Shown: positions 1 to 46,138 of the stretch, in pieces
Numbering within the stretch: position 1 is the first letter of the stretch
How the letters are laid out: each line of letters begins with the position of its first letter
From: an uncultured bacterium
Lineage (GTDB): Bacteria; Bacillota; Clostridia; Christensenellales; UBA1242
Direction of reading: 5' to 3'
DNA length: 46,138 nucleotides
Assembly (NCBI GenBank): GCA_949398915.1
Contig: CASLXJ010000003.1
Coordinates: forward strand, 1 to 46,138
Program-made: the position numbers and the translations under genes
The notes under the pieces: model-generated
The model's database searches: none
What the model was told of the DNA's origin: nothing
What the model saw: only the letters and a program-made list of their open reading frames with translations

Positions 1-474
<474 letters not shown>

Positions 475-616
475 TAAAGAGAAAGACTTAAGTCGACAGT
501 GAGAACTGAAGTACAAGTGTGACAAGGACATAGAGGCAAAGGAAACAAAGCCTCAAAGAAAGTGTCTAAGACACACACTGGCAATAACTTTAAAGAATAC
601 TTTACATTTAATTGAT

Positions 617-648
617 AAAAAAAGACCGAGGAAACTTGGTCTTTTTTT
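617..648 (+). terminator. Intrinsic terminator closing the 16S transcript
   Basis: A7-GACCGAG-GAAA-CTTGGTC-T7 hairpin about 140 nt after the 16S end. Confidence 0.85.
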
Positions 649-2046
649 ATGCCATATGTTAGATGGGGATGGAGTGGAACAGGTGCAATTGCATATAAAA
701 ATTACAATTATGGCAATACATACTCAACACTTCCGACTGTGACAAGAACGGGCTATAATTTAACAGGTTGGTTTACGGCTGAGTCTGGTGGTACGAAAAT
801 TTCCACAACTGTAAATAATTCCAATGGCTCAAGCAGCTCAACTACTACGATGAATAAAACATCCAATCAGATACTTTATGCGCAATGGACGATAAAGACA
901 TATTCAGTTAATTTTGTAGCCAATGGTGGAAGCGGGGCAATGGCAACAATGGCTGTATCTCATGGCGTTTCAACAGCACTAAGTAAATGTACTTTAACGC
1001 GTAGTGGATATGTTTTTATGGGGTGGTCGGTTATGTCAAATGGTGCGATAAATTATCAAGATTGTTCGACGATATCATGTACAAGTAATATGACTTTGTA
1101 TGCGATTTGGAAAGAGGGAAGCACAGCTGACATTCAGCAGCCAGTTATCAAAGATAATAAGTATCAAATCTCATCAGCGGCAAACCTTGCATGGCTTGCA
1201 ATGCAAACAGATTCAACAATACTTTCAAAAGAATATGTTCAGACGGCATCAATTGACCTCTCGGGAAAGCAGTGGATACCGATTGGCAGCTCAGCCTATC
1301 CATTTACTGGAACATTTGATGGTCAAGGCTATTCAATTTCAAATATGGTTGTTTATGGTCATGGTGAATATAAAGGGCTTTTTGGATATACATCAAATGC
1401 AATACTAAAAAATATCAGGCTTTCAAGTGGAAGAGTTGCAGGTAAAAGCAATGTTGGAGGGATAGCTGGCTATGCGCTGCTTGGTAGTATAAGCGATTGT
1501 GTAAATTTCTGCACCATTTCAGGATATGATAAAGTGGGCGGAATTGCAGGCTATTCATCATCGACAGTGAAAAATTGTTTCAACTATGGTGATGTATCTG
1601 GTAATAATGTGGGCGGTATTTTAGGACAAATGTCGTCATCTTCTGTTTCTGGTTGTGTTGTTAAGGCTGTGCTTGAAGGTAAAATAAGTGCAGGTGGAAT
1701 TGTAGGTGTTGCTGGCGGAACGATTTCTTCATCGTATTTTGAAGGAATACTGATTTCTGACGCGGCTATTTGCGGAGCTATTGCAGCCGGGGCTTCTCCT
1801 TCAGTTGATGTAACAAATTGCTATGCTAGGGCAACTTATACATCCTCATTATCAACTTCAAATTATGGTTTTTCTATTGGAACAATCAGTAATTGTGTAT
1901 TTGAAACTCATGGCATAAAAAGATATATTGGCACTGACTTTTCAAATTGGGTGGTTACACTTCAAAATCAGCCGCTTCCAAAAGCGCTTGCATGGATGGG
2001 GGGTTGTAGCAGAAAACCTTACTATAGAGAAGTTGAAATCACTTGA
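649..2046 (+). pseudogene. Probably 5'-truncated surface protein with Listeria-Bacteroides (InlB B-type) repeats and GLUG-motif beta-helix
   Basis: Two repeats (LPTVTRTGYNLTGW...LYAQW; TRSGYVFMGW...LYAIW), then IDLSGKQWIPIG..FTGTFDGQGYSISN..GLFGY and several VGGIAG repeats. The ATG abuts the rRNA terminator T-tract, with no RBS or signal peptide. Possible frameshift near the C-terminus. Confidence 0.6.
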
Positions 2047-2080
2047 GTTTACAGCAGTTTAGTTATTTAAAAATAAGTTT

Positions 2081-2107
2081 AAAAACATGGCATTAAGTCA
2101 TGTTTTT
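2081..2107 (+). terminator. Intrinsic terminator
   Basis: AAAAACATGGC-ATTAA-GTCATGTTTTT inverted repeat after the ORF. Confidence 0.65.
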
Positions 2108-2151
2108 ATTTATTATTTTCTAAAAATTATGTAAGAATTTTACTGTTGTGT

Positions 2152-2179
2152 TCTATAAAAATTCTTTGCGTCATATTAT
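2152..2179 (+). promoter_or_regulatory. Putative SigE-type promoter, leaderless
   Basis: TCTATAA...CATATTAT (2172-2179), 5 nt before ATG 2185, no SD. Confidence 0.45.
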
Positions 2180-2184
2180 GTACT

Positions 2185-2922
2185 ATGAAAAAAATACATT
2201 TTAAAGTTATCAAATTTAATAGGCTTGCTTCAAATCTTATTATAGCCTTAATTTTAGTTGTAGTCGGCAGTTTTGCCGTAATAGCTGGCGTGCGCAATGT
2301 CGCCCCAACATCCTCTGTGATAAACGGAGCTTATTACAGTGGAGACAAGTCAGGAAAGAATGCTTCTTTAATGATAAATGTGTATTGGGGTACCGAATTT
2401 ATTGATGGAATTTTGAAGGTTTTAGAAGAAAAAAAGGTCAAAACTACATTTTTTATTGGTGGAACATGGGCTGTTATGAATGAACAGTGTCTTAAAAAGA
2501 TTAAAGATGAGGGGCATGAAATTGCAAACCATGGCTATCACCACAAAGACCATGACAAAATAAGTGAGCAGGAAAATTTAAAACAAATCAAAAACACTCA
2601 CACCATAGTCAAAGAGCTTTTGGGAGTAGAAATGAATTTGTTTGCTCCACCAAGCGGCGCTTATAATAAAACCACTGTTAAAGCTGCGACAAGTCTTGGA
2701 TATAAAACTATTATGTGGACAAGAGACACGATTGACTGGAGAGACCATGATGCAAACCTTATTTATGAGCGTGCTGTCAAGAATGCAGCAGGTGGAGATT
2801 TGATACTAATGCATCCAACAGAAGCTACCTTGTCAGCGCTTCCAAGAATTATTGACAATTTTAAAGAAAAAGGGCTGAATTTGACAACAGTTAGCGAAAC
2901 TATTGAAGGCGTGGTTGGTTGA
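2185..2922 (+). CDS. ylxY: Membrane-anchored polysaccharide deacetylase-family sporulation protein (YlxY/SwsB-like)
   Basis: N-terminal TM; NodB motifs LMINVYWG (YlxY-type, lacking TFDD), HGYHH, FAPPSG, DTIDW, LILMHP; lies upstream of ftsK. Start moved to ATG 2185. Confidence 0.8.
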   Translation: MKKIHFKVIKFNRLASNLIIALILVVVGSFAVIAGVRNVAPTSSVINGAYYSGDKSGKNASLMINVYWGTEFIDGILKVLEEKKVKTTFFIGGTWAVMNEQCLKKIKDEGHEIANHGYHHKDHDKISEQENLKQIKNTHTIVKELLGVEMNLFAPPSGAYNKTTVKAATSLGYKTIMWTRDTIDWRDHDANLIYERAVKNAAGGDLILMHPTEATLSALPRIIDNFKEKGLNLTTVSETIEGVVG

Positions 2923-3045
2923 CAAAAAATAATATAATAAAAGACAAAAATATTCTCAAAATTTTAAGCTGTATACTTGAGAATATTTTTTATTTATGTT
3001 ACAATAGAAATAGATATTTGCAATTTTAGTATTAAAAGGAATTTT

Positions 3046-6000
3046 ATGGCTACTTTTCAAGTTTCTAAGAAAAACAAACATAAGACAAATAAAAATTTAA
3101 AACTCATTTTTGGCTGGATTTTACTTGGCATTTCAACCTTTGTTTTTTTATTTTCAGCGACCAAATTACTTCCATTTCTCCAACATTTCTTTTTAGGAAT
3201 ATTGGGTGTTTTTGTTTATCCTTTGACTGTGCTTGGTTTTATTATAGCACTTGCTCTTTTGAATGATAAAAAATATGTTATGCCAAAGAAATATGCAATT
3301 TTTCTCTCGCTCAGTTTATTTTTCTTTTTATGCATAATTCAATTGATAATTATTGGCTCGCCAAATAAACTTTCTTACAGTGAATATGTTTCATTAAATT
3401 ATACCAAACAATTCACTGCTGGTGGAATGATTATCGGCTTTTTGCCTTCCAGCATGGCTGTTTTAATGGGGTTGCCAGCCACTTATATTATGCTTTCAAT
3501 AGCCTTTGCTGTATGTCTTGCATTCTTTGTTGAAGCGGTTGTTTCTCTCAGAAAAACAACAGTTGGCGAAAAGCCTATCAAGCTTCAAATTAAAGAAGAG
3601 GTGAAGACTAAACCAGTCAATCCAAGAGAAAATCAAGTTGATTTAAATCCTGTTGTTGCCAAAAACAAAGAAGAAATCAATGTTATGTATGACGGCAATA
3701 AAGAAGTTGAAGAAAAGCGAGAGCTTACTGCAAGAGAAAAACTTGGCCTTGTAGGCGGATATAAGCAAAAAGTTGGACAACCATATTATCCACAAGAGGT
3801 AAAACTTCCAGAAGATAAAAAAGAGGCTGAAGTGCCAACTAGTATGAGCATGAGAGAATATCTTTTGTCTCCACCTAAAGTTGACCTTGACAAATTTAAA
3901 CAACAGCAGGCTAGGGCACTTGCTTTGCGTGCTGAGATGAATAATTCGTTGAATGCAGCCAATAAGGTTGAGCATGAACATGAAGAAATGCCAGCAGCTG
4001 TGAATGTTTCTACCAGTGAAATAAATAGAAATATAGCAGAGCTTAAACAGGAAGAAATTAAGCCTGTTGCAACTTTTGAGCCAGAGCCTGTCAGACAGAA
4101 TACTTTGCCTACAGTGAAACCAGAGGAAATTACAAATGAGGCTGAGGATATAATTCGTTCTGTTGTTATGCAGGAAAAAATGGAACGCGAAGTTGAAACA
4201 GATAAAGATTTTATAAGTTTTGATGAGCTTGAAACTCCAGCAATAGAGCCAAAAGAAGTAGAAGAGAAAAATAATGATGTTTCAAGAGGATTTTCAAGAG
4301 AAACTTTCTCAAGAGAGGAAGATATAGAAGAGACTCCAAAGACTGATTTTTCAAGAATGGAGTCAAGGGAAGAGCTTTCTCGAAATACTCTTTCAAGAAA
4401 TGAATTTTCAAGAGAAAGTTTGTCACGAAATAATCATATTGAAGAAAATAATGATGAAGATGATGTTATAATCAAGCCTGAAGAGAAAAATGATAGGTTA
4501 AGCCGCCGAGATGCCTTTATTGAAGAGGAAAAAGAGCCAATTCGTCGCAGTGATTTTGGCGGAAACCATAATCGTCAAGAAGAAACGGCTAAACCTGTTA
4601 TGCCAACAAGGGAAAAGCCTGTTGATGAGATGGAAAGAAGAAAACGCTTTGTTACGCTTGATGATGAGCCTAAAAAGGAAACTAAAATCAAGCCTTACAA
4701 ATACAAAAGACCAGCTCTTGATCTTCTTACAACTGTTTCTGATGACCCAGCAACATTTAATCAAGATATGCCAATGAAGAGGGTGGCTCTTGAAAATGTT
4801 CTTGAAAATTTTGGTGTGCCAGCAAAGGTGCAAAATGTTGTAGTTGGGCCTACTGTAACCCGTTATGAAATCGAAATGCCAGAAGGTATTTCGGTAAAGA
4901 AAATTCTGTCACTTGATGCAGATATTGCCTATGCACTTTCTGCAAATGGTCAAATAAGAATTGAAGCGCCAATTCCAGGGCGCAGTATGGTTGGTATTGA
5001 AGTGCCAAATGCTAAAGTCGCAAAGGTGAGTGTAAAAGATATATTGCAGTCAAAAGAGTTTTCACTCAGCCCATCTCCGCTTACATTTGCTCTTGGCAAA
5101 GATATTACAGGTAATGTTAAAGTCTGCAATCTTCAAAAAATGCCACACCTTCTTGTTGCGGGAACAACTGGCTCGGGTAAAAGTGTATGCTTAAATACTA
5201 TCATTACATCACTTTTATATAAATCATCACCTGATGAGGTTAAACTTATTTTGATTGACCCTAAACAAGTCGAGCTTTCAATGTATGAAGGCTTGCCTCA
5301 CATGCTTATTCCAAAAGTTATCACAGACCCAACAAAAGCGGTCAATGCACTTCAATGGGCAATTGATGAAATGGAAAGAAGATTTAATCTTATTTCTGAA
5401 GAGCGTGTTCGAAACATTGATGAATACAACAAAATTGAAAAAGTGCTGCAAAATAAAGTTAAGAAAATGCCATTTATTGTTATTATATTTGACGAGTTTG
5501 CTGACTTTATGGCAGTGGCTAAAAATGAAATTGAAGATAAAATTCGCCGTCTTGCTGCTAAGGCGAGAGCTGCGGGTATTCACTTAATTCTTGCTACACA
5601 AAGACCTTCAACTGATGTCGTTACAGGTACATTAAAGGCAAATATGCCAGCGCGTATTGCTTTCAAGGTTGCTGGAAGAGTGGACAGTGAAGTTATTATG
5701 GGCGCGCCTGGTGCTGAAAAATTGCTCGGCTATGGTGATATGCTTTATAAACCAGCTGACTCATCTCCTCAAAGATTGCAGGGCTGCTTGATTGAAACCG
5801 GCGAGACAAAGGATATTGTCAACTTTATTACAGAAAACAATGAAGAGATTTTTGATGAGGAAGCATTTAATGCAATCAACAATCCAAATAAATCAACTGG
5901 TGGAAATGGTGCAAACGACAACAATGGCGTTGACCCACTTCTGCCTCAAGCACTGAAAATTTGTATAGACAATGGTGTCGCTTCAACTACAATGGTGCAA

Positions 6001-6153
6001 AGAAAGCTTTCAATTGGTTATCCAAGAGCAGCAAGAATTGTTGACCAAATGGAAGAACGCGGTTATATTGCAAGTGCAGAAGGCTCTAAACAAAGGGCAG
6101 TCTATATTTCAATAGAAGAGTTTTATACAATTTTTGGAGATATTTATGACTAG
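3046..6153 (+). CDS. ftsK: DNA translocase FtsK/SpoIIIE
   Basis: N-terminal TM domain, long acidic linker, MPHLLVAGTTGSGKS Walker A, IIFDEFAD Walker B, ATQRPS, gamma domain VQRKLSIGYPRAARIVD. AAGGA SD before ATG 3046. Confidence 0.97.
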   Translation: MATFQVSKKNKHKTNKNLKLIFGWILLGISTFVFLFSATKLLPFLQHFFLGILGVFVYPLTVLGFIIALALLNDKKYVMPKKYAIFLSLSLFFFLCIIQLIIIGSPNKLSYSEYVSLNYTKQFTAGGMIIGFLPSSMAVLMGLPATYIMLSIAFAVCLAFFVEAVVSLRKTTVGEKPIKLQIKEEVKTKPVNPRENQVDLNPVVAKNKEEINVMYDGNKEVEEKRELTAREKLGLVGGYKQKVGQPYYPQEVKLPEDKKEAEVPTSMSMREYLLSPPKVDLDKFKQQQARALALRAEMNNSLNAANKVEHEHEEMPAAVNVSTSEINRNIAELKQEEIKPVATFEPEPVRQNTLPTVKPEEITNEAEDIIRSVVMQEKMEREVETDKDFISFDELETPAIEPKEVEEKNNDVSRGFSRETFSREEDIEETPKTDFSRMESREELSRNTLSRNEFSRESLSRNNHIEENNDEDDVIIKPEEKNDRLSRRDAFIEEEKEPIRRSDFGGNHNRQEETAKPVMPTREKPVDEMERRKRFVTLDDEPKKETKIKPYKYKRPALDLLTTVSDDPATFNQDMPMKRVALENVLENFGVPAKVQNVVVGPTVTRYEIEMPEGISVKKILSLDADIAYALSANGQIRIEAPIPGRSMVGIEVPNAKVAKVSVKDILQSKEFSLSPSPLTFALGKDITGNVKVCNLQKMPHLLVAGTTGSGKSVCLNTIITSLLYKSSPDEVKLILIDPKQVELSMYEGLPHMLIPKVITDPTKAVNALQWAIDEMERRFNLISEERVRNIDEYNKIEKVLQNKVKKMPFIVIIFDEFADFMAVAKNEIEDKIRRLAAKARAAGIHLILATQRPSTDVVTGTLKANMPARIAFKVAGRVDSEVIMGAPGAEKLLGYGDMLYKPADSSPQRLQGCLIETGETKDIVNFITENNEEIFDEEAFNAINNPNKSTGGNGANDNNGVDPLLPQALKICIDNGVASTTMVQRKLSIGYPRAARIVDQMEERGYIASAEGSKQRAVYISIEEFYTIFGDIYD

Positions 6154-7468
6154 AGAAGAGCTTAAAACCAAGGTTGTTTCAGCCATAAGCCTTGGTTGTG
6201 ATAAAAACAAAGTTGACCTTGAAAATATGCTGGGCAGACTTAAAAGTTATGGCTTTAAAATTTCTGATGATGTTGAAAATGCAGATATAGTGATTGTAAA
6301 CACTTGTGCCTTTATTCAGTCAGCGCAAGAAGAAGCAATTTCAAATATTCTTGAAATGGAAGAATATAAGGAAAGAGGACAAATAGAAAAAATTATTGTT
6401 ACAGGTTGTTTTCCAGAGCGTAATTATAATTTAATGAAAGAAAATTTTCCTGCAATCGACGCATTTTTAAAACTTAAAGAAAACGAAAAGATATGTGAGT
6501 TTATAGAAGATTTGTATGGTGTTGAACATGCCAAGGCAATAAAAACTTATGAAAGAGTGCTTACGAGTGGAACAAGTTATGCTTATCTAAAAATTGCCGA
6601 TGGCTGCAATAATGTTTGCTCATATTGCACAATTCCAAGAATAAGAGGTCGATATATAAGTTATCCTATTGCCGACCTTGTAAATGAAGCTAAAAATCTT
6701 GCAGAAAGGGGAATAAATGAGCTTATTTTAGTGGCTCAAGACACCACAAGATATGGCGAAGATTTATATGGAGAAAATTCGCTTATAAAATTGTGCGACA
6801 AACTTACTAAAATCGAAGGCATAAAGTGGATAAGACTGCATTATGCCTATCCTGAGCGAGTGGATGAAAGTCTGCTTGCTTACATATCAAAGACAGATAA
6901 AATGTGCAAATATTTGGATATGCCTCTTCAGCATATTGATGATGAGATATTAAAATCAATGCGAAGAAGACTGGGGGAAGAGGATACAAGAAAGCTTGTA
7001 GAGACTATCCATGACAAATATCCAGAAATTGCTCTTAGGACGACCTTTATGGTGGGGTATCCAGGGGAAACAAAGGAAAAATTTAAAAAACTTTGCCAGT
7101 TTATAAAAGAAGGTTATTTTGATTATGCAGGCTTTTTCGCATATTCAAAAGAGCCAAACACAGCAAGCTTCTATATGAAAAACCACTTGTCAAAATTCAA
7201 GAAAAAATCAAGACTTAAAAAAGTTTTGAAAATTCAAGAAGAAATTATGACAAATAAAGCGGCTATAATTATAGGTCAAGAAATGCAAGTCTTAATTGAT
7301 GCTTTTGATGAGCAAACAGGAGAATATTTGGCTCATAGCCAAAAACTCTCTCCAATGGTTGACTTTGGTGTTCGTTTTGTGGATAATGGTAAAGTAAAGG
7401 TCGGAGATATGGTTAAAGTCAAGATTTATGACTTTGACGGAAGTGATTTTAAAGGAGAGATATTATGA
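6146..7468 (+). CDS. rimO: Ribosomal protein S12 methylthiotransferase RimO
   Basis: SLGCDKN, NTCAFI, radical SAM CNNVCSYC, AQDTTRYG, degenerate C-terminal TRAM; ftsK-rimO-pgsA synteny. Confidence 0.93.
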   Translation: MTREELKTKVVSAISLGCDKNKVDLENMLGRLKSYGFKISDDVENADIVIVNTCAFIQSAQEEAISNILEMEEYKERGQIEKIIVTGCFPERNYNLMKENFPAIDAFLKLKENEKICEFIEDLYGVEHAKAIKTYERVLTSGTSYAYLKIADGCNNVCSYCTIPRIRGRYISYPIADLVNEAKNLAERGINELILVAQDTTRYGEDLYGENSLIKLCDKLTKIEGIKWIRLHYAYPERVDESLLAYISKTDKMCKYLDMPLQHIDDEILKSMRRRLGEEDTRKLVETIHDKYPEIALRTTFMVGYPGETKEKFKKLCQFIKEGYFDYAGFFAYSKEPNTASFYMKNHLSKFKKKSRLKKVLKIQEEIMTNKAAIIIGQEMQVLIDAFDEQTGEYLAHSQKLSPMVDFGVRFVDNGKVKVGDMVKVKIYDFDGSDFKGEIL

Positions 7469-8220
7469 ATACACCAAATGCTATAACACTTACTAGAATT
7501 TGCGCGGTGCCTTTAATTGTATTTTTCTATATGGCAGATTTCATTCCATTTGCAAGACTTGTTGCAGCAATACTTTTCATTGCTGCCTGCCTTACAGATT
7601 TCTTGGATGGATATATTGCAAGAAAATACAACCAAGTGACTACTCTTGGCAAATTCTTTGATTCAATTGCTGATAAAGTTTTGATTATGACTGGACTTAT
7701 ACTTACAATTACAATTCCAGTTGTTGTTGGCCCAGTTGTTTATCCAAGTTGGCTTGGCACAATTTGCGTAATTATTATTCTTGCAAGAGAATTTATAATT
7801 TCAGCACTTCGTCAACTTGCAGCTGCCAAAGGTATTGTGCTTGCTGCCGACATGGGCGGAAAGGTAAAAGCTGCTGCTCAATATGTTGTTGTTTCAGCCT
7901 ATTTCATTCTTGCTTTTGTAGAGACAGATTTACTTTCTGTTGCAGACTCAAAAGGCACAGCTCTTGCAATCATTCGTTTTGTTCTTATGATTTTCTTAAT
8001 TGCAACAACATTCCTTACAATATATTCGGGTGCAGGTTATATTATAAGAAACCGCAAGGTTTTCAAGGATGTTAAAACTGTTTCAAATGCAGTTTCTGTT
8101 GATGAAATTGAAGAAAATGAAGAAGCTGAAAATGAAGAAACAGATTTGGAAGATACTGTTCAAAAAGAAGATGGCAAATCTGAAAGCGCTGAGTTAGTTG
8201 CAGATAAGCCGCAAGAATAG
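7465..8220 (+). CDS. pgsA: CDP-diacylglycerol--glycerol-3-phosphate 3-phosphatidyltransferase with acidic C-terminal tail
   Basis: PNAITLTR and DFLDGYIAR...GKFFDSIADK CDP-alcohol phosphotransferase motif; ATGA overlap with rimO. Confidence 0.95.
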   Translation: MNTPNAITLTRICAVPLIVFFYMADFIPFARLVAAILFIAACLTDFLDGYIARKYNQVTTLGKFFDSIADKVLIMTGLILTITIPVVVGPVVYPSWLGTICVIIILAREFIISALRQLAAAKGIVLAADMGGKVKAAAQYVVVSAYFILAFVETDLLSVADSKGTALAIIRFVLMIFLIATTFLTIYSGAGYIIRNRKVFKDVKTVSNAVSVDEIEENEEAENEETDLEDTVQKEDGKSESAELVADKPQE

Positions 8221-8268
8221 AGAAAATATTATAAAAAGATTTAAATTGATAAAAAATAAGAGGAAAAT

Positions 8269-9327
8269 ATGGCGAAAGAAGTAAAAAGTATTAAAGATGG
8301 AAAAAAAGACGCACTTGACCAAGCATTGCTTCAAATAGAAAAACAATATGGAAAGGGCACAATAATGAAATTGGGTGACAGGGTAAATCAACCTATTGAT
8401 GTCATTCCAACCGGTTGTCTTACTCTTGATATCGCACTTGGTATTGGCGGTATTCCAAGAGGAAGAGTTATTGAAATTTATGGACCTGAATCATCAGGTA
8501 AAACAACTGTTTCTCTTCATATTATTGCAGAGGCGCAAAAGCTTGGCGGAACATGTGCATTTATAGACGCAGAACATGCACTCGACCCAACTTATGCTGA
8601 AAAATTGGGGGTTGTGCTTAAAGACTTGTATGTTTCTCAACCTGACAATGGTGAGCAGGCTTTGAATATTTGTGAAATGCTTGTTAAATCAGGCTCAATT
8701 GACCTTGTTGTTATTGACTCTGTTGCTGCGCTTACTCCTAAGGCTGAAATCGATGGTGAAATGGGTGATTCTCATGTTGGTTTGCAGGCTAGAATGATGA
8801 GCCAAGCTCTCAGAAAGCTTACTGGCGTAATCAACAAAAGCAATACAAGTGTAATTTTCATCAATCAGCTTCGTGAAAAAGTGGGAGTTATGTTTGGCTC
8901 TCCAGAAACAACTACAGGCGGAAAAGCACTTAAATTTTACTCAAGCATAAGACTTGATGTAAGAAGAAAAGACTCAATCAAAGAAAATGGCGTAATAGTC
9001 GGAAACAGAACAACTGTGAAAGTTGTAAAAAACAAACTTGCGCCTCCATTTAGAACAGCAGAGTTTGACATTATCTATGGGCTTGGCGTAAGCAAGTATG
9101 GTTGTGTTCTTGACCTTGCAATCGACAATGATATTATTAAAAAATCTGGCTCTTGGTTTTCTTATAATGATGAGAAAATTGGTCAAGGCAAGGAAAATGT
9201 CAGAGCATATCTTGAGAAAAACCCAGAATTTTATGAAGAAGTTTTGGCTAAAGTTAAAGAGGTTTATCAAGAGAGCGAGGCTCCAATTGTCTCAGAAGAA
9301 GATGATGATGACGGAGATTTGGAATAG
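8269..9327 (+). CDS. recA: Recombinase RecA
   Basis: [32 protein letters not shown]. Confidence 0.99.
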
Positions 9328-9367
9328 TCTTTAAATATAAAATTGTCTTGAAATATTTGTTTAAAAT

Positions 9368-9406
9368 AAAAAAGATTGACATAAATTTTTAGTCAATCTT
9401 TTTTTT
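9368..9406. terminator. Bidirectional terminator between recA and the pbp gene
   Basis: A6-GATTGAC...GTCAATC-T8 between convergent genes. Confidence 0.8.
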
Positions 9407-9415
9407 GTTACACTT

Positions 9416-11641
9416 TTAAATAAACCACTTATCGTTTGTAGGTTTCTTTTCTTTTTTTATAAAACAGAGGGTTTGAGATTCTTTGATGTCAGGGGAAAGT
9501 GTGTAAAAGTTTTCAAATATAACATCTTCTTTTGAGGTTGCAAGTGGAATTGTAATTGTTTGCTTGCCCATTTTGCCAGTTATCTTTTGAACGATTTTTC
9601 CATTTATGATAATATTATAAGTTTCATAGTCTTTTGCGTCAAAGTCAATTATTGCACTGCCATTTTCAACTCGACTGCTAAGCTTTGTTTTTTCAACTTT
9701 TGCGAATTTATTTGAAATGTCGCTTGGAAGATTGAAGGTTGAAAAAAGCTCGGTTTGGGTATATCTGTCTGGAGTAAGCGCATTAGCAAGTGCAACTTTA
9801 TGATTTTCGTCAAGATTTATTCCATCAACTTTTTTCTCGACTATAGAATTTGGTCTTTCAAAGTGCGAATTATCTTCTATTGTTTCAAAATATGCTTTCA
9901 CGATTTCGGTAGGTTGATTGCCACCTGCATAATTGATTGGCTTGTTATCTAAATTTCCAAGCCAGACGCCTACTGTTTGCGCTTTGGTGTAAGAAATATT
10001 CCAAGCGTCAAGATTATCTTTGCTGTTAGGGCGTCCTACGGTGCCTGTTTTTGAGGCTATTTCTGCATTTAATGAAGCAAGCCTTCTTGCTGTTCCGCTT
10101 TTAGCACAAGTTTTAAGCATATCAGTTGTGAGATATGCACTATCTTCTCTTAAAACTCTATTTTTATTTGTCTTATTTATGTAAACAAGTTTGTTGTTTT
10201 TGTCTGTAATAAAGGAAATAAACTTAGGTGATTTATAATATCCATCGCAGGCAAAGGTTGTATATGCGCCTGCCAGTTGTGCGATATTTACTCCATAAGT
10301 CATACCTCCAAGAGCGATTGTATAACTGTCATCTTTTTCATCAAATTTGATGCCCATTTCTTCAGCATAAGCTTTTGCTTTGTCTATTCCAACATAAGAA
10401 AGCACTTTTACTGCTGGGATGTTTATTGACTTTGAAAGAGCTTCTCTTGCGCTTACATAGCCTCTGTATATATTACCAACATTTTTTGGTGTATAGTCTG
10501 CAATTGTGACTTTTTCATCAAGGAGTTGAGTGCAAGGGTATATAATATCTTCATTAAGTGCAGGGGCATAAACCAAAACAGGCTTAATGCAAGAGCCAGG
10601 TTGACGCTTTGCTTCTAAAATTTTATAACTGCTATCTCCAATATAAGCTGATATGGCACATTTGTCATTTTCAATTACAATACCTGCGCTGTCGCAAGAG
10701 ATATCTTGTTTTTTTATGGCATTTGCAAGTGCTTCTTGCTTGACTTCATCTTGATATGTAAAAATCTTATATCCGCTTAGTGCTATCTGTCTTGCAGGCA
10801 TGCCTAAAATATTTTCAGCTTCGTCAATTGCTGCTTGACTGTAAGAGTTTAATTTATTTATCTTATCATTATTTAAATTAAGCTCAAGTTTTTTATTTTT
10901 TGAATTGTTGTAAGTTTCGACACTGATTTTTCCGTCTTTTTCCATTTCTTTAAGCACCAAGTTTCGTCTATTTAGACAATTTTCTTGATGTTTTATTGGT
11001 GAATATTTGACAGGAGACTTAATCATTCCTGCAAGTGTGCAAGATTCCTCAAGAGTGAGGTCGTTTGCACTTTTTGAGAAATAATAATTTGAGGCACTTT
11101 CTATTCCATAACAATTGTTTCCAAAATAGATTACATTTAAATAAAATTCCAAGAGTTTATCCTTGTCATAGATGTTCTCAATTTTTTGAGCAAGAGCAAT
11201 CTCTTTAATCTTTCTTTTATAAGTCTTTTCGCTTGAAAGTTGGGTGTTTTTTATAAGTTGTTGTGTAATTGTTGAAGCGCCTTCTTTAAGCGAACGTGAC
11301 TTAATGTTGTTAAGGCCTGCTTTAGCTATTCTTTTATAATTCACACCATGATGATTATAAAATGTTTTATCTTCAATTGAAACAAACGCCTCTTTGGTGT
11401 ATGGCTGAAGGCTTTCAATGCTGGCATAAGAATGATTTATTTCGTTTTCTTCTTTTATTGGCTTATTTTCATTGTTATAAATATTCAGTGCAAGAGTAGA
11501 AGAGGTGAGAATATCTTCATTTATTGCCATACTTTTTGCATTTACATAGATTGAAGAAATATAAAGTCCCAGTCCTGTAAGTGTAAGGGCCAGCGAAACG
11601 AATATAAAAATAAACAACCATTTAAAAAACTTTTTCATCAT
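9416..11641 (-). CDS. Class A penicillin-binding protein (transglycosylase/transpeptidase), possibly forespore-type
   Basis: N-terminal TM; GT51 motifs EDKTFYNHHG, GASTITQQLIKN, RKIKE, YLNVIYFG; transpeptidase SCIK, SIN, KTG. Confidence 0.93.
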   Translation of the reverse strand: MMKKFFKWLFIFIFVSLALTLTGLGLYISSIYVNAKSMAINEDILTSSTLALNIYNNENKPIKEENEINHSYASIESLQPYTKEAFVSIEDKTFYNHHGVNYKRIAKAGLNNIKSRSLKEGASTITQQLIKNTQLSSEKTYKRKIKEIALAQKIENIYDKDKLLEFYLNVIYFGNNCYGIESASNYYFSKSANDLTLEESCTLAGMIKSPVKYSPIKHQENCLNRRNLVLKEMEKDGKISVETYNNSKNKKLELNLNNDKINKLNSYSQAAIDEAENILGMPARQIALSGYKIFTYQDEVKQEALANAIKKQDISCDSAGIVIENDKCAISAYIGDSSYKILEAKRQPGSCIKPVLVYAPALNEDIIYPCTQLLDEKVTIADYTPKNVGNIYRGYVSAREALSKSINIPAVKVLSYVGIDKAKAYAEEMGIKFDEKDDSYTIALGGMTYGVNIAQLAGAYTTFACDGYYKSPKFISFITDKNNKLVYINKTNKNRVLREDSAYLTTDMLKTCAKSGTARRLASLNAEIASKTGTVGRPNSKDNLDAWNISYTKAQTVGVWLGNLDNKPINYAGGNQPTEIVKAYFETIEDNSHFERPNSIVEKKVDGINLDENHKVALANALTPDRYTQTELFSTFNLPSDISNKFAKVEKTKLSSRVENGSAIIDFDAKDYETYNIIINGKIVQKITGKMGKQTITIPLATSKEDVIFENFYTLSPDIKESQTLCFIKKEKKPTNDKWFI

Positions 11642-11757
11642 TTGTTATTATGTATAAGTTTTAACAAATTATTTCACTTAAATTAAATTTTTATTTGAAA
11701 ATTTGCCTTTTTTATTGTATAATCTAACATATATAGACATTTTTAAAAGAGGAAATA

Positions 11758-12882
11758 ATGAAATATTATATAGTTACTTATGGATGCCAGATGAATGTGC
11801 ATGAATCGGAAAAAATTGCGGGTATTTTAGAGAAAATGGGTTATTCTGTTGCTGATACACGAGAAGAAGCTGACATAATTGTTTTCAACACTTGTGCGAT
11901 AAGAGAAGGGGCTGAAGATCGTGTTTTTGGCAATGTTGGAAATTTAAAAAAGCAGAAGAAAAAGAATAAAAATTTGATTATCGCTGTTTGTGGGTGTATG
12001 ACGCAAAAAAGTCAAACTGCTGAAAAGCTTTTAAACACCTTTCCTTTTGTTGATATAGTAATAGGCACTTTCAATCTGTCAAAGTTTGAATATTATATTG
12101 AAGCTGTAAAAAAGGGCAGACAACTTGAAATTCTCGAAGAAGGTGACATTGATGAAAGCCTTCCATATCAAAGGACAAGCGGTGAAAATGCTTGGGTCAA
12201 TATCATGCAGGGCTGTAATAATTTCTGCACATATTGTATCGTGCCGTATGTGAGAGGACGCGAAAAATCACGCAAGAGCGAGAATATTTTAAAGGAAATT
12301 AAAAAAGTTGTTGACAGCGGAAAATATAAAAAGATCACTCTTCTTGGTCAAAATGTAAACTCTTATGGAAAAGATTTGAAAGATGGTCTTTCTTTTGCTC
12401 AACTTTTAAAGGAAATATGCAAGATTGAAGGAGAATTTACTCTGTCGTTTATGACCTCTCATCCAAAGGATTTGACTGATGAAGTGATTGATGTTATTGC
12501 AAACGAGCCAAAGATTGAAAAATATATTCATCTTCCTGCACAAAGCGGAAACAACAGAATTTTAAAACTGATGAATAGAAGTTATACTCGTGAAAAATAT
12601 CTTTCAATTATTGAGAAAATACGAGAGAAAATTCCAAACTGCCGAATTACGTCTGATTTTATTGTAGGTTTTCCGACAGAAACAGAAGAAGAATTTGAAG
12701 ATACATACAGCCTTGTAAAAGAGGTTAAGTTTGACAGCATATTTGCTTTCATGTATTCTTCTCGTGAAGGCACTGTTGCCAGTCGCATGGATGGACATAT
12801 TGATGAAAGTATCAAGCATAAGAGAGTAAACAAGCTTCTTAAACTTGAAAAAGAAATACAGAAAGAGGAGGGAAAAAGATGA
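11758..12882 (+). CDS. miaB: tRNA methylthiotransferase MiaB lacking the C-terminal TRAM domain
   Basis: TYGCQMNVHESE, NTCAIRE, CNNFCTYC, LLGQNVNSYG, SDFIVGFP; only 374 aa; miaB-mutS-mutL-miaA synteny. Confidence 0.88.
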   Translation: MKYYIVTYGCQMNVHESEKIAGILEKMGYSVADTREEADIIVFNTCAIREGAEDRVFGNVGNLKKQKKKNKNLIIAVCGCMTQKSQTAEKLLNTFPFVDIVIGTFNLSKFEYYIEAVKKGRQLEILEEGDIDESLPYQRTSGENAWVNIMQGCNNFCTYCIVPYVRGREKSRKSENILKEIKKVVDSGKYKKITLLGQNVNSYGKDLKDGLSFAQLLKEICKIEGEFTLSFMTSHPKDLTDEVIDVIANEPKIEKYIHLPAQSGNNRILKLMNRSYTREKYLSIIEKIREKIPNCRITSDFIVGFPTETEEEFEDTYSLVKEVKFDSIFAFMYSSREGTVASRMDGHIDESIKHKRVNKLLKLEKEIQKEEGKR

Positions 12883-15491
12883 TTATCGACAAAGAAAAAC
12901 TCTCGCCTGGAATGCGTCAGTATTTTGATGTAAAAGAAAAGTATAGTGATTGCATTCTTTTAAATAGAATGGGTGACTTTTATGAAATGTTTTTTGAGGA
13001 TGCAATTACCGCTTCAAGAGAGCTTGACCTTATTTTAACAGGTAAAAAATGCGGCCTTGAAGAAAAAGCACCAATGTGTGGCGTGCCTTATCATGCCGTG
13101 CAAACTTATATTTCAAAACTTGTTGCGAATGGTCATAAGGTTGCTATCTGCGAGCAGCTTACACAACCTGTGCCTGGCAAAAATGTCATGCTTGAGCGAG
13201 ATGTAGTAAGGGTAATCACTCCAGGAACAATCATCGAAGAAGAGATGCTTGAGGGGCAAAAAAACAACTATCTTTTATCAGTATATAAATCTAGTGATAA
13301 GATGGGTGTGAGCTATGTTGACATTTCAACTGGCGAATTTGATGTAATGTCAATTAAAGAAAATTATGAAAATGAAATAAGCGACCTTATTGCCAGAATT
13401 TCACCATCAGAAATCATTGGAAATGATGAAAGTGAAGGATTTTACAACAATCTTGCAATAATGAAGCTTGGAAATGTAAAAAAACTCAACAAGTTTTACG
13501 ATTGGGCTTACAACAAAAAGACAGCTATAGAACTTTTAAAAGAGCAGTTTGGCGAAAACTTTGACAGTGTGTTTGATATTAAAGGTAATGATGGAATTAT
13601 ATGCAGCAGTGGTGCTCTTTTGCAATATTTAAAAGACACGCAAAAGAAACTTCTTGTCAATATCAATAAAATCAATGTGGTAAGAAATTCAAACTACATG
13701 ACAATCGACCTTAATACAAGACGAAATCTTGAGATTGTTGAAACAAACAGAGAGCGTAAAAAATATGGCTCTATTTTGTGGGTGCTTGACAAGACTAAAA
13801 CAAGTATGGGTGCAAGAAGGCTGAGAAAAATGCTTGATGAGCCTCTTCAAAACAGCAAGGAAATCAATAATCGGCTAGATGGCGTTGAAGAGCTTGTTAA
13901 GAAAATCATAATGAGAGATAGGCTCTGTGAAATATTGAGCGGTTTATTTGATATTGAAAGACTTACTGGCAAAATCGCTTTTGGAAATGTGACTCCAAAA
14001 GATTTACTGACTTTAGGATATTCTTTAAATAATGTGCCAAGCATTAAAAAAGAGCTTGAAGGGGCAAAAAGTCCACTTCTTGTTGATATAAGAGAAAAAC
14101 TTGTTGATGTAGGCGATATTGCCGACATGATAAGTCGTGCAATAGATGAAAAAGCAAGTGCCGTAATGAAGACTGGTGGTTACATTCAAAGTGGTTTTAA
14201 TAAAGAGCTTGACGAATATCGCTCAGCGCAAAAAATGGCTAAGAAATGGATTGCAGATCTCGAAACAAAGGAAATTGAAGAGACTGGAATTAAAAATCTG
14301 AAAATCAATTTCAACAAAGTTTTTGGATATTACATTGAAGTCAACAGAAGCCAAATAGATAAAGTCCCTCTTCGTTATATAAGAAAACAGACAGTTGTAA
14401 ATAATGAGAGATATATAACTGAAGATTTGAAAGTTATTGAAGAAAAAGTGCTTGGCTCTGAAGAAAAAGCACTTCAACTTGAAAGTGAAATCTTTGCTCA
14501 GATTAAAAAATTGTTGCTTAAATATGTTTCTACTTTCCAGCAAATTGCTTCGGCAATCGCTCAGCTTGATGCGCTGTTGTCACTTGCTGTAGTGGCTGTT
14601 AAAAATGGTTTTTGCAAGCCAAGCATAACCAGTCATACAACTCAGCTTAAAATTATTGAAGGCAGACATCCTGTCGTTGAACAATTTTTGCAGAAAGGGC
14701 AGTTTGTAGAAAATGACACCTTCCTTGATGATAATGAAAATAAAATAATGATTATTACTGGGCCAAATATGGCTGGTAAAAGCACCTATATGCGCCAAGT
14801 GGCAATAATCACACTTCTTGCTCATATAGGAAGTTTCGTGCCTGCAAAAGAAGCCTGTGTGCCTATTACAGACCGCATTTTCACCAGAGTAGGAGCAAGT
14901 GATGACCTTGCTTTTGGCCAAAGTACCTTTATGGTTGAAATGAGCGAGGTGGCACTTATTCTTGCCAATGCAACAGATAAGAGCTTGGTTGTGCTTGATG
15001 AAATAGGAAGGGGAACTTCAACTTTTGACGGGTTAAGCATAGCTTGGTCTGTGGTTGAACATCTTTCAAATCGTTATCATTCAAAAACACTATTTGCAAC
15101 TCATTATCACGAGCTGACTGAATTGGAAGGCGTTTTGGATGGAGTAAAAAATTATAAAATCGCTGTCAAAGAGATTGATGATAAGGTTGTATTCTTGCGT
15201 AAAATTGTCCGTGGCGGCGCAAATAAGAGCTTTGGTGTTGAAGTTGCAAGACTTGCGGGACTGCCAGATGTGGTGCTTGACAGAGCAAAAGAAATATCTG
15301 AAAATTTGGAAGCTGTGAATGAAAAGCTTGATATGAATATTTTTAAAGAAAAGAGAACTCAAGCAGAAGGAAATACAAAACTTGCACTTAATATTCTTTC
15401 AATTTTAAAAGATATTGATATGAATAGGGTGTCTCCAATGCATGCCTTTGATGTGCTGGCCGACCTTGTAAGTAAAGTGAAGGAGGATTAA
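12879..15491 (+). CDS. mutS: DNA mismatch repair protein MutS
   Basis: MGDFYEMF, GPNMAGKSTYMRQ, DEIGRGTST, FATHYHEL. Confidence 0.98.
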   Translation: MIIDKEKLSPGMRQYFDVKEKYSDCILLNRMGDFYEMFFEDAITASRELDLILTGKKCGLEEKAPMCGVPYHAVQTYISKLVANGHKVAICEQLTQPVPGKNVMLERDVVRVITPGTIIEEEMLEGQKNNYLLSVYKSSDKMGVSYVDISTGEFDVMSIKENYENEISDLIARISPSEIIGNDESEGFYNNLAIMKLGNVKKLNKFYDWAYNKKTAIELLKEQFGENFDSVFDIKGNDGIICSSGALLQYLKDTQKKLLVNINKINVVRNSNYMTIDLNTRRNLEIVETNRERKKYGSILWVLDKTKTSMGARRLRKMLDEPLQNSKEINNRLDGVEELVKKIIMRDRLCEILSGLFDIERLTGKIAFGNVTPKDLLTLGYSLNNVPSIKKELEGAKSPLLVDIREKLVDVGDIADMISRAIDEKASAVMKTGGYIQSGFNKELDEYRSAQKMAKKWIADLETKEIEETGIKNLKINFNKVFGYYIEVNRSQIDKVPLRYIRKQTVVNNERYITEDLKVIEEKVLGSEEKALQLESEIFAQIKKLLLKYVSTFQQIASAIAQLDALLSLAVVAVKNGFCKPSITSHTTQLKIIEGRHPVVEQFLQKGQFVENDTFLDDNENKIMIITGPNMAGKSTYMRQVAIITLLAHIGSFVPAKEACVPITDRIFTRVGASDDLAFGQSTFMVEMSEVALILANATDKSLVVLDEIGRGTSTFDGLSIAWSVVEHLSNRYHSKTLFATHYHELTELEGVLDGVKNYKIAVKEIDDKVVFLRKIVRGGANKSFGVEVARLAGLPDVVLDRAKEISENLEAVNEKLDMNIFKEKRTQAEGNTKLALNILSILKDIDMNRVSPMHAFDVLADLVSKVKED

Positions 15492-15497
15492 AATTTA

Positions 15498-17522
15498 ATG
15501 AAAATAAATGTATTGACTCCAAATGTATACAACAGAATATCTGCTGGAGAGGTGGTTGAAAGACCTGCCTCAATTGTTAAAGAGCTTGTAGAAAACAGCA
15601 TTGACGCCGGTGCAAAGAATATAAGAATTGAAATTGAAGGCGGTGGAATTAAAAATATAACCATATCTGATGATGGCTGCGGAATAGATAAAGAAGATAT
15701 TACAGTTGCCTTTCTGCCTCATGCGACCAGCAAAATTAAAGAGGCTGATGACCTTGACAACATAATGAGTCTTGGTTTTAGAGGGGAGGCTCTTGCTAGT
15801 ATTGCTGCTGTTTGCCAAGTGAAACTTTCTTCAAAAACTGCTGAAAGTGTGACAGGTTATTCAATTAAAGTTGATGGAGGGCAGTTTGGGCAAGTATGCG
15901 AAATTGCTCGTTCTAAGGGCACAACTATAAGCTGCTCAAACTTGTTTTTCAATACTCCAGTAAGAGCAAAATTTTTAAGAAAACCTAAGACAGAAGAGGC
16001 GGAAATAACCCATCTTGTAGAGCGTCTTATGCTTTCTTTCAGTGATATTGCTTTTCAGTATTATGTTGATGGCAAACAGATATATAATACATTATCCTGT
16101 AGTATGTCTGACATAATATATACTATATATGGAAAAGAGATATATGACAATTTGGTTGAAGTCAATTATGAAGAGTTTGGAATAAAGGTCACTGGCTATG
16201 TCACAAAACCTAAAATTTCAAAAAGCAATCGCACCTATCAAACACTGTTTGTAAACAATAGATACGTTGAAAATCAACTTGTTTCTGCATGCGTGTCAAA
16301 TATTTATTCAACTTTTCTTATGAAAGGAAGATTTCCTGTTTATGTGCTTTCTTTGACTGTGCCACCTGAAAATGTAGATGTCAATGTTCATCCATCAAAG
16401 CGAGAGGTTAAGTTTGACAATTCAAACAAAATCTATGGGCTTGTGTCTAGGGCTATTGAAAAAGCACTTCTTGCAACTGACCAAATTCAAAACTTTTTAT
16501 CAGCTGGCTATCAAGATGATATAGAGAATTTGACTATATTTGTTGAAGAGCCTAGAGCGAACGGTGGTAATATTTCGAGTCAATCTCAAAAAGAGAATGC
16601 TATTTCAGCAGAAAACAATTTGAGACAGGAAGCGGATAAAAGACAAAATACAAATGCTATAAATAATGGATCTAGCTTTGGCAAAAGCTTTAATGAAAAT
16701 CAAAATAGTGAACAGTATGATTTTAATGATAAAGTTGAAGTTAAAGAAGTTGAAATTGAAAATTTAGGTCAAAATAGCAATAAGAGTGAGAATGAAATTG
16801 ACATAAATCAAGATTTGAAAGCCCTTGAAAACATGTCAATCAAAGACGCTTATAAAGACAACAAAAACAAATCAGTTTTCTTTTTCGACCAATCTGGAGA
16901 AAAGTTTACAAGAGATATTGAAAATGAAACAAAAAGTTTTTTAGAGGCAAGTGTAAAGGATGAAATGAAAATTCTTGGCACAATCTTTAAAACCTACATT
17001 GCAATTGAATATGATGATGCAGTGTATTTTATTGACCAACATGCCGGTCATGAGCGTTTATTGTATGATAAACTTGTAAAAACTGTAAATGAAAACAACA
17101 GCGCAAAGCAGCAACTGCTTGCTCCTTATGTATTCACAGTTGGCGCTAAAGAGTCGCAATCGATTGATTTGCTGATGCCAAGCCTTAAAAATATTGGCTT
17201 TGAAATGACAAAAAACAATTTTACTTATAGTATTACTGAAGTGCCATATCTATTGGCTTATATAAATTTATCAAAGTTTGTAGATGAAATTGTTTCTGAA
17301 AGTGTAAACCTTGAAGGAAAGGCAAGCGATTATATTCATTCAAAATTATGCCAATCAGCTTGCAAACACGCAATCAAAGCAGGTGATACAATAAGCAATG
17401 ATGAGTGCGCTTATATTATAGAAGAGGTCAGAAAGGGCGTTATGCTTTGCCCACATGGTAGACCAATTACTCTTGTTATCACAAAACGCGAGTTTGAAAA
17501 GATGTTTAAAAGGATAGTATAG
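15498..17522 (+). CDS. mutL: DNA mismatch repair endonuclease MutL
   Basis: GEVVERPAS..KELVENSIDA, GFRGEALASI, VDVNVHPSKREV, DQHAGHER, SACK, CPHGRP. Confidence 0.98.
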   Translation: MKINVLTPNVYNRISAGEVVERPASIVKELVENSIDAGAKNIRIEIEGGGIKNITISDDGCGIDKEDITVAFLPHATSKIKEADDLDNIMSLGFRGEALASIAAVCQVKLSSKTAESVTGYSIKVDGGQFGQVCEIARSKGTTISCSNLFFNTPVRAKFLRKPKTEEAEITHLVERLMLSFSDIAFQYYVDGKQIYNTLSCSMSDIIYTIYGKEIYDNLVEVNYEEFGIKVTGYVTKPKISKSNRTYQTLFVNNRYVENQLVSACVSNIYSTFLMKGRFPVYVLSLTVPPENVDVNVHPSKREVKFDNSNKIYGLVSRAIEKALLATDQIQNFLSAGYQDDIENLTIFVEEPRANGGNISSQSQKENAISAENNLRQEADKRQNTNAINNGSSFGKSFNENQNSEQYDFNDKVEVKEVEIENLGQNSNKSENEIDINQDLKALENMSIKDAYKDNKNKSVFFFDQSGEKFTRDIENETKSFLEASVKDEMKILGTIFKTYIAIEYDDAVYFIDQHAGHERLLYDKLVKTVNENNSAKQQLLAPYVFTVGAKESQSIDLLMPSLKNIGFEMTKNNFTYSITEVPYLLAYINLSKFVDEIVSESVNLEGKASDYIHSKLCQSACKHAIKAGDTISNDECAYIIEEVRKGVMLCPHGRPITLVITKREFEKMFKRIV

Positions 17523-17526
17523 TTTA

Positions 17527-18426
17527 ATGGAAAAAGTTATTATCCTTATGGGCGCGACAGGGGTTGGCAAGAGTGAAACTTCAATCAAACTTGCAAAAAA
17601 GTTTGATATGGAAATAATTTCAGCAGACTCAGTGCAAATATACAAAGAGTTTGATATAGGCTCTGCCAAGCTTAAACAAGAGGAAATGTCAAATGTAAAG
17701 CATTATGGCATAGATTTGATTGAAGCTGACAAAGAATTTACTGTGAGTGATTTTGTTGAGTTTACAAAGACGAAAATCGATGAAATATCTCAAAAGAACA
17801 AACTTCCAATGATAGTTGGAGGTACAGGCCTTTATGTGAAATCACTTGTTGAAGGTTATAATTTTGGTGGAACGGCAAAACAAACTGAGTTAAGACAGGA
17901 GCTTGAGGCATATTATGACAACTTTGGACTTGAAAAACTCGTTGAAAGACTTCAAAAGCTTTCTCCAGAGCTTGCAAAAAAAGTTGATTGTAAAAATAAG
18001 GCAAGAGTGATAAGAGCAATTGAAATTGCCACCTATGGAGGCGAAAAACTCAGTCAAAAGAATGATAAATATGATTTTAAAATAATTGCTCTAAACATGC
18101 CTAGAGAGCTTTTGTATGAAAGAATCAACAAACGCTGTGAAAAAATGCTGCAACAAGGGCTGATAGAAGAAGTAAGAAAGCTCTATGAAAAATATGGAGA
18201 GTGCCAGCCAATGCGGGCAATAGGTTATAAAGAGGTTTTGCCTTATCTCAAAGGTGAGATAACAGAAGAACAAATGAAAGAGCTTATCAGTCAGCATACT
18301 CGCAATTATGCAAAAAGACAACTTACATTTATGCGAGGAATGGAGAATATTGAATATTTTGATGTGACTGAAAGCGGTTATTATGAAAGAATAGAGGAGA
18401 GTATAAAACAATGGCTTATACAATAA
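17527..18426 (+). CDS. miaA: tRNA dimethylallyltransferase MiaA
   Basis: GATGVGKS, SADSVQIYK..DIGSAK, VGGTGLY, AIGYKE, TRNYAKRQ. Confidence 0.97.
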   Translation: MEKVIILMGATGVGKSETSIKLAKKFDMEIISADSVQIYKEFDIGSAKLKQEEMSNVKHYGIDLIEADKEFTVSDFVEFTKTKIDEISQKNKLPMIVGGTGLYVKSLVEGYNFGGTAKQTELRQELEAYYDNFGLEKLVERLQKLSPELAKKVDCKNKARVIRAIEIATYGGEKLSQKNDKYDFKIIALNMPRELLYERINKRCEKMLQQGLIEEVRKLYEKYGECQPMRAIGYKEVLPYLKGEITEEQMKELISQHTRNYAKRQLTFMRGMENIEYFDVTESGYYERIEESIKQWLIQ

Positions 18427-19643
18427 AAGACGCCGAAAAGAAGTTGCAAACTCAGTTTGAGAGAATTGATGAAATTGCATATATAAATCAAAAAAAGGTG
18501 CTGGATGCATTTATTGAGCTTAAAGTTTCATCACAATGCTTTAATGGAAGCACTGGCTATGGTCATGGCGACATAGGAAAAGAGACTTTGGCAAATCTTT
18601 ACGCAAAAGTGCTTGGCGGTGAAAGTGCAATAATTTCGCCTCTGCTTACTTGCGGAACGCATGCAATAACAACTGCCTTATTTGGTCTTCTTAGAAGAGG
18701 GGACACAATGCTTGCAGTTACTGGACTTCCTTATGACACCATTCATGAAAGTATTTTTGGCAAAGATAATGGCTCACTGGAAGATTATGGCGTGACTTAT
18801 AAGCAGGTAGAGCTTTTAAAAGATGGTCAATTGGATTATGAGAAGATTTGTAAGATTGTAAAAAAAGAAAAGCCTAAAATGGTTTATCTTCAACGCTCAA
18901 GAGGTTATAGTGACAGAAAAGCAATATCTCCATTTGACATGAAACCTCTTTTTGAGGAAGTAAAGAAACTTTCTCCAAATACTTTTATTGTCGTTGACAA
19001 CTGTTATGGTGAATTTGTTGACACTATAGAGCCAACCAATGTCGGCGCTGATGTAATTATGGGCTCACTAATCAAAAACCCAGGCGGCGGAATTGCTCCA
19101 ACAGGTGGATATATTGTGGGCAGCGAAAAGGCAATTGATATGATTGCGACCAGATTTACAAATCCATCTTTGAAATTGGATATTGGCTCTTACGAAGCGG
19201 GTTATAGACTGTTTTATCAGGGCTTTTTCCTTTCACCTCATGTGGTTGCACAAGCATTGAAAGGAAGTCTGCTGATAGGTCAAATTATGGAAGATAAGGG
19301 CTATCAAATAGTGCCTGCAAATGACGAAAAACCTCAAGATATTATTAAATCAATAGTGTTTAACACCGAACAAGAGCTTATTAAATTTGTTCAAACAGTG
19401 CAAACTATTTCTCCTGTTGATGGATACGCATTGCCTATGCCTTGGGATATGCCAGGCTATAAAGATAAAGTCATTATGGCGGCTGGAACATTTGTAGGAG
19501 GGGCGTCGATAGAGCTTTCTTGCGACAGTCCTATAAGAGCGCCATATATTGCTTACTTTCAAGGTGGGCTTACTTATGAGCATGTAAAGGTATTTGCACA
19601 AAAGCTTATAGACGACCCTATGTTTGCTGGCAATAAAAATTAA
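18411..19643 (+). CDS. Methionine gamma-lyase-family / aluminium-resistance-type PLP protein (YnbB-like)
   Basis: STGYG, GTHAI, QRSRGY, VDNCYGEF, GSLIKNPGGGIAPTGGY, MAAGTFVGGASIELSCD. Confidence 0.9.
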   Translation: MAYTIKDAEKKLQTQFERIDEIAYINQKKVLDAFIELKVSSQCFNGSTGYGHGDIGKETLANLYAKVLGGESAIISPLLTCGTHAITTALFGLLRRGDTMLAVTGLPYDTIHESIFGKDNGSLEDYGVTYKQVELLKDGQLDYEKICKIVKKEKPKMVYLQRSRGYSDRKAISPFDMKPLFEEVKKLSPNTFIVVDNCYGEFVDTIEPTNVGADVIMGSLIKNPGGGIAPTGGYIVGSEKAIDMIATRFTNPSLKLDIGSYEAGYRLFYQGFFLSPHVVAQALKGSLLIGQIMEDKGYQIVPANDEKPQDIIKSIVFNTEQELIKFVQTVQTISPVDGYALPMPWDMPGYKDKVIMAAGTFVGGASIELSCDSPIRAPYIAYFQGGLTYEHVKVFAQKLIDDPMFAGNKN

Positions 19644-19831
19644 ACCTTTAAATGCTGCGCTATTGCAATCAATGTAAAACTTTATTGTTTGAAAGAAAAA
19701 TAAAATAAGATCGAATAGAGAAATTTATTCTTTCTTTTTTTATATTTAATCACATTTTTTTAAAGTCTAATTTGCATTATATGATATTTGATTTTGTGTT
19801 CTTTTTTTTAAAAAATAACATAAATTACAAT

Positions 19832-20446
19832 ATGACATATAAATCTAAAAATCGACAATTTAAGGAAGAGGCAAGGTTTGCCTTTGATATTTTAAAAGAA
19901 TCAAAAATAAAGACTATTATTGTTTCTGTGGTTGTTTTGATTGCTCTGCTTACTGGAATTATCGTTGCTGCGCGCACGCATACAGCCTTTGCAAGTATTG
20001 ATAATTATGGAATTATTGATGTGAAAACGGGGACTCTTACGACCACTTTTTTTACAAGATTTTTCTCAATGCTTTTTATAGGTTTGATTTTGCTTGGATG
20101 TTCTTTTTCAGTATATCTTTTTCCAATTGGAGTGGTCTTTATAGCATATAGGGCATATCTTCTTGGGCTTAACATCTGTCTCATGATTGTTCATTATGGT
20201 TTTTCTGGTGTGATAGTCACAATCATTGTGGCATTTCCATGTCAGCTTATAGCACTGGCTCTTATGTGTTTGTTTTTCATTTTAATGTCAAAAACAATAA
20301 AAGATTTTAAATGTTTTGGTGGCTGTAGGGTGCCAAAACAGAGAATGAAAATAATTATTTGTGGTCTTTTATGCCTTTTAATTATTTGTATATTCGAGTC
20401 ATTGCTGCTTTTACTTTTCAGTGCAAAGGTAATTCTTGTCATTTAG
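19832..20446 (+). CDS. spoIIM: Stage II sporulation protein M-like membrane protein
   Basis: About 5 TM helices, YRAYLLG segment resembling SpoIIM, position upstream of dacF, SigE-like CATAAATT before ATG 19832. Confidence 0.65.
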   Translation: MTYKSKNRQFKEEARFAFDILKESKIKTIIVSVVVLIALLTGIIVAARTHTAFASIDNYGIIDVKTGTLTTTFFTRFFSMLFIGLILLGCSFSVYLFPIGVVFIAYRAYLLGLNICLMIVHYGFSGVIVTIIVAFPCQLIALALMCLFFILMSKTIKDFKCFGGCRVPKQRMKIIICGLLCLLIICIFESLLLLLFSAKVILVI

Positions 20447-20460
20447 TTTTAATTTGTTTT

Positions 20461-20489
20461 GCATAAAATTTCTTCTATTGTAAAAACTA
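20461..20489 (+). promoter_or_regulatory. Putative SigF/SigG promoter of dacF
   Basis: GCATA-N17-AAAACTA upstream of the AGGAG SD. Confidence 0.6.
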
Positions 20490-20513
20490 TTTTCAAAAGG
20501 AGAAATTTAAGCT

Positions 20514-21668
20514 ATGATTAAAAGAATATCTGTTTTTTGTATTATGTTGTGTATACTATCTACAATATATTGTACTAGTATGCCAATGATGGCTTTTGCA
20601 GCCAATGAAGTCGACCTTACAAGCAAAAGCGCATGTCTTGTAGATTATGCCTCTGGCACAGTTTTATATGAAAAAGATGCAGATAAGCATTTGCCTATTG
20701 CAAGTATGGTAAAAATGATGACTATACTTCTCACACTTGAGGAAATTGAAGGTGGAAATCTTACCGAAGAGACTATGGTTACAACTTCCGAAAATGCTTC
20801 AGGGATGGGCGGCAGTCAGGTGTTTATTGACCCATTTGTTGAATATAGTGCTGGAGACCTTTTGAAAAGTGTAATTATTGCCTCAGCAAATGATGCTTCA
20901 GTTGCACTTGCTGAACATATAAGTGGAAGTGAAAAAACTTTTGTGCTTAGAATGAATGAAAGGGCGAAAGAGCTTGGCATGGAAAATACAAACTATTCAA
21001 ACTGCACGGGCCTTCCAGCGCCAGAACAATATTCTTGTGCAAGAGATTGTGCTACACTTTTGAAAAAAGTTACAAACTTTGATATTTATCATAAATACAG
21101 CACGATTTGGATGGATGAAATTGTTCACCCATCAGGCAGAAAGACTGGAATTGTAAATACAAACAGACTTGTAAAATATTATGATGGCTGTGATGGTGGA
21201 AAGACTGGCTCTACAAATGAAGCAGGTTGCTGTCTTTCAGCGTCAGCAAAAAGAAACAATATGAGACTAATTTCAGTCATTATTGGCGCACAAAACAGCC
21301 AAACAAGATTTAATGAATGTTCAAAACTTTTCAATTATGGTTTTGCAAACTTCGAAAACAAAGAAATTATTGGAATTGCAAATCCATTATTTACTCTTCC
21401 AGTAAACAAAGGCAAAATTGAAAATGCAGACATTTTTGCTCAAGAAGGGTTTTCAGTTGTTATGAAAAAGGGAGATAAGTCTGAGTTTGAAATTTCTTAT
21501 GAAAATCCAAACAAAGTGAACGCTCCAATGACTAAAGGCGACAGCATCGGAAAGGTTTATATCTCAAAAGATGGAAACCTTTTGAAAGAAATCAATCTTG
21601 TAATAGGTCAAGATATCGAAAAACTTTCACTTAAAGATTGTTTTGAAAAGGTTGTAGTTGGCTGGTAA
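20514..21668 (+). CDS. dacF: D-alanyl-D-alanine carboxypeptidase DacF
   Basis: Signal peptide, SMVK, MGGSQVF, SANDA, KTG; forespore-type promoter. Confidence 0.88.
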   Translation: MIKRISVFCIMLCILSTIYCTSMPMMAFAANEVDLTSKSACLVDYASGTVLYEKDADKHLPIASMVKMMTILLTLEEIEGGNLTEETMVTTSENASGMGGSQVFIDPFVEYSAGDLLKSVIIASANDASVALAEHISGSEKTFVLRMNERAKELGMENTNYSNCTGLPAPEQYSCARDCATLLKKVTNFDIYHKYSTIWMDEIVHPSGRKTGIVNTNRLVKYYDGCDGGKTGSTNEAGCCLSASAKRNNMRLISVIIGAQNSQTRFNECSKLFNYGFANFENKEIIGIANPLFTLPVNKGKIENADIFAQEGFSVVMKKGDKSEFEISYENPNKVNAPMTKGDSIGKVYISKDGNLLKEINLVIGQDIEKLSLKDCFEKVVVGW

Positions 21669-21750
21669 TTGATTTAATTAAAATTTTAACAGCTTTATAC
21701 GCTTATAAATTCAAACAGCTTAAATTAAAAAATATTATAAAATTATAAAG

Positions 21751-21781
21751 AAATGTCATCAAAATATGGTGACATTTTTTT
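21751..21781 (+). terminator. Intrinsic terminator after dacF
   Basis: AAATGTCATC-AAAATAT-GGTGACATTT followed by a T-tract. Confidence 0.65.
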
Positions 21782-21832
21782 GATTAAAAAATCTTGCATT
21801 TTATATTTATTTATAGTATAATTACTTTGGTT

Positions 21833-22636
21833 ATGCTTGACGAAACAAAACATGAAGAGATTAAACAAGAAGAGGCAAATGAAGCTGCTGCAACAGAACA
21901 GCTTTCTTTTGTTGATGAAACTGTAAGATTTAAGCTGGACAATTTTGAAGGTCCGCTTGATTTGTTGTTGCACCTTATCAAAGATGCCAAGCTTGACATT
22001 ATGACGGTTAAACTTGGTGATATTACTGAGCAATACCTTGAATATATGAAAGATATCGACAGCATTGATATGGACAGGGCAAGCGAGTTTATCATAGTTG
22101 CGGCAACGCTTATTGAAATTAAATCAAAACATCTTCTTCCAGTTGAAACTGAAGATGATATCGAAGTTGAAGACAGCGAGGCACTTTTGCTTCAACGATT
22201 GAAAGAATATGAATTATTTAAAGAAACTGGTGCTAAGCTTAGAGAAATCGAAGATGTAAACAAACTTTACAGAAAGCCAGGCAAGGAGACAGAAAAGGTA
22301 AAAGTTATCATCAAAGATATGGTGCTTGAAAAGCTTCTAGACGCATTTGCAGGTCTGCTTGCAAGGCAGGAAGCGAGAGGAAAGGAAAAGGAAGCGCCTA
22401 AAAAGATTGTTAAAGACAGATTTACTGTTGCTGATAAAATTTTATCAATTAGGGGCTATGCGCGTGAGCACAAAAGATTTCCTTTTGAAGACTTGTTTGC
22501 TGCTGATATGACAAAGAGTGAAATGATAAATGTTTTTCTTGCGTTGCTTGAGCTTTTGAAACTTCAAAATGTGAGAGTAGAGCAGGTGGGAATTTTCTCT
22601 CAAATAAATGTTATTTCAACAGAGACAATGGAATAA
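21833..22636 (+). CDS. scpA: Segregation and condensation protein A (kleisin)
   Basis: FEGPLDLLLHLI, ITEQYL, AATLIEIKSK.LLP, FLALLELLK; TTGCAT-N17-TATAAT upstream; start moved to ATG 21833. Confidence 0.96.
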   Translation: MLDETKHEEIKQEEANEAAATEQLSFVDETVRFKLDNFEGPLDLLLHLIKDAKLDIMTVKLGDITEQYLEYMKDIDSIDMDRASEFIIVAATLIEIKSKHLLPVETEDDIEVEDSEALLLQRLKEYELFKETGAKLREIEDVNKLYRKPGKETEKVKVIIKDMVLEKLLDAFAGLLARQEARGKEKEAPKKIVKDRFTVADKILSIRGYAREHKRFPFEDLFAADMTKSEMINVFLALLELLKLQNVRVEQVGIFSQINVISTETME

Positions 22637-22707
22637 TAAATGCTTATGCTGCTTTAAAATGGGCAGTTGCAAACTTAAGATAAATTTAATTATTAAATGA
22701 GGTTGAG

Positions 22708-23409
22708 ATGGGAAAGATAGATACTATTTTAAATTTGAAGGAAGTTGTTTTATCAATACTTTTTGTTGCTGGTGATGGCATTGAAAAGGAATTTATTGCA
22801 GAAAAACTTGAAATAAACAATAAGGAATTAAACAAAGCGCTTGACGAACTTAAAAAGACTTATTGCCAAGACGCTGGTATTCACATAATAGAATATAAAA
22901 ACAAGGTGCAACTTGCGACAAATCCAACATACGCAAATTACATATCAGATGTTTTAAATCCTATTCGAGAAAAGTCGCTTACAAGGGCGGCACTTGAAAC
23001 GCTTGCAATAATCGCTTATAAGCAGCCAATTACAAAACTTGAGATTGAGGATATAAGACGGGTAAATTCTGACTATGCTGTGCAAATTTTAATTGACCAA
23101 AATATGATTGAAGTTGTAGGTCGAAAAGATGCAGTTGGAAAGCCTTTAATGTTTGGCACGACGGAAAACTTTTTGAAGAGATTTGACATAAAAAATCTGT
23201 CTGACCTTCCTGATTATGAAGAGCTTCTTGACAGAATAAAAACTATAAGAGCTGAAGAAGATGAACAGCAAGAAAACACATTGTTTAGAAATGTTGATGA
23301 CCTTGAATTTAATGAAGAGCTTCCAGACTTTTTAAAGGGTGAAGATATTTCAAGAATTGAGGCAGAAATCGCCGCAGAGGACAATGTTAACCAAGATGAC
23401 GCTGTTTAA
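22708..23409 (+). CDS. scpB: Segregation and condensation protein B
   Basis: AALETLAIIAYKQPIT, GRKDAVGKP..FGTT..FL, LSDLP. Confidence 0.96.
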   Translation: MGKIDTILNLKEVVLSILFVAGDGIEKEFIAEKLEINNKELNKALDELKKTYCQDAGIHIIEYKNKVQLATNPTYANYISDVLNPIREKSLTRAALETLAIIAYKQPITKLEIEDIRRVNSDYAVQILIDQNMIEVVGRKDAVGKPLMFGTTENFLKRFDIKNLSDLPDYEELLDRIKTIRAEEDEQQENTLFRNVDDLEFNEELPDFLKGEDISRIEAEIAAEDNVNQDDAV

Positions 23410-23435
23410 TTTAAAAGTTTTGAATATAAATATAT

Positions 23436-23460
23436 AAGAAGGCAGACACGCCTTCTTTTT
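23436..23460 (+). terminator. Intrinsic terminator after scpB
   Basis: AAGAAGGC-AGACAC-GCCTTCTTTTT. Confidence 0.8.
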
Positions 23461-23528
23461 GTTTAATTTAATCTTTGTTTTATCATCGATTTTAGTATTT
23501 TAAAGGCTTTAAAAGCATAAAGATAAGT

Positions 23529-23681
23529 ATGCTTGAAAATAGACAAAAAAGTTATGGGAATAGATATAAACAATCAAAATTTAAAGTTAGGTTAAACAAG
23601 CTTAAACTTTTTTATGCGATAATTGGAATATTGGTAATAAGTGAAATTGTTTTAGGTGTGTTATGGGCGCTGGGGTACTAA
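23529..23681 (+). CDS. Unannotated 50-aa single-TM peptide immediately upstream of spoIVFB
   Basis: Manual translation MLENRQKSYGNRYKQSKFKVRLNKLKLFYAIIGILVISEIVLGVLWALGY*: basic N-terminus plus one hydrophobic helix; overlaps the spoIVFB start by 19 nt; SigE-like CATAAAGA 5 nt upstream. Confidence 0.65.
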   Translation: MLENRQKSYGNRYKQSKFKVRLNKLKLFYAIIGILVISEIVLGVLWALGY

Positions 23682-24517
23682 AAGAAAAGATTAGAAAGTT
23701 TCCTATTCGGCCAAGCTTTTTTCTTTTGCTTTTTTGGTTTATTTTCACTAGAAATATTTATTCATTTTTATTATTTTGCGCCGTTGTTTTTTCTCATGAA
23801 TTGGGGCATTTTTTCGTTGCACGAAAACTGGGTTATAGATTAAACTCCTTTTATATAGCACCTTATGGAATTTGTTTGAATTATAAAGAAAGTTTTTTTG
23901 ACGCAAAGGATGAAATATTTATCGCTTTTGCTGGACCTGCTGTCAATTTTATTTCGTGCGTGCTTTGCATTGCTTTGTGGTGGATTTATCCTACTTCTTT
24001 TGCCTATACACAAGAATTTGTTTTTCAGTCACTTATGCTTGGTTTGTTTAATCTTCTTCCTTGTTATCCATTGGATGGTGGAAGAATACTTGTTGGACTG
24101 CTTTCTAAGTGGCAACCAAGAAATAAAGCAATAAAATGCACAATGGTTTCAAATGTAGTTTTTGCAAGTTTTCTTTTTGTTATGTTTTTCATAAGCTTAT
24201 TCCTTGATTTTAATCCTTCTCTTTGCTTTTGTGCTGTCTTCTTAATTCTGGGGCTTTTAGATACTCAAAAAGAGTGTTGCTATCGACCCAATGTATTATA
24301 TAAAAAAAAGACTAAGAATTTTTCAAAGCCTTTCTTTTATGTTGTAAACGGGGATACGGAGCTTGGTCATGTACTTAAAAAAGTCGAAGTCAACAAATTT
24401 ACTATTTTTATCGTTCTACTGGGTGACGGCAAAATTAAAATGATTGACGAAGAAAAAATTAAGTTGATGACGCTGATGTATCCGCTGAAAACAAAATTGT
24501 CAGAAATTTTAAACTGA
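23663..24517 (+). CDS. spoIVFB: M50 intramembrane metalloprotease, SpoIVFB-like (pro-SigK processing)
   Basis: HELGH, EIFIAFAGP, NLLPCYPLDGG, degenerate CBS-like C-terminus. Confidence 0.85.
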   Translation: MGAGVLKEKIRKFPIRPSFFLLLFWFIFTRNIYSFLLFCAVVFSHELGHFFVARKLGYRLNSFYIAPYGICLNYKESFFDAKDEIFIAFAGPAVNFISCVLCIALWWIYPTSFAYTQEFVFQSLMLGLFNLLPCYPLDGGRILVGLLSKWQPRNKAIKCTMVSNVVFASFLFVMFFISLFLDFNPSLCFCAVFLILGLLDTQKECCYRPNVLYKKKTKNFSKPFFYVVNGDTELGHVLKKVEVNKFTIFIVLLGDGKIKMIDEEKIKLMTLMYPLKTKLSEILN

Positions 24518-24520
24518 CTT

Positions 24521-24973
24521 TTAATTTAAAAATGGCAAAAGCGCGTCAATATTGCTTCTTTCAAGCTCTGTCAATTTTTCGAGAATTTCATCAAGCTCAG
24601 ACCAAACGCCTTGGTGGTCGGTTTTGTCTTTATAACAAGCAAGCACGCCCATAAAGGTGCCAATGAGCATAAGCTCGGCAATGTGTCTAGTTGTCTTATC
24701 AGCCATTGTAGACATATTGATTGAGCCCCATAATCTTGCCTTTTCAAACCAATTATTGTCTTTTAAACCTTCAATTCGTTCAGCTTTGGCAAGAAGCTCG
24801 CATTCTTTTTCAAGAAGGAGATATTTGTCTTCTTCGCTTGCAAGCTCTCTTTTTAAGTTTTCATCTTTAATCTTAGGAATGATATCCTCGATTGACTGAA
24901 TTGCTGTGCGAATGTTTTGATAAACAGCATTTAAATATTCAGTCATAAGCTCTTTATTTCTTTCAATTTCCAT
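24521..24973 (-). CDS. Hypothetical helical-bundle protein, probably spore-associated
   Basis: Strong SD AGGAGG, all-helical pattern, HIAELMLIG motif, upstream GAATA-N17-CACAATT. Confidence 0.75.
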   Translation of the reverse strand: MEIERNKELMTEYLNAVYQNIRTAIQSIEDIIPKIKDENLKRELASEEDKYLLLEKECELLAKAERIEGLKDNNWFEKARLWGSINMSTMADKTTRHIAELMLIGTFMGVLACYKDKTDHQGVWSELDEILEKLTELERSNIDALLPFLN

Positions 24974-24988
24974 AATTTCCTCCTATAA

Positions 24989-25050
24989 AATTGTGTGTAG
25001 TTTCTTTTAATTTATTCAAATGTATACAATTGAAGCTTTTGCAAAAAATA
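24989..25050. promoter_or_regulatory. Back-to-back putative SigG/SigF-type promoters
   Basis: Minus strand GAATA(25017-25013)-N17-CACAATT(24995-24989); plus strand GTATA(25022-25026)-N17-AAAAATA(25044-25050). Confidence 0.5.
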
Positions 25051-25055
25051 AAAAC

Positions 25056-26465
25056 ATGAAGAAACTGACAAAAATTTTATTGATTTTATTTGTTTTGGTG
25101 ACTATTCCAGCTCTTGTTATGGGAAAATCTATTTTTAAAGGAATTTCTCCGACCGATAAGGGCTTCTCTTTCAATTTTGATACGCAGGGCATCATAGCAA
25201 TCGTGCTAGCTGCAATTTCATTAGCGCTTGGCACCTATCTTTATATAAGGTTTATCATTTCTCAACCGGTCGATAAAGCTATTTTTTTCTCCTCTTTGCC
25301 TCTAGTTGTGCTTTATGGATTTAGCCTTTTTATGTTGGCTGAAATTACTGCATTTAATAATCCACTTGCCATTTCTATAAGAAATATTTTAAATCTTTCG
25401 ACAGAAAATTTGTATAATACTGTGCTTTGGGCAATACTTTTGACACTAGTTTTTATTGGGCTGTTGTTTTTAAATTGCTTTGTTTTTTGCAAGCCTATAG
25501 CCAAAGTAGAGCGTATTGTTTCAAGGCTTGGTGATGGAAAGGTAAAAGATGAAAACCTAAAAATTGGCGGAGTAAAACAGTTTAATTCAATCGAACATAG
25601 TTTAAATAAGATAAACAACAACTATCGCAGTAAAGATAGGTCTCTTAAAACTATAAACTTAGAAGCGCAAAAGTTTATACCAAAGCAATTTTTTAAGTTT
25701 TTAGGAAAGAGTAATATTCAAGAATTGGAGCTTGGCAACCAAGTGAAAAAAGTTGCATCAAGCATGCTTGTAAAACTTATTGGCCTTGAAAGCAAGGGAA
25801 ATATGACGCTTGAAGAAAATTTCAATTTTGTAAATGCCTATATCCATGTTATTTCGCCTTTGATAAGAAAATTTGGAGGATTTATTGATAAATATAATGG
25901 TGAAGGCGTAACAGCGGTGTTTGGTCAAGCAGAGGACGCAATTGATTGTTCTCATGCTATTATCAGAGCAATAAATGTAAAAAACAGGCAAAATAAAAGT
26001 CTTCCAAATGTTGAACAAAGAATATCTATTATGACAAGTGAAGTTATTTTTGGGATTGTGGGTGAAGAAGAACATAAAATGCCAACAATAATTTCAAATG
26101 TGACTGGTGTGCTTGAAAAATTGGATGAAGTTTGTCGAATAATGAATGCTAAGATTGTATTTACTAAGTCGTCACTTGATAGTTTGCCATTAAATTATAA
26201 ATTCTTGTATAGACATATTGGAAAACTTTCTGTAAATGAAAACAAAGAAGTCATTATATTTGAAGATTTTGAAATTCTTCCAAAAGATATTTCGGCTCAG
26301 CTTATTAAATCAAAGGCATACTTTGAAAGAGGTGTTATTTTATATGAAGAGGGAAGCATTGAAAACGCGCTTGAAATGTTTTCGCAAAGTTTGAAAATTT
26401 GTCCTCGAGATAAGGGCTGCTATATTTATTATAATCGCGCAAAGGAAAAAGTTGAAGCTCAATAA
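25056..26465 (+). CDS. 4-TM + HAMP + degenerate class III nucleotide cyclase domain + TPR-like C-terminus
   Basis: Four hydrophobic helices; HAMP-like KPIAKVERIVSRLGDG...FNSIEHSLNKI; cyclase-family KFIPKQFFKFLGK, ENFNFVNAY, GGFIDKYNGEG, FGIVGEE; catalytic positions substituted. Confidence 0.8.
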   Translation: MKKLTKILLILFVLVTIPALVMGKSIFKGISPTDKGFSFNFDTQGIIAIVLAAISLALGTYLYIRFIISQPVDKAIFFSSLPLVVLYGFSLFMLAEITAFNNPLAISIRNILNLSTENLYNTVLWAILLTLVFIGLLFLNCFVFCKPIAKVERIVSRLGDGKVKDENLKIGGVKQFNSIEHSLNKINNNYRSKDRSLKTINLEAQKFIPKQFFKFLGKSNIQELELGNQVKKVASSMLVKLIGLESKGNMTLEENFNFVNAYIHVISPLIRKFGGFIDKYNGEGVTAVFGQAEDAIDCSHAIIRAINVKNRQNKSLPNVEQRISIMTSEVIFGIVGEEEHKMPTIISNVTGVLEKLDEVCRIMNAKIVFTKSSLDSLPLNYKFLYRHIGKLSVNENKEVIIFEDFEILPKDISAQLIKSKAYFERGVILYEEGSIENALEMFSQSLKICPRDKGCYIYYNRAKEKVEAQ

Positions 26466-26477
26466 TTTGCTATTTGC

Positions 26478-26507
26478 TTGACAAGTTTGATAGGTAAGTG
26501 CTAAAAT
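26478..26507 (+). promoter_or_regulatory. SigA promoter, leaderless
   Basis: TTGACA-N18-TAAAAT with extended TG; ATG 6 nt downstream. Confidence 0.65.
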
Positions 26508-26513
26508 TTTTAT

Positions 26514-27038
26514 ATGGCATTTCGTAGAAGAGAAAAAAGCACAATAGAATGTCCAAGGTGCAGTCAAAAAAGTTTGATTGGCATGGAAAGCTGTCCAGGC
26601 TGTGGGCTTGTTTTTTCACGCATGGAAATTGCAACGAATAAAGATGCAAAAAGAAAAATACACAGAGGCGACAGAGATTTCATTGTTTACACATCAAAAT
26701 TGCCAAGTGATGTAAAATTTATTAAACTGCTTCTTTTTACAATCTTTTTAGGGCTGTTTGGCGGTCATTGTTTTTATGTTGGTAGATACTGGCGGGCAGG
26801 ACTTTTGCTTACAAATTCAATAGTGCTTGTTTTGTGCACCATATTTAATGCCGCAATTGTTCAACTTCAAGAAGGAATGTTTATTGCCGCTGTTGCGACG
26901 GTCTGTGGTTTAATAATGTTTGTTTGGGTTTATGATATATTTGCTGTCATATTAAAGAAGTTTAAAGTGCCAGTTGCAATTGACCTTGAAAGCGGAATTG
27001 ATGATGATAAAGTTGAAAGAAACGAGGAAGAAAAATGA
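26514..27038 (+). CDS. Zinc-ribbon plus TM2-domain membrane protein
   Basis: CPRC...CPGC, then [17 protein letters not shown]2 signature; ATGA overlap with mnmA. Confidence 0.8.
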
Positions 27039-28111
27039 GAATAGTAGTAGGTATAAGTGGTGGAGTTGATTCTTCTGTAGCTGCCTATCTTTTGAAAGAA
27101 CAGGGGCATGAAGTAATCGGGCTTTTTATGGTTAATTGGGAAGAAAAAGACGGCGCCTGCACAGCAGAAGAAGACTTTGAAGATGTAAAAAGAGTCTGCA
27201 ACAGTATTGGCATACCATATTTTTCTGTGAATTACGCAAAAGAATACTATGACCGTGTGTTTGAATACTTTCTGGATGAGCTAAAAAAAGGAAGGACTCC
27301 AAACCCAGATGTGCTTTGCAATCGTGAAGTTAAATTTGGCCCATTTTTAGAACAAGCATTAAAGCTTGGGGCAGATAAAATTGCCACAGGTCATTATGCA
27401 AAGAAAATTGAAAAAAATGGCAAGTATTATCTTGCAAAAGCAGATGATTTAAACAAAGACCAATCATATTTTTTAAATCAATTAAGTCAAGCACAACTTG
27501 CTTCCGTAATTTTTCCTCTTGAAAATATAGACAAACCTAAAGTACGAGAAATAGCAAAAAAACTTGACCTTTCAAATGCAGAAAAAAAAGATAGCACAGG
27601 CATTTGTTTCATAGGTGAGAGAAATTTTAAAAAGTTTTTAAAAGAATATCTTCCTGCTAAACCCGGAAAAATTCTTGACCTTGAAGGAAAAGAAGTGGGC
27701 ACTCATGAAGGACTTATGTATTATACATTGGGTCAAAGAAGGGGGCTTGGAATAGGCGGAAGAGCGGGCGGAAGCGGGCAACGCTGGTTTGTTGTTAAAA
27801 AAGACCTGCAAAATAACATTCTTTATGTATCTCAAGGTGAAGATGATTTGTTATATAGCGACGGACTTCTTGCAAGCGGAATGAATTGGATACCAGAGCT
27901 TCCAGAGCAAAAAGAATTTGAATGCTTTGCAAAGTTTAGATATCGCCAGCCTGATCAAGCAGTAAAAGTGACAATTATAAGTGATAAAGAAATTAAGGTT
28001 GATTTTAAAGAAAGACAACGAGCAATAACTCCAGGCCAATTTGTAGTATTATATGATGCTGACGGAATTTGTTTAGGCGGCGGCATAATAGATGAAAGTT
28101 TTAATTATTAA
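27035..28111 (+). CDS. mnmA: tRNA 2-thiouridylase MnmA
   Basis: [48 protein letters not shown]. Confidence 0.98.
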
Positions 28112-28116
28112 AATTT

Positions 28117-28145
28117 GAATAATTACCTCCAAAATAAAGATACTA
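28117..28145 (+). promoter_or_regulatory. Putative SigG/SigF promoter
   Basis: GAATA-N17-GATACTA upstream of AAGGAGG. Confidence 0.55.
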
Positions 28146-28162
28146 AATTTAAGGAGGTAAAT

Positions 28163-28387
28163 ATGGTAATTGCAAATTATATCGCCCTTATTCTTCTTTT
28201 AATAGGCGGAATAAATTGGGGTTTAATGGGAATTTGTATGTTCAACTTAGTTTCTTGGCTATGTTTTGGAAATACAATCATTGCAAGAATTATTTATATT
28301 CTCGTATTGCTTGCTGCAATTTGGATTATAATTTCTGCTGCAATCAATGGCGGAATCTTGCTTGCCTACAACTTCGCAAGAACATAA
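28163..28387 (+). CDS. DUF378-family small membrane protein (YuzA-like)
   Basis: ALILLLIGGINWGLMG..FNLV..L...ARIIYILV; SD AAGGAGG before ATG 28163. Confidence 0.85.
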   Translation: MVIANYIALILLLIGGINWGLMGICMFNLVSWLCFGNTIIARIIYILVLLAAIWIIISAAINGGILLAYNFART

Positions 28388-28392
28388 ACACT

Positions 28393-28433
28393 AAAAAACT
28401 CTTATTATCTATCTAAGTAATAAGAGTTTTTTT
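28393..28433. terminator. Bidirectional terminator
   Basis: A6-CTCTTATTA...TAATAAGAG-T7 between convergent genes. Confidence 0.8.
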
Positions 28434-28447
28434 GTTTAATATAAGTT

Positions 28448-29035
28448 TTAAAAGAAGATATTTTCTTCAAGATCGTCAGGGTGTTTTTGCTCGCCTTCGA
28501 GAGTCTCCCATGGATAAACTGCGTCAAGAAATTCTATTCCAAGTTTTTCGCATTCTTCTTTTGAAAGGTTGTTTCCCTTTAGAAAAGCATAGTCTTCATA
28601 AATGGTTTTATCTGTAAATGAAATGCTGTTGTAATTTTTTGCAATGCAAACATAAAGAAGTCTAGCTTGAGGATAAACTTTTAATATTTCATCAATACAA
28701 AGTTTAACGCTTGTTCCAGAGGAGTGCGTGCCTTCAACAATTAAAAAGACAGGGTCTTTTTTATCAATATTTAAATTTGAAAGGGGGTTGAATATGACCT
28801 CTATGTTTTCGCTTTTATCTTTATATGTAATATGCTTTATTTGAATAGGTGCAAATTTTACAATATTAAGCCTATTTGCAAGATAAACAGCAGGCACAGC
28901 TCCGCTTCTTAAAACTGGTACAATGTAATCAACTTTTATTTGATTTTCATTTAAAAATTTACTTAAATTATTGTGTAATTTGTCAATATGCTTAAGAAAT
29001 TCATCATGACTCATAAATCTCATTTCTCGTTTCAT
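28448..29035 (-). CDS. Type I phosphoribosyltransferase-family protein (Gpt-like) with variant PRPP loop
   Basis: DYIVPVLRSGAVPA, VFLIVEGTHSSGTS, C-terminal YPWE; SD AAGGTG before ATG 29035. The ORF track's longer start runs through the tRNA. Confidence 0.8.
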   Translation of the reverse strand: MKREMRFMSHDEFLKHIDKLHNNLSKFLNENQIKVDYIVPVLRSGAVPAVYLANRLNIVKFAPIQIKHITYKDKSENIEVIFNPLSNLNIDKKDPVFLIVEGTHSSGTSVKLCIDEILKVYPQARLLYVCIAKNYNSISFTDKTIYEDYAFLKGNNLSKEECEKLGIEFLDAVYPWETLEGEQKHPDDLEENIFF

Positions 29036-29049
29036 AATCACCTTTAAGA

Positions 29050-29087
29050 TATATATTGTATTATGCATGTCAGACATAATACTGTAT
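29050..29087. repeat. 38-bp palindromic element, copy 1
   Basis: TATATATTGTATTATGCATGTCAGACATAATACTGTAT; 35/38 identical to 36921-36958. Confidence 0.85.
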
Positions 29088-29094
29088 ATAGTAT

Positions 29095-29182
29095 TGGCGT
29101 AGAGAACAGGATTCGAACCTGCGGAGGCAAAAACCTCATACGCTTTCCAAGCGTACGCCTTAAACCGCTCGGCCATCTCTAC
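29095..29182 (-). tRNA. tRNA-Ser(GGA)
   Basis: Reverse complement folds as GTAGAGA/TCTCTAC acceptor stem, TACGC-TTGGAAA-GCGTA anticodon arm, long variable arm, GTTCGAATC T-loop, G73 and encoded CCA. Confidence 0.97.
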
Positions 29183-29190
29183 ATACCTTT

Positions 29191-29219
29191 AATTTAGCAT
29201 ATTATAAAAATTTAGTCAA
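29191..29219 (-). promoter_or_regulatory. SigA promoter of tRNA-Ser
   Basis: TTGACT-N17-TAAATT with extended TG on the minus strand. Confidence 0.6.
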
Positions 29220-29319
29220 TAAAATTACTTGACTTTTCAATTTTAGTCATTACTTAGATAATATATTTCAAAATGTCATTTTAAGAAAAATCATAAGTTA
29301 GGGTGCTTGACTTTTAAAT

Positions 29320-29348
29320 AAAAAAGAACGCAGATTGCGCTCTTTTTT
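29320..29348 (-). terminator. Terminator after the YjzC-like gene
   Basis: A6-GAACGCA-GAT-TGCGCTC-T6 inverted repeat. Confidence 0.7.
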
Positions 29349-29353
29349 AAAGG

Positions 29354-29521
29354 TTATTCTCTCTCGTTATCGAGTTCGTAATGGCTTCCGCTATGTTGAG
29401 TGGCAGGAAATCTTTGTCCCTTTTTAAGCTCGGTACTTCCGCCGCATTTGCCATTCTTGTCATAGCAAGAATAACTTCCTGATTTTGGTGCTTGTTCACC
29501 AGGTCTGTATTGTTTGCTCAT
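29354..29521 (-). CDS. YjzC-like small protein (55 aa, absent from the ORF track)
   Basis: Manual translation MSKQYRPGEQAPKSGSYSCYDKNGKCGGSTELKKGQRFPATQHSGSHYELDNERE*; PGxxAPxSGxY...GxRFPxT pattern; SD GGAGG; own terminator. Confidence 0.85.
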   Translation of the reverse strand: MSKQYRPGEQAPKSGSYSCYDKNGKCGGSTELKKGQRFPATQHSGSHYELDNERE

Positions 29522-29537
29522 TTTTAACCTCCATTAG

Positions 29538-29566
29538 TATTGTGTGCAAATAATGATATAATATAC
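29538..29566 (-). promoter_or_regulatory. Putative SigG promoter of the YjzC-like gene
   Basis: GTATA-N17-CACAATA, fitting the B. subtilis SigG consensus GHATA-N17/18-CAHAHTA. Confidence 0.6.
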
Positions 29567-29632
29567 AAAATATATTAAAAAATATTTGTTTTATTAAAAT
29601 ATTTATTGTATACTTTTGGCATTGGAGGAAAA

Positions 29633-30520
29633 ATGGAAGATTGTATTTTTTGCAAGATAATCAGAGGAGAAATTCCATCATATAAAATATATGAGGACAA
29701 TTATACATATTCATTTTTAGATATAAGTAACGACGGCAATGGTCATATTTTGGTAGTGCCTAAAAAGCATTGTGAGAATGTGCTTGATTGTGAAGAGGGG
29801 CAGCTTGCACATGTTTTAGAAACTGTGAAAAAGATTGGCAATCACCTTGTAAACAATTGTGGGTTTAATGGAATAAACATATTGAATGCCAGTGGAAAAG
29901 CTGCTGAGCAAAGTGTATTCCATCTTCATTTTCATATTTTACCTAGAAAAGATGGTGATGGTCTATCAGTATTTCCAAAGCTTGAAAAGAATGATAAAAC
30001 TCTTGAACAGATGTGCCAGCTGCTGAAAATTGAAAATGAGAAAGAAGAAGAGAAAGTTGTTGAAAACAGCTCAAATTGTAAAAATATAGTTTTATATACA
30101 GACGGAGCTTGTTCTGGAAATCCAGGAATGGGGGGCTGGGGTGCTATATTATCCTATAATGGAAAAGAAAAAGAGCTTTCTGATGGTGAGGAAATGACAA
30201 CCAACAACAGAATGGAGCTGATAGCTGTTATAAAAGGCCTAGAAGCGATTAAAGAAAGTTGCAAGGTTGATATTTACAGTGATTCAGCCTATGTTGTCAA
30301 TGCTTTCCTTCAAGATTGGATATCAAAATGGAAGAGTAATGGCTGGAAGACAACAAAAGGTGAAGTGCTTAATTTAGATTTATGGAAAAGACTGACTGAC
30401 TTACTTGACAAGCATGAAGTTGTTTGGCATAAAGTAAAGGGGCATGCAGACAATGCTTTAAATAATCGTTGCGACGCACTTGCAAGAGGAGAAATAGAAA
30501 AATTAAAAAAGACTAAGTAA
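29633..30520 (+). CDS. rnhA: HIT-family nucleotide hydrolase fused to ribonuclease HI
   Basis: N half: DCIFCKI, GHILVVPKKH, QSVFHLHFHILPR. C half: YTDGACSGNPG, TNNRMEL, YSDSAY, WHKVKGHA, NNRCDALA. One frame; SD GGAGG before ATG 29633. Confidence 0.9.
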   Translation: MEDCIFCKIIRGEIPSYKIYEDNYTYSFLDISNDGNGHILVVPKKHCENVLDCEEGQLAHVLETVKKIGNHLVNNCGFNGINILNASGKAAEQSVFHLHFHILPRKDGDGLSVFPKLEKNDKTLEQMCQLLKIENEKEEEKVVENSSNCKNIVLYTDGACSGNPGMGGWGAILSYNGKEKELSDGEEMTTNNRMELIAVIKGLEAIKESCKVDIYSDSAYVVNAFLQDWISKWKSNGWKTTKGEVLNLDLWKRLTDLLDKHEVVWHKVKGHADNALNNRCDALARGEIEKLKKTK

Positions 30521-30537
30521 TCTTAGTCTTTTTTTTT
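30505..30537. terminator. Bidirectional terminator
   Basis: A6-GACTAAG-TAAT-CTTAGTC-T9. Confidence 0.85.
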
Positions 30538-30588
30538 ATTGTTTAAATTAAAATGTATTCAAATCATCGTTTTATATTTTTATCAACT

Positions 30589-31146
30589 TTAATCAACATT
30601 GATAAGTTTTTCATAAATTATTTCATATATGCTTGGAGCTGTAGTTTTCCATTTTTGCACAGCCTCGTTTGCACTTTGTCTTGTAGGTGCTTTTATAGTA
30701 AGAATAAACATAGGGGATGTTGATTGAGGCTCGTAAATTTTAAGCTCTACATTATAAGATCCGTCTTCATTTTTGCGATAGGTTGAGCTGTATTCCTGAG
30801 ATGATTTGACGCTGAGTTTGTTTGCTTGAAGATAGGTGGAAATTTCTTCGCGTTTTTCAAGTGAAATTCTTTTATAAAGATGAGAAAGGCACTCTCTGCC
30901 TTCATAGGTGAGGGCAAAAAGCTCTTTACTATCAGCGTCATCACTTATTTTATACAAGAGTTTTGAGTCTACGAGGTCATGTATGATGGTTTTGCAGTCC
31001 ATATAATTGGCAATCCAATCATTTTTCATTGAACAAATGTCCAAAATAGAGTCTTCTGTAAGTGGAATTTCCATTGTTTCAATTACAAAAAGCATGGTAA
31101 GTTTATCTTGTATAATGCGTTCTTTTTCGGTAGGTAATTTATTCAT
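30589..31146 (-). CDS. DUF4364-like winged-helix protein
   Basis: KLTMLFVI..MEIPLT, wHTH-like LTYEGRECL, C-terminal APTRQSA...WKTTAPSIYE; TGgTATAAT 7 nt before ATG. Confidence 0.7.
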   Translation of the reverse strand: MNKLPTEKERIIQDKLTMLFVIETMEIPLTEDSILDICSMKNDWIANYMDCKTIIHDLVDSKLLYKISDDADSKELFALTYEGRECLSHLYKRISLEKREEISTYLQANKLSVKSSQEYSSTYRKNEDGSYNVELKIYEPQSTSPMFILTIKAPTRQSANEAVQKWKTTAPSIYEIIYEKLINVD

Positions 31147-31287
31147 AATTTATATTATACCACATTTTCTGAATAAATCAAATTCTTTTGTTTGCATTTT
31201 TTCAAGTTTGTGCTATACTATTTTAGTAAAGTTTTTGTTTGATTATTATTGCTAAATTGAACATAACTTAAATTTTAGAGAGGATTT

Positions 31288-32007
31288 ATGGAAAACAACA
31301 ATATTGAAAAATTTTTAAACTCATGCGATGAACTTATCGGCTGCAAATTTCTCGTTGCCGAATATAAACTTCAAAAGATGCTTCAAGAGCTTGCAAATGC
31401 ACAAGAGATTTGCTCACTTATAGGTGAGTGTTTAGAGTCTTTCAATCGTGATAGAGAATTTTCAAAGTCATTTGTCCAAGATGGAAATGGTGAATTTATG
31501 TTTATTCTTCCAGACGAGGAATTTAAAATTTTGGCTTTGGTATTTTGCACCCTTGTTGATATCGATGCAAAGAAAATTGATTTCACAGACTTTGTAAAGA
31601 GATTTTTTGGTACATATCAAGAATTTGTAAACACAATGATAATCCCATTTAGAGATTTGATTAAAGAGGCGTTTGGTTTCAGTCAAGAAGAGCAACTTTC
31701 TCAAAATGAAAATGCTGAAGAAAGTGAATCTGAAGAAAATGAAAACTTTGATGAAGAATACGAAGACAATAATGAAGATTTTGACAAGTTTGACCGCGCA
31801 CAAAAAATTGCTGTTCAAATATTAGGACAACTTGAATATGCAAGGGATGACTATGCAAATTCAATGGCAAAACAAATTTGCAGAGCAATTGTAAAATGTG
31901 CAAATCAAAATGATGAAGAGGTTATGTCATCATTGGCTTTTGCTTTAAAGTCTGCAAAAGCAAAGCAAGTTAAGTTTTTAGTGAAAGAGCTTTGTGAGCT
32001 TTTCTAA
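31288..32007 (+). CDS. Hypothetical helical protein with acidic linker
   Basis: 239-aa ORF with GAGG SD, 18 nt upstream of the SPFH gene. Confidence 0.8.
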   Translation: MENNNIEKFLNSCDELIGCKFLVAEYKLQKMLQELANAQEICSLIGECLESFNRDREFSKSFVQDGNGEFMFILPDEEFKILALVFCTLVDIDAKKIDFTDFVKRFFGTYQEFVNTMIIPFRDLIKEAFGFSQEEQLSQNENAEESESEENENFDEEYEDNNEDFDKFDRAQKIAVQILGQLEYARDDYANSMAKQICRAIVKCANQNDEEVMSSLAFALKSAKAKQVKFLVKELCELF

Positions 32008-32025
32008 TTAAATTAAGGAGAAAAT

Positions 32026-33102
32026 ATGAAAGCGTTATTTATTATATTGCCAATAGCGTTGCTTGTTGGAATGCTTGTTTGGGCGTTTTTGGCTTACAGA
32101 AAATATAAGAAAAATAAGGTTGTAAAAAGCAATTTAGACAAAAGTTTTATTATTCAACTAGTTGCCAGTTTATCAGTTGCAATTGCGTCACTGTTTGTTT
32201 TGGTTTTTGTGCCAGCAAGCATTCATCAAGTAGATGCAGGAGAGGTAGCTGTTGTTAAAGTTTGGGGTGATGCAAAGTATGTGAAAACAGCAGGCATTCA
32301 CTATGATCTTTGGATAAGTCATAAATATGAAATTTATGATTGCAAAGTGCAGCAAATTGTTACAAATACAGAGACCTATTCAAGCGATGGTCAAACCATG
32401 GATATCGAGCTTGTTATTCAATATCAATTACAACAAGAAAATGCAATGAAAATTGCTAAAAACTATGGAGGGCTTGAGAGACTTGAAAGCAGAATTGAAA
32501 CAGTAGCTCTTGAAAAAATGAAAAGCGTCTTATCACAAAAGTCTGCAATGGTGATTATTGAAACTAGATCAACAGTTTCACCAGCAATTGAGCAAAGTGT
32601 AAGAGAGGCAATTACTGATGACTATTTTGTAGATATTACTACTGTTGTGCTTACTGATATAAGCTTTTCAGAAGCGTTTGAAAAGACGGTAGAAGACAAA
32701 ATGATTGCTGAGCAAGAAAAACTTAAGGCTCAGTATGAAAAAGAGAAAGCAATTATTCAAGCTGAGCAGGCATTGGAAGTAGCGAAACTTGATGCTGAGG
32801 CAAAACTTGCAGCAGCTGAAGGTGAGGCAAAGGCTCTTGAAGCAATTGCAAAAGCACAAGCAAATGCTTTAAAATTGAAATCTATTGAAGCTGCAAGAAT
32901 GCTTGGTTTCAAAATCAATGAAACAACTACAGAAGAAGGCGTTGAATATAACATTGATTTTGAAGGAAAAACTTCAGAAGAAATTAAAGTTATAAGTGAT
33001 TATCTCAAATATATTGAATATCTTTCTGTTTGGAATGGTGAGCTTCCAGATGTTGTTACAGGAAATGATGCAACAATTTTGGTGCCAACACCTTCAAAAT
33101 AA
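32026..33102 (+). CDS. SPFH/band 7 (prohibitin-like) membrane protein
   Basis: Two N-terminal TMs, VDAGEVAVV, SSDGQ, ISFSEAFEKTVEDK, Ala/Glu coiled coil, WNGELP. Confidence 0.9.
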   Translation: MKALFIILPIALLVGMLVWAFLAYRKYKKNKVVKSNLDKSFIIQLVASLSVAIASLFVLVFVPASIHQVDAGEVAVVKVWGDAKYVKTAGIHYDLWISHKYEIYDCKVQQIVTNTETYSSDGQTMDIELVIQYQLQQENAMKIAKNYGGLERLESRIETVALEKMKSVLSQKSAMVIIETRSTVSPAIEQSVREAITDDYFVDITTVVLTDISFSEAFEKTVEDKMIAEQEKLKAQYEKEKAIIQAEQALEVAKLDAEAKLAAAEGEAKALEAIAKAQANALKLKSIEAARMLGFKINETTTEEGVEYNIDFEGKTSEEIKVISDYLKYIEYLSVWNGELPDVVTGNDATILVPTPSK

Positions 33103-33117
33103 TCTATATAATCTATT

Positions 33118-33150
33118 AAAGACTCTTATCGTCGGATAAGAGCCTTTTTT
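33118..33150. terminator. Terminator between the SPFH gene and ylbJ
   Basis: AAAGACTCTTATC-GTCG-GATAAGAGCCTTTTTT. Confidence 0.8.
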
Positions 33151-33243
33151 AATCACAATAAAACACAATTATTATTGTTTCTTTTTATATATAATAATCA
33201 AATTATACAAAAAAACAATAGTTTAAATATTTAAAAGGAAATA

Positions 33244-34182
33244 TTAAATAAACAGCACAATGGCTACTGAAATTAAAGCGGCAAGGCAAGCATGAGTAAA
33301 CTTTTGCAAGCAAAATAGCGTAATTGGCATTTTAAGTCTTGTAAGCATTGAAATAGACTGCAAAATTGTTGAAATACCACCAAAGCTTATTACAAAAGTT
33401 GCAGCTGTAATAGCCCATTTGCTATTAAAATATTTTGATATATCTTGGCAACCTTTAGTTATTTCGACCATACCTTCAAGAATGCTTGCAGCTTTAGGTG
33501 GAAAAAGGTTGAAAATCGGAGATAGGGAGGTGATAACAACAAAGAAAATTGCTATTATTGTGCCAACAATCAACATACTAATGGCAGAATCTAAAACTAT
33601 TGAAGTTATGTCAAAACTGCTTTTTTCTTTGTTTTCGCCTTTATTCTCTTCAATTATTTCAATAGAATCATTCTCTTTTGCTTTAAGATTTCTATATAAT
33701 AGTCCATTTAAGAAGGCACCAATTATGTGAGATGAAAAGATTATATAACCATATAAAGGATTTGCAAGCATTGAAATTCCCACTGCGCCTATAATAAACA
33801 TTGGGCCCGAGGTGGAGCAAAAACTGCACATTTTGAAGGCTTCGCTTTTTTTAATTTTTCCATGTTCATAAAGCTCGGCAGTCATCTTTGCGCCTACTGG
33901 ATAACCTGAAATTATGCTTGTAAGAAAAACGAGAGAAGAAGAGGAAGGTGTTTTAAAAAGTTTTCTGCAAGGCTTTTCCATGAATTTAGTAAACTTGTCC
34001 ATGTTGCCAATAGAAGTTAAAATTTTAACAAAAAAAATGAAGGGTAAAACACTTGGCAACACATTAAAAGCCCAGGCAGATATGCCATTTAAAGTGGCTT
34101 CAATATATACTGATGGAAAAATAACCATGTTTATTAAGATATAGATTATAAAAAAAGATAATAAAGTGTTATATTTTTTCAT
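33244..34182 (-). CDS. ylbJ: Sporulation integral membrane protein YlbJ-like
   Basis: VLPSVLPF, SGYPVGAK, SGPMFIIGAVG, EITKG, ISFGG; multi-TM. Confidence 0.85.
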   Translation of the reverse strand: MKKYNTLLSFFIIYILINMVIFPSVYIEATLNGISAWAFNVLPSVLPFIFFVKILTSIGNMDKFTKFMEKPCRKLFKTPSSSSLVFLTSIISGYPVGAKMTAELYEHGKIKKSEAFKMCSFCSTSGPMFIIGAVGISMLANPLYGYIIFSSHIIGAFLNGLLYRNLKAKENDSIEIIEENKGENKEKSSFDITSIVLDSAISMLIVGTIIAIFFVVITSLSPIFNLFPPKAASILEGMVEITKGCQDISKYFNSKWAITAATFVISFGGISTILQSISMLTRLKMPITLFCLQKFTHACLAALISVAIVLFI

Positions 34183-34198
34183 TTATTGCTCCAAAAAT

Positions 34199-34228
34199 TT
34201 GACAGGATAAAAACATTTTTGTTATACT
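34199..34228 (+). promoter_or_regulatory. SigA promoter of pta-ackA
   Basis: TTGACA-N18-TATACT with extended TG. Confidence 0.65.
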
Positions 34229-34334
34229 AAAACAATGAATGGTTGATTTTATGTTTGATTTGAAAATAAATTAAAAATAATTGATCTTCATAGTCAATTT
34301 ATTCATTGCATCATTGATTTAGAAGGATAGATTT

Positions 34335-35333
34335 ATGAAAATTAAAGATTTGTATAAAAAAGCAAAAGCTTTGCAAAAGACTGTTGTATTTCCAGAAGCT
34401 GGATTTAGTGACAGGACTTTAGAAGCAGTAAAATATATTCAAAGAAAAAAAATAGCAAAACCTGTATTGATAGGAGATGAAAGTGCTTTAGTTTTAAGAG
34501 ATAAAAGCTTGGCGCAATTTCAAATAATCAGCCCATCCACATTTGCTTCTAGGGATGAGCTTGTCAAGTGCCTTTATGAGAAAAGAAAAGATAAGGGAAT
34601 GACAATGGAAGAGGCAGAAAAATTTACTGATGACCCTTATTACTTTGCAACTTTGCTTGTCGAATGTGGATATGCCGACGGTATGGTTGCCGGGGCAGAA
34701 GCTTCAACAGCAAATACTGTAAGACCAGCTCTTCAAATAATAAAAGCTAAAAAGAAGGGCGGAATTGTCTCATCATGTTTCATCATGTTTGGAAAAAACA
34801 AATTTTTGGGTGATAAGTGCTTGATATTATCTGACTGTGGTGTAATAAAACATCCAAATGAGGAAGAGCTTTATCAAATAGCCTGTCAAAGTGTTGAGAC
34901 TTACAAAGCTTTAGGGCTTGATAATCCAAAAGTTGCATTCTTATCATTTTCGACTAATGGCTCGGCTGAAGATGAAAGCTTGGTTGTTGTCAGACAAGCT
35001 TATAAAAAGTTTAAGAAAGCGGGAATTGCTGACTGTGATGGAGAAATTCAATTTGATGCGGCAATGGTCGAGCGTGTGGCTAAACAGAAATGCCCAGAAA
35101 GTCAGCTAGGTGGAGATGCAAATATTCTCATTTTCCCAGATTTAAATAGCGGAAACATTTGTTATAAAGCTATGCAATATTTGGGCAATTTAAGGGCACT
35201 TGGCCCTACATTACAAGGACTTAACAAGCCAATCAATGACTTGTCAAGAGGATGCACGGCTGAAGATATCGTTGCAATGACAGCTGTGACAGTATTACAA
35301 ACAAACAACAAACAAAATAAGGAGGAAAAATGA
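34335..35333 (+). CDS. pta: Phosphate acetyltransferase
   Basis: VVFPE, RPALQII, DGEIQFDAA, FPDLNSGNICYK, NDLSRG. Confidence 0.96.
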   Translation: MKIKDLYKKAKALQKTVVFPEAGFSDRTLEAVKYIQRKKIAKPVLIGDESALVLRDKSLAQFQIISPSTFASRDELVKCLYEKRKDKGMTMEEAEKFTDDPYYFATLLVECGYADGMVAGAEASTANTVRPALQIIKAKKKGGIVSSCFIMFGKNKFLGDKCLILSDCGVIKHPNEEELYQIACQSVETYKALGLDNPKVAFLSFSTNGSAEDESLVVVRQAYKKFKKAGIADCDGEIQFDAAMVERVAKQKCPESQLGGDANILIFPDLNSGNICYKAMQYLGNLRALGPTLQGLNKPINDLSRGCTAEDIVAMTAVTVLQTNNKQNKEEK

Positions 35334-36532
35334 AAATTTTAGTTATCAACGCAGGAAGTTCTTCATTGAAATTTCAACTTTTCAATATGGAAGATGAAAG
35401 CGTAATTGCAAAAGGAAATTGTGAAAAAATAGGCCTTGAAGGATCATTTATTGGTTATAAAACAACTGGTGATAAAAAAGAAGTATTGGTTTCATTGCCA
35501 GACCATAATGCAGCCATTGCAAAGGTTTTTGAAGTGCTTACCGATGAAAAAGAGGGTGTAATCAAATCAGTAGATGAAATCTCTGCTGTAGGTCACCGTT
35601 ATGTTCAAGGTGGTTGGCTGTTTGATAAGAGTGTACTTATAAATGATAAGGTTATTGAAGAGCTTACTCCGCTTATGGAGCTTTCTCCACTTCACTCAAA
35701 AGCAAATATTGCAGGAATTAAAGCTTGCATTGAAGCAATGCCAAATACACCACAAGTTGCGGTATTTGATACAGCTTTCCATGCAACAATGCCTGCAAAA
35801 GCTTATATGTATGGAATCAAATATGAAGACTATGAAAAATATCATGTAAGAAAATATGGTTTTCATGGCACAAGTCATAGATATGTGACAAGTGAAGTTG
35901 CTAAAATCTTAAATAAAGATGTAGATGAAGTAAATGTAATTACAGTCCATGTTGGAAACGGCTCTTCAATTACAGCGGTTAAAAACGGAAAAAGCATTGA
36001 TACTACAATGGGCTTGACTCCACTTGAAGGTCTTATCATGGGTACTCGCTCGGGTGATATTGATCCAGGCGCTTTTGATTATCTTGCTGATAAGAAGGGG
36101 CTTTCAAGCAGTGATACACTCAAATATCTCAATAAAGAATGTGGAATTTTAGGCGTAAGCGGCGTATCAAGCGATATGAGAGAGCTTAACACTGCAATTG
36201 ACGAGGGAAATGAAAGAGCTAAACTTGCACTTGATATGCTTGTATATAAAGTAAAGAAATATATCGGCTCATACCTTGCTGCTCTTGGTAAAACTGATGC
36301 CATTGTGTTCACTGGTGGTATAGGTGAAAATCAAGAAAATCTTAGATCAGGAGCTCTTGAAGATATGCAAAACTTAGGCATTGAAATTGATGTTGAGAAA
36401 AATGACCATCTTCCAAGAGGTACTGCTGAAGAAATCAGCACTGCAAATTCTAAGGTAAGAGTTTTCAGAATCCCAACTGATGAAGAAAAGTTGATTGCCA
36501 GAGATACAAAGGCAATAGTTGAAAAATTATAA
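35330..36532 (+). CDS. ackA: Acetate kinase
   Basis: INAGSSSLK, VFDTAFH, YGFHGTSH, MGTRSGD, FTGGIGEN, PTDEE. Confidence 0.98.
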   Translation: MKILVINAGSSSLKFQLFNMEDESVIAKGNCEKIGLEGSFIGYKTTGDKKEVLVSLPDHNAAIAKVFEVLTDEKEGVIKSVDEISAVGHRYVQGGWLFDKSVLINDKVIEELTPLMELSPLHSKANIAGIKACIEAMPNTPQVAVFDTAFHATMPAKAYMYGIKYEDYEKYHVRKYGFHGTSHRYVTSEVAKILNKDVDEVNVITVHVGNGSSITAVKNGKSIDTTMGLTPLEGLIMGTRSGDIDPGAFDYLADKKGLSSSDTLKYLNKECGILGVSGVSSDMRELNTAIDEGNERAKLALDMLVYKVKKYIGSYLAALGKTDAIVFTGGIGENQENLRSGALEDMQNLGIEIDVEKNDHLPRGTAEEISTANSKVRVFRIPTDEEKLIARDTKAIVEKL

Positions 36533-36603
36533 ATTTAACATATGATTATTTTAAAACTCTTGAAAAACAGGGGAATAAAAATAAAATTAAAACAACAAAA
36601 TGC

Positions 36604-36632
36604 TTGACAAATGAGGTTTAATTTGTTAAACT
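36604..36632 (+). promoter_or_regulatory. SigA promoter of rpmF
   Basis: TTGACA-N17-TAAACT with extended TG. Confidence 0.7.
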
Positions 36633-36665
36633 CTTAAAGCATTATGATTTTTGAAGGAGGAAAAA

Positions 36666-36857
36666 ATGGCAGTTCCAAAGCATAAGGTTTCAAAAGCTAG
36701 AAGAAATTCAAGACACTCAGCTAATTCAGTTGCAGTTGCTCCAACACTTGTAGAATGTCCAAAATGTCATGAGATGAAAAAACCTCACACAGTTTGTAAG
36801 AAATGTGGGACATATAAGGGTGAAACCATCATTGAGAAAAAAGAAGAAAGTAAATAA
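36666..36857 (+). CDS. rpmF: 50S ribosomal protein L32 (Zn-ribbon type)
   Basis: MAVPKHKVSKARRNSR, CPKC...PHTVCKKCGTY; SD AAGGAGG. Confidence 0.97.
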   Translation: MAVPKHKVSKARRNSRHSANSVAVAPTLVECPKCHEMKKPHTVCKKCGTYKGETIIEKKEESK

Positions 36858-36866
36858 TTTGTTTTT

Positions 36867-36899
36867 AAAGTTCTCACTTATTTTAGTGAGGACTTTTTT
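36867..36899 (+). terminator. Terminator after rpmF
   Basis: AAAGTTCTCACT-TATTTT-AGTGAGGACTTTTTT. Confidence 0.85.
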
Positions 36900-36920
36900 C
36901 TTGCATTAAGCATGTTTTAC

Positions 36921-36958
36921 TATATATTGTATTATGTATGTCATACATAATACTTTAT
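36921..36958. repeat. 38-bp palindromic element, copy 2 (perfect 12-1-12 core)
   Basis: Core GTATTATGTATG-T-CATACATAATAC (36929-36953); 35/38 identical to 29050-29087. Confidence 0.85.
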
Positions 36959-37064
36959 GTTGTTATTCAAGCAATTAAAATTAAACTCAAAATTTTTATT
37001 GCAAATTTAGAAAATATTTGTTATTATTATATATGTATATAAATAAACGAAAATTAAAGGGTGA

Positions 37065-38096
37065 ATGATGAAAATTGTAGTTGATGCTTTTGGTGGAGAT
37101 AATGCACCTTTAGAAATAGTAGAAGGCGTGAAACTTGCGCTTGATAAAATCAAAGATTTAGAGATTGTATTGTGTGGAAAGGAAGAAATTCTGAAAAGCA
37201 TGATAAAAGGATATGAAAGCCGCATTGAGATTATTGCTGCCGATGATGTGATTAAAAATGAAGATCATCCAACGCTTGCAATAAGACAAAAAAAAGAGTC
37301 TTCTCTTGTTAAGGCTTATGATGCTTTAAAAGAAAGAGATGACATTATTGGTCTTGTTTCTGCTGGAAGCACTGGGGCAGTGCTTGCAGGTGCAATCATG
37401 AAAATAGGCAGAATAAAAGGAATTTCAAGACCTGCTCTTGCTCCAATTCTTCCTACAAAGAAAAATAATGATGTGATTATTATTGACAGTGGCGCAAATG
37501 TAGACTGCAAGCCTGTCAATCTTTTGCATTTCGCACTTATGGGCTCGGCCTACTATTCAATTATTTACAATAAAGAAAATCCAAGAGTTGCACTTCTCAA
37601 TAATGGCTCAGAGGAAGGGAAAGGCAATGAACTTACAAAAGAATGTCTGCCTCTTCTTAAAAAAGCACCTATCAACTTCATCGGAAATAAAGAGGGCGGT
37701 GATTTCATGAGCGGCGAGGTTGATGTCATGGTGGCTGATGGCTTTGCTGGTAATGTGCTGTTGAAAGGCACAGAAGGTGCAGTTATGGCTGTTATGTCTC
37801 TTATGAAACACAGCATTAAGTCACATTTCTGGAGTAAAATTGGCTATCTCTTTATGGGAAAGACATTTAAAGAATTGAAAGGAAGAGTTGATATTTTAAA
37901 TAAACATGGAGGCTCTCCACTGCTTGGCTGCAAAAAGCTTGTAGTGAAAAACCACGGCTCTTGTAAGCGTCACAATATTTGTTCTTCAATTGAACAAACT
38001 GTTTATCTTGACAAAAATCACCTGATAAACAAAATTGAGCAGGCGCTTGAAAAGCTTAATACAGAGCTTGGTGAGGGGACAGCAGAGGAAGCTTAA
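37065..38096 (+). CDS. plsX: Phosphate acyltransferase PlsX
   Basis: VDAFGGDNAP, VSAGSTGA, RPAL, DSGAN, DGFAGN..LK; TTGCAA-N17-TATTAT at 36999-37027. Confidence 0.96.
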   Translation: MMKIVVDAFGGDNAPLEIVEGVKLALDKIKDLEIVLCGKEEILKSMIKGYESRIEIIAADDVIKNEDHPTLAIRQKKESSLVKAYDALKERDDIIGLVSAGSTGAVLAGAIMKIGRIKGISRPALAPILPTKKNNDVIIIDSGANVDCKPVNLLHFALMGSAYYSIIYNKENPRVALLNNGSEEGKGNELTKECLPLLKKAPINFIGNKEGGDFMSGEVDVMVADGFAGNVLLKGTEGAVMAVMSLMKHSIKSHFWSKIGYLFMGKTFKELKGRVDILNKHGGSPLLGCKKLVVKNHGSCKRHNICSSIEQTVYLDKNHLINKIEQALEKLNTELGEGTAEEA

Positions 38097-38723
38097 ATGA
38101 AAAAAATATCTTATAAATTTAAAAATCCTTCACTTTTAGAAAGAGCTTTGACACACAGCTCAAGGTCAGAACAGAATTATGAGCGACTTGAATTTTTAGG
38201 TGATAGCATTTTAGATTTTTTAGTCGGAGAATATTTTTACTTGAATTGCGATGACAGTGAAGGTAAATTGAGTGTGCTTAGAAGCCATTATGTTTCAGAA
38301 AACTATCTTTCAAAAATATTTGATGAGCTTGAGCTTGAAAAGGTTGTAAAGCTTGGGAAAAGCTGTCAAGGAGAGATTACAAAGTCGATTAAAGGTGATG
38401 TCGTGGAAGCTGTAATTGCCGCAATTTACCTAGACGGCGGGCTTGAAAATGCAAAAAATTTCATTTATTTGCATTTTGACTTGAATGCTTATAAGGACAT
38501 AATTGATGACAATTATAAATCAAAATTGCAAGAGCTTGTTCAAGGAAACTTTAAGTGCAAAATGAGTTATGATACTCGTGCTTTAAAAGAGGAAGATGGC
38601 TTTATTTCCACTTTTTATATGGATGAAGATGAAATAGCCTCAGGCAGCGGAAAAAGCAAGCAAGAGGCTGAGCAAGTTGCTGCCAAAAAAGCAATTGACA
38701 AATTGTTTTTAATCAATAATTAA
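38097..38723 (+). CDS. rnc: Ribonuclease III
   Basis: ALTHSS, ERLEFLGDS, DVVEA..AAIYLDGG, dsRBD YKSKLQE...GKSKQEAEQ. Confidence 0.95.
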   Translation: MKKISYKFKNPSLLERALTHSSRSEQNYERLEFLGDSILDFLVGEYFYLNCDDSEGKLSVLRSHYVSENYLSKIFDELELEKVVKLGKSCQGEITKSIKGDVVEAVIAAIYLDGGLENAKNFIYLHFDLNAYKDIIDDNYKSKLQELVQGNFKCKMSYDTRALKEEDGFISTFYMDEDEIASGSGKSKQEAEQVAAKKAIDKLFLINN

Positions 38724-38823
38724 AAGCAAAAACAAGATGTTAAGTTATTATTTTATAACTTATAAAACAAATGAAGAATGAATTTAAAAACAACATTACA
38801 AAAAGAGTAAACGAGAGGAAAAG

Positions 38824-41800
38824 ATGATTTTTAAAAAGATTGAGATGGTCGGTTTTAAGTCTTTTGCAGAAAGGACTGTTATTGAATTTGGTGATAATTT
38901 TACTGCTATTGTTGGCCCAAATGGCTGCGGAAAAAGCAATGTATCTGACGCTATTCGTTGGGTTTTGGGTGAACAAAGTGCCAAAACTCTTCGTGGTGAC
39001 AGCATGCAGGATGTTATCTTTAACGGAACAGAAAAGAGAAAGAGTTTGTCTTATTGTGAAGTAACTCTTACTTTTGACAATTCTACTAGATTTTTCAATT
39101 TTGATTATGATGAGCTTGCTATTACAAGAAAACTCTATCGTTCAGGCGAGAGTGAATATTTAATCAATCGAAATACATGTCATTTAAAAGACATTACAAA
39201 TCTTTTGTATAACAGCGGTTTGGGTAAGAATGGATATTCGGTTGTAAGTCAGGGTAAAGTGACAGAGCTTGTAGACTCAAAGCCTGAAAATAGAAGGGCT
39301 ATGTTTGAGGATGCTGCCGGGATTTCAAAATATAAAAATGATAAAAAAGAGGCGGAAAGAAAACTTGAAAGAACAAATGACAACCTTACTCGCGTTAAAG
39401 ACATTTTAAGTGAAATTGAAAGACAAATGGGGCCGCTTAAAAAGCAGGCAGAAAATGCTAAGAAATATTTGGAATATAAAGGCACTCTTAAAGACCTTGA
39501 AGTCAATGCTTATATTTATCAATATGAAAATGCAAATAATGTAAAAGAAGCTATCAATCTTAAACTTGATGCGATAAATAGACAACTTTCTCAGAGAGAG
39601 GGTGATTTGCTTGTTGCAAACAATGATTATGATAAGTGCATGCTTGACCTTGCAAACTTTGACAAAATGCTTGCTTCTCTCAATGAAAAGATTTTGGATT
39701 TGACTGTTAATCTTGAAAAGCAAGAAGGTGAGACAAAACTTGCTCGAGAAAGAGTGAATTTCACTTTAAAAGAAAATGATAGGCTTAATCTTGACAAAAC
39801 AAATTGTGAGAAGGCTATTGAAATTGGAAGTGAAGAGAGGGAGAAGAAGGCCGAACAACTTGCAAATCTTAAAAATGACCTTGAGGCACTTGAAAAATCA
39901 TTTGATGAGCTTTCAGAAAGTTATTTAAAAATTGCAAACGAGCTTACTTTAAGCGAAGATGAGGCAGGGCAAAGTCAACAAAAAGTCATAGAAACTTTAG
40001 GCTCGCTTAGTGATATTAAAAGCTCTGTTTCAAGACTCATGGCAGAAAAAGAATTGTTAAGCTCAAATCTTGAAAATCTTGAAAGCGATAAGCTTTCGTT
40101 GGAAGCAAAACGCAAAGAAAACGAGGATAGTTATTTAAGTACAAGAAATGAGCTTGACAGCAAAGACAACCAACTTGAAAATCTTAAAAAAGAAGTTGAC
40201 TCGGCTGCAAGTCAAAACTATTTGCAAGAGCGAAAAATCAAAGAACTTGAAACTGAGAAAGCAAATACAATCACACAAATCAAGGTATATGAAAATAGAA
40301 AGAAACTTTTGACTGACCTTCAAAATGAATATGAAGGATATTCTTATGCTGTAAAAAAACTTTTGAAAGAGGGTGACAGAAACCCAGCTGTAAAATCTAA
40401 AATTGTTGGTGTTGTGGCTTCTCTTATCAAAGTGCCTGAAAAATTTGAAACTGCAATTGAAGTTGCCCTCGGCGGAAGCTTACAAAATATAGTTACTCAC
40501 AACGAAGATGACGCAAAAGAGCTTATTAAGTTTTTGAAAACAAATTCCTTTGGTAGAGCAACCTTTTTGCCAATTACATCAATGAAAAGAAGGGAATTTG
40601 ACAAGAAGTTGATTGAAGGTAAAAATGGCTGCTTTGGTCTTGCAAGTGACCTTGTAGATTTTGATAAAAATATTACAAGTGTGGTAAGCAATCTTTTGGG
40701 TGCAACTGTGATAGTTGATAATATGGATACTGCAGTAAATCTTGCAAAATCAACCAGATATTCATTCAGAATTGTCACTCTTGAAGGCGATATTGTAAAC
40801 CCTCAAGGCTCGCTTACTGGAGGAAGTAAAAAGGCGGAATCTTCAAATCTTATGGGAAGAGAACGCGAAATTGAAAATCTTGGCATTGACATTACAAAAC
40901 TTGAGACAAGATTGAAAGAAATTGAAAAAGAAGAGGGTGAGTTGACTCAACTCTTGACTGAAAGAAGGGCAAGTTTTGCTGTATTGACTGATAAAAAGAA
41001 TGCAGTTGAAGTTGAAATAGCTTCTTTGAAAGAAAAACTTAACAAATTCCAGTCAGCACTTGCCGAGGCTGAAGATAATCTTCAAGTTGCTCAAATGGAA
41101 GCTACAACTGTGCAAAATAAGATTAGACTTATTACAGAAGAGCTTTCTCGCTCTGAGAAAATTGAATCTGCGCTTTCTGGAAATAAAGTTGATGCTGACG
41201 AGCTTATTAAAGAGAAAAAAGAGCAGTTTGAAGCCCTTCGAGCAGAGCGTGACCAAATAAATAATAATATTTTGGCTGTTAAAGTTGAAATTGCTGAAGC
41301 TAAAACTAAAATTTCATCAATCGAAGATGATTTATATCGTATAGATAATGAAATAGGCAGACAGCGCACCAATGAAAGAAATATAATTGAACAGCTTGAA
41401 CAAAATGAAAAATTTATTGCTTCATGTGAGCAAATGATTAAAGAAAAACTTGCTTCTGCGCCTACATCAGCCAAGAAGATTGAGCTTGAAGAATATGTTA
41501 ATAAGCGTCAAGTTGCTGAAAATGACAAAGCTAAACTTTCAGACAAGATAAAGGAACTTGACAGTTTCAAGACATCTTTAATGGGTGAAATATCAAATAT
41601 TAAAGATAAGAAATTTAAAGAAGAAATGAATTTGTCTAAAGTGGATACAGAGCTTGAACAAATGCAAGAGCGCATCTATGAAGAATATTCACTTTCTTAT
41701 TCTACATGCCTCGAATTTAGACGCCCAGACTTTAATATCGACGAGGCTATGCCAGAAATTGCAAGACTTAAAAAGAGTATAAGCGCACTTGGTTATGTAA

Positions 41801-42408
41801 ATGTAAATGCAATTGAAGACTGCAAGGCACTTTTAGAGCGTTATGATGACTTAAACGGTCAAGCTCAAGACCTTGAAAAAGCTGGAGATGATTTAAATAA
41901 GATTATCAAAGACCTGTCTGTAATTATGATTGAAAAGTTTAGCGATGAGCTTGCAAGAATAAATGAAAGCTTTAAACTTACATTTAGAGAGCTTTTTGGT
42001 GGTGGAACAGCCAAACTTGCTCTTGCTGATGAAAATGACCCACTTGAATCTGGTGTTGAAATTTTTGCTCAACCTCCAGGAAAGAAAATTCAAAACATGA
42101 CTCTTCTTTCGGGTGGTGAAAAGTCACTTACTGCTATGGCTGTTATATTTGCTATTTTAAGGATAAAACCACTTCCTTTCTGTCTCTTTGACGAAGTTGA
42201 AGCGGCTCTTGACGATTCAAATGTTGAAATTGTAGATAAATATCTTAAAAAACTTTCGACAGATACACAATTTATTCTTATTACCCACAAAAAGCCTACT
42301 ATGGAATATGCAAATGCTTTGTTTGGTGTAACCATGGAAGAAAAAGGTGTTTCAAAGATTGTTTCAGTATTATTATCAGATGCTATTAAGCATGTTCAGG
42401 AGAATTAA
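38824..42408 (+). CDS. smc: Chromosome segregation protein SMC
   Basis: GFKSF, GPNGCGKSN, hinge GRATFLP, LSGGEK, DEVEAALD. Confidence 0.99.
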   Translation: MIFKKIEMVGFKSFAERTVIEFGDNFTAIVGPNGCGKSNVSDAIRWVLGEQSAKTLRGDSMQDVIFNGTEKRKSLSYCEVTLTFDNSTRFFNFDYDELAITRKLYRSGESEYLINRNTCHLKDITNLLYNSGLGKNGYSVVSQGKVTELVDSKPENRRAMFEDAAGISKYKNDKKEAERKLERTNDNLTRVKDILSEIERQMGPLKKQAENAKKYLEYKGTLKDLEVNAYIYQYENANNVKEAINLKLDAINRQLSQREGDLLVANNDYDKCMLDLANFDKMLASLNEKILDLTVNLEKQEGETKLARERVNFTLKENDRLNLDKTNCEKAIEIGSEEREKKAEQLANLKNDLEALEKSFDELSESYLKIANELTLSEDEAGQSQQKVIETLGSLSDIKSSVSRLMAEKELLSSNLENLESDKLSLEAKRKENEDSYLSTRNELDSKDNQLENLKKEVDSAASQNYLQERKIKELETEKANTITQIKVYENRKKLLTDLQNEYEGYSYAVKKLLKEGDRNPAVKSKIVGVVASLIKVPEKFETAIEVALGGSLQNIVTHNEDDAKELIKFLKTNSFGRATFLPITSMKRREFDKKLIEGKNGCFGLASDLVDFDKNITSVVSNLLGATVIVDNMDTAVNLAKSTRYSFRIVTLEGDIVNPQGSLTGGSKKAESSNLMGREREIENLGIDITKLETRLKEIEKEEGELTQLLTERRASFAVLTDKKNAVEVEIASLKEKLNKFQSALAEAEDNLQVAQMEATTVQNKIRLITEELSRSEKIESALSGNKVDADELIKEKKEQFEALRAERDQINNNILAVKVEIAEAKTKISSIEDDLYRIDNEIGRQRTNERNIIEQLEQNEKFIASCEQMIKEKLASAPTSAKKIELEEYVNKRQVAENDKAKLSDKIKELDSFKTSLMGEISNIKDKKFKEEMNLSKVDTELEQMQERIYEEYSLSYSTCLEFRRPDFNIDEAMPEIARLKKSISALGYVNVNAIEDCKALLERYDDLNGQAQDLEKAGDDLNKIIKDLSVIMIEKFSDELARINESFKLTFRELFGGGTAKLALADENDPLESGVEIFAQPPGKKIQNMTLLSGGEKSLTAMAVIFAILRIKPLPFCLFDEVEAALDDSNVEIVDKYLKKLSTDTQFILITHKKPTMEYANALFGVTMEEKGVSKIVSVLLSDAIKHVQEN

Positions 42409-43305
42409 ATGGGAATTTTTAAAAAAATTGGCAATGCTTTAAAAAAGACAAGAGAGGCAATTGCTCGAAAGATTGACTCGTTATTGAGTCATGGTGAGCT
42501 TGATGACGACTTTTTTGACGAGCTTACAGATGTGCTTATTTCTTGCGATATTGGAGTAAGAACAAGCATGGAAATTGTTGAAAACTTGAGATTGCGTGCA
42601 AGAAAAAATAAATTAAGAAATGCAGAAGATGTAAAAAAAGAGCTTAAAGATATTATCAAAGAAGAGTTTGCTGGCGTTGATGAAATTCAAATTGAATATC
42701 CAGCCATTATCACTATAGTAGGTGTAAATGGTGTTGGAAAGACAACTACAATTGGAAAACTTTCAAGATATTTCAAAAACGAAAAAAAAGATGTGACTTT
42801 GGTTGCTGGAGATACCTTCAGAGCTGCCGCTTCAAACCAACTTGCACAGTGGGCAGAGCGTACAAAAACAAGAATAATCAAACATGCTGAAGGCGCTGAT
42901 GCTGCGGCTGTTGTATTTGACGGAATTTCTTCAGCTAAGGCTAAGGGCACAGAGGTGCTTTTGGTTGATACAGCTGGAAGACTTCATACAAAGACAAATT
43001 TAATGGAAGAACTTAAAAAAATTGATAAGGTAATCAATCGTGAATATCCAGAAGCGCATAAATATACTTTAATTGTGCTTGATGCCACAACAGGACAAAA
43101 CGCATTAAATCAAATCAATGCGTTTAATGAGTTTGTAAAAATTGATGGAATTATTCTTACAAAACTTGATGGAACGGCAAAGGGTGGTGTGGTCGTTGCA
43201 ATTGAAAAAGATTATCATCTTCCAGTGGCTTTCGTGGGAGTTGGTGAAGGTCAAGATGACCTTGAAAAGTTTGATTATAATGATTTTATTGACAACCTTT
43301 TCTAG
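42409..43305 (+). CDS. ftsY: SRP receptor FtsY (NG domain only)
   Basis: GVNGVGKTTT, DTFRAAA, DTAGRLH, TKLDGTAKGG. Confidence 0.98.
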   Translation: MGIFKKIGNALKKTREAIARKIDSLLSHGELDDDFFDELTDVLISCDIGVRTSMEIVENLRLRARKNKLRNAEDVKKELKDIIKEEFAGVDEIQIEYPAIITIVGVNGVGKTTTIGKLSRYFKNEKKDVTLVAGDTFRAAASNQLAQWAERTKTRIIKHAEGADAAAVVFDGISSAKAKGTEVLLVDTAGRLHTKTNLMEELKKIDKVINREYPEAHKYTLIVLDATTGQNALNQINAFNEFVKIDGIILTKLDGTAKGGVVVAIEKDYHLPVAFVGVGEGQDDLEKFDYNDFIDNLF

Positions 43306-43359
43306 TTTATAATGCTTTGTCATGCTTTTAATTCATGATAATTAAGGAGATTTTGGGCT

Positions 43360-43836
43360 ATGAGCAAATTTCAGATAAAATATATAGAAAGCACAGATTA
43401 TAATGATGAAAAATATATTGGTGCTGTTTTAGATGAAAAAATGATAGGATTTTTGCGATTTAAAGTTATTGATCGCAAACCTTGGCTTTATTTTGTAGGT
43501 GTAAAAAAGGATTATAGACATCTTAAAGAAGAGCAAGTTGGCTCAAACCTTTTAAAAATTTTTGAAAATTATTGTGCAGCGAGAAATCTTTGGGGGCTTG
43601 AAGGAAAATACTGGCCAGAAGGTGAAAAAGAAAGCGTTGTAAGAAAATTTTATGAAAGAAATGGTTTTAAAATAGAACGCGAAGATTATGACATAATTGT
43701 TTATAAAAGCCAGCCTATAAAAAATAATCTTTCAGTTGAAGTAGAAAATGTTGATTTTGAAAAATTTGATAGATTATTACAAGAATATCTTGAAAAAGAT
43801 AAAAATGAAGATGAACATGAACAAGAAAAAGAATAA
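43360..43836 (+). CDS. GNAT-family N-acetyltransferase-like protein
   Basis: VGVKKDYRH...VGSNLL motif A-like, FYERNGF motif B; SD AAGGAG. Confidence 0.75.
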   Translation: MSKFQIKYIESTDYNDEKYIGAVLDEKMIGFLRFKVIDRKPWLYFVGVKKDYRHLKEEQVGSNLLKIFENYCAARNLWGLEGKYWPEGEKESVVRKFYERNGFKIEREDYDIIVYKSQPIKNNLSVEVENVDFEKFDRLLQEYLEKDKNEDEHEQEKE

Positions 43837-43847
43837 AATTTTTCGAT

Positions 43848-43875
43848 AAAAATCACTGTTAATTCAGTGATTTTT
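43848..43875 (+). terminator. Terminator after the GNAT gene
   Basis: AAAAATCACTG-TTAATT-CAGTGATTTTT. Confidence 0.75.
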
Positions 43876-43985
43876 ATTTATTTTCATAAGCAGTAAAAAA
43901 AATCGACAATTTATTACAAATTATTAAATTTGTTTGACTTAAAAATCAAGAAGGACTAAAATAATATCGGTTAAAGGAGGAAAAA

Positions 43986-45074
43986 ATGGATTGGGCGAAA
44001 ATTTGGGCAGACATTTGCAATTATTTTAAGTCAAATGTTTGGAATATCGTTTGGTTCTTTGCAATCTTAGTAATTGGTCTTATCGTTATTAAAATTTTAA
44101 TGGTTGCAACCAGAAAAATTTTATCTCACACAAAAATGGAGAAAATTGCACAGCAATTTATCTGCACCATACTTAAGTTTGTGTTGTGGCTAATTCTTAT
44201 TTTAATGCTTCTGTCACAACTTGGACTTGAGGTAAATGGCATTTTGACAGCTTGCAGTGCTATCATTTTGGCTGTTGGTATGGCTCTTCAAAATGCTATC
44301 GCCAATGTTGCCAATGGCATCATTATAATTTCAAGTCACATGTTTAAGAAGGGTGATTATATCATCACAAATGGTGTTGAGGGCAGTATTACTGATATAA
44401 ATTTCTTGTTCACAACTCTCATAACACCAGATAACAAGAAAATTACTATGCCAAACAGCACTCTTATAAACAATAATGTTACAAACTTGGGTGCATTTCC
44501 TAGGCGTAGAGTTGATTTTACTTTTTCAACCGCTTATGAAAGTGACGTAGAAAAGGTAAAACAAATTGTTGTTGAAGTAATGAAGAGCAATGGCAAGATT
44601 TATCTTGACCCAGCGCCATTTTGCAGACTTAAAGTGTTGAATTCAAGCAGTATTGATTTCTTTGCAAATTGCTGGTGTGATAATGAAGATTATTGGGAAG
44701 TTTATTATTATGTGATCGAAAATGTTTATAATGAATTTAAACGCAATAATATTTCAGTGCCATACAATCAACTTGAAATTCGTGAGCGTAAGGACGAAGT
44801 TTCTATGCCTGTTATTAAAACAGCACTTCCAGAGCGTGTTGAAAAGATAAGACCACAACATGACGAAACGAAGATTGAGACTTTTACAAAGATTTTTGTA
44901 CATAAATCTGAAGAAGAAAAAGAGTTGAAAAAACAGCAAAGAAAAGCCAAAAAAGAAGAAAAAGCTAAGGCTAAGAAAGCAAAAAAGCAACCATTAAGCG
45001 TGCTAGAAGAAAATACATCAATAGTTGAAACTGAAATTATACTTTCAGAAGACGATAATAAAGATGAAGAATAA
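43986..45074 (+). CDS. mscS: Small-conductance mechanosensitive channel with long charged C-terminal tail
   Basis: 3 TMs, AVGMALQ..IANVANG, FKKGDYI, DNKKITMPN, RRVDF, ISVPYNQ. Confidence 0.92.
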   Translation: MDWAKIWADICNYFKSNVWNIVWFFAILVIGLIVIKILMVATRKILSHTKMEKIAQQFICTILKFVLWLILILMLLSQLGLEVNGILTACSAIILAVGMALQNAIANVANGIIIISSHMFKKGDYIITNGVEGSITDINFLFTTLITPDNKKITMPNSTLINNNVTNLGAFPRRRVDFTFSTAYESDVEKVKQIVVEVMKSNGKIYLDPAPFCRLKVLNSSSIDFFANCWCDNEDYWEVYYYVIENVYNEFKRNNISVPYNQLEIRERKDEVSMPVIKTALPERVEKIRPQHDETKIETFTKIFVHKSEEEKELKKQQRKAKKEEKAKAKKAKKQPLSVLEENTSIVETEIILSEDDNKDEE

Positions 45075-45076
45075 TT

Positions 45077-45104
45077 AAGGCGGGTTTTAAAGCCCGCCTT
45101 TTTT
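45077..45104 (+). terminator. Terminator after mscS
   Basis: AAGGCGGG-TTTTAAAG-CCCGCCTTTTTT. Confidence 0.9.
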
Positions 45105-45221
45105 ATTGGAAGAATAAGGTGGCAAAGCTGTTGCAATTCAATATTTAAAATATGCAAAATTTATAAAAATGTTATAAGTTTTCACTTAAAAATGCAGTTA
45201 TTTTTACATAGACAAGCAAGT

Positions 45222-45244
45222 TTCGACATAATTCGTCATATATA
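45222..45244. promoter_or_regulatory. Tandem Spo0A boxes overlapping a SigE/SigK-type -10 upstream of sigK
   Basis: TTCGACA (45222-45228) and TTCGTCA (45232-45238) read TGNCGAA on the minus strand, 10 bp apart; CATATATT at 45237-45244. Confidence 0.6.
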
Positions 45245-45275
45245 TTGCTATCGAGTTTATCGAGGGCGGTGTTTG

Positions 45276-45989
45276 ATGATTTATGAGAGTTTTGCTAAAT
45301 TTATGGGACAAATTTGCTGTTTCACTTCTTTTGTAAGTTCAATTCAAGGTTTTCCAAAGCCTCTCACTAAAGAAGAAGAGCTTGTCTGGCTTGATAGGCT
45401 TGAAAAGGGTGACAAAGAAGCCAGAGATGTGCTTATCAACCACAATTTAAGGCTTGTTGCGCATATAGTCAAGAAATACAACAATTCGCTTGAAGCAGAT
45501 GACTTAATTTCTGTCGGAACAATTGGTTTAATAAAAGCAGTTGACAGCTTTAATGGCGATAAAGGTGTGCTTCTTTCAACTTATGCTTCTCGCTGTATTG
45601 AAAATGAAATTCTAATGCTTATCCGTTCAAATAAAAAACATAAAGATACCATTTCTTTGAATACAATGCTTGCACCTAAAAATGATAGTGATGATTTGGA
45701 ATTGTCAAACCTTATTCCTGCTGAAAGCGAAGAAGATGTCTTTGAGCAGGTTGAGGTTGGATGTCTTATGATGGATATTTTTAAGATTATGGAAAATAAG
45801 CTTTCTGACATGGAAAAGGAAATATTAAAATATCGTTATGGACTATGCAATTATCCAGTAAAGACACAAAAAGAAGTGGCAGATATTTTTGGTATTTCAA
45901 GGTCATACATTTCAAGAATTGAGAACAAAATATTGAAAATTTTGCAAAAAAATATTTCAAAAGATGATAAAAAAGAAATTGAAAATTAA
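45276..45989 (+). CDS. sigK: Pro-SigK sporulation sigma factor, uninterrupted
   Basis: Short pro-sequence then FPKPL, HNLRLVAHIVKKY, STYASRCIENEILM, TQKEVA...ISRSYISRIE. Confidence 0.93.
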   Translation: MIYESFAKFMGQICCFTSFVSSIQGFPKPLTKEEELVWLDRLEKGDKEARDVLINHNLRLVAHIVKKYNNSLEADDLISVGTIGLIKAVDSFNGDKGVLLSTYASRCIENEILMLIRSNKKHKDTISLNTMLAPKNDSDDLELSNLIPAESEEDVFEQVEVGCLMMDIFKIMENKLSDMEKEILKYRYGLCNYPVKTQKEVADIFGISRSYISRIENKILKILQKNISKDDKKEIEN

Positions 45990-46065
45990 AAAATTGTCAA
46001 TTATTTTTAAAAAAAATTAAAATCTTTGGATAAAATTGTTGAATATATTGAAAAAATCACTATAA

Positions 46066-46138
46066 TACTTATGAGAAGTTGCCGTTGGCAACAGACAATT
46101 TTCAATTGTCTTGAAACAAGTTTCTTTTCTCATAAGTA
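46066..46138 (+). other. Four-way-junction inverted-repeat element (candidate ncRNA, leader or miniature repeat)
   Basis: 12-bp outer IR TACTTATGAGAA/TTCTCATAAGTA enclosing three hairpins; TTGAAT-N16-TATAAT directly upstream; cut by the window edge. Confidence 0.55.

Follow-up and report, generated by a model that had tools for sequence, protein, structure and literature searches.

The window, which is the whole stretch of 46,138 nucleotides analysed, contains on its forward strand an open reading frame at positions 25056..26465 (P0001). It encodes a protein of 469 amino acids (aa), the frame is intact, and the TAA stop is included in the coordinates. The start was assigned to the ATG at 25056, and the family consensus opens with MKKSTK; an alternative ATG at 25020 falls within the conserved promoter. 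Judged by its sequence, the gene is a homologue of membrane receptor-type class III cyclases, without the first metal Asp (Asp1) and the transition-state Asn and Arg and with the substrate Lys, and is called the pseudo-cyclase gene here.

The AF2 model of the 469-aa protein (pLDDT 88.4) begins with a membrane module (aa 1-146; 25056..25493, + strand) of four TM helices with short outside loops. The hydrophobic helices were found at aa 3-21, 43-69, 72-96 and 120-~146, the last modelled helix spanning aa 120-160, and the intramembrane residues conserved in the family include F41, G59, P82, Y87, G88, N121 and W125. The predicted topology is N-in/C-in. A HAMP-like helix-loop-helix follows (aa 147-198; 25494..25649, + strand), which was identified from the AF2 model, where it extends over aa 141-198, and from the family alignment, with a conserved Pro147 and a GDG turn. 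Conserved in this segment are P147, E152, R157, L158, D160, G161 and G171...N187. Pfam HAMP was not matched by the query protein even at E<=10, and it matches two of the 83 family members (HAMP_2, three of the 83). The feature neighbours of the query in the Atlas are HAMP clusters at 0.92, which is a lead at the feature level only.

The slowest-evolving segment is a conserved linker ahead of the cyclase domain (aa 199-228, FIPKQF.KFLGK...ELELGNQV; 25650..25739, + strand), whose p-distance is 0.17-0.24 versus 0.31-0.50 in the other segments and whose dN is the lowest among the segments in 14 of 23 pairs. We take this linker to be a cyclase-transducer element. Downstream of the cyclase domain, the protein ends in a C-terminal three-helix TPR-like tail (aa 406-469; 26271..26462, + strand), with helices at aa 410-432, 435-448 and 453-468 in the AF2 model. 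One TPR_1 repeat (aa 420-452) scored 24.1 bits, below the Pfam cut-off of 27.8; TPR_2 matches 44 of the 83 relatives, and a TPR-like tail also occurs in canonical outgroup cyclases. An earlier note on this DNA had described four TM helices, a HAMP, a cyclase fold and a TPR-like tail; our analysis recovered the four helices (AF2) and the cyclase fold, but the second element is HAMP-like and the TPR lies under the Pfam cut-off.

The conserved neighbour of the pseudo-cyclase is a divergently transcribed gene (24521..24973, - strand) for a 150-aa ferritin-like protein (P0270). Of the 45 family genomes with both genes, 36 have them <1 kb apart. Its fold match to YciF/Dps has an E of ~0.01 and a TM of 0.75; no Pfam family and no PDB sequence match were found for it, and weak DUF3216 and DUF2383 matches occur in some relatives. 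A complex prediction for aa 141-469 with this neighbour, made without controls, scored 0.00 and speaks neither for nor against binding. Further upstream is a gene for a 284-aa M50 site-2 protease (23663..24517, + strand; Pfam PF02163, E 2.8e-18), a candidate SpoIVFB with no CBS match in Pfam and no NCBIfam equivalog; SpoIVFB proper has a CBS domain at its C-terminus and processes pro-sigma-K. The host genome has two M50 genes, and the other one is RseP-like. Thus the position beside spoIVFB, as it had been put before, holds for an adjacent M50 protease within the genus, but synteny of the two genes is not conserved beyond the genus, and the SpoIVFB identity is that of a candidate. The SigK gene, with an N-terminal extension of ~30 aa, is at 45192-45986.

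Promoter and sporulation background

A conserved leaderless promoter was found directly upstream of the start codon (25022..25055, + strand). It consists of a -35-like GTATA (25022-25026), a 17-nt spacer, a -10-like AAAAATA (25044-25050) and 5 nt before the ATG at 25056, and no Shine-Dalgarno sequence is present in 25022..25055. The pattern across orthologues is GnATA-17-CA[AC]A[AC]TA, summarised as GnATA-17-CAAAATA-5-ATG. In the 42 unique orthologous upstreams of standard architecture, G-34, A-32 and T-31 are each present in 41, while A-11, T-7 and A-6, as well as a pyrimidine (C or T) at position -1, are present in all 42. The motif is also present in three further orthologues, which have an inserted leader with the SD sequence GAGG, and the versions reduced to the N-terminal part (see below) also retain the promoter. 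The fit to sigma-A is poor (2/6 in the -10 and 3/6 in the -35, by our own count). These alignments showed that the promoter is conserved, non-sigma-A-like and abuts the start codon. We take it to resemble the B. subtilis sigma-F/G consensus GnATR-17/18-CAnnnTA.

In the host genome, GTATA-16/17-CAAAATA-N4/5-ATG was also found ahead of a YetF/DUF421 gene and two membrane proteins, and the -10 element CAAAATA-N5-ATG is present ahead of gpr. None of the 42 orthologues has a T as the third base of its -10; the mother-cell -10 boxes of C. difficile are of the CATA type, according to PMC3789822. The degenerate -10+ATG pattern has 288 matches in the genome versus ~420 expected from base composition by our own estimate, so it is not over-represented. 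Twelve chosen from the 61 ORF-linked pattern matches were annotated, with UvrC and PAP2 among them, and a genome-wide PWM scan with the two-block promoter gave 71 matches, many of them intragenic, which is too unspecific to define a regulon. A literature search with IUPAC promoter consensus strings found nothing relevant. The "forespore-type leaderless promoter" of the earlier note was confirmed as a strongly conserved feature, common to the yetF-like gene and, for the -10 element, to gpr. The leaderless mRNA would be transcribed by a forespore sigma factor of the sigma-F/G type; the promoter sequence supports forespore expression and does not prove it.

RNA-library contigs from mouse gut (Logan; runs X10 and X13) cover 25234-25571, 24967-25150 and 26054-26329. 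They carry no strand, ends or level and may stem from DNA carry-over, and were not counted as evidence for expression or a transcription start. One X13 contig, at 24967-25150, spans the proposed start; it would agree with a strictly leaderless + strand transcript only if it derived from DNA or from the opposite strand. The end of one X10 contig coincides with 24973, where the gene for the 150-aa neighbour starts.

The host family consists of MAGs of gut Clostridia with genomes of ~1 Mb (~0.7-1.6 Mb). SpoIVA was found in all 58 genera of the family and in 40 of 41 genus genomes. Spo0A, sigma-G, -F and -E-like genes, SigK, GPR and SpoVAD are present in the host genome, while searches of this assembly, which is 74.6% complete, gave no SpoVT and no alpha/beta SASP. 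The pseudo-cyclase gene is present in 21 of the 58 genera and was not found in the other 37, which are SpoIVA-positive. This indicates that it is accessory, not core, to sporulation.

This distribution, which does not track SpoIVA, would also suit a non-catalytic sensor unrelated to spores, which would respond to vegetative envelope or membrane stress together with the YciF-like neighbour and whose upstream region would resemble a forespore promoter by AT-rich chance. The stress-protein (YciF/Dps-like) fold of the conserved neighbour agrees with this, and the RNA-library contigs over parts of the gene are uninformative on cell type. However, the promoter is a poor sigma-A match that is conserved base by base across genera, and GnATA-16/17-CAAAATA abuts the ATG of the yetF-like gene as well, with the -10 element shared by gpr. 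We consider such a sensor unlikely.

Fold and catalytic positions of the cyclase-homology domain

The class III (IIIb-type) cyclase-homology domain (CHD; aa 229-405; 25740..26270, + strand) was identified by PDB sequence and profile matches, Foldseek and an alignment of the catalytic hexad. Pfam Guanylate_cyc (PF00211) was not matched by the query even at E<=10, although it matches 23 of the 83 family members, and Pfam and NCBIfam gave nothing on the query beyond the sub-threshold TPR and noise. Upon phmmer search against the PDB, the query matched the adenylyl cyclase OaPAC with an E of 2.4e-7, and the family profile matched OaPAC with an E of 1.6e-13, with K240 aligned to D156 and E283 to D200. 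Foldseek of the AF2 model matched class III cyclases, whose fold is beta-alpha-beta-beta-alpha-beta, with a probability of 1.00: it found 4yus (E 1.3e-11), Cya2 (2w01_B) with a TMt of 0.74 and an rmsd of 2.9 A, and CyaB, CyaC and Rv1900c with TMt values of 0.70-0.77. Because of these sequence, profile and fold matches, the cyclase homology is real despite the absent Pfam match. The comparison with class III cyclase structures that had been suggested before found the fold, with TMt up to 0.77, and the profile alignment to OaPAC showed replaced metal Asp residues.

The hexad of the query is K240-K279-E283-T344-G351-K355, whereas the same six columns read D-K-D-T-N-R in 101 of the 123 outgroup representatives. 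The checked codons, all on the + strand, are at 25773-25775 (K240), 25890-25892 (K279), 25902-25904 (E283), 26085-26087 (T344), 26106-26108 (G351) and 26118-26120 (K355). Both metal Asp residues, read as D and D in the outgroups, are replaced in the query, Asp1 of strand beta1 by K240 and Asp2 of the GD motif by E283. The transition-state pair N-x-x-x-R is replaced by G351 and K355; the outgroup has eight rows in the tree set, 100% of them with the N and 88% with the R. The substrate-specifying pair K279 and T344 is retained in the query, and across the family Lys279 is kept in 109 of 121 and Thr344 in 104 of 121. This Lys...Thr pair presumably assigns the domain to subclass IIIb.

The three altered motifs listed in the earlier note were located at aa 237-245 (MLVKLIGLE), 278-284 (DKYNGEG) and 347-356 (SNVTGVLEKL). 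Its statement that the canonical motifs are altered is right for Asp1, Asn and Arg, which are absent, but at the supposedly "degenerate" Asp2 the change is a conservative one, to Glu; the ORF and the substrate Lys are intact as described, with an open 469-aa frame and K279 kept. It had also doubted rescue in a heterodimer, and our search agrees: none of 41 genus genomes gave more than one match (PF00211 in 41, the family profile in 37), so that no second CHD gene was found and heterodimer rescue is unlikely. PF00211 had no match at E<=1 in the host genome (74.6% complete). The cNMP_binding domain was found in five of the 41 genus genomes and not in the host genome.

Distribution and evolution of the family

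The gene was matched in 34 of the 36 other species of the genus, as a single copy in each. Some genera of the family have copies with 1-3 internal stops, or the N-terminal 200-240 aa alone (TM-HAMP-only). In the tree, the outgroup with DKDTNR is followed by basal rows and one clade with DKDTNK (D-state), and then by a sister clade of 80 rows (support 98). Within this clade, Asp1 is replaced by K/R in 74 rows and no reversion to D was seen; in the subclade of the query, K/R is present in 39 of 39 rows. K240 is found in all 69 K-state rows, by definition of the state. As far as the aligned proteins are concerned, the tree showed a single origin of the change from Asp1 to Lys and its fixation in a large clade.

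Sister species in the genus keep D-K-D-T-N-K. Since these orthologues are near-canonical, the family is not uniformly dead. The degenerate residues that the earlier note had expected orthologues to share are hence shared in part, with Lys at Asp1 fixed in a large clade but not in the sister species. Going by their residues, the D-state orthologues in the genus may be active enzymes, so the family would not be intrinsically non-catalytic.

The dN/dS of the CHD is 0.04-0.11 overall; it is 0.05 (L004-L005) and 0.10 (window-L004) in K-state pairs and 0.04 in D-state pairs, with dS at or near saturation. T236, L237, F238, C239, D283, L286, G328, D348 and V349 are at least 86% conserved in D-state proteins, while in the K-state proteins these columns (236-239, 283, 286, 328, 348 and 349) have a conservation of <0.6 or a changed residue. 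In the K-state clade, position 283 is E/D/N/S/G/R and position 351 is S/K/G/E/T/P/A/V. A core of G275, F276, D278, K279, Y280, F289, N310, F332, Y385, R386, G389 and E403 is conserved in D-state and K-state proteins alike. This substitution pattern showed strong purifying selection on the CHD, together with a loss of constraint at the former active-site positions. The CHD/TM rate ratio is 0.95 in K-state versus 0.64 in D-state proteins; compared with the TM part, the CHD thus changes more rapidly in the K-state, and some relaxation is real.

These patterns bear on whether the K-state protein could still be an enzyme, in which Lys240 would stand in for one metal or neutralise the triphosphate, with the remaining metal bound by Glu283 and Lys355 acting as the Arg, giving slow or conditional production of cAMP or another nucleotide. 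Lys240 is invariant in the clade and not drifting, Glu at Asp2 and Lys at Arg are conservative replacements, the substrate pair is kept in most of the family (counts above), and the CHD has a dN/dS of 0.05-0.10. On the other hand, the catalytic positions 283 and 351 drift freely in the K-state clade, the strand before Asp1 (aa 236-239) loses conservation and the following 243-250 loop is gapped. In addition, K-state proteins are no longer matched by the Pfam cyclase model, and 36 of the 41 genus genomes gave no cNMP-binding receptor. To our knowledge, no class III cyclase is active without Asp1. We regard an enzyme as improbable.

The earlier note had set against its own reading the case that orthologues are canonical and this copy is decaying; the sister species are indeed near-canonical, yet the CHD is under purifying selection and no decay was seen. 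We rejected simple decay of the copy in view of the CHD dN/dS and the fixed Lys. The least probable of the alternatives is that the gene as a whole is on its way out through genome reduction and relaxed selection, the K-state copy being a slowly decaying remnant without specific function: the small host genomes, the 37 genera where the gene was not found, the stop-containing and N-terminal-only copies and the rise of the CHD/TM rate ratio after the loss of Asp1 would fit, but the K-state orthologues examined have intact frames down to ~50% identity with a dN/dS of 0.05-0.10 (dS at or near saturation), Lys has become fixed at position 240, conservation extends to the promoter and its exact 5-nt gap to the ATG, and a functionless 1.4-kb gene would rarely be kept in a ~1 Mb genome.

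Proposed function and comparison with known systems

Overall, the pseudo-cyclase receptor is genuine, it is probably linked to spores, and its function we infer. We read it as a dimeric membrane-anchored signal transducer which derives from a class IIIb adenylate cyclase, would be unable to make cAMP in the query lineage, would be transcribed in the forespore and would have a conformational output; we put the probability of this reading at roughly 60%. The protein would be located in the inner membrane of the forespore or spore, and its short loops would point to the intermembrane or the cortex side. A signal arising at or within the membrane would travel through the HAMP-like hairpin and the linker to the dead CHD dimer, whose output would be conformational, not enzymatic. 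This output could consist in nucleotide binding at the retained Lys279/Thr344 pocket, in recruitment of a partner via the CHD or TPR surface, or in a combination of the two. The TM-HAMP module seems to form the system's core; some genera have kept only this module, behind the same promoter. A role of the pseudo-cyclase in dormancy or germination is conceivable. A more specific and rather doubtful proposal is that the fixed Lys at the metal site makes the dead dimer of a forespore-expressed inner-membrane receptor a metal-independent sensor of ATP or another nucleotide, which, with TM-HAMP and possibly the ferritin-like neighbour, would report the membrane or energy state for dormancy or germination.

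Among known proteins, the class IIIb cyclases OaPAC/bPAC (4yus/5x4t, 5mbh), Spirulina CyaC (1wc0), Cya2 (2w01) and P. aeruginosa CyaB (3r5g) have the fold of the query (Foldseek E 1e-11 to 1e-8, TMt 0.70-0.77), detectable sequence homology to it and likewise a helical linker ahead of the domain. The query differs from them by the loss of Asp1 (Lys), Asn (Gly) and Arg (Lys), by Glu for Asp2, by its 4TM and HAMP-like input and TPR tail, and by the absence of a PF00211 match. The nearest relatives outside the family are HAMP-CHD-TPR cyclases of Paenibacillus and other bacteria (L099-L123; P0147-P0269), which align with query aa ~107-464 (HAMP-like segment, linker, CHD and TPR tail) at 26-33% identity. 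Unlike the query, these have the canonical D-K-D-T-N-R (101/123), other and often much longer N-terminal sensors, and hosts with large genomes. D-state orthologues (e.g. P0059, P0072, L011 and L016) are 43-50% identical to the query and have the same length, architecture, promoter and neighbourhood, but they keep both metal Asp residues and mostly the Asn (59%), with Arg to Lys as the sole departure, and are matched by Pfam Guanylate_cyc.

The cyclase fold is kept as a regulatory or ligand-binding non-catalytic site in the degenerate second sites of mammalian AC C1/C2 and of sGC alpha/beta, with a comparable situation in degenerate GGDEF/EAL receptor domains. Structures of the sGC catalytic domain are among the fold matches of the query in Foldseek. 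In the heterodimeric AC and sGC, however, a degenerate half-site is paired with an active one, whereas no second CHD gene was found for the query and both half-sites of its homodimer would be dead. In the portions of the literature available to us, we found neither a bacterial homodimeric pseudo-cyclase receptor nor, for endospore formation, an adenylate cyclase or cyclase-derived protein. If the nucleotide-sensor proposal is true, the endospore programme would gain its first component derived from a class III cyclase. If the promoter is read correctly, spore-formers of ~1 Mb have retained a dead cyclase as the basis of a dedicated membrane sensor, and an unknown signalling step would be expected when the spores of abundant uncultured gut Clostridia develop or revive.

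Even without a link to spores, the family offers a natural experiment on how pseudo-enzymes evolve, with active-like, dead and domain-less forms. Because these forms are orthologous, share one promoter and co-occur in one genus or family, their function is directly comparable. The series from enzyme-like (DKDTNK) through pseudo-enzyme to TM-HAMP-only would show a second-messenger enzyme turned into a receptor scaffold.

YetF/DUF421 and GerA-type proteins are small multi-pass spore inner-membrane proteins expressed in the forespore. Their likeness to the query is a functional analogy only; they have no sequence or fold relation to it, and neither Pfam nor NCBIfam gave the query a match to a germinant-receptor family domain. 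The yetF-like gene of the host has the same leaderless promoter architecture as the pseudo-cyclase gene.

Reading frame, fold and catalytic positions

The pseudo-cyclase gene (25056–26465, + strand) runs uninterrupted for 469 codons and ends with TAA. In some gene calls, which give 481-aa database entries, it starts at ATG 25020, a position that falls within the conserved promoter. ATG 25056 is the start, because relatives share the N-terminal sequence MK(K/T)STK.

The earlier note had proposed four transmembrane (TM) helices, a HAMP domain, a class III cyclase fold and a TPR-like tail. Our Pfam search returned a single TPR (aa 420–452) at 24.1 bits, below the 27.8 cut-off, and no cyclase or HAMP match even at E≤10; NCBIfam gave nothing further. 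The AlphaFold model, built on an alignment of 83 relatives (mean pLDDT 88.4), contains four hydrophobic helices (3–21, 43–69, 72–96 and 120 to about 146), a helix-loop-helix (141–198), two short helices (210–225) ahead of the cyclase-homology domain (CHD), and three C-terminal helices. HAMP or HAMP_2 was matched in 5 of the 83 relatives, Pro147 and a GDG turn of the helix-loop-helix are conserved, and the Atlas gave a feature-level HAMP resemblance that serves as a lead only. The four helices agree with the note, residues 141–198 are only weakly identified as HAMP, and the TPR stays sub-threshold.

In a plain sequence search against the PDB, the protein matched the photoactivated adenylyl cyclase OaPAC, a class III enzyme (E 2.4e-7), as did the profile of the 83 relatives (E 1.6e-13); K240, K279 and E283 align with OaPAC D156, K196 and D200. 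The top Foldseek matches of the model were class III cyclases, including 4yus (E 1.3e-11), Cya2 (2w01_B; TMt 0.74, rmsd 2.9 Å, 193 columns), and CyaB, CyaC and Rv1900c (TMt 0.70–0.77). By alignment and predicted structure, this is a class III cyclase fold with altered motifs. In the order Asp1, substrate Lys, Asp2, Thr, Asn and Arg, its catalytic positions are K240, K279, E283, T344, G351 and K355, as checked at the codons. Of 123 representative proteins at greater distance, 101 have D-K-D-T-N-R in the same columns, the hexad that is canonical for cyclases of the Thr type (IIIb). All three altered motifs had therefore been read correctly from the DNA; the one refinement is that Asp2 has changed conservatively, to Glu, and Arg to Lys.

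Altered active site in a domain still under selection

Known parallels are the degenerate half-sites of heterodimeric cyclases and, among receptors, degenerate GGDEF/EAL domains. Rescue by a partner had been considered doubtful, and our searches agree. PF00211 had no match at E≤1 in the host genome (1.37 Mb, 99 contigs, 74.6% complete), of which the window is contig C3. Among 41 genomes of the genus, it had at most one match each, which was always the family gene, and it matched nothing in genomes whose protein carries Lys (rarely Arg) at Asp1 (K-state). The family profile likewise gave no more than one match per genus genome, so no second CHD gene was seen. The usual cAMP receptors carry cNMP-binding domains. 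These were detected in just 5 of the 41 genomes, and were not found in the host genome or in several at least 99%-complete genomes whose protein keeps Asp1 (D-state). Therefore, even the D-state proteins may lie outside any classical Crp-type pathway.

A close-relative alignment was made with 121 proteins, and a tree of the CHD and TPR part, inferred without the six catalytic columns, covered 139 rows of the family plus 8 outgroups. The outgroups are DKDTNR, and the basal family rows and one 50-row clade are mostly DKDTNK. The clade sister to it (80 rows, support 98) has K, rarely R, at Asp1 in 74 rows; the subclade containing our protein has K or R in all 39. Other catalytic positions drift in the 80-row clade (283 is E/D/N/S/G, also R; 351 is S/K/G/E/T/P/A/V). 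T236, L237, F238, C239, D283, L286, G328, D348 and V349 are at least 86% conserved in the D-state, but below 60% or changed in the K-state; the core residues of the CHD are conserved in both. The two states occur within one genus (23 rows: 8 K, 14 D including 2 duplicates, 1 N). On these sequences, Asp1 was lost once, after which the active site was no longer constrained.

CHD dN/dS values (Nei-Gojobori) were 0.05 (L004–L005) and 0.10 (window–L004) for K-state pairs of loci and 0.04 for D-state pairs, with many other pairs saturated in dS. Among pairs matched for overall divergence, the ratio of CHD to TM p-distance was 0.64 in the D-state (500 pairs) and 0.95 in the K-state (1076 pairs). Judged from these comparisons, the K-state CHD remains under strong selection overall, with the substitute Lys fixed. 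The alternative, that orthologues are canonical and this copy is simply decaying, has in its favour that sister species are near-canonical, but the low CHD dN/dS and the fixed Lys argue against decay. On this reading, the protein is a pseudo-enzyme, not the product of a pseudogene.

Promoter and sporulation background

The promoter is the strongest new point of our analysis. No Shine-Dalgarno sequence precedes 25056. The exact architecture is common to 42 of 54 unique orthologous upstream regions, and it is also kept in other genera. It consists of a −35-like element T-G-N-A-T-A-C-A at −35 to −28 (G 41/42, A 41/42, T 41/42, A 38/42), a 17-nt spacer, a −10-like element C/A-A-A-A-A-T-A at −12 to −6, in which three bases are invariant (42/42), and five variable bases ending in a pyrimidine at −1 (42/42), followed by ATG. 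In the window, the boxes read GTATA (25022–25026) and AAAAATA (25044–25050) on the + strand. Three orthologues keep both boxes but have about 14 nt with GAGG added ahead of the ATG, as would be expected of boxes that act as a promoter and normally give a leaderless mRNA.

By our own count the match to sigma-A is poor, and the third position of the −10 element is T in 0/42. The B. subtilis sigma-G consensus is GnATR-17/18-CAnnnTA, and the promoter appears to fit it. The mother-cell sigma-E/K boxes given for C. difficile are CATA-type (PMC3789822). GTATA-16/17-CAAAATA-N4/5-ATG also lies upstream of the genes for a YetF/DUF421 protein and two membrane proteins of small size in the host genome, and CAAAATA-N5-ATG upstream of gpr. 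CA..TA-N4-6-ATG layouts precede SpoIIP, SpoVB-like flippase, PdaB/YlxY-like deacetylase and class A PBP genes, and also PAP2 and UvrC. Forespore expression is likely rather than certain, because the annotated matches were hand-picked (12 of 61 ORF-linked matches), the degenerate −10 plus ATG pattern showed no genome-wide enrichment in this genome, and a two-block PWM scan was unspecific. The forespore-type leaderless promoter proposed earlier corresponds to conserved boxes abutting the ATG without a Shine-Dalgarno, and its likely forespore assignment draws on likeness to the sigma-G consensus and to the layouts before other genes of this genome.

Starts 4–6 nt past a CA..TA heptamer without Shine-Dalgarno were seen at C1:20797, C2:43555, C2:53883, C9:19258(−), C21:1833(−) and C52:3681 on other contigs and at 2185 and 11641(−) in the window; this set includes the YetF/DUF421, SpoIIP, SpoVB-like flippase, GPR, PdaB/YlxY-like deacetylase and class A PBP genes. 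The pattern suggests leaderless mRNAs from sporulation-type promoters, and leaderless starts may be widespread among the sporulation genes of this reduced genome.

The host genome encodes Spo0A (216 bits, above cut-off), sigma-G-, F- and E-like genes, GPR and SpoVAD; neither alpha/beta-type SASP (PF00269) nor SpoVT (TIGR02851) was detected in the assembly, which is 74.6% complete. The window itself contains SigK with an N-terminal extension of about 30 aa, possibly a pro-sequence (45192–45986, +), a YlbJ-like sporulation membrane protein (33247–34182, −), a DacB/DacF-like carboxypeptidase (20514–21668, +) with GCATA-17-AAAACTA upstream, an FtsK/SpoIIIE-like translocase (2977–6150, +) and the PdaB/YlxY-like deacetylase. 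SpoIVA exceeded the cut-off in 40 of the 41 genomes of the genus and, across the family, in 147 of 151, which span 58/58 genera. The pseudo-cyclase gene was found in just 21 of these 58 genera and is therefore not a core sporulation gene. The neighbour that the note calls spoIVFB is an M50 protease gene (23663–24517), one of two in the genome (the other RseP-like). It is a reasonable SpoIVFB candidate and adjoins at genus-level loci only; in other genera it is 2–4.5 kb off or outside the neighbourhood.

Distribution, possible function and neighbouring genes

The family profile gave a single match per genome in 34 of the genus's 36 other species and, at E≤1e-10, no match in 24 genomes that represent 24 further families of the order. 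Database relatives are labelled as uncultured gut Clostridia, Eubacteriales or Christensenella-like MAGs, with one Candidatus Caccovivens; the nearest outside the host family are Paenibacillus HAMP-CHD-TPR proteins (26–33% identity). In the 151-genome host-family sample (about 0.6–1.6 Mb each), 57 genomes had a match. Of these matches, 33 were full length (3 with one internal stop), and about 17 covered only the N-terminal 146–240 aa, the TM or TM-HAMP part, in ORFs of about 220–260 aa. Several were diverged or broken, those of genera g50 and g55 having 1–3 internal stops. TM-HAMP-only orthologues (about 230–245 aa) occur at loci L040, L041 and L042 (genera g64 and g26) and in genomes G177, G099, G143, G202 and G061. 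Such orthologues retain the promoter and the divergent neighbour, and their existence suggests that the primary function lies in the membrane module, with CHD-TPR as a modulatory output.

The protein is built like a receptor and its active site is dead, while its gene is under purifying selection behind a conserved promoter abutting the start; no complementing subunit was found. It could be a forespore-made 4TM/HAMP sensor in the inner membrane, in which a membrane-level signal would travel along the linker, which is highly conserved and evolves more slowly than any other segment of the protein, to a CHD dimer whose output would now be conformational. A nucleotide-binding pseudo-site is conceivable because Lys279 and Thr344 are kept, and K240 may replace the metal charge; the CHD and TPR tail could be a docking surface. 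Among literature listings and abstracts, we found no cyclase or pseudo-cyclase linked to endospore formation and no bacterial homodimeric pseudo-cyclase receptor family.

The divergent neighbour (24521–24973, −) encodes 150 aa without a Pfam family, modelled with pLDDT 91.6 as a ferritin-like bundle of five helices that has weak fold likeness to the YciF and Dps stress proteins (E about 0.01, TM 0.75). It lies within 1 kb of the pseudo-cyclase gene in 36 of 45 family genomes with both, including genomes in which all other neighbours differ and those with TM-HAMP-only forms. Present in 37/58 genera and 73–98% identical among its 120 closest database relatives, it is more widespread and more conserved than the cyclase-like gene. 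In genus g50, a second, diverged copy adjoins the cyclase-like gene.

Directly downstream of the pseudo-cyclase gene, 26514–27038 (+) encodes a 174-aa zinc-ribbon and TM2-like membrane protein, whose stop overlaps with the start of mnmA (27035), an order conserved within the genus (loci L024–L029). At 26478–26507 lies a strong promoter of sigma-A-like type (TTGACA-18-TAAAAT, with TG). Further along, one 304-aa ORF (29606–30520, +) joins a HIT/HinT-like part (aa 14–114) to RNase HI (aa 158–303), a region split into two ORFs of about 131–135 and 145–148 aa in L025–L027 and L029.

Follow-up and report, generated by a model that had tools for sequence, protein, structure and literature searches.

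The window, that is, the whole stretch of 46,138 nt that was analysed, carries two copies of a 38-nt element on the same strand, TATATATTGTATTATGCATGTCAGACATAATACTGTAT (copy 1, 29050-29087) and TATATATTGTATTATGTATGTCATACATAATACTTTAT (copy 2, 36921-36958). The copies differ at three positions (35/38 identical), and a repeat search of the window pairs them over 43 nt at 88%. Each element holds a 25-nt palindrome of 12-1-12 layout (29058-29082 and 36929-36953), which is perfect in copy 2 and contains two non-complementary positions in copy 1, while the centres of the two copies differ (GCATGTCAGAC vs GTATGTCATAC). With up to three mismatches allowed, GTATTATGNATGTCANACATAATAC is matched at two places in the window (four strand matches) and not at all in 100 dinucleotide-preserving shuffles of it. 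Copy 1 abuts the 3' end of a minus-strand tRNA-Ser gene (29095-29182) and lies 22 nt ahead of the start codon (29035) of a minus-strand PF00156 phosphoribosyltransferase (PRTase) gene. Copy 2 is located past the rpmF terminator and 111 nt ahead of plsX (37065), with the conserved plsX promoter TTGCAA-17-TATTAT (read by eye) downstream of it; smc is encoded a short way further downstream (plsX-rnc-smc). The near-identical pair in equal orientation, the perfect palindrome of copy 2 and the intergenic position of both copies, all described in the first-pass annotation, were thus confirmed. GC skew is +0.13 to +0.21 across the whole window, and an Rfam search matched neither copy to any family. 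Together with two further family members, the features of the window are the following:

29046..29094, no strand assigned: copy 1 plus two AT-rich C-N8-G flanking boxes (29046-29061 and 29079-29094; 8.0 and 11.3 bits with a PWM of nrdD-promoter boxes; 33 nt centre to centre)
29058..29082, plus strand: copy 1, 25-nt core GTATTATGCATG-T-CAGACATAATAC, 37.2 bits (PWM)
36917..36965, no strand assigned: copy 2 with flanking boxes 36917-36932 (14.6 bits) and 36950-36965
36929..36953, plus strand: copy 2, perfect 12-1-12 palindrome GTATTATGTATG-T-CATACATAATAC, 40.3 bits (PWM)
16099..16119, plus strand: 21-nt form GTAGTATGTCTGACATAATAT, 19.7 bits with the 25-nt PWM, one mismatch to GTAKTATGN5CATAMTAC, within a 674-aa ORF (15498-17522)
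20539..20574, minus strand: weak family member in a ATATTGTAG-N17-ATAC frame with a 14.7-bit box, at the 5' end of ORF 20514-21668

Scanning all 1,369,745 bases of the assembly to which the window belongs (G000, an uncultured gut Clostridia bacterium; 99 contigs, 74.6% complete) with the PWM yielded five strong sites at 33.5-40.3 bits and one intermediate site at 28.8 bits, the next match scoring 19.7 bits. All five strong sites are intergenic, four of them ahead of a gene that runs in the same direction, while one site, on contig C38, is found between convergent gene ends. The genes by the sites are plsX, tgt, mcsA-mcsB-clpC, the PRTase gene, the tRNA gene and the convergent pair, and a start codon can be as close as 22 nt or as far as about 430 nt from the site (45 nt in the case of tgt). 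The mcsA-mcsB-clpC operon at its site-bearing locus is not accompanied by ctsR.

Across relatives, the sites consist of the consensus arms GTAKTATG and CATAMTAC around a short, variable centre. Most species have a centre of 5 nt; in the clade of G000 it is 9 nt long and one arm carries an extra TATG. With three mismatches allowed, the 25-nt pattern was found in 5 of 24 genomes of the same genus and in 0 of 16 from other families. The shorter pattern GTAKTATG-N5-CATAMTAC, at two mismatches or fewer, occurs in 57 of 61 genus genomes with up to 12 copies each (0-5 for the reversed control), and at one mismatch or fewer in 26 of 121 genomes across the order (control 0-1), among them 11 copies in G132, a member of another family. 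The places themselves are conserved as well. The one before plsX is also occupied in G061, G014, G044 and G010, and by the 21-nt form in most of 30 genus genomes read, the one before tgt is occupied in G009 and G061, and orthologous copies inside a rluD-like coding sequence vary in just their central 3 nt, in a genus across which PlsX identity falls to 58%. Likewise, the orthologous start of ORF 20514-21668 in the relative G006 carries a 21-nt site (C4:214550). Sites of the genus have an AT-rich C-N8-G box on either side, the two boxes being 33 nt apart, whereas the flanks in G132, read by eye, are AT-rich or extend the palindrome. Tandem arrays of the palindrome, repeating every 33 nt, occur in G010.

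Among 30 sites from 30 genomes, only 1 of 28 arm departures from the consensus is mirrored in the opposite arm. Because arm changes are not compensatory, the palindromes appear to be sites for a protein rather than hairpins, and the proposal that they are sites for a DNA-binding protein is supported by this pattern of substitution as well as by the copies lying in coding sequence. The palindromic nature of the element, its mostly extragenic location in G000 and the tandem arrays in G010 would also suit a selfish or structural repeat, i.e., a REP/MITE-like element or a transcript that folds into an RNA hairpin. Against a hairpin stand the non-compensated arms, the 12-1-12 layout lacking a real loop and the absence of any Rfam match. 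A REP-like repeat, which the first-pass annotation had listed among its options, is made unlikely by the low copy number and by the orthologous places across a deep genus; where REP elements are expected in many dispersed extragenic copies, 5-12 copies occur here at orthologous places, some of them intragenic, and the family extends to other families of bacteria. Overall, a repeat of either kind is hardly credible.

In G000 and its relatives, the sites occur only in the part of the chromosome near the terminus. In G006, genes on the 242,085-nt contig C4 switch from plus to minus strand at about 133.5 kb; all four 21-nt matches of this genome are located on C4, and 17 of 25 arm 8-mers on this contig fall within 108-138 kb. 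As G000 is 74.6% complete and split into 99 contigs, its sites were placed on the map through synteny with G006. All six of its best sites are on contigs that map to G006 C4, at 84-233 kb; such contigs make up 25.7% of the assembly (chance of 6/6 about 3e-4). In G061, G044 and G132, the sites surround the GC-skew switch, next to which a single gene for an XerS-like recombinase is located. On contig C2 of G061, cumulative GC skew peaks at 47.5 kb and sites lie at 43.9 and 113.4 kb, the other four of its six sites being on contigs that lack a placement relative to the terminus. G044 has its switch at about 21-22 kb and its sites at 26.2 and 88.5 kb. For G132, nine of the 11 best sites reside on the 327-kb contig which contains the skew peak at 108.5 kb, one of them at position 108,377, and the site zone is broad, reaching 88 kb to one side of the switch and 210 kb to the other. 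The scan of genome and relatives that had been suggested earlier, with mapping relative to origin and terminus, has thus returned further, conserved copies around the terminus. Since the sites are found only in the terminus region, they probably serve chromosome handling rather than the switching of single genes.

On balance, we consider it somewhat probable that the palindromes are a family of protein-docking sites which mark the replication-terminus region. Of the options raised initially, that of a chromosome-organisation protein with dispersed sites agrees best with the findings. Regarding the identity of the binding protein and the effect of its binding, we infer that a protein encoded at the terminus would bind the sites and organise or process the terminus region, in a manner resembling matS/MatP of E. 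coli or the dif-like XDS/XerD of B. subtilis, and that the sites would not be operators of the adjoining genes. Still, several of them are near promoters (22 nt from the PRTase gene, 45 nt from tgt), so an effect on transcription may exist. The matS sites of the E. coli Ter macrodomain organiser MatP are likewise short palindromes present in a handful to a few dozen copies per genome, confined to the terminus, located within or between genes and not dependent on orientation. In contrast, the sites described here are 21-25 nt long and asymmetric in one clade, and the 13-bp matS consensus is unrelated to GTAKTATG-N5/9-CATAMTAC. MatP (PF06303) was not found in the 74.6% complete G000 assembly, while the control search matched in E. 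coli.

For B. subtilis, two reports describe dif-like XDS sites in the terminus, at which XerD unloads SMC (PMC11840125, PMC11894783). The likeness comprises several scattered terminus sites in a Firmicute, an Xer protein encoded there, arms with the words TTATG and CATAA, and smc close downstream of copy 2. The arms are everted here (TTATG...CATAA instead of the CATAA-N6-TTATG of dif, in which Xer arms face each other across a 6-bp central region), and a CATAA-N6-8-TTATG arrangement was not found at the sites. Hence, the earlier statement that the element does not match dif stands with regard to geometry, but the arms do share the dif words TTATG/CATAA; dif itself was not identified by the searches, and any likeness to dif is accordingly tentative. 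Furthermore, the recombinase is a single XerS/XerC-like enzyme that scores below the XerD, XerC and XerS cut-offs. In 2021, Karaboja et al. reportedly found that XerD at the XDS sites of B. subtilis unloads SMC.

This XerS/XerC-like recombinase is the sole strong Xer-type match per genome and is encoded at the skew switch. Its best-scoring family is XerS (NF003462), with 180.1 bits against a cut-off of 267, and its XerD scores are 117-156 bits in four genomes compared with 329.6. Adjoining xer is a PadR-family gene, the product of which displays an N-terminal winged helix (PF03551, 67 bits) followed by an acidic linker and C-terminal membrane helices. One palindrome is situated 22-29 nt upstream of the -35 box of this PadR gene in seven genomes (G000, G061, G044, G009, G014, G006 and G132). 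In family f8 (G137, G164), a PadR-like gene was not seen up to 8 kb from xer. Palindromes occur within 1.5 kb of xer in G132, G137 and G006, one of them about 230 nt upstream of xer in G137, and none was detected within 2.9 kb of xer in G000 and G061. If the palindromes are terminus docking sites, the single XerS-like recombinase is a plausible binder, though short of an even chance; the membrane-anchored PadR-family protein is a possible one to be viewed with more reserve, and some other protein would account for the rest. The PadR-family protein, if it is the binder, could hold the terminus region at the membrane. A more elaborate and speculative version would have this protein bind the palindromes and tether the terminus to the membrane or division site, with the TATG-duplicated 25-nt form, in the clade of G000, adding polarity and acting as a fork trap; if true, such a tether would give Clostridia an equivalent of MatP made of unrelated components.

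A polar fork trap could also be formed by the sites in their own right, as Ter-like barriers bound by some terminator protein, through which forks enter the terminus and cannot leave. Similar to RTP-Ter of B. subtilis and Tus-Ter of E. coli, about 6-12 sites lie on both sides of the terminus. Ter sites of B. subtilis are imperfect inverted repeats, too. In the clade of G000, the 25-nt form is asymmetric (GTAKTATG-TATG-TCAGAC...) and its orientation flips at the terminus in 8/8 cases, the asymmetric reading being on the leading strand for all six G061 sites (by contig GC skew) and both G044 sites. The two G061 sites at C2:43908 (plus) and C2:113378 (minus) are on opposite strands at opposite sides of the switch, and both copies in the window read this way on the plus strand, where skew is positive, even though the neighbours of copy 1 are minus-strand genes; copy 1, read along the plus strand (the leading strand), starts with the arm that bears the extra TATG/CATG. 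Such polarity is missing in G132, however, where the centre base on the leading strand is T in 12 and A in 9 of 21 sites on one contig (by eye). Moreover, the plsX site of G014 is reversed, some sites are perfect palindromes, copy 2 being palindromic throughout save for its centre base, and the polar letters, T and G on the leading strand, could equally stem from strand-biased mutation or from a single ancestral copy. Neither RTP (PF02334) nor Tus (PF05472) was found in the 74.6% complete G000 assembly, with controls matching in B. subtilis and E. coli. With polarity at 8/8 within the clade and absent in G132, the fork trap remains a rival, albeit a rather unlikely one. The terminus-encoded XerS-like recombinase brings up recombination instead, either as excision or inversion of the 7.9 kb between the direct copies or with one palindrome serving as the dimer-resolution site dif. 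Conserved arms around a variable centre are the architecture of tyrosine-recombinase core sites (PMC5241119, PMC2965235), and one palindrome of G132 is at the skew maximum (108,377 vs 108,500), with that of G137 close upstream of xer. XerS/difSL of streptococci and lactococci equally pairs a single recombinase with a gene location at the GC-skew switch. The sites described here do not appear to resemble difSL, the recombinase score is below cut-off, and there are 6-25 copies per genome instead of one, none of which adjoins xer in G000 or G061. In addition, pta, ackA, rpmF and further housekeeping genes lie in the 7.9-kb segment and keep the order they have in G006, the centres of its two bordering copies are not the same, and a 29.07/36.94 kb junction was absent from the contigs of four RNA runs, in which rare forms are dropped. 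Of the recombinase target suggested at the outset, the XerS-like recombinase stays on as one of two candidate binders, whereas no sign of 29.07-36.94 kb excision was obtained, and a recombination substrate is very unlikely.

The same sites might also be operators of a conventional transcription factor controlling plsX-rnc-smc, tgt, mcsA-mcsB-clpC, the PRTase gene and others; a narrower version takes the PadR-family protein for an autoregulated stress regulator and no more. Such a role would agree with the intergenic location of the five strong G000 sites, four of them ahead of a co-directional gene, with the conserved position before plsX and tgt, with mcsA-mcsB-clpC lacking ctsR at its locus and with the fixed distance of the palindrome from the PadR promoter in seven genomes. 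What the adjoining genes have in common, however, is map position and not pathway. One site lies between convergent ends (C38), others fall within genes at orthologous positions, the spacing to the start codon is variable, and the plsX copy is upstream of the conserved plsX promoter instead of over it. An operator function is therefore judged improbable, and a regulator replacing FapR, as initially proposed, does not fit neighbours that are unrelated and copies of which several are intragenic. A further possibility is raised by the flanking 16-nt boxes, whose AT-rich C-N8-G cores about three helical turns apart resemble NrdR box pairs, so that each site would represent two NrdR boxes with a 17-bp linker and the whole family a second target set for NrdR. 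G000 encodes both nrdR and nrdD, and binding of NrdR to box pairs whose spacers measure 14-17/18 bp has been reported (PMC12051234). In a scan with a PWM derived from 34 boxes in 30 nrdD promoters of the genus, 13 of 48 genome matches above 9 bits are flanks of the element family (own count), and box pairs (each >4 bits, sum >18) occur exclusively at 33 nt centre to centre (four pairs), with none at other spacings between 20 and 44 nt. The nrdD promoters of the genus, on the contrary, show 31-32 nt centre to centre, and true NrdR sites have a linker of non-conserved sequence that usually spans 15-16 bp (PMC13584703). Here, the 17-nt linker is the best-conserved part while the outer box halves are degenerate, the flanking boxes score 8-15 bits compared with 20.8 for the nrdD box, and with respect to C4, A6, A8, T9, T11 and G13 some have all six whereas others miss one or two. 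The published NrdR box regular expression matches 4143 times in this AT-rich genome, too often to be informative. Sites of G132, read by eye, are devoid of C-N8-G boxes, and no site precedes a ribonucleotide reductase (RNR) gene. Overall, NrdR is a highly doubtful owner of the family; the genuine nrdD promoter of G000, located on another contig, has its own boxes without palindrome arms.

The two near-identical 38-nt elements singled out by the first-pass annotation, TATATATTGTATTATG[C/T]ATGTCA[G/T]ACATAATACT[G/T]TAT, are indeed found in the window on the same strand with 35 of 38 positions identical. Their core is a 25-nt palindrome of 12-1-12 build, which is perfect in copy 2 (36929-36953), as had been claimed, and is interrupted in copy 1 (29058-29082) by two positions that are not complementary. 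A pattern search allowing three mismatches matched no place in the window other than these two and nothing in 100 shuffles, and no Rfam family matches at or near the sites.

The two elements of the window
29050-29087: copy 1, flanked by tRNA-Ser (minus strand, 29095-29182; its 3' end faces the element) and by a phosphoribosyltransferase (PRTase) gene that starts at 29035 on the minus strand
36921-36958: copy 2, past the rpmF terminator and 111 nt 5' of plsX

The sequencing runs containing the window are mouse-gut samples, and the organism is also present in RNA libraries, namely as contigs of four mouse-gut metatranscriptome runs which were compared with 28000-38600. These transcript contigs give no starts, and none among those listed spans 36850-37065. 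The only RNA-contig joint in this interval, 34697 to 35849 (runs X10 and X11), skips 1151 nt inside pta/ackA; with only 21 nt on its shorter side it probably stems from another organism or a repeat, and it is unrelated to the palindromes. Elsewhere in the window, positions 1-474 comprise the 3' part of a 16S rRNA gene (model positions 1062-1533), and a single plus-strand ORF at 29606-30520 fuses a HIT domain (PF01230) with an RNase H domain (PF00075).

A genome-wide search, as proposed by the first-pass annotation, brought up further copies in the window's own genome, G000 (99 contigs, 1.37 Mb, 34.6% GC, completeness rated 74.6%, the window being contig C3; in the following, G numbers denote genomes, C numbers their contigs and L numbers stretches fetched from relatives). 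Scanning the whole assembly with a position weight matrix yielded five sites of 33.5-40.3 bits and one of 28.8 bits, all remaining matches scoring 19.7 bits or less.

Sites in G000 from the position weight matrix scan
Strong: 5' of plsX-rnc-smc
Strong: 5' of the PRTase gene
Strong: between queA and tgt
Strong: 5' of a small mcsA-like ORF, followed by mcsB-clpC
Strong: 3' of an rpsA-like gene, about 130 nt 5' of a tRNA
Intermediate (28.8 bits): in the gap where an ABC transporter gene and valS converge

The genes neighbouring these six sites share no common pathway. At the clpC locus (C65:4178-5431), the tex terminator is directly followed by the site, the mcsA-like small ORF, mcsB and clpC, and no ctsR gene is found there.

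Relatives carry the sites as well, and at orthologous places. The 25-nt pattern (up to three mismatches) was detected in five of the 24 genomes scanned from the genus and in none of 16 from other families. The order rpmF-site-plsX in G014 corresponds to the place of copy 2, and the order queA-site-tgt in G009 to that in G000. In G010, three-unit arrays with a strict 33-nt period stand 5' of plsX and 5' of an M50-like peptidase gene, each unit being composed of the 25 nt and an TATATATA-like 8-mer (L002:1501-1600, L009:1501-1600). A loxP-like 12-8-12 reading of these arrays was dropped, as were Lrp-type arrays, a PlcR-like box and sigma-E-like promoter words, all of them supported by no test. 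When the 330 nt 5' of plsX were read in 30 genomes of the genus, most stretches displayed, at the same place, a 21-nt palindrome GTATTATGC-N3-GCATAATAC or variants thereof, flanked by ATATWGT...ACWATAT. The corresponding 8-5-8 pattern, GTAKTATG-N5-CATAMTAC, is present in 57 of 61 genus genomes at up to two mismatches, with up to 12 matches per genome (reversed control: 0-5), and in 26 of 121 genomes drawn from the order at up to one mismatch (control: 0-1); G132, a genome from another family, gave 11 matches in this order-wide scan. On sequence grounds, the site family is conserved across the large genus and present in other families of the order.

The pattern of variation suggests that the palindromes are protein-binding sites and not hairpins. 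Thirty sites, taken from 30 genomes, show differences from GTATTATG at 28 arm positions, and just one of these changes is mirrored in the opposite arm, the sites having been selected at up to two mismatches to the symmetric pattern, which disfavours double changes. Changes in the G000 sites likewise break arm pairing. Moreover, many copies lie within genes, at orthologous positions of the coding sequence. One example is an rluD-like gene (G000 C7:11250-11285; L092, L103, L104, L096 and L098), where the 21-nt palindrome spans the codons S-I-M-(H/Q/R)-C-I-L directly 5' of a conserved PLDIVYEDE, and variation between species is confined to the central 3 nt, altering the residue (H/Q/R). Since only this amino-acid-changing centre varies, the pattern points to a constraint acting on the DNA itself.

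Mapping the sites relative to origin and terminus, another check suggested by the first-pass annotation, placed them in the terminus region by both synteny and GC skew. All four matches of G006 lie on one of its nine contigs, and all four matches of G063 are likewise on a single contig. On the G006 contig, C4 (242,085 nt), genes change from the plus to the minus strand at about 133.5 kb, and this convergent switch is a signature of the terminus; of the 25 arm 8-mers that C4 carries, 17 fall within 108-138 kb. An origin-proximal (parS-like) reading was rejected because neither dnaA nor parB shares a contig with the sites in G006 or G063, and the convergent direction of the switch on C4 also stands against it. 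To place the site-bearing contigs of the fragmented G000 assembly, its ORFs were mapped onto C4.

Placement of G000 contigs on G006 C4 by ORF mapping
C65: 84-90 kb
C52: 90-91 kb
C38: 98-107 kb
C59 and C7 (weaker members): 110-128 kb
C10: 156-129 kb
C3 (the window), reversed: 233-190 kb

Every G000 contig with a strong or intermediate site maps to C4; as C4-mapping contigs make up 25.7% of the assembly, six out of six would be expected by chance with a probability of about 3e-4. In G061 (20 contigs; PlsX 98% identical to that of G000), the skew of C2 (162,673 nt) amounts to +0.07 to +0.13 over 0-50 kb and to -0.14 to -0.27 afterwards, with the cumulative maximum at 47.5 kb; this contig carries xer, the gene of an XerS-like recombinase, at 52.7 kb and two copies of the 25-nt site, at 43.9 and 113.4 kb. 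Similarly, C6 of G044 switches skew at about 21-22 kb and carries xer at 16.3-17.3 kb, with palindromes located at 26.2 and 88.5 kb. A 327-kb contig of G132 (45% GC) reaches its skew maximum at 108.5 kb, next to xer (49% identical) at 109.9-111.0 kb; it holds 9 of the 11 best sites of this genome and about 25 sites (up to three mismatches) over 20-318 kb, one of them at 108,377. The skew switch also lies beside xer in G137 and G164 (family f8). Because of these skew checks and the synteny mapping, terminus association holds directly by GC skew in two families and by synteny for G000. The robust outcome is a terminus-region family of palindromes which, judged by their sequence, would be bound by protein. 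As a separate observation, site 158749 of G132 centres a much longer inverted repeat (C1:158735-158783) with about 14 further complementary nt per side.

The main rival explanation is a polar fork trap. In the G000 clade, the 25-nt form corresponds to the 21-nt GTAKTATG-TCAGA-CATAMTAC with one arm lengthened by an additional TATG, which renders it asymmetric. Judged by each contig's skew, the leading strand is the one that reads GTAKTATG-TATG-TCAKAC at all six sites of G061 (a count including the two sites flanking the switch on one contig) and at both sites of G044. Both copies in the window read this way on the plus strand, which has a GC skew of +0.13 to +0.21 throughout, the genes neighbouring copy 1 being on the minus strand. 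While this orientation equals a fork-trap layout, the plsX site of G014 has the opposite asymmetry, and the centre base on the leading strand in G132 is T at 12 sites and A at 9 (by-eye count). Polarity is not a general property of the family. Furthermore, the polar letters (T, G) could originate from strand-biased mutation or be inherited from a single mutated copy. No member of the RTP, Tus or MatP families was found in G000 (74.6% complete). A weaker rival assigns the palindrome flanks to NrdR: they resemble NrdR boxes, nrdR and nrdD are both present in G000, and 13 of 48 genome matches above 9 bits to a matrix built from genus nrdD-promoter boxes are located in palindrome flanks (own count). 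NrdR-like box pairs in G000 occur exclusively at 33 nt spacing (four pairs) among spacings of 20-44, and NrdR, according to excerpts of PMC12051234, tolerates 14-17/18-bp spacers between boxes. However, the linker of true NrdR sites is not conserved (excerpts of PMC13584703), whereas it is the best-conserved part of the palindrome elements. Besides, the palindromes are not located at RNR genes, and G132 sites read by eye have AT-rich or extended-palindrome flanks without C-N8-G boxes. Genus nrdD promoters carry canonical NrdR boxes 31-32 nt apart (centre to centre), which in G000 (C53:6266-6370) overlap TTGACA-17-TACTAT. The published NrdR-box regular expression returned 4143 boxes in G000 with pairs at every spacing and is not discriminating. 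The PLDIVYEDE codons of the rluD-like gene also read as an NrdR-like box.

The preferred reading is that the sites organise or process the terminus region of the chromosome, as matS/MatP or dif-like XDS sites do, and that their binder may be either the single Xer-like recombinase or a membrane-anchored PadR-family protein. In B. subtilis, XerD unloads SMC at dif-like XDS sites (excerpts of PMC11840125 and PMC11894783); in contrast to XDS and dif, the geometry of the palindromes is not dif-like, their arms being everted (Xer site architecture compared from excerpts of PMC5241119, PMC2965235 and PMC3025954). One strong Xer-type recombinase is encoded per genome examined. In G006 it is an XerS/XerC-like tyrosine recombinase (C4, 127.7-128.8 kb) scoring 180 bits with NF003462 and thus below the cut-off of 267, and in G000 its gene runs off the end of C10 and continues at the start of C7. 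A palindrome lies about 230 nt 5' of xer in G137. Searches for dif as CATAA-N6-8-TTATG gave nothing convincing, and a dif core allowing two mismatches matched far too often to identify one. Short-word BLAST of the G000 and G006 terminus regions likewise revealed no dif, its output being limited to coding matches, one 18-mer and, after xer, a conserved hairpin with a tiny ORF. Two 12-nt arms (ATAACATAATAG) facing each other across 13 nt were found 150-200 nt 3' of xer in G000, G061, G044 and G014 (G000 C7:~815-860; L119:13871; L120:4061; L123:5351) and share ACATAATA with the palindrome arms; as a universal dif they were rejected, being absent from G009 and G010.

The gene of the other candidate adjoins the skew switch. 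Its product, encoded in G000 at C10:24051-26045, joins an N-terminal winged-helix domain (PF03551, 67 bits; about residues 10-110) through a long linker, acidic and of low complexity, to membrane helices at the C-terminus, as read from the sequence. The promoter of this gene, TGTTGACW-17-TATAAT, is preceded by a palindrome 22-29 nt 5' of the -35 box in G000, G061, G044, G009, G014, G006 and G132, and G132 encodes a protein of like build directly after xer. In E. coli and B. subtilis, the genes of the terminator proteins likewise adjoin one of the sites that these proteins bind. Within 8 kb of xer, neither G137 nor G164 showed a PadR-like gene, and when the PadR domain was searched against PDB sequences, ordinary PadR-family regulators and no terminator protein came up. 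The order-wide search with the membrane domain matched 4 of 121 genomes, all in the genus, but missed the protein of G132 and is uninformative on distribution.

To our knowledge, very little is known about how the terminus is marked and handled outside enterobacteria (matS/MatP, Tus-Ter) and Bacillus (RTP-Ter, XDS/XerD). In the literature searched, neither sites of this kind nor a membrane PadR protein encoded at the terminus was described. Here, gut Clostridia with tiny genomes provide a compact site family defined by its sequence, together with two concrete terminus-encoded candidate binders, so that purified proteins and synthetic DNA can be used to test the question despite uncultured hosts. 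The sites can also serve as a practical terminus marker in fragmented metagenome-assembled genomes, and they are a warning for regulon prediction, as a conserved palindrome 5' of plsX, tgt or clpC is not necessarily an operator.

A further conserved unit was noticed about 40 nt past the xer stop in seven of seven genomes read (G000 C7:690-800; G006 C4:127667-127691; L119-L123). It consists of a TATAAT-type promoter, a hairpin covering the GGAG ribosome-binding site and start of a tiny ORF (MLH...), and a terminator. Between G000 and G006, 25 of 25 nt are identical in this unit at an xer protein identity of only about 70%, and it could represent a leader or small RNA.
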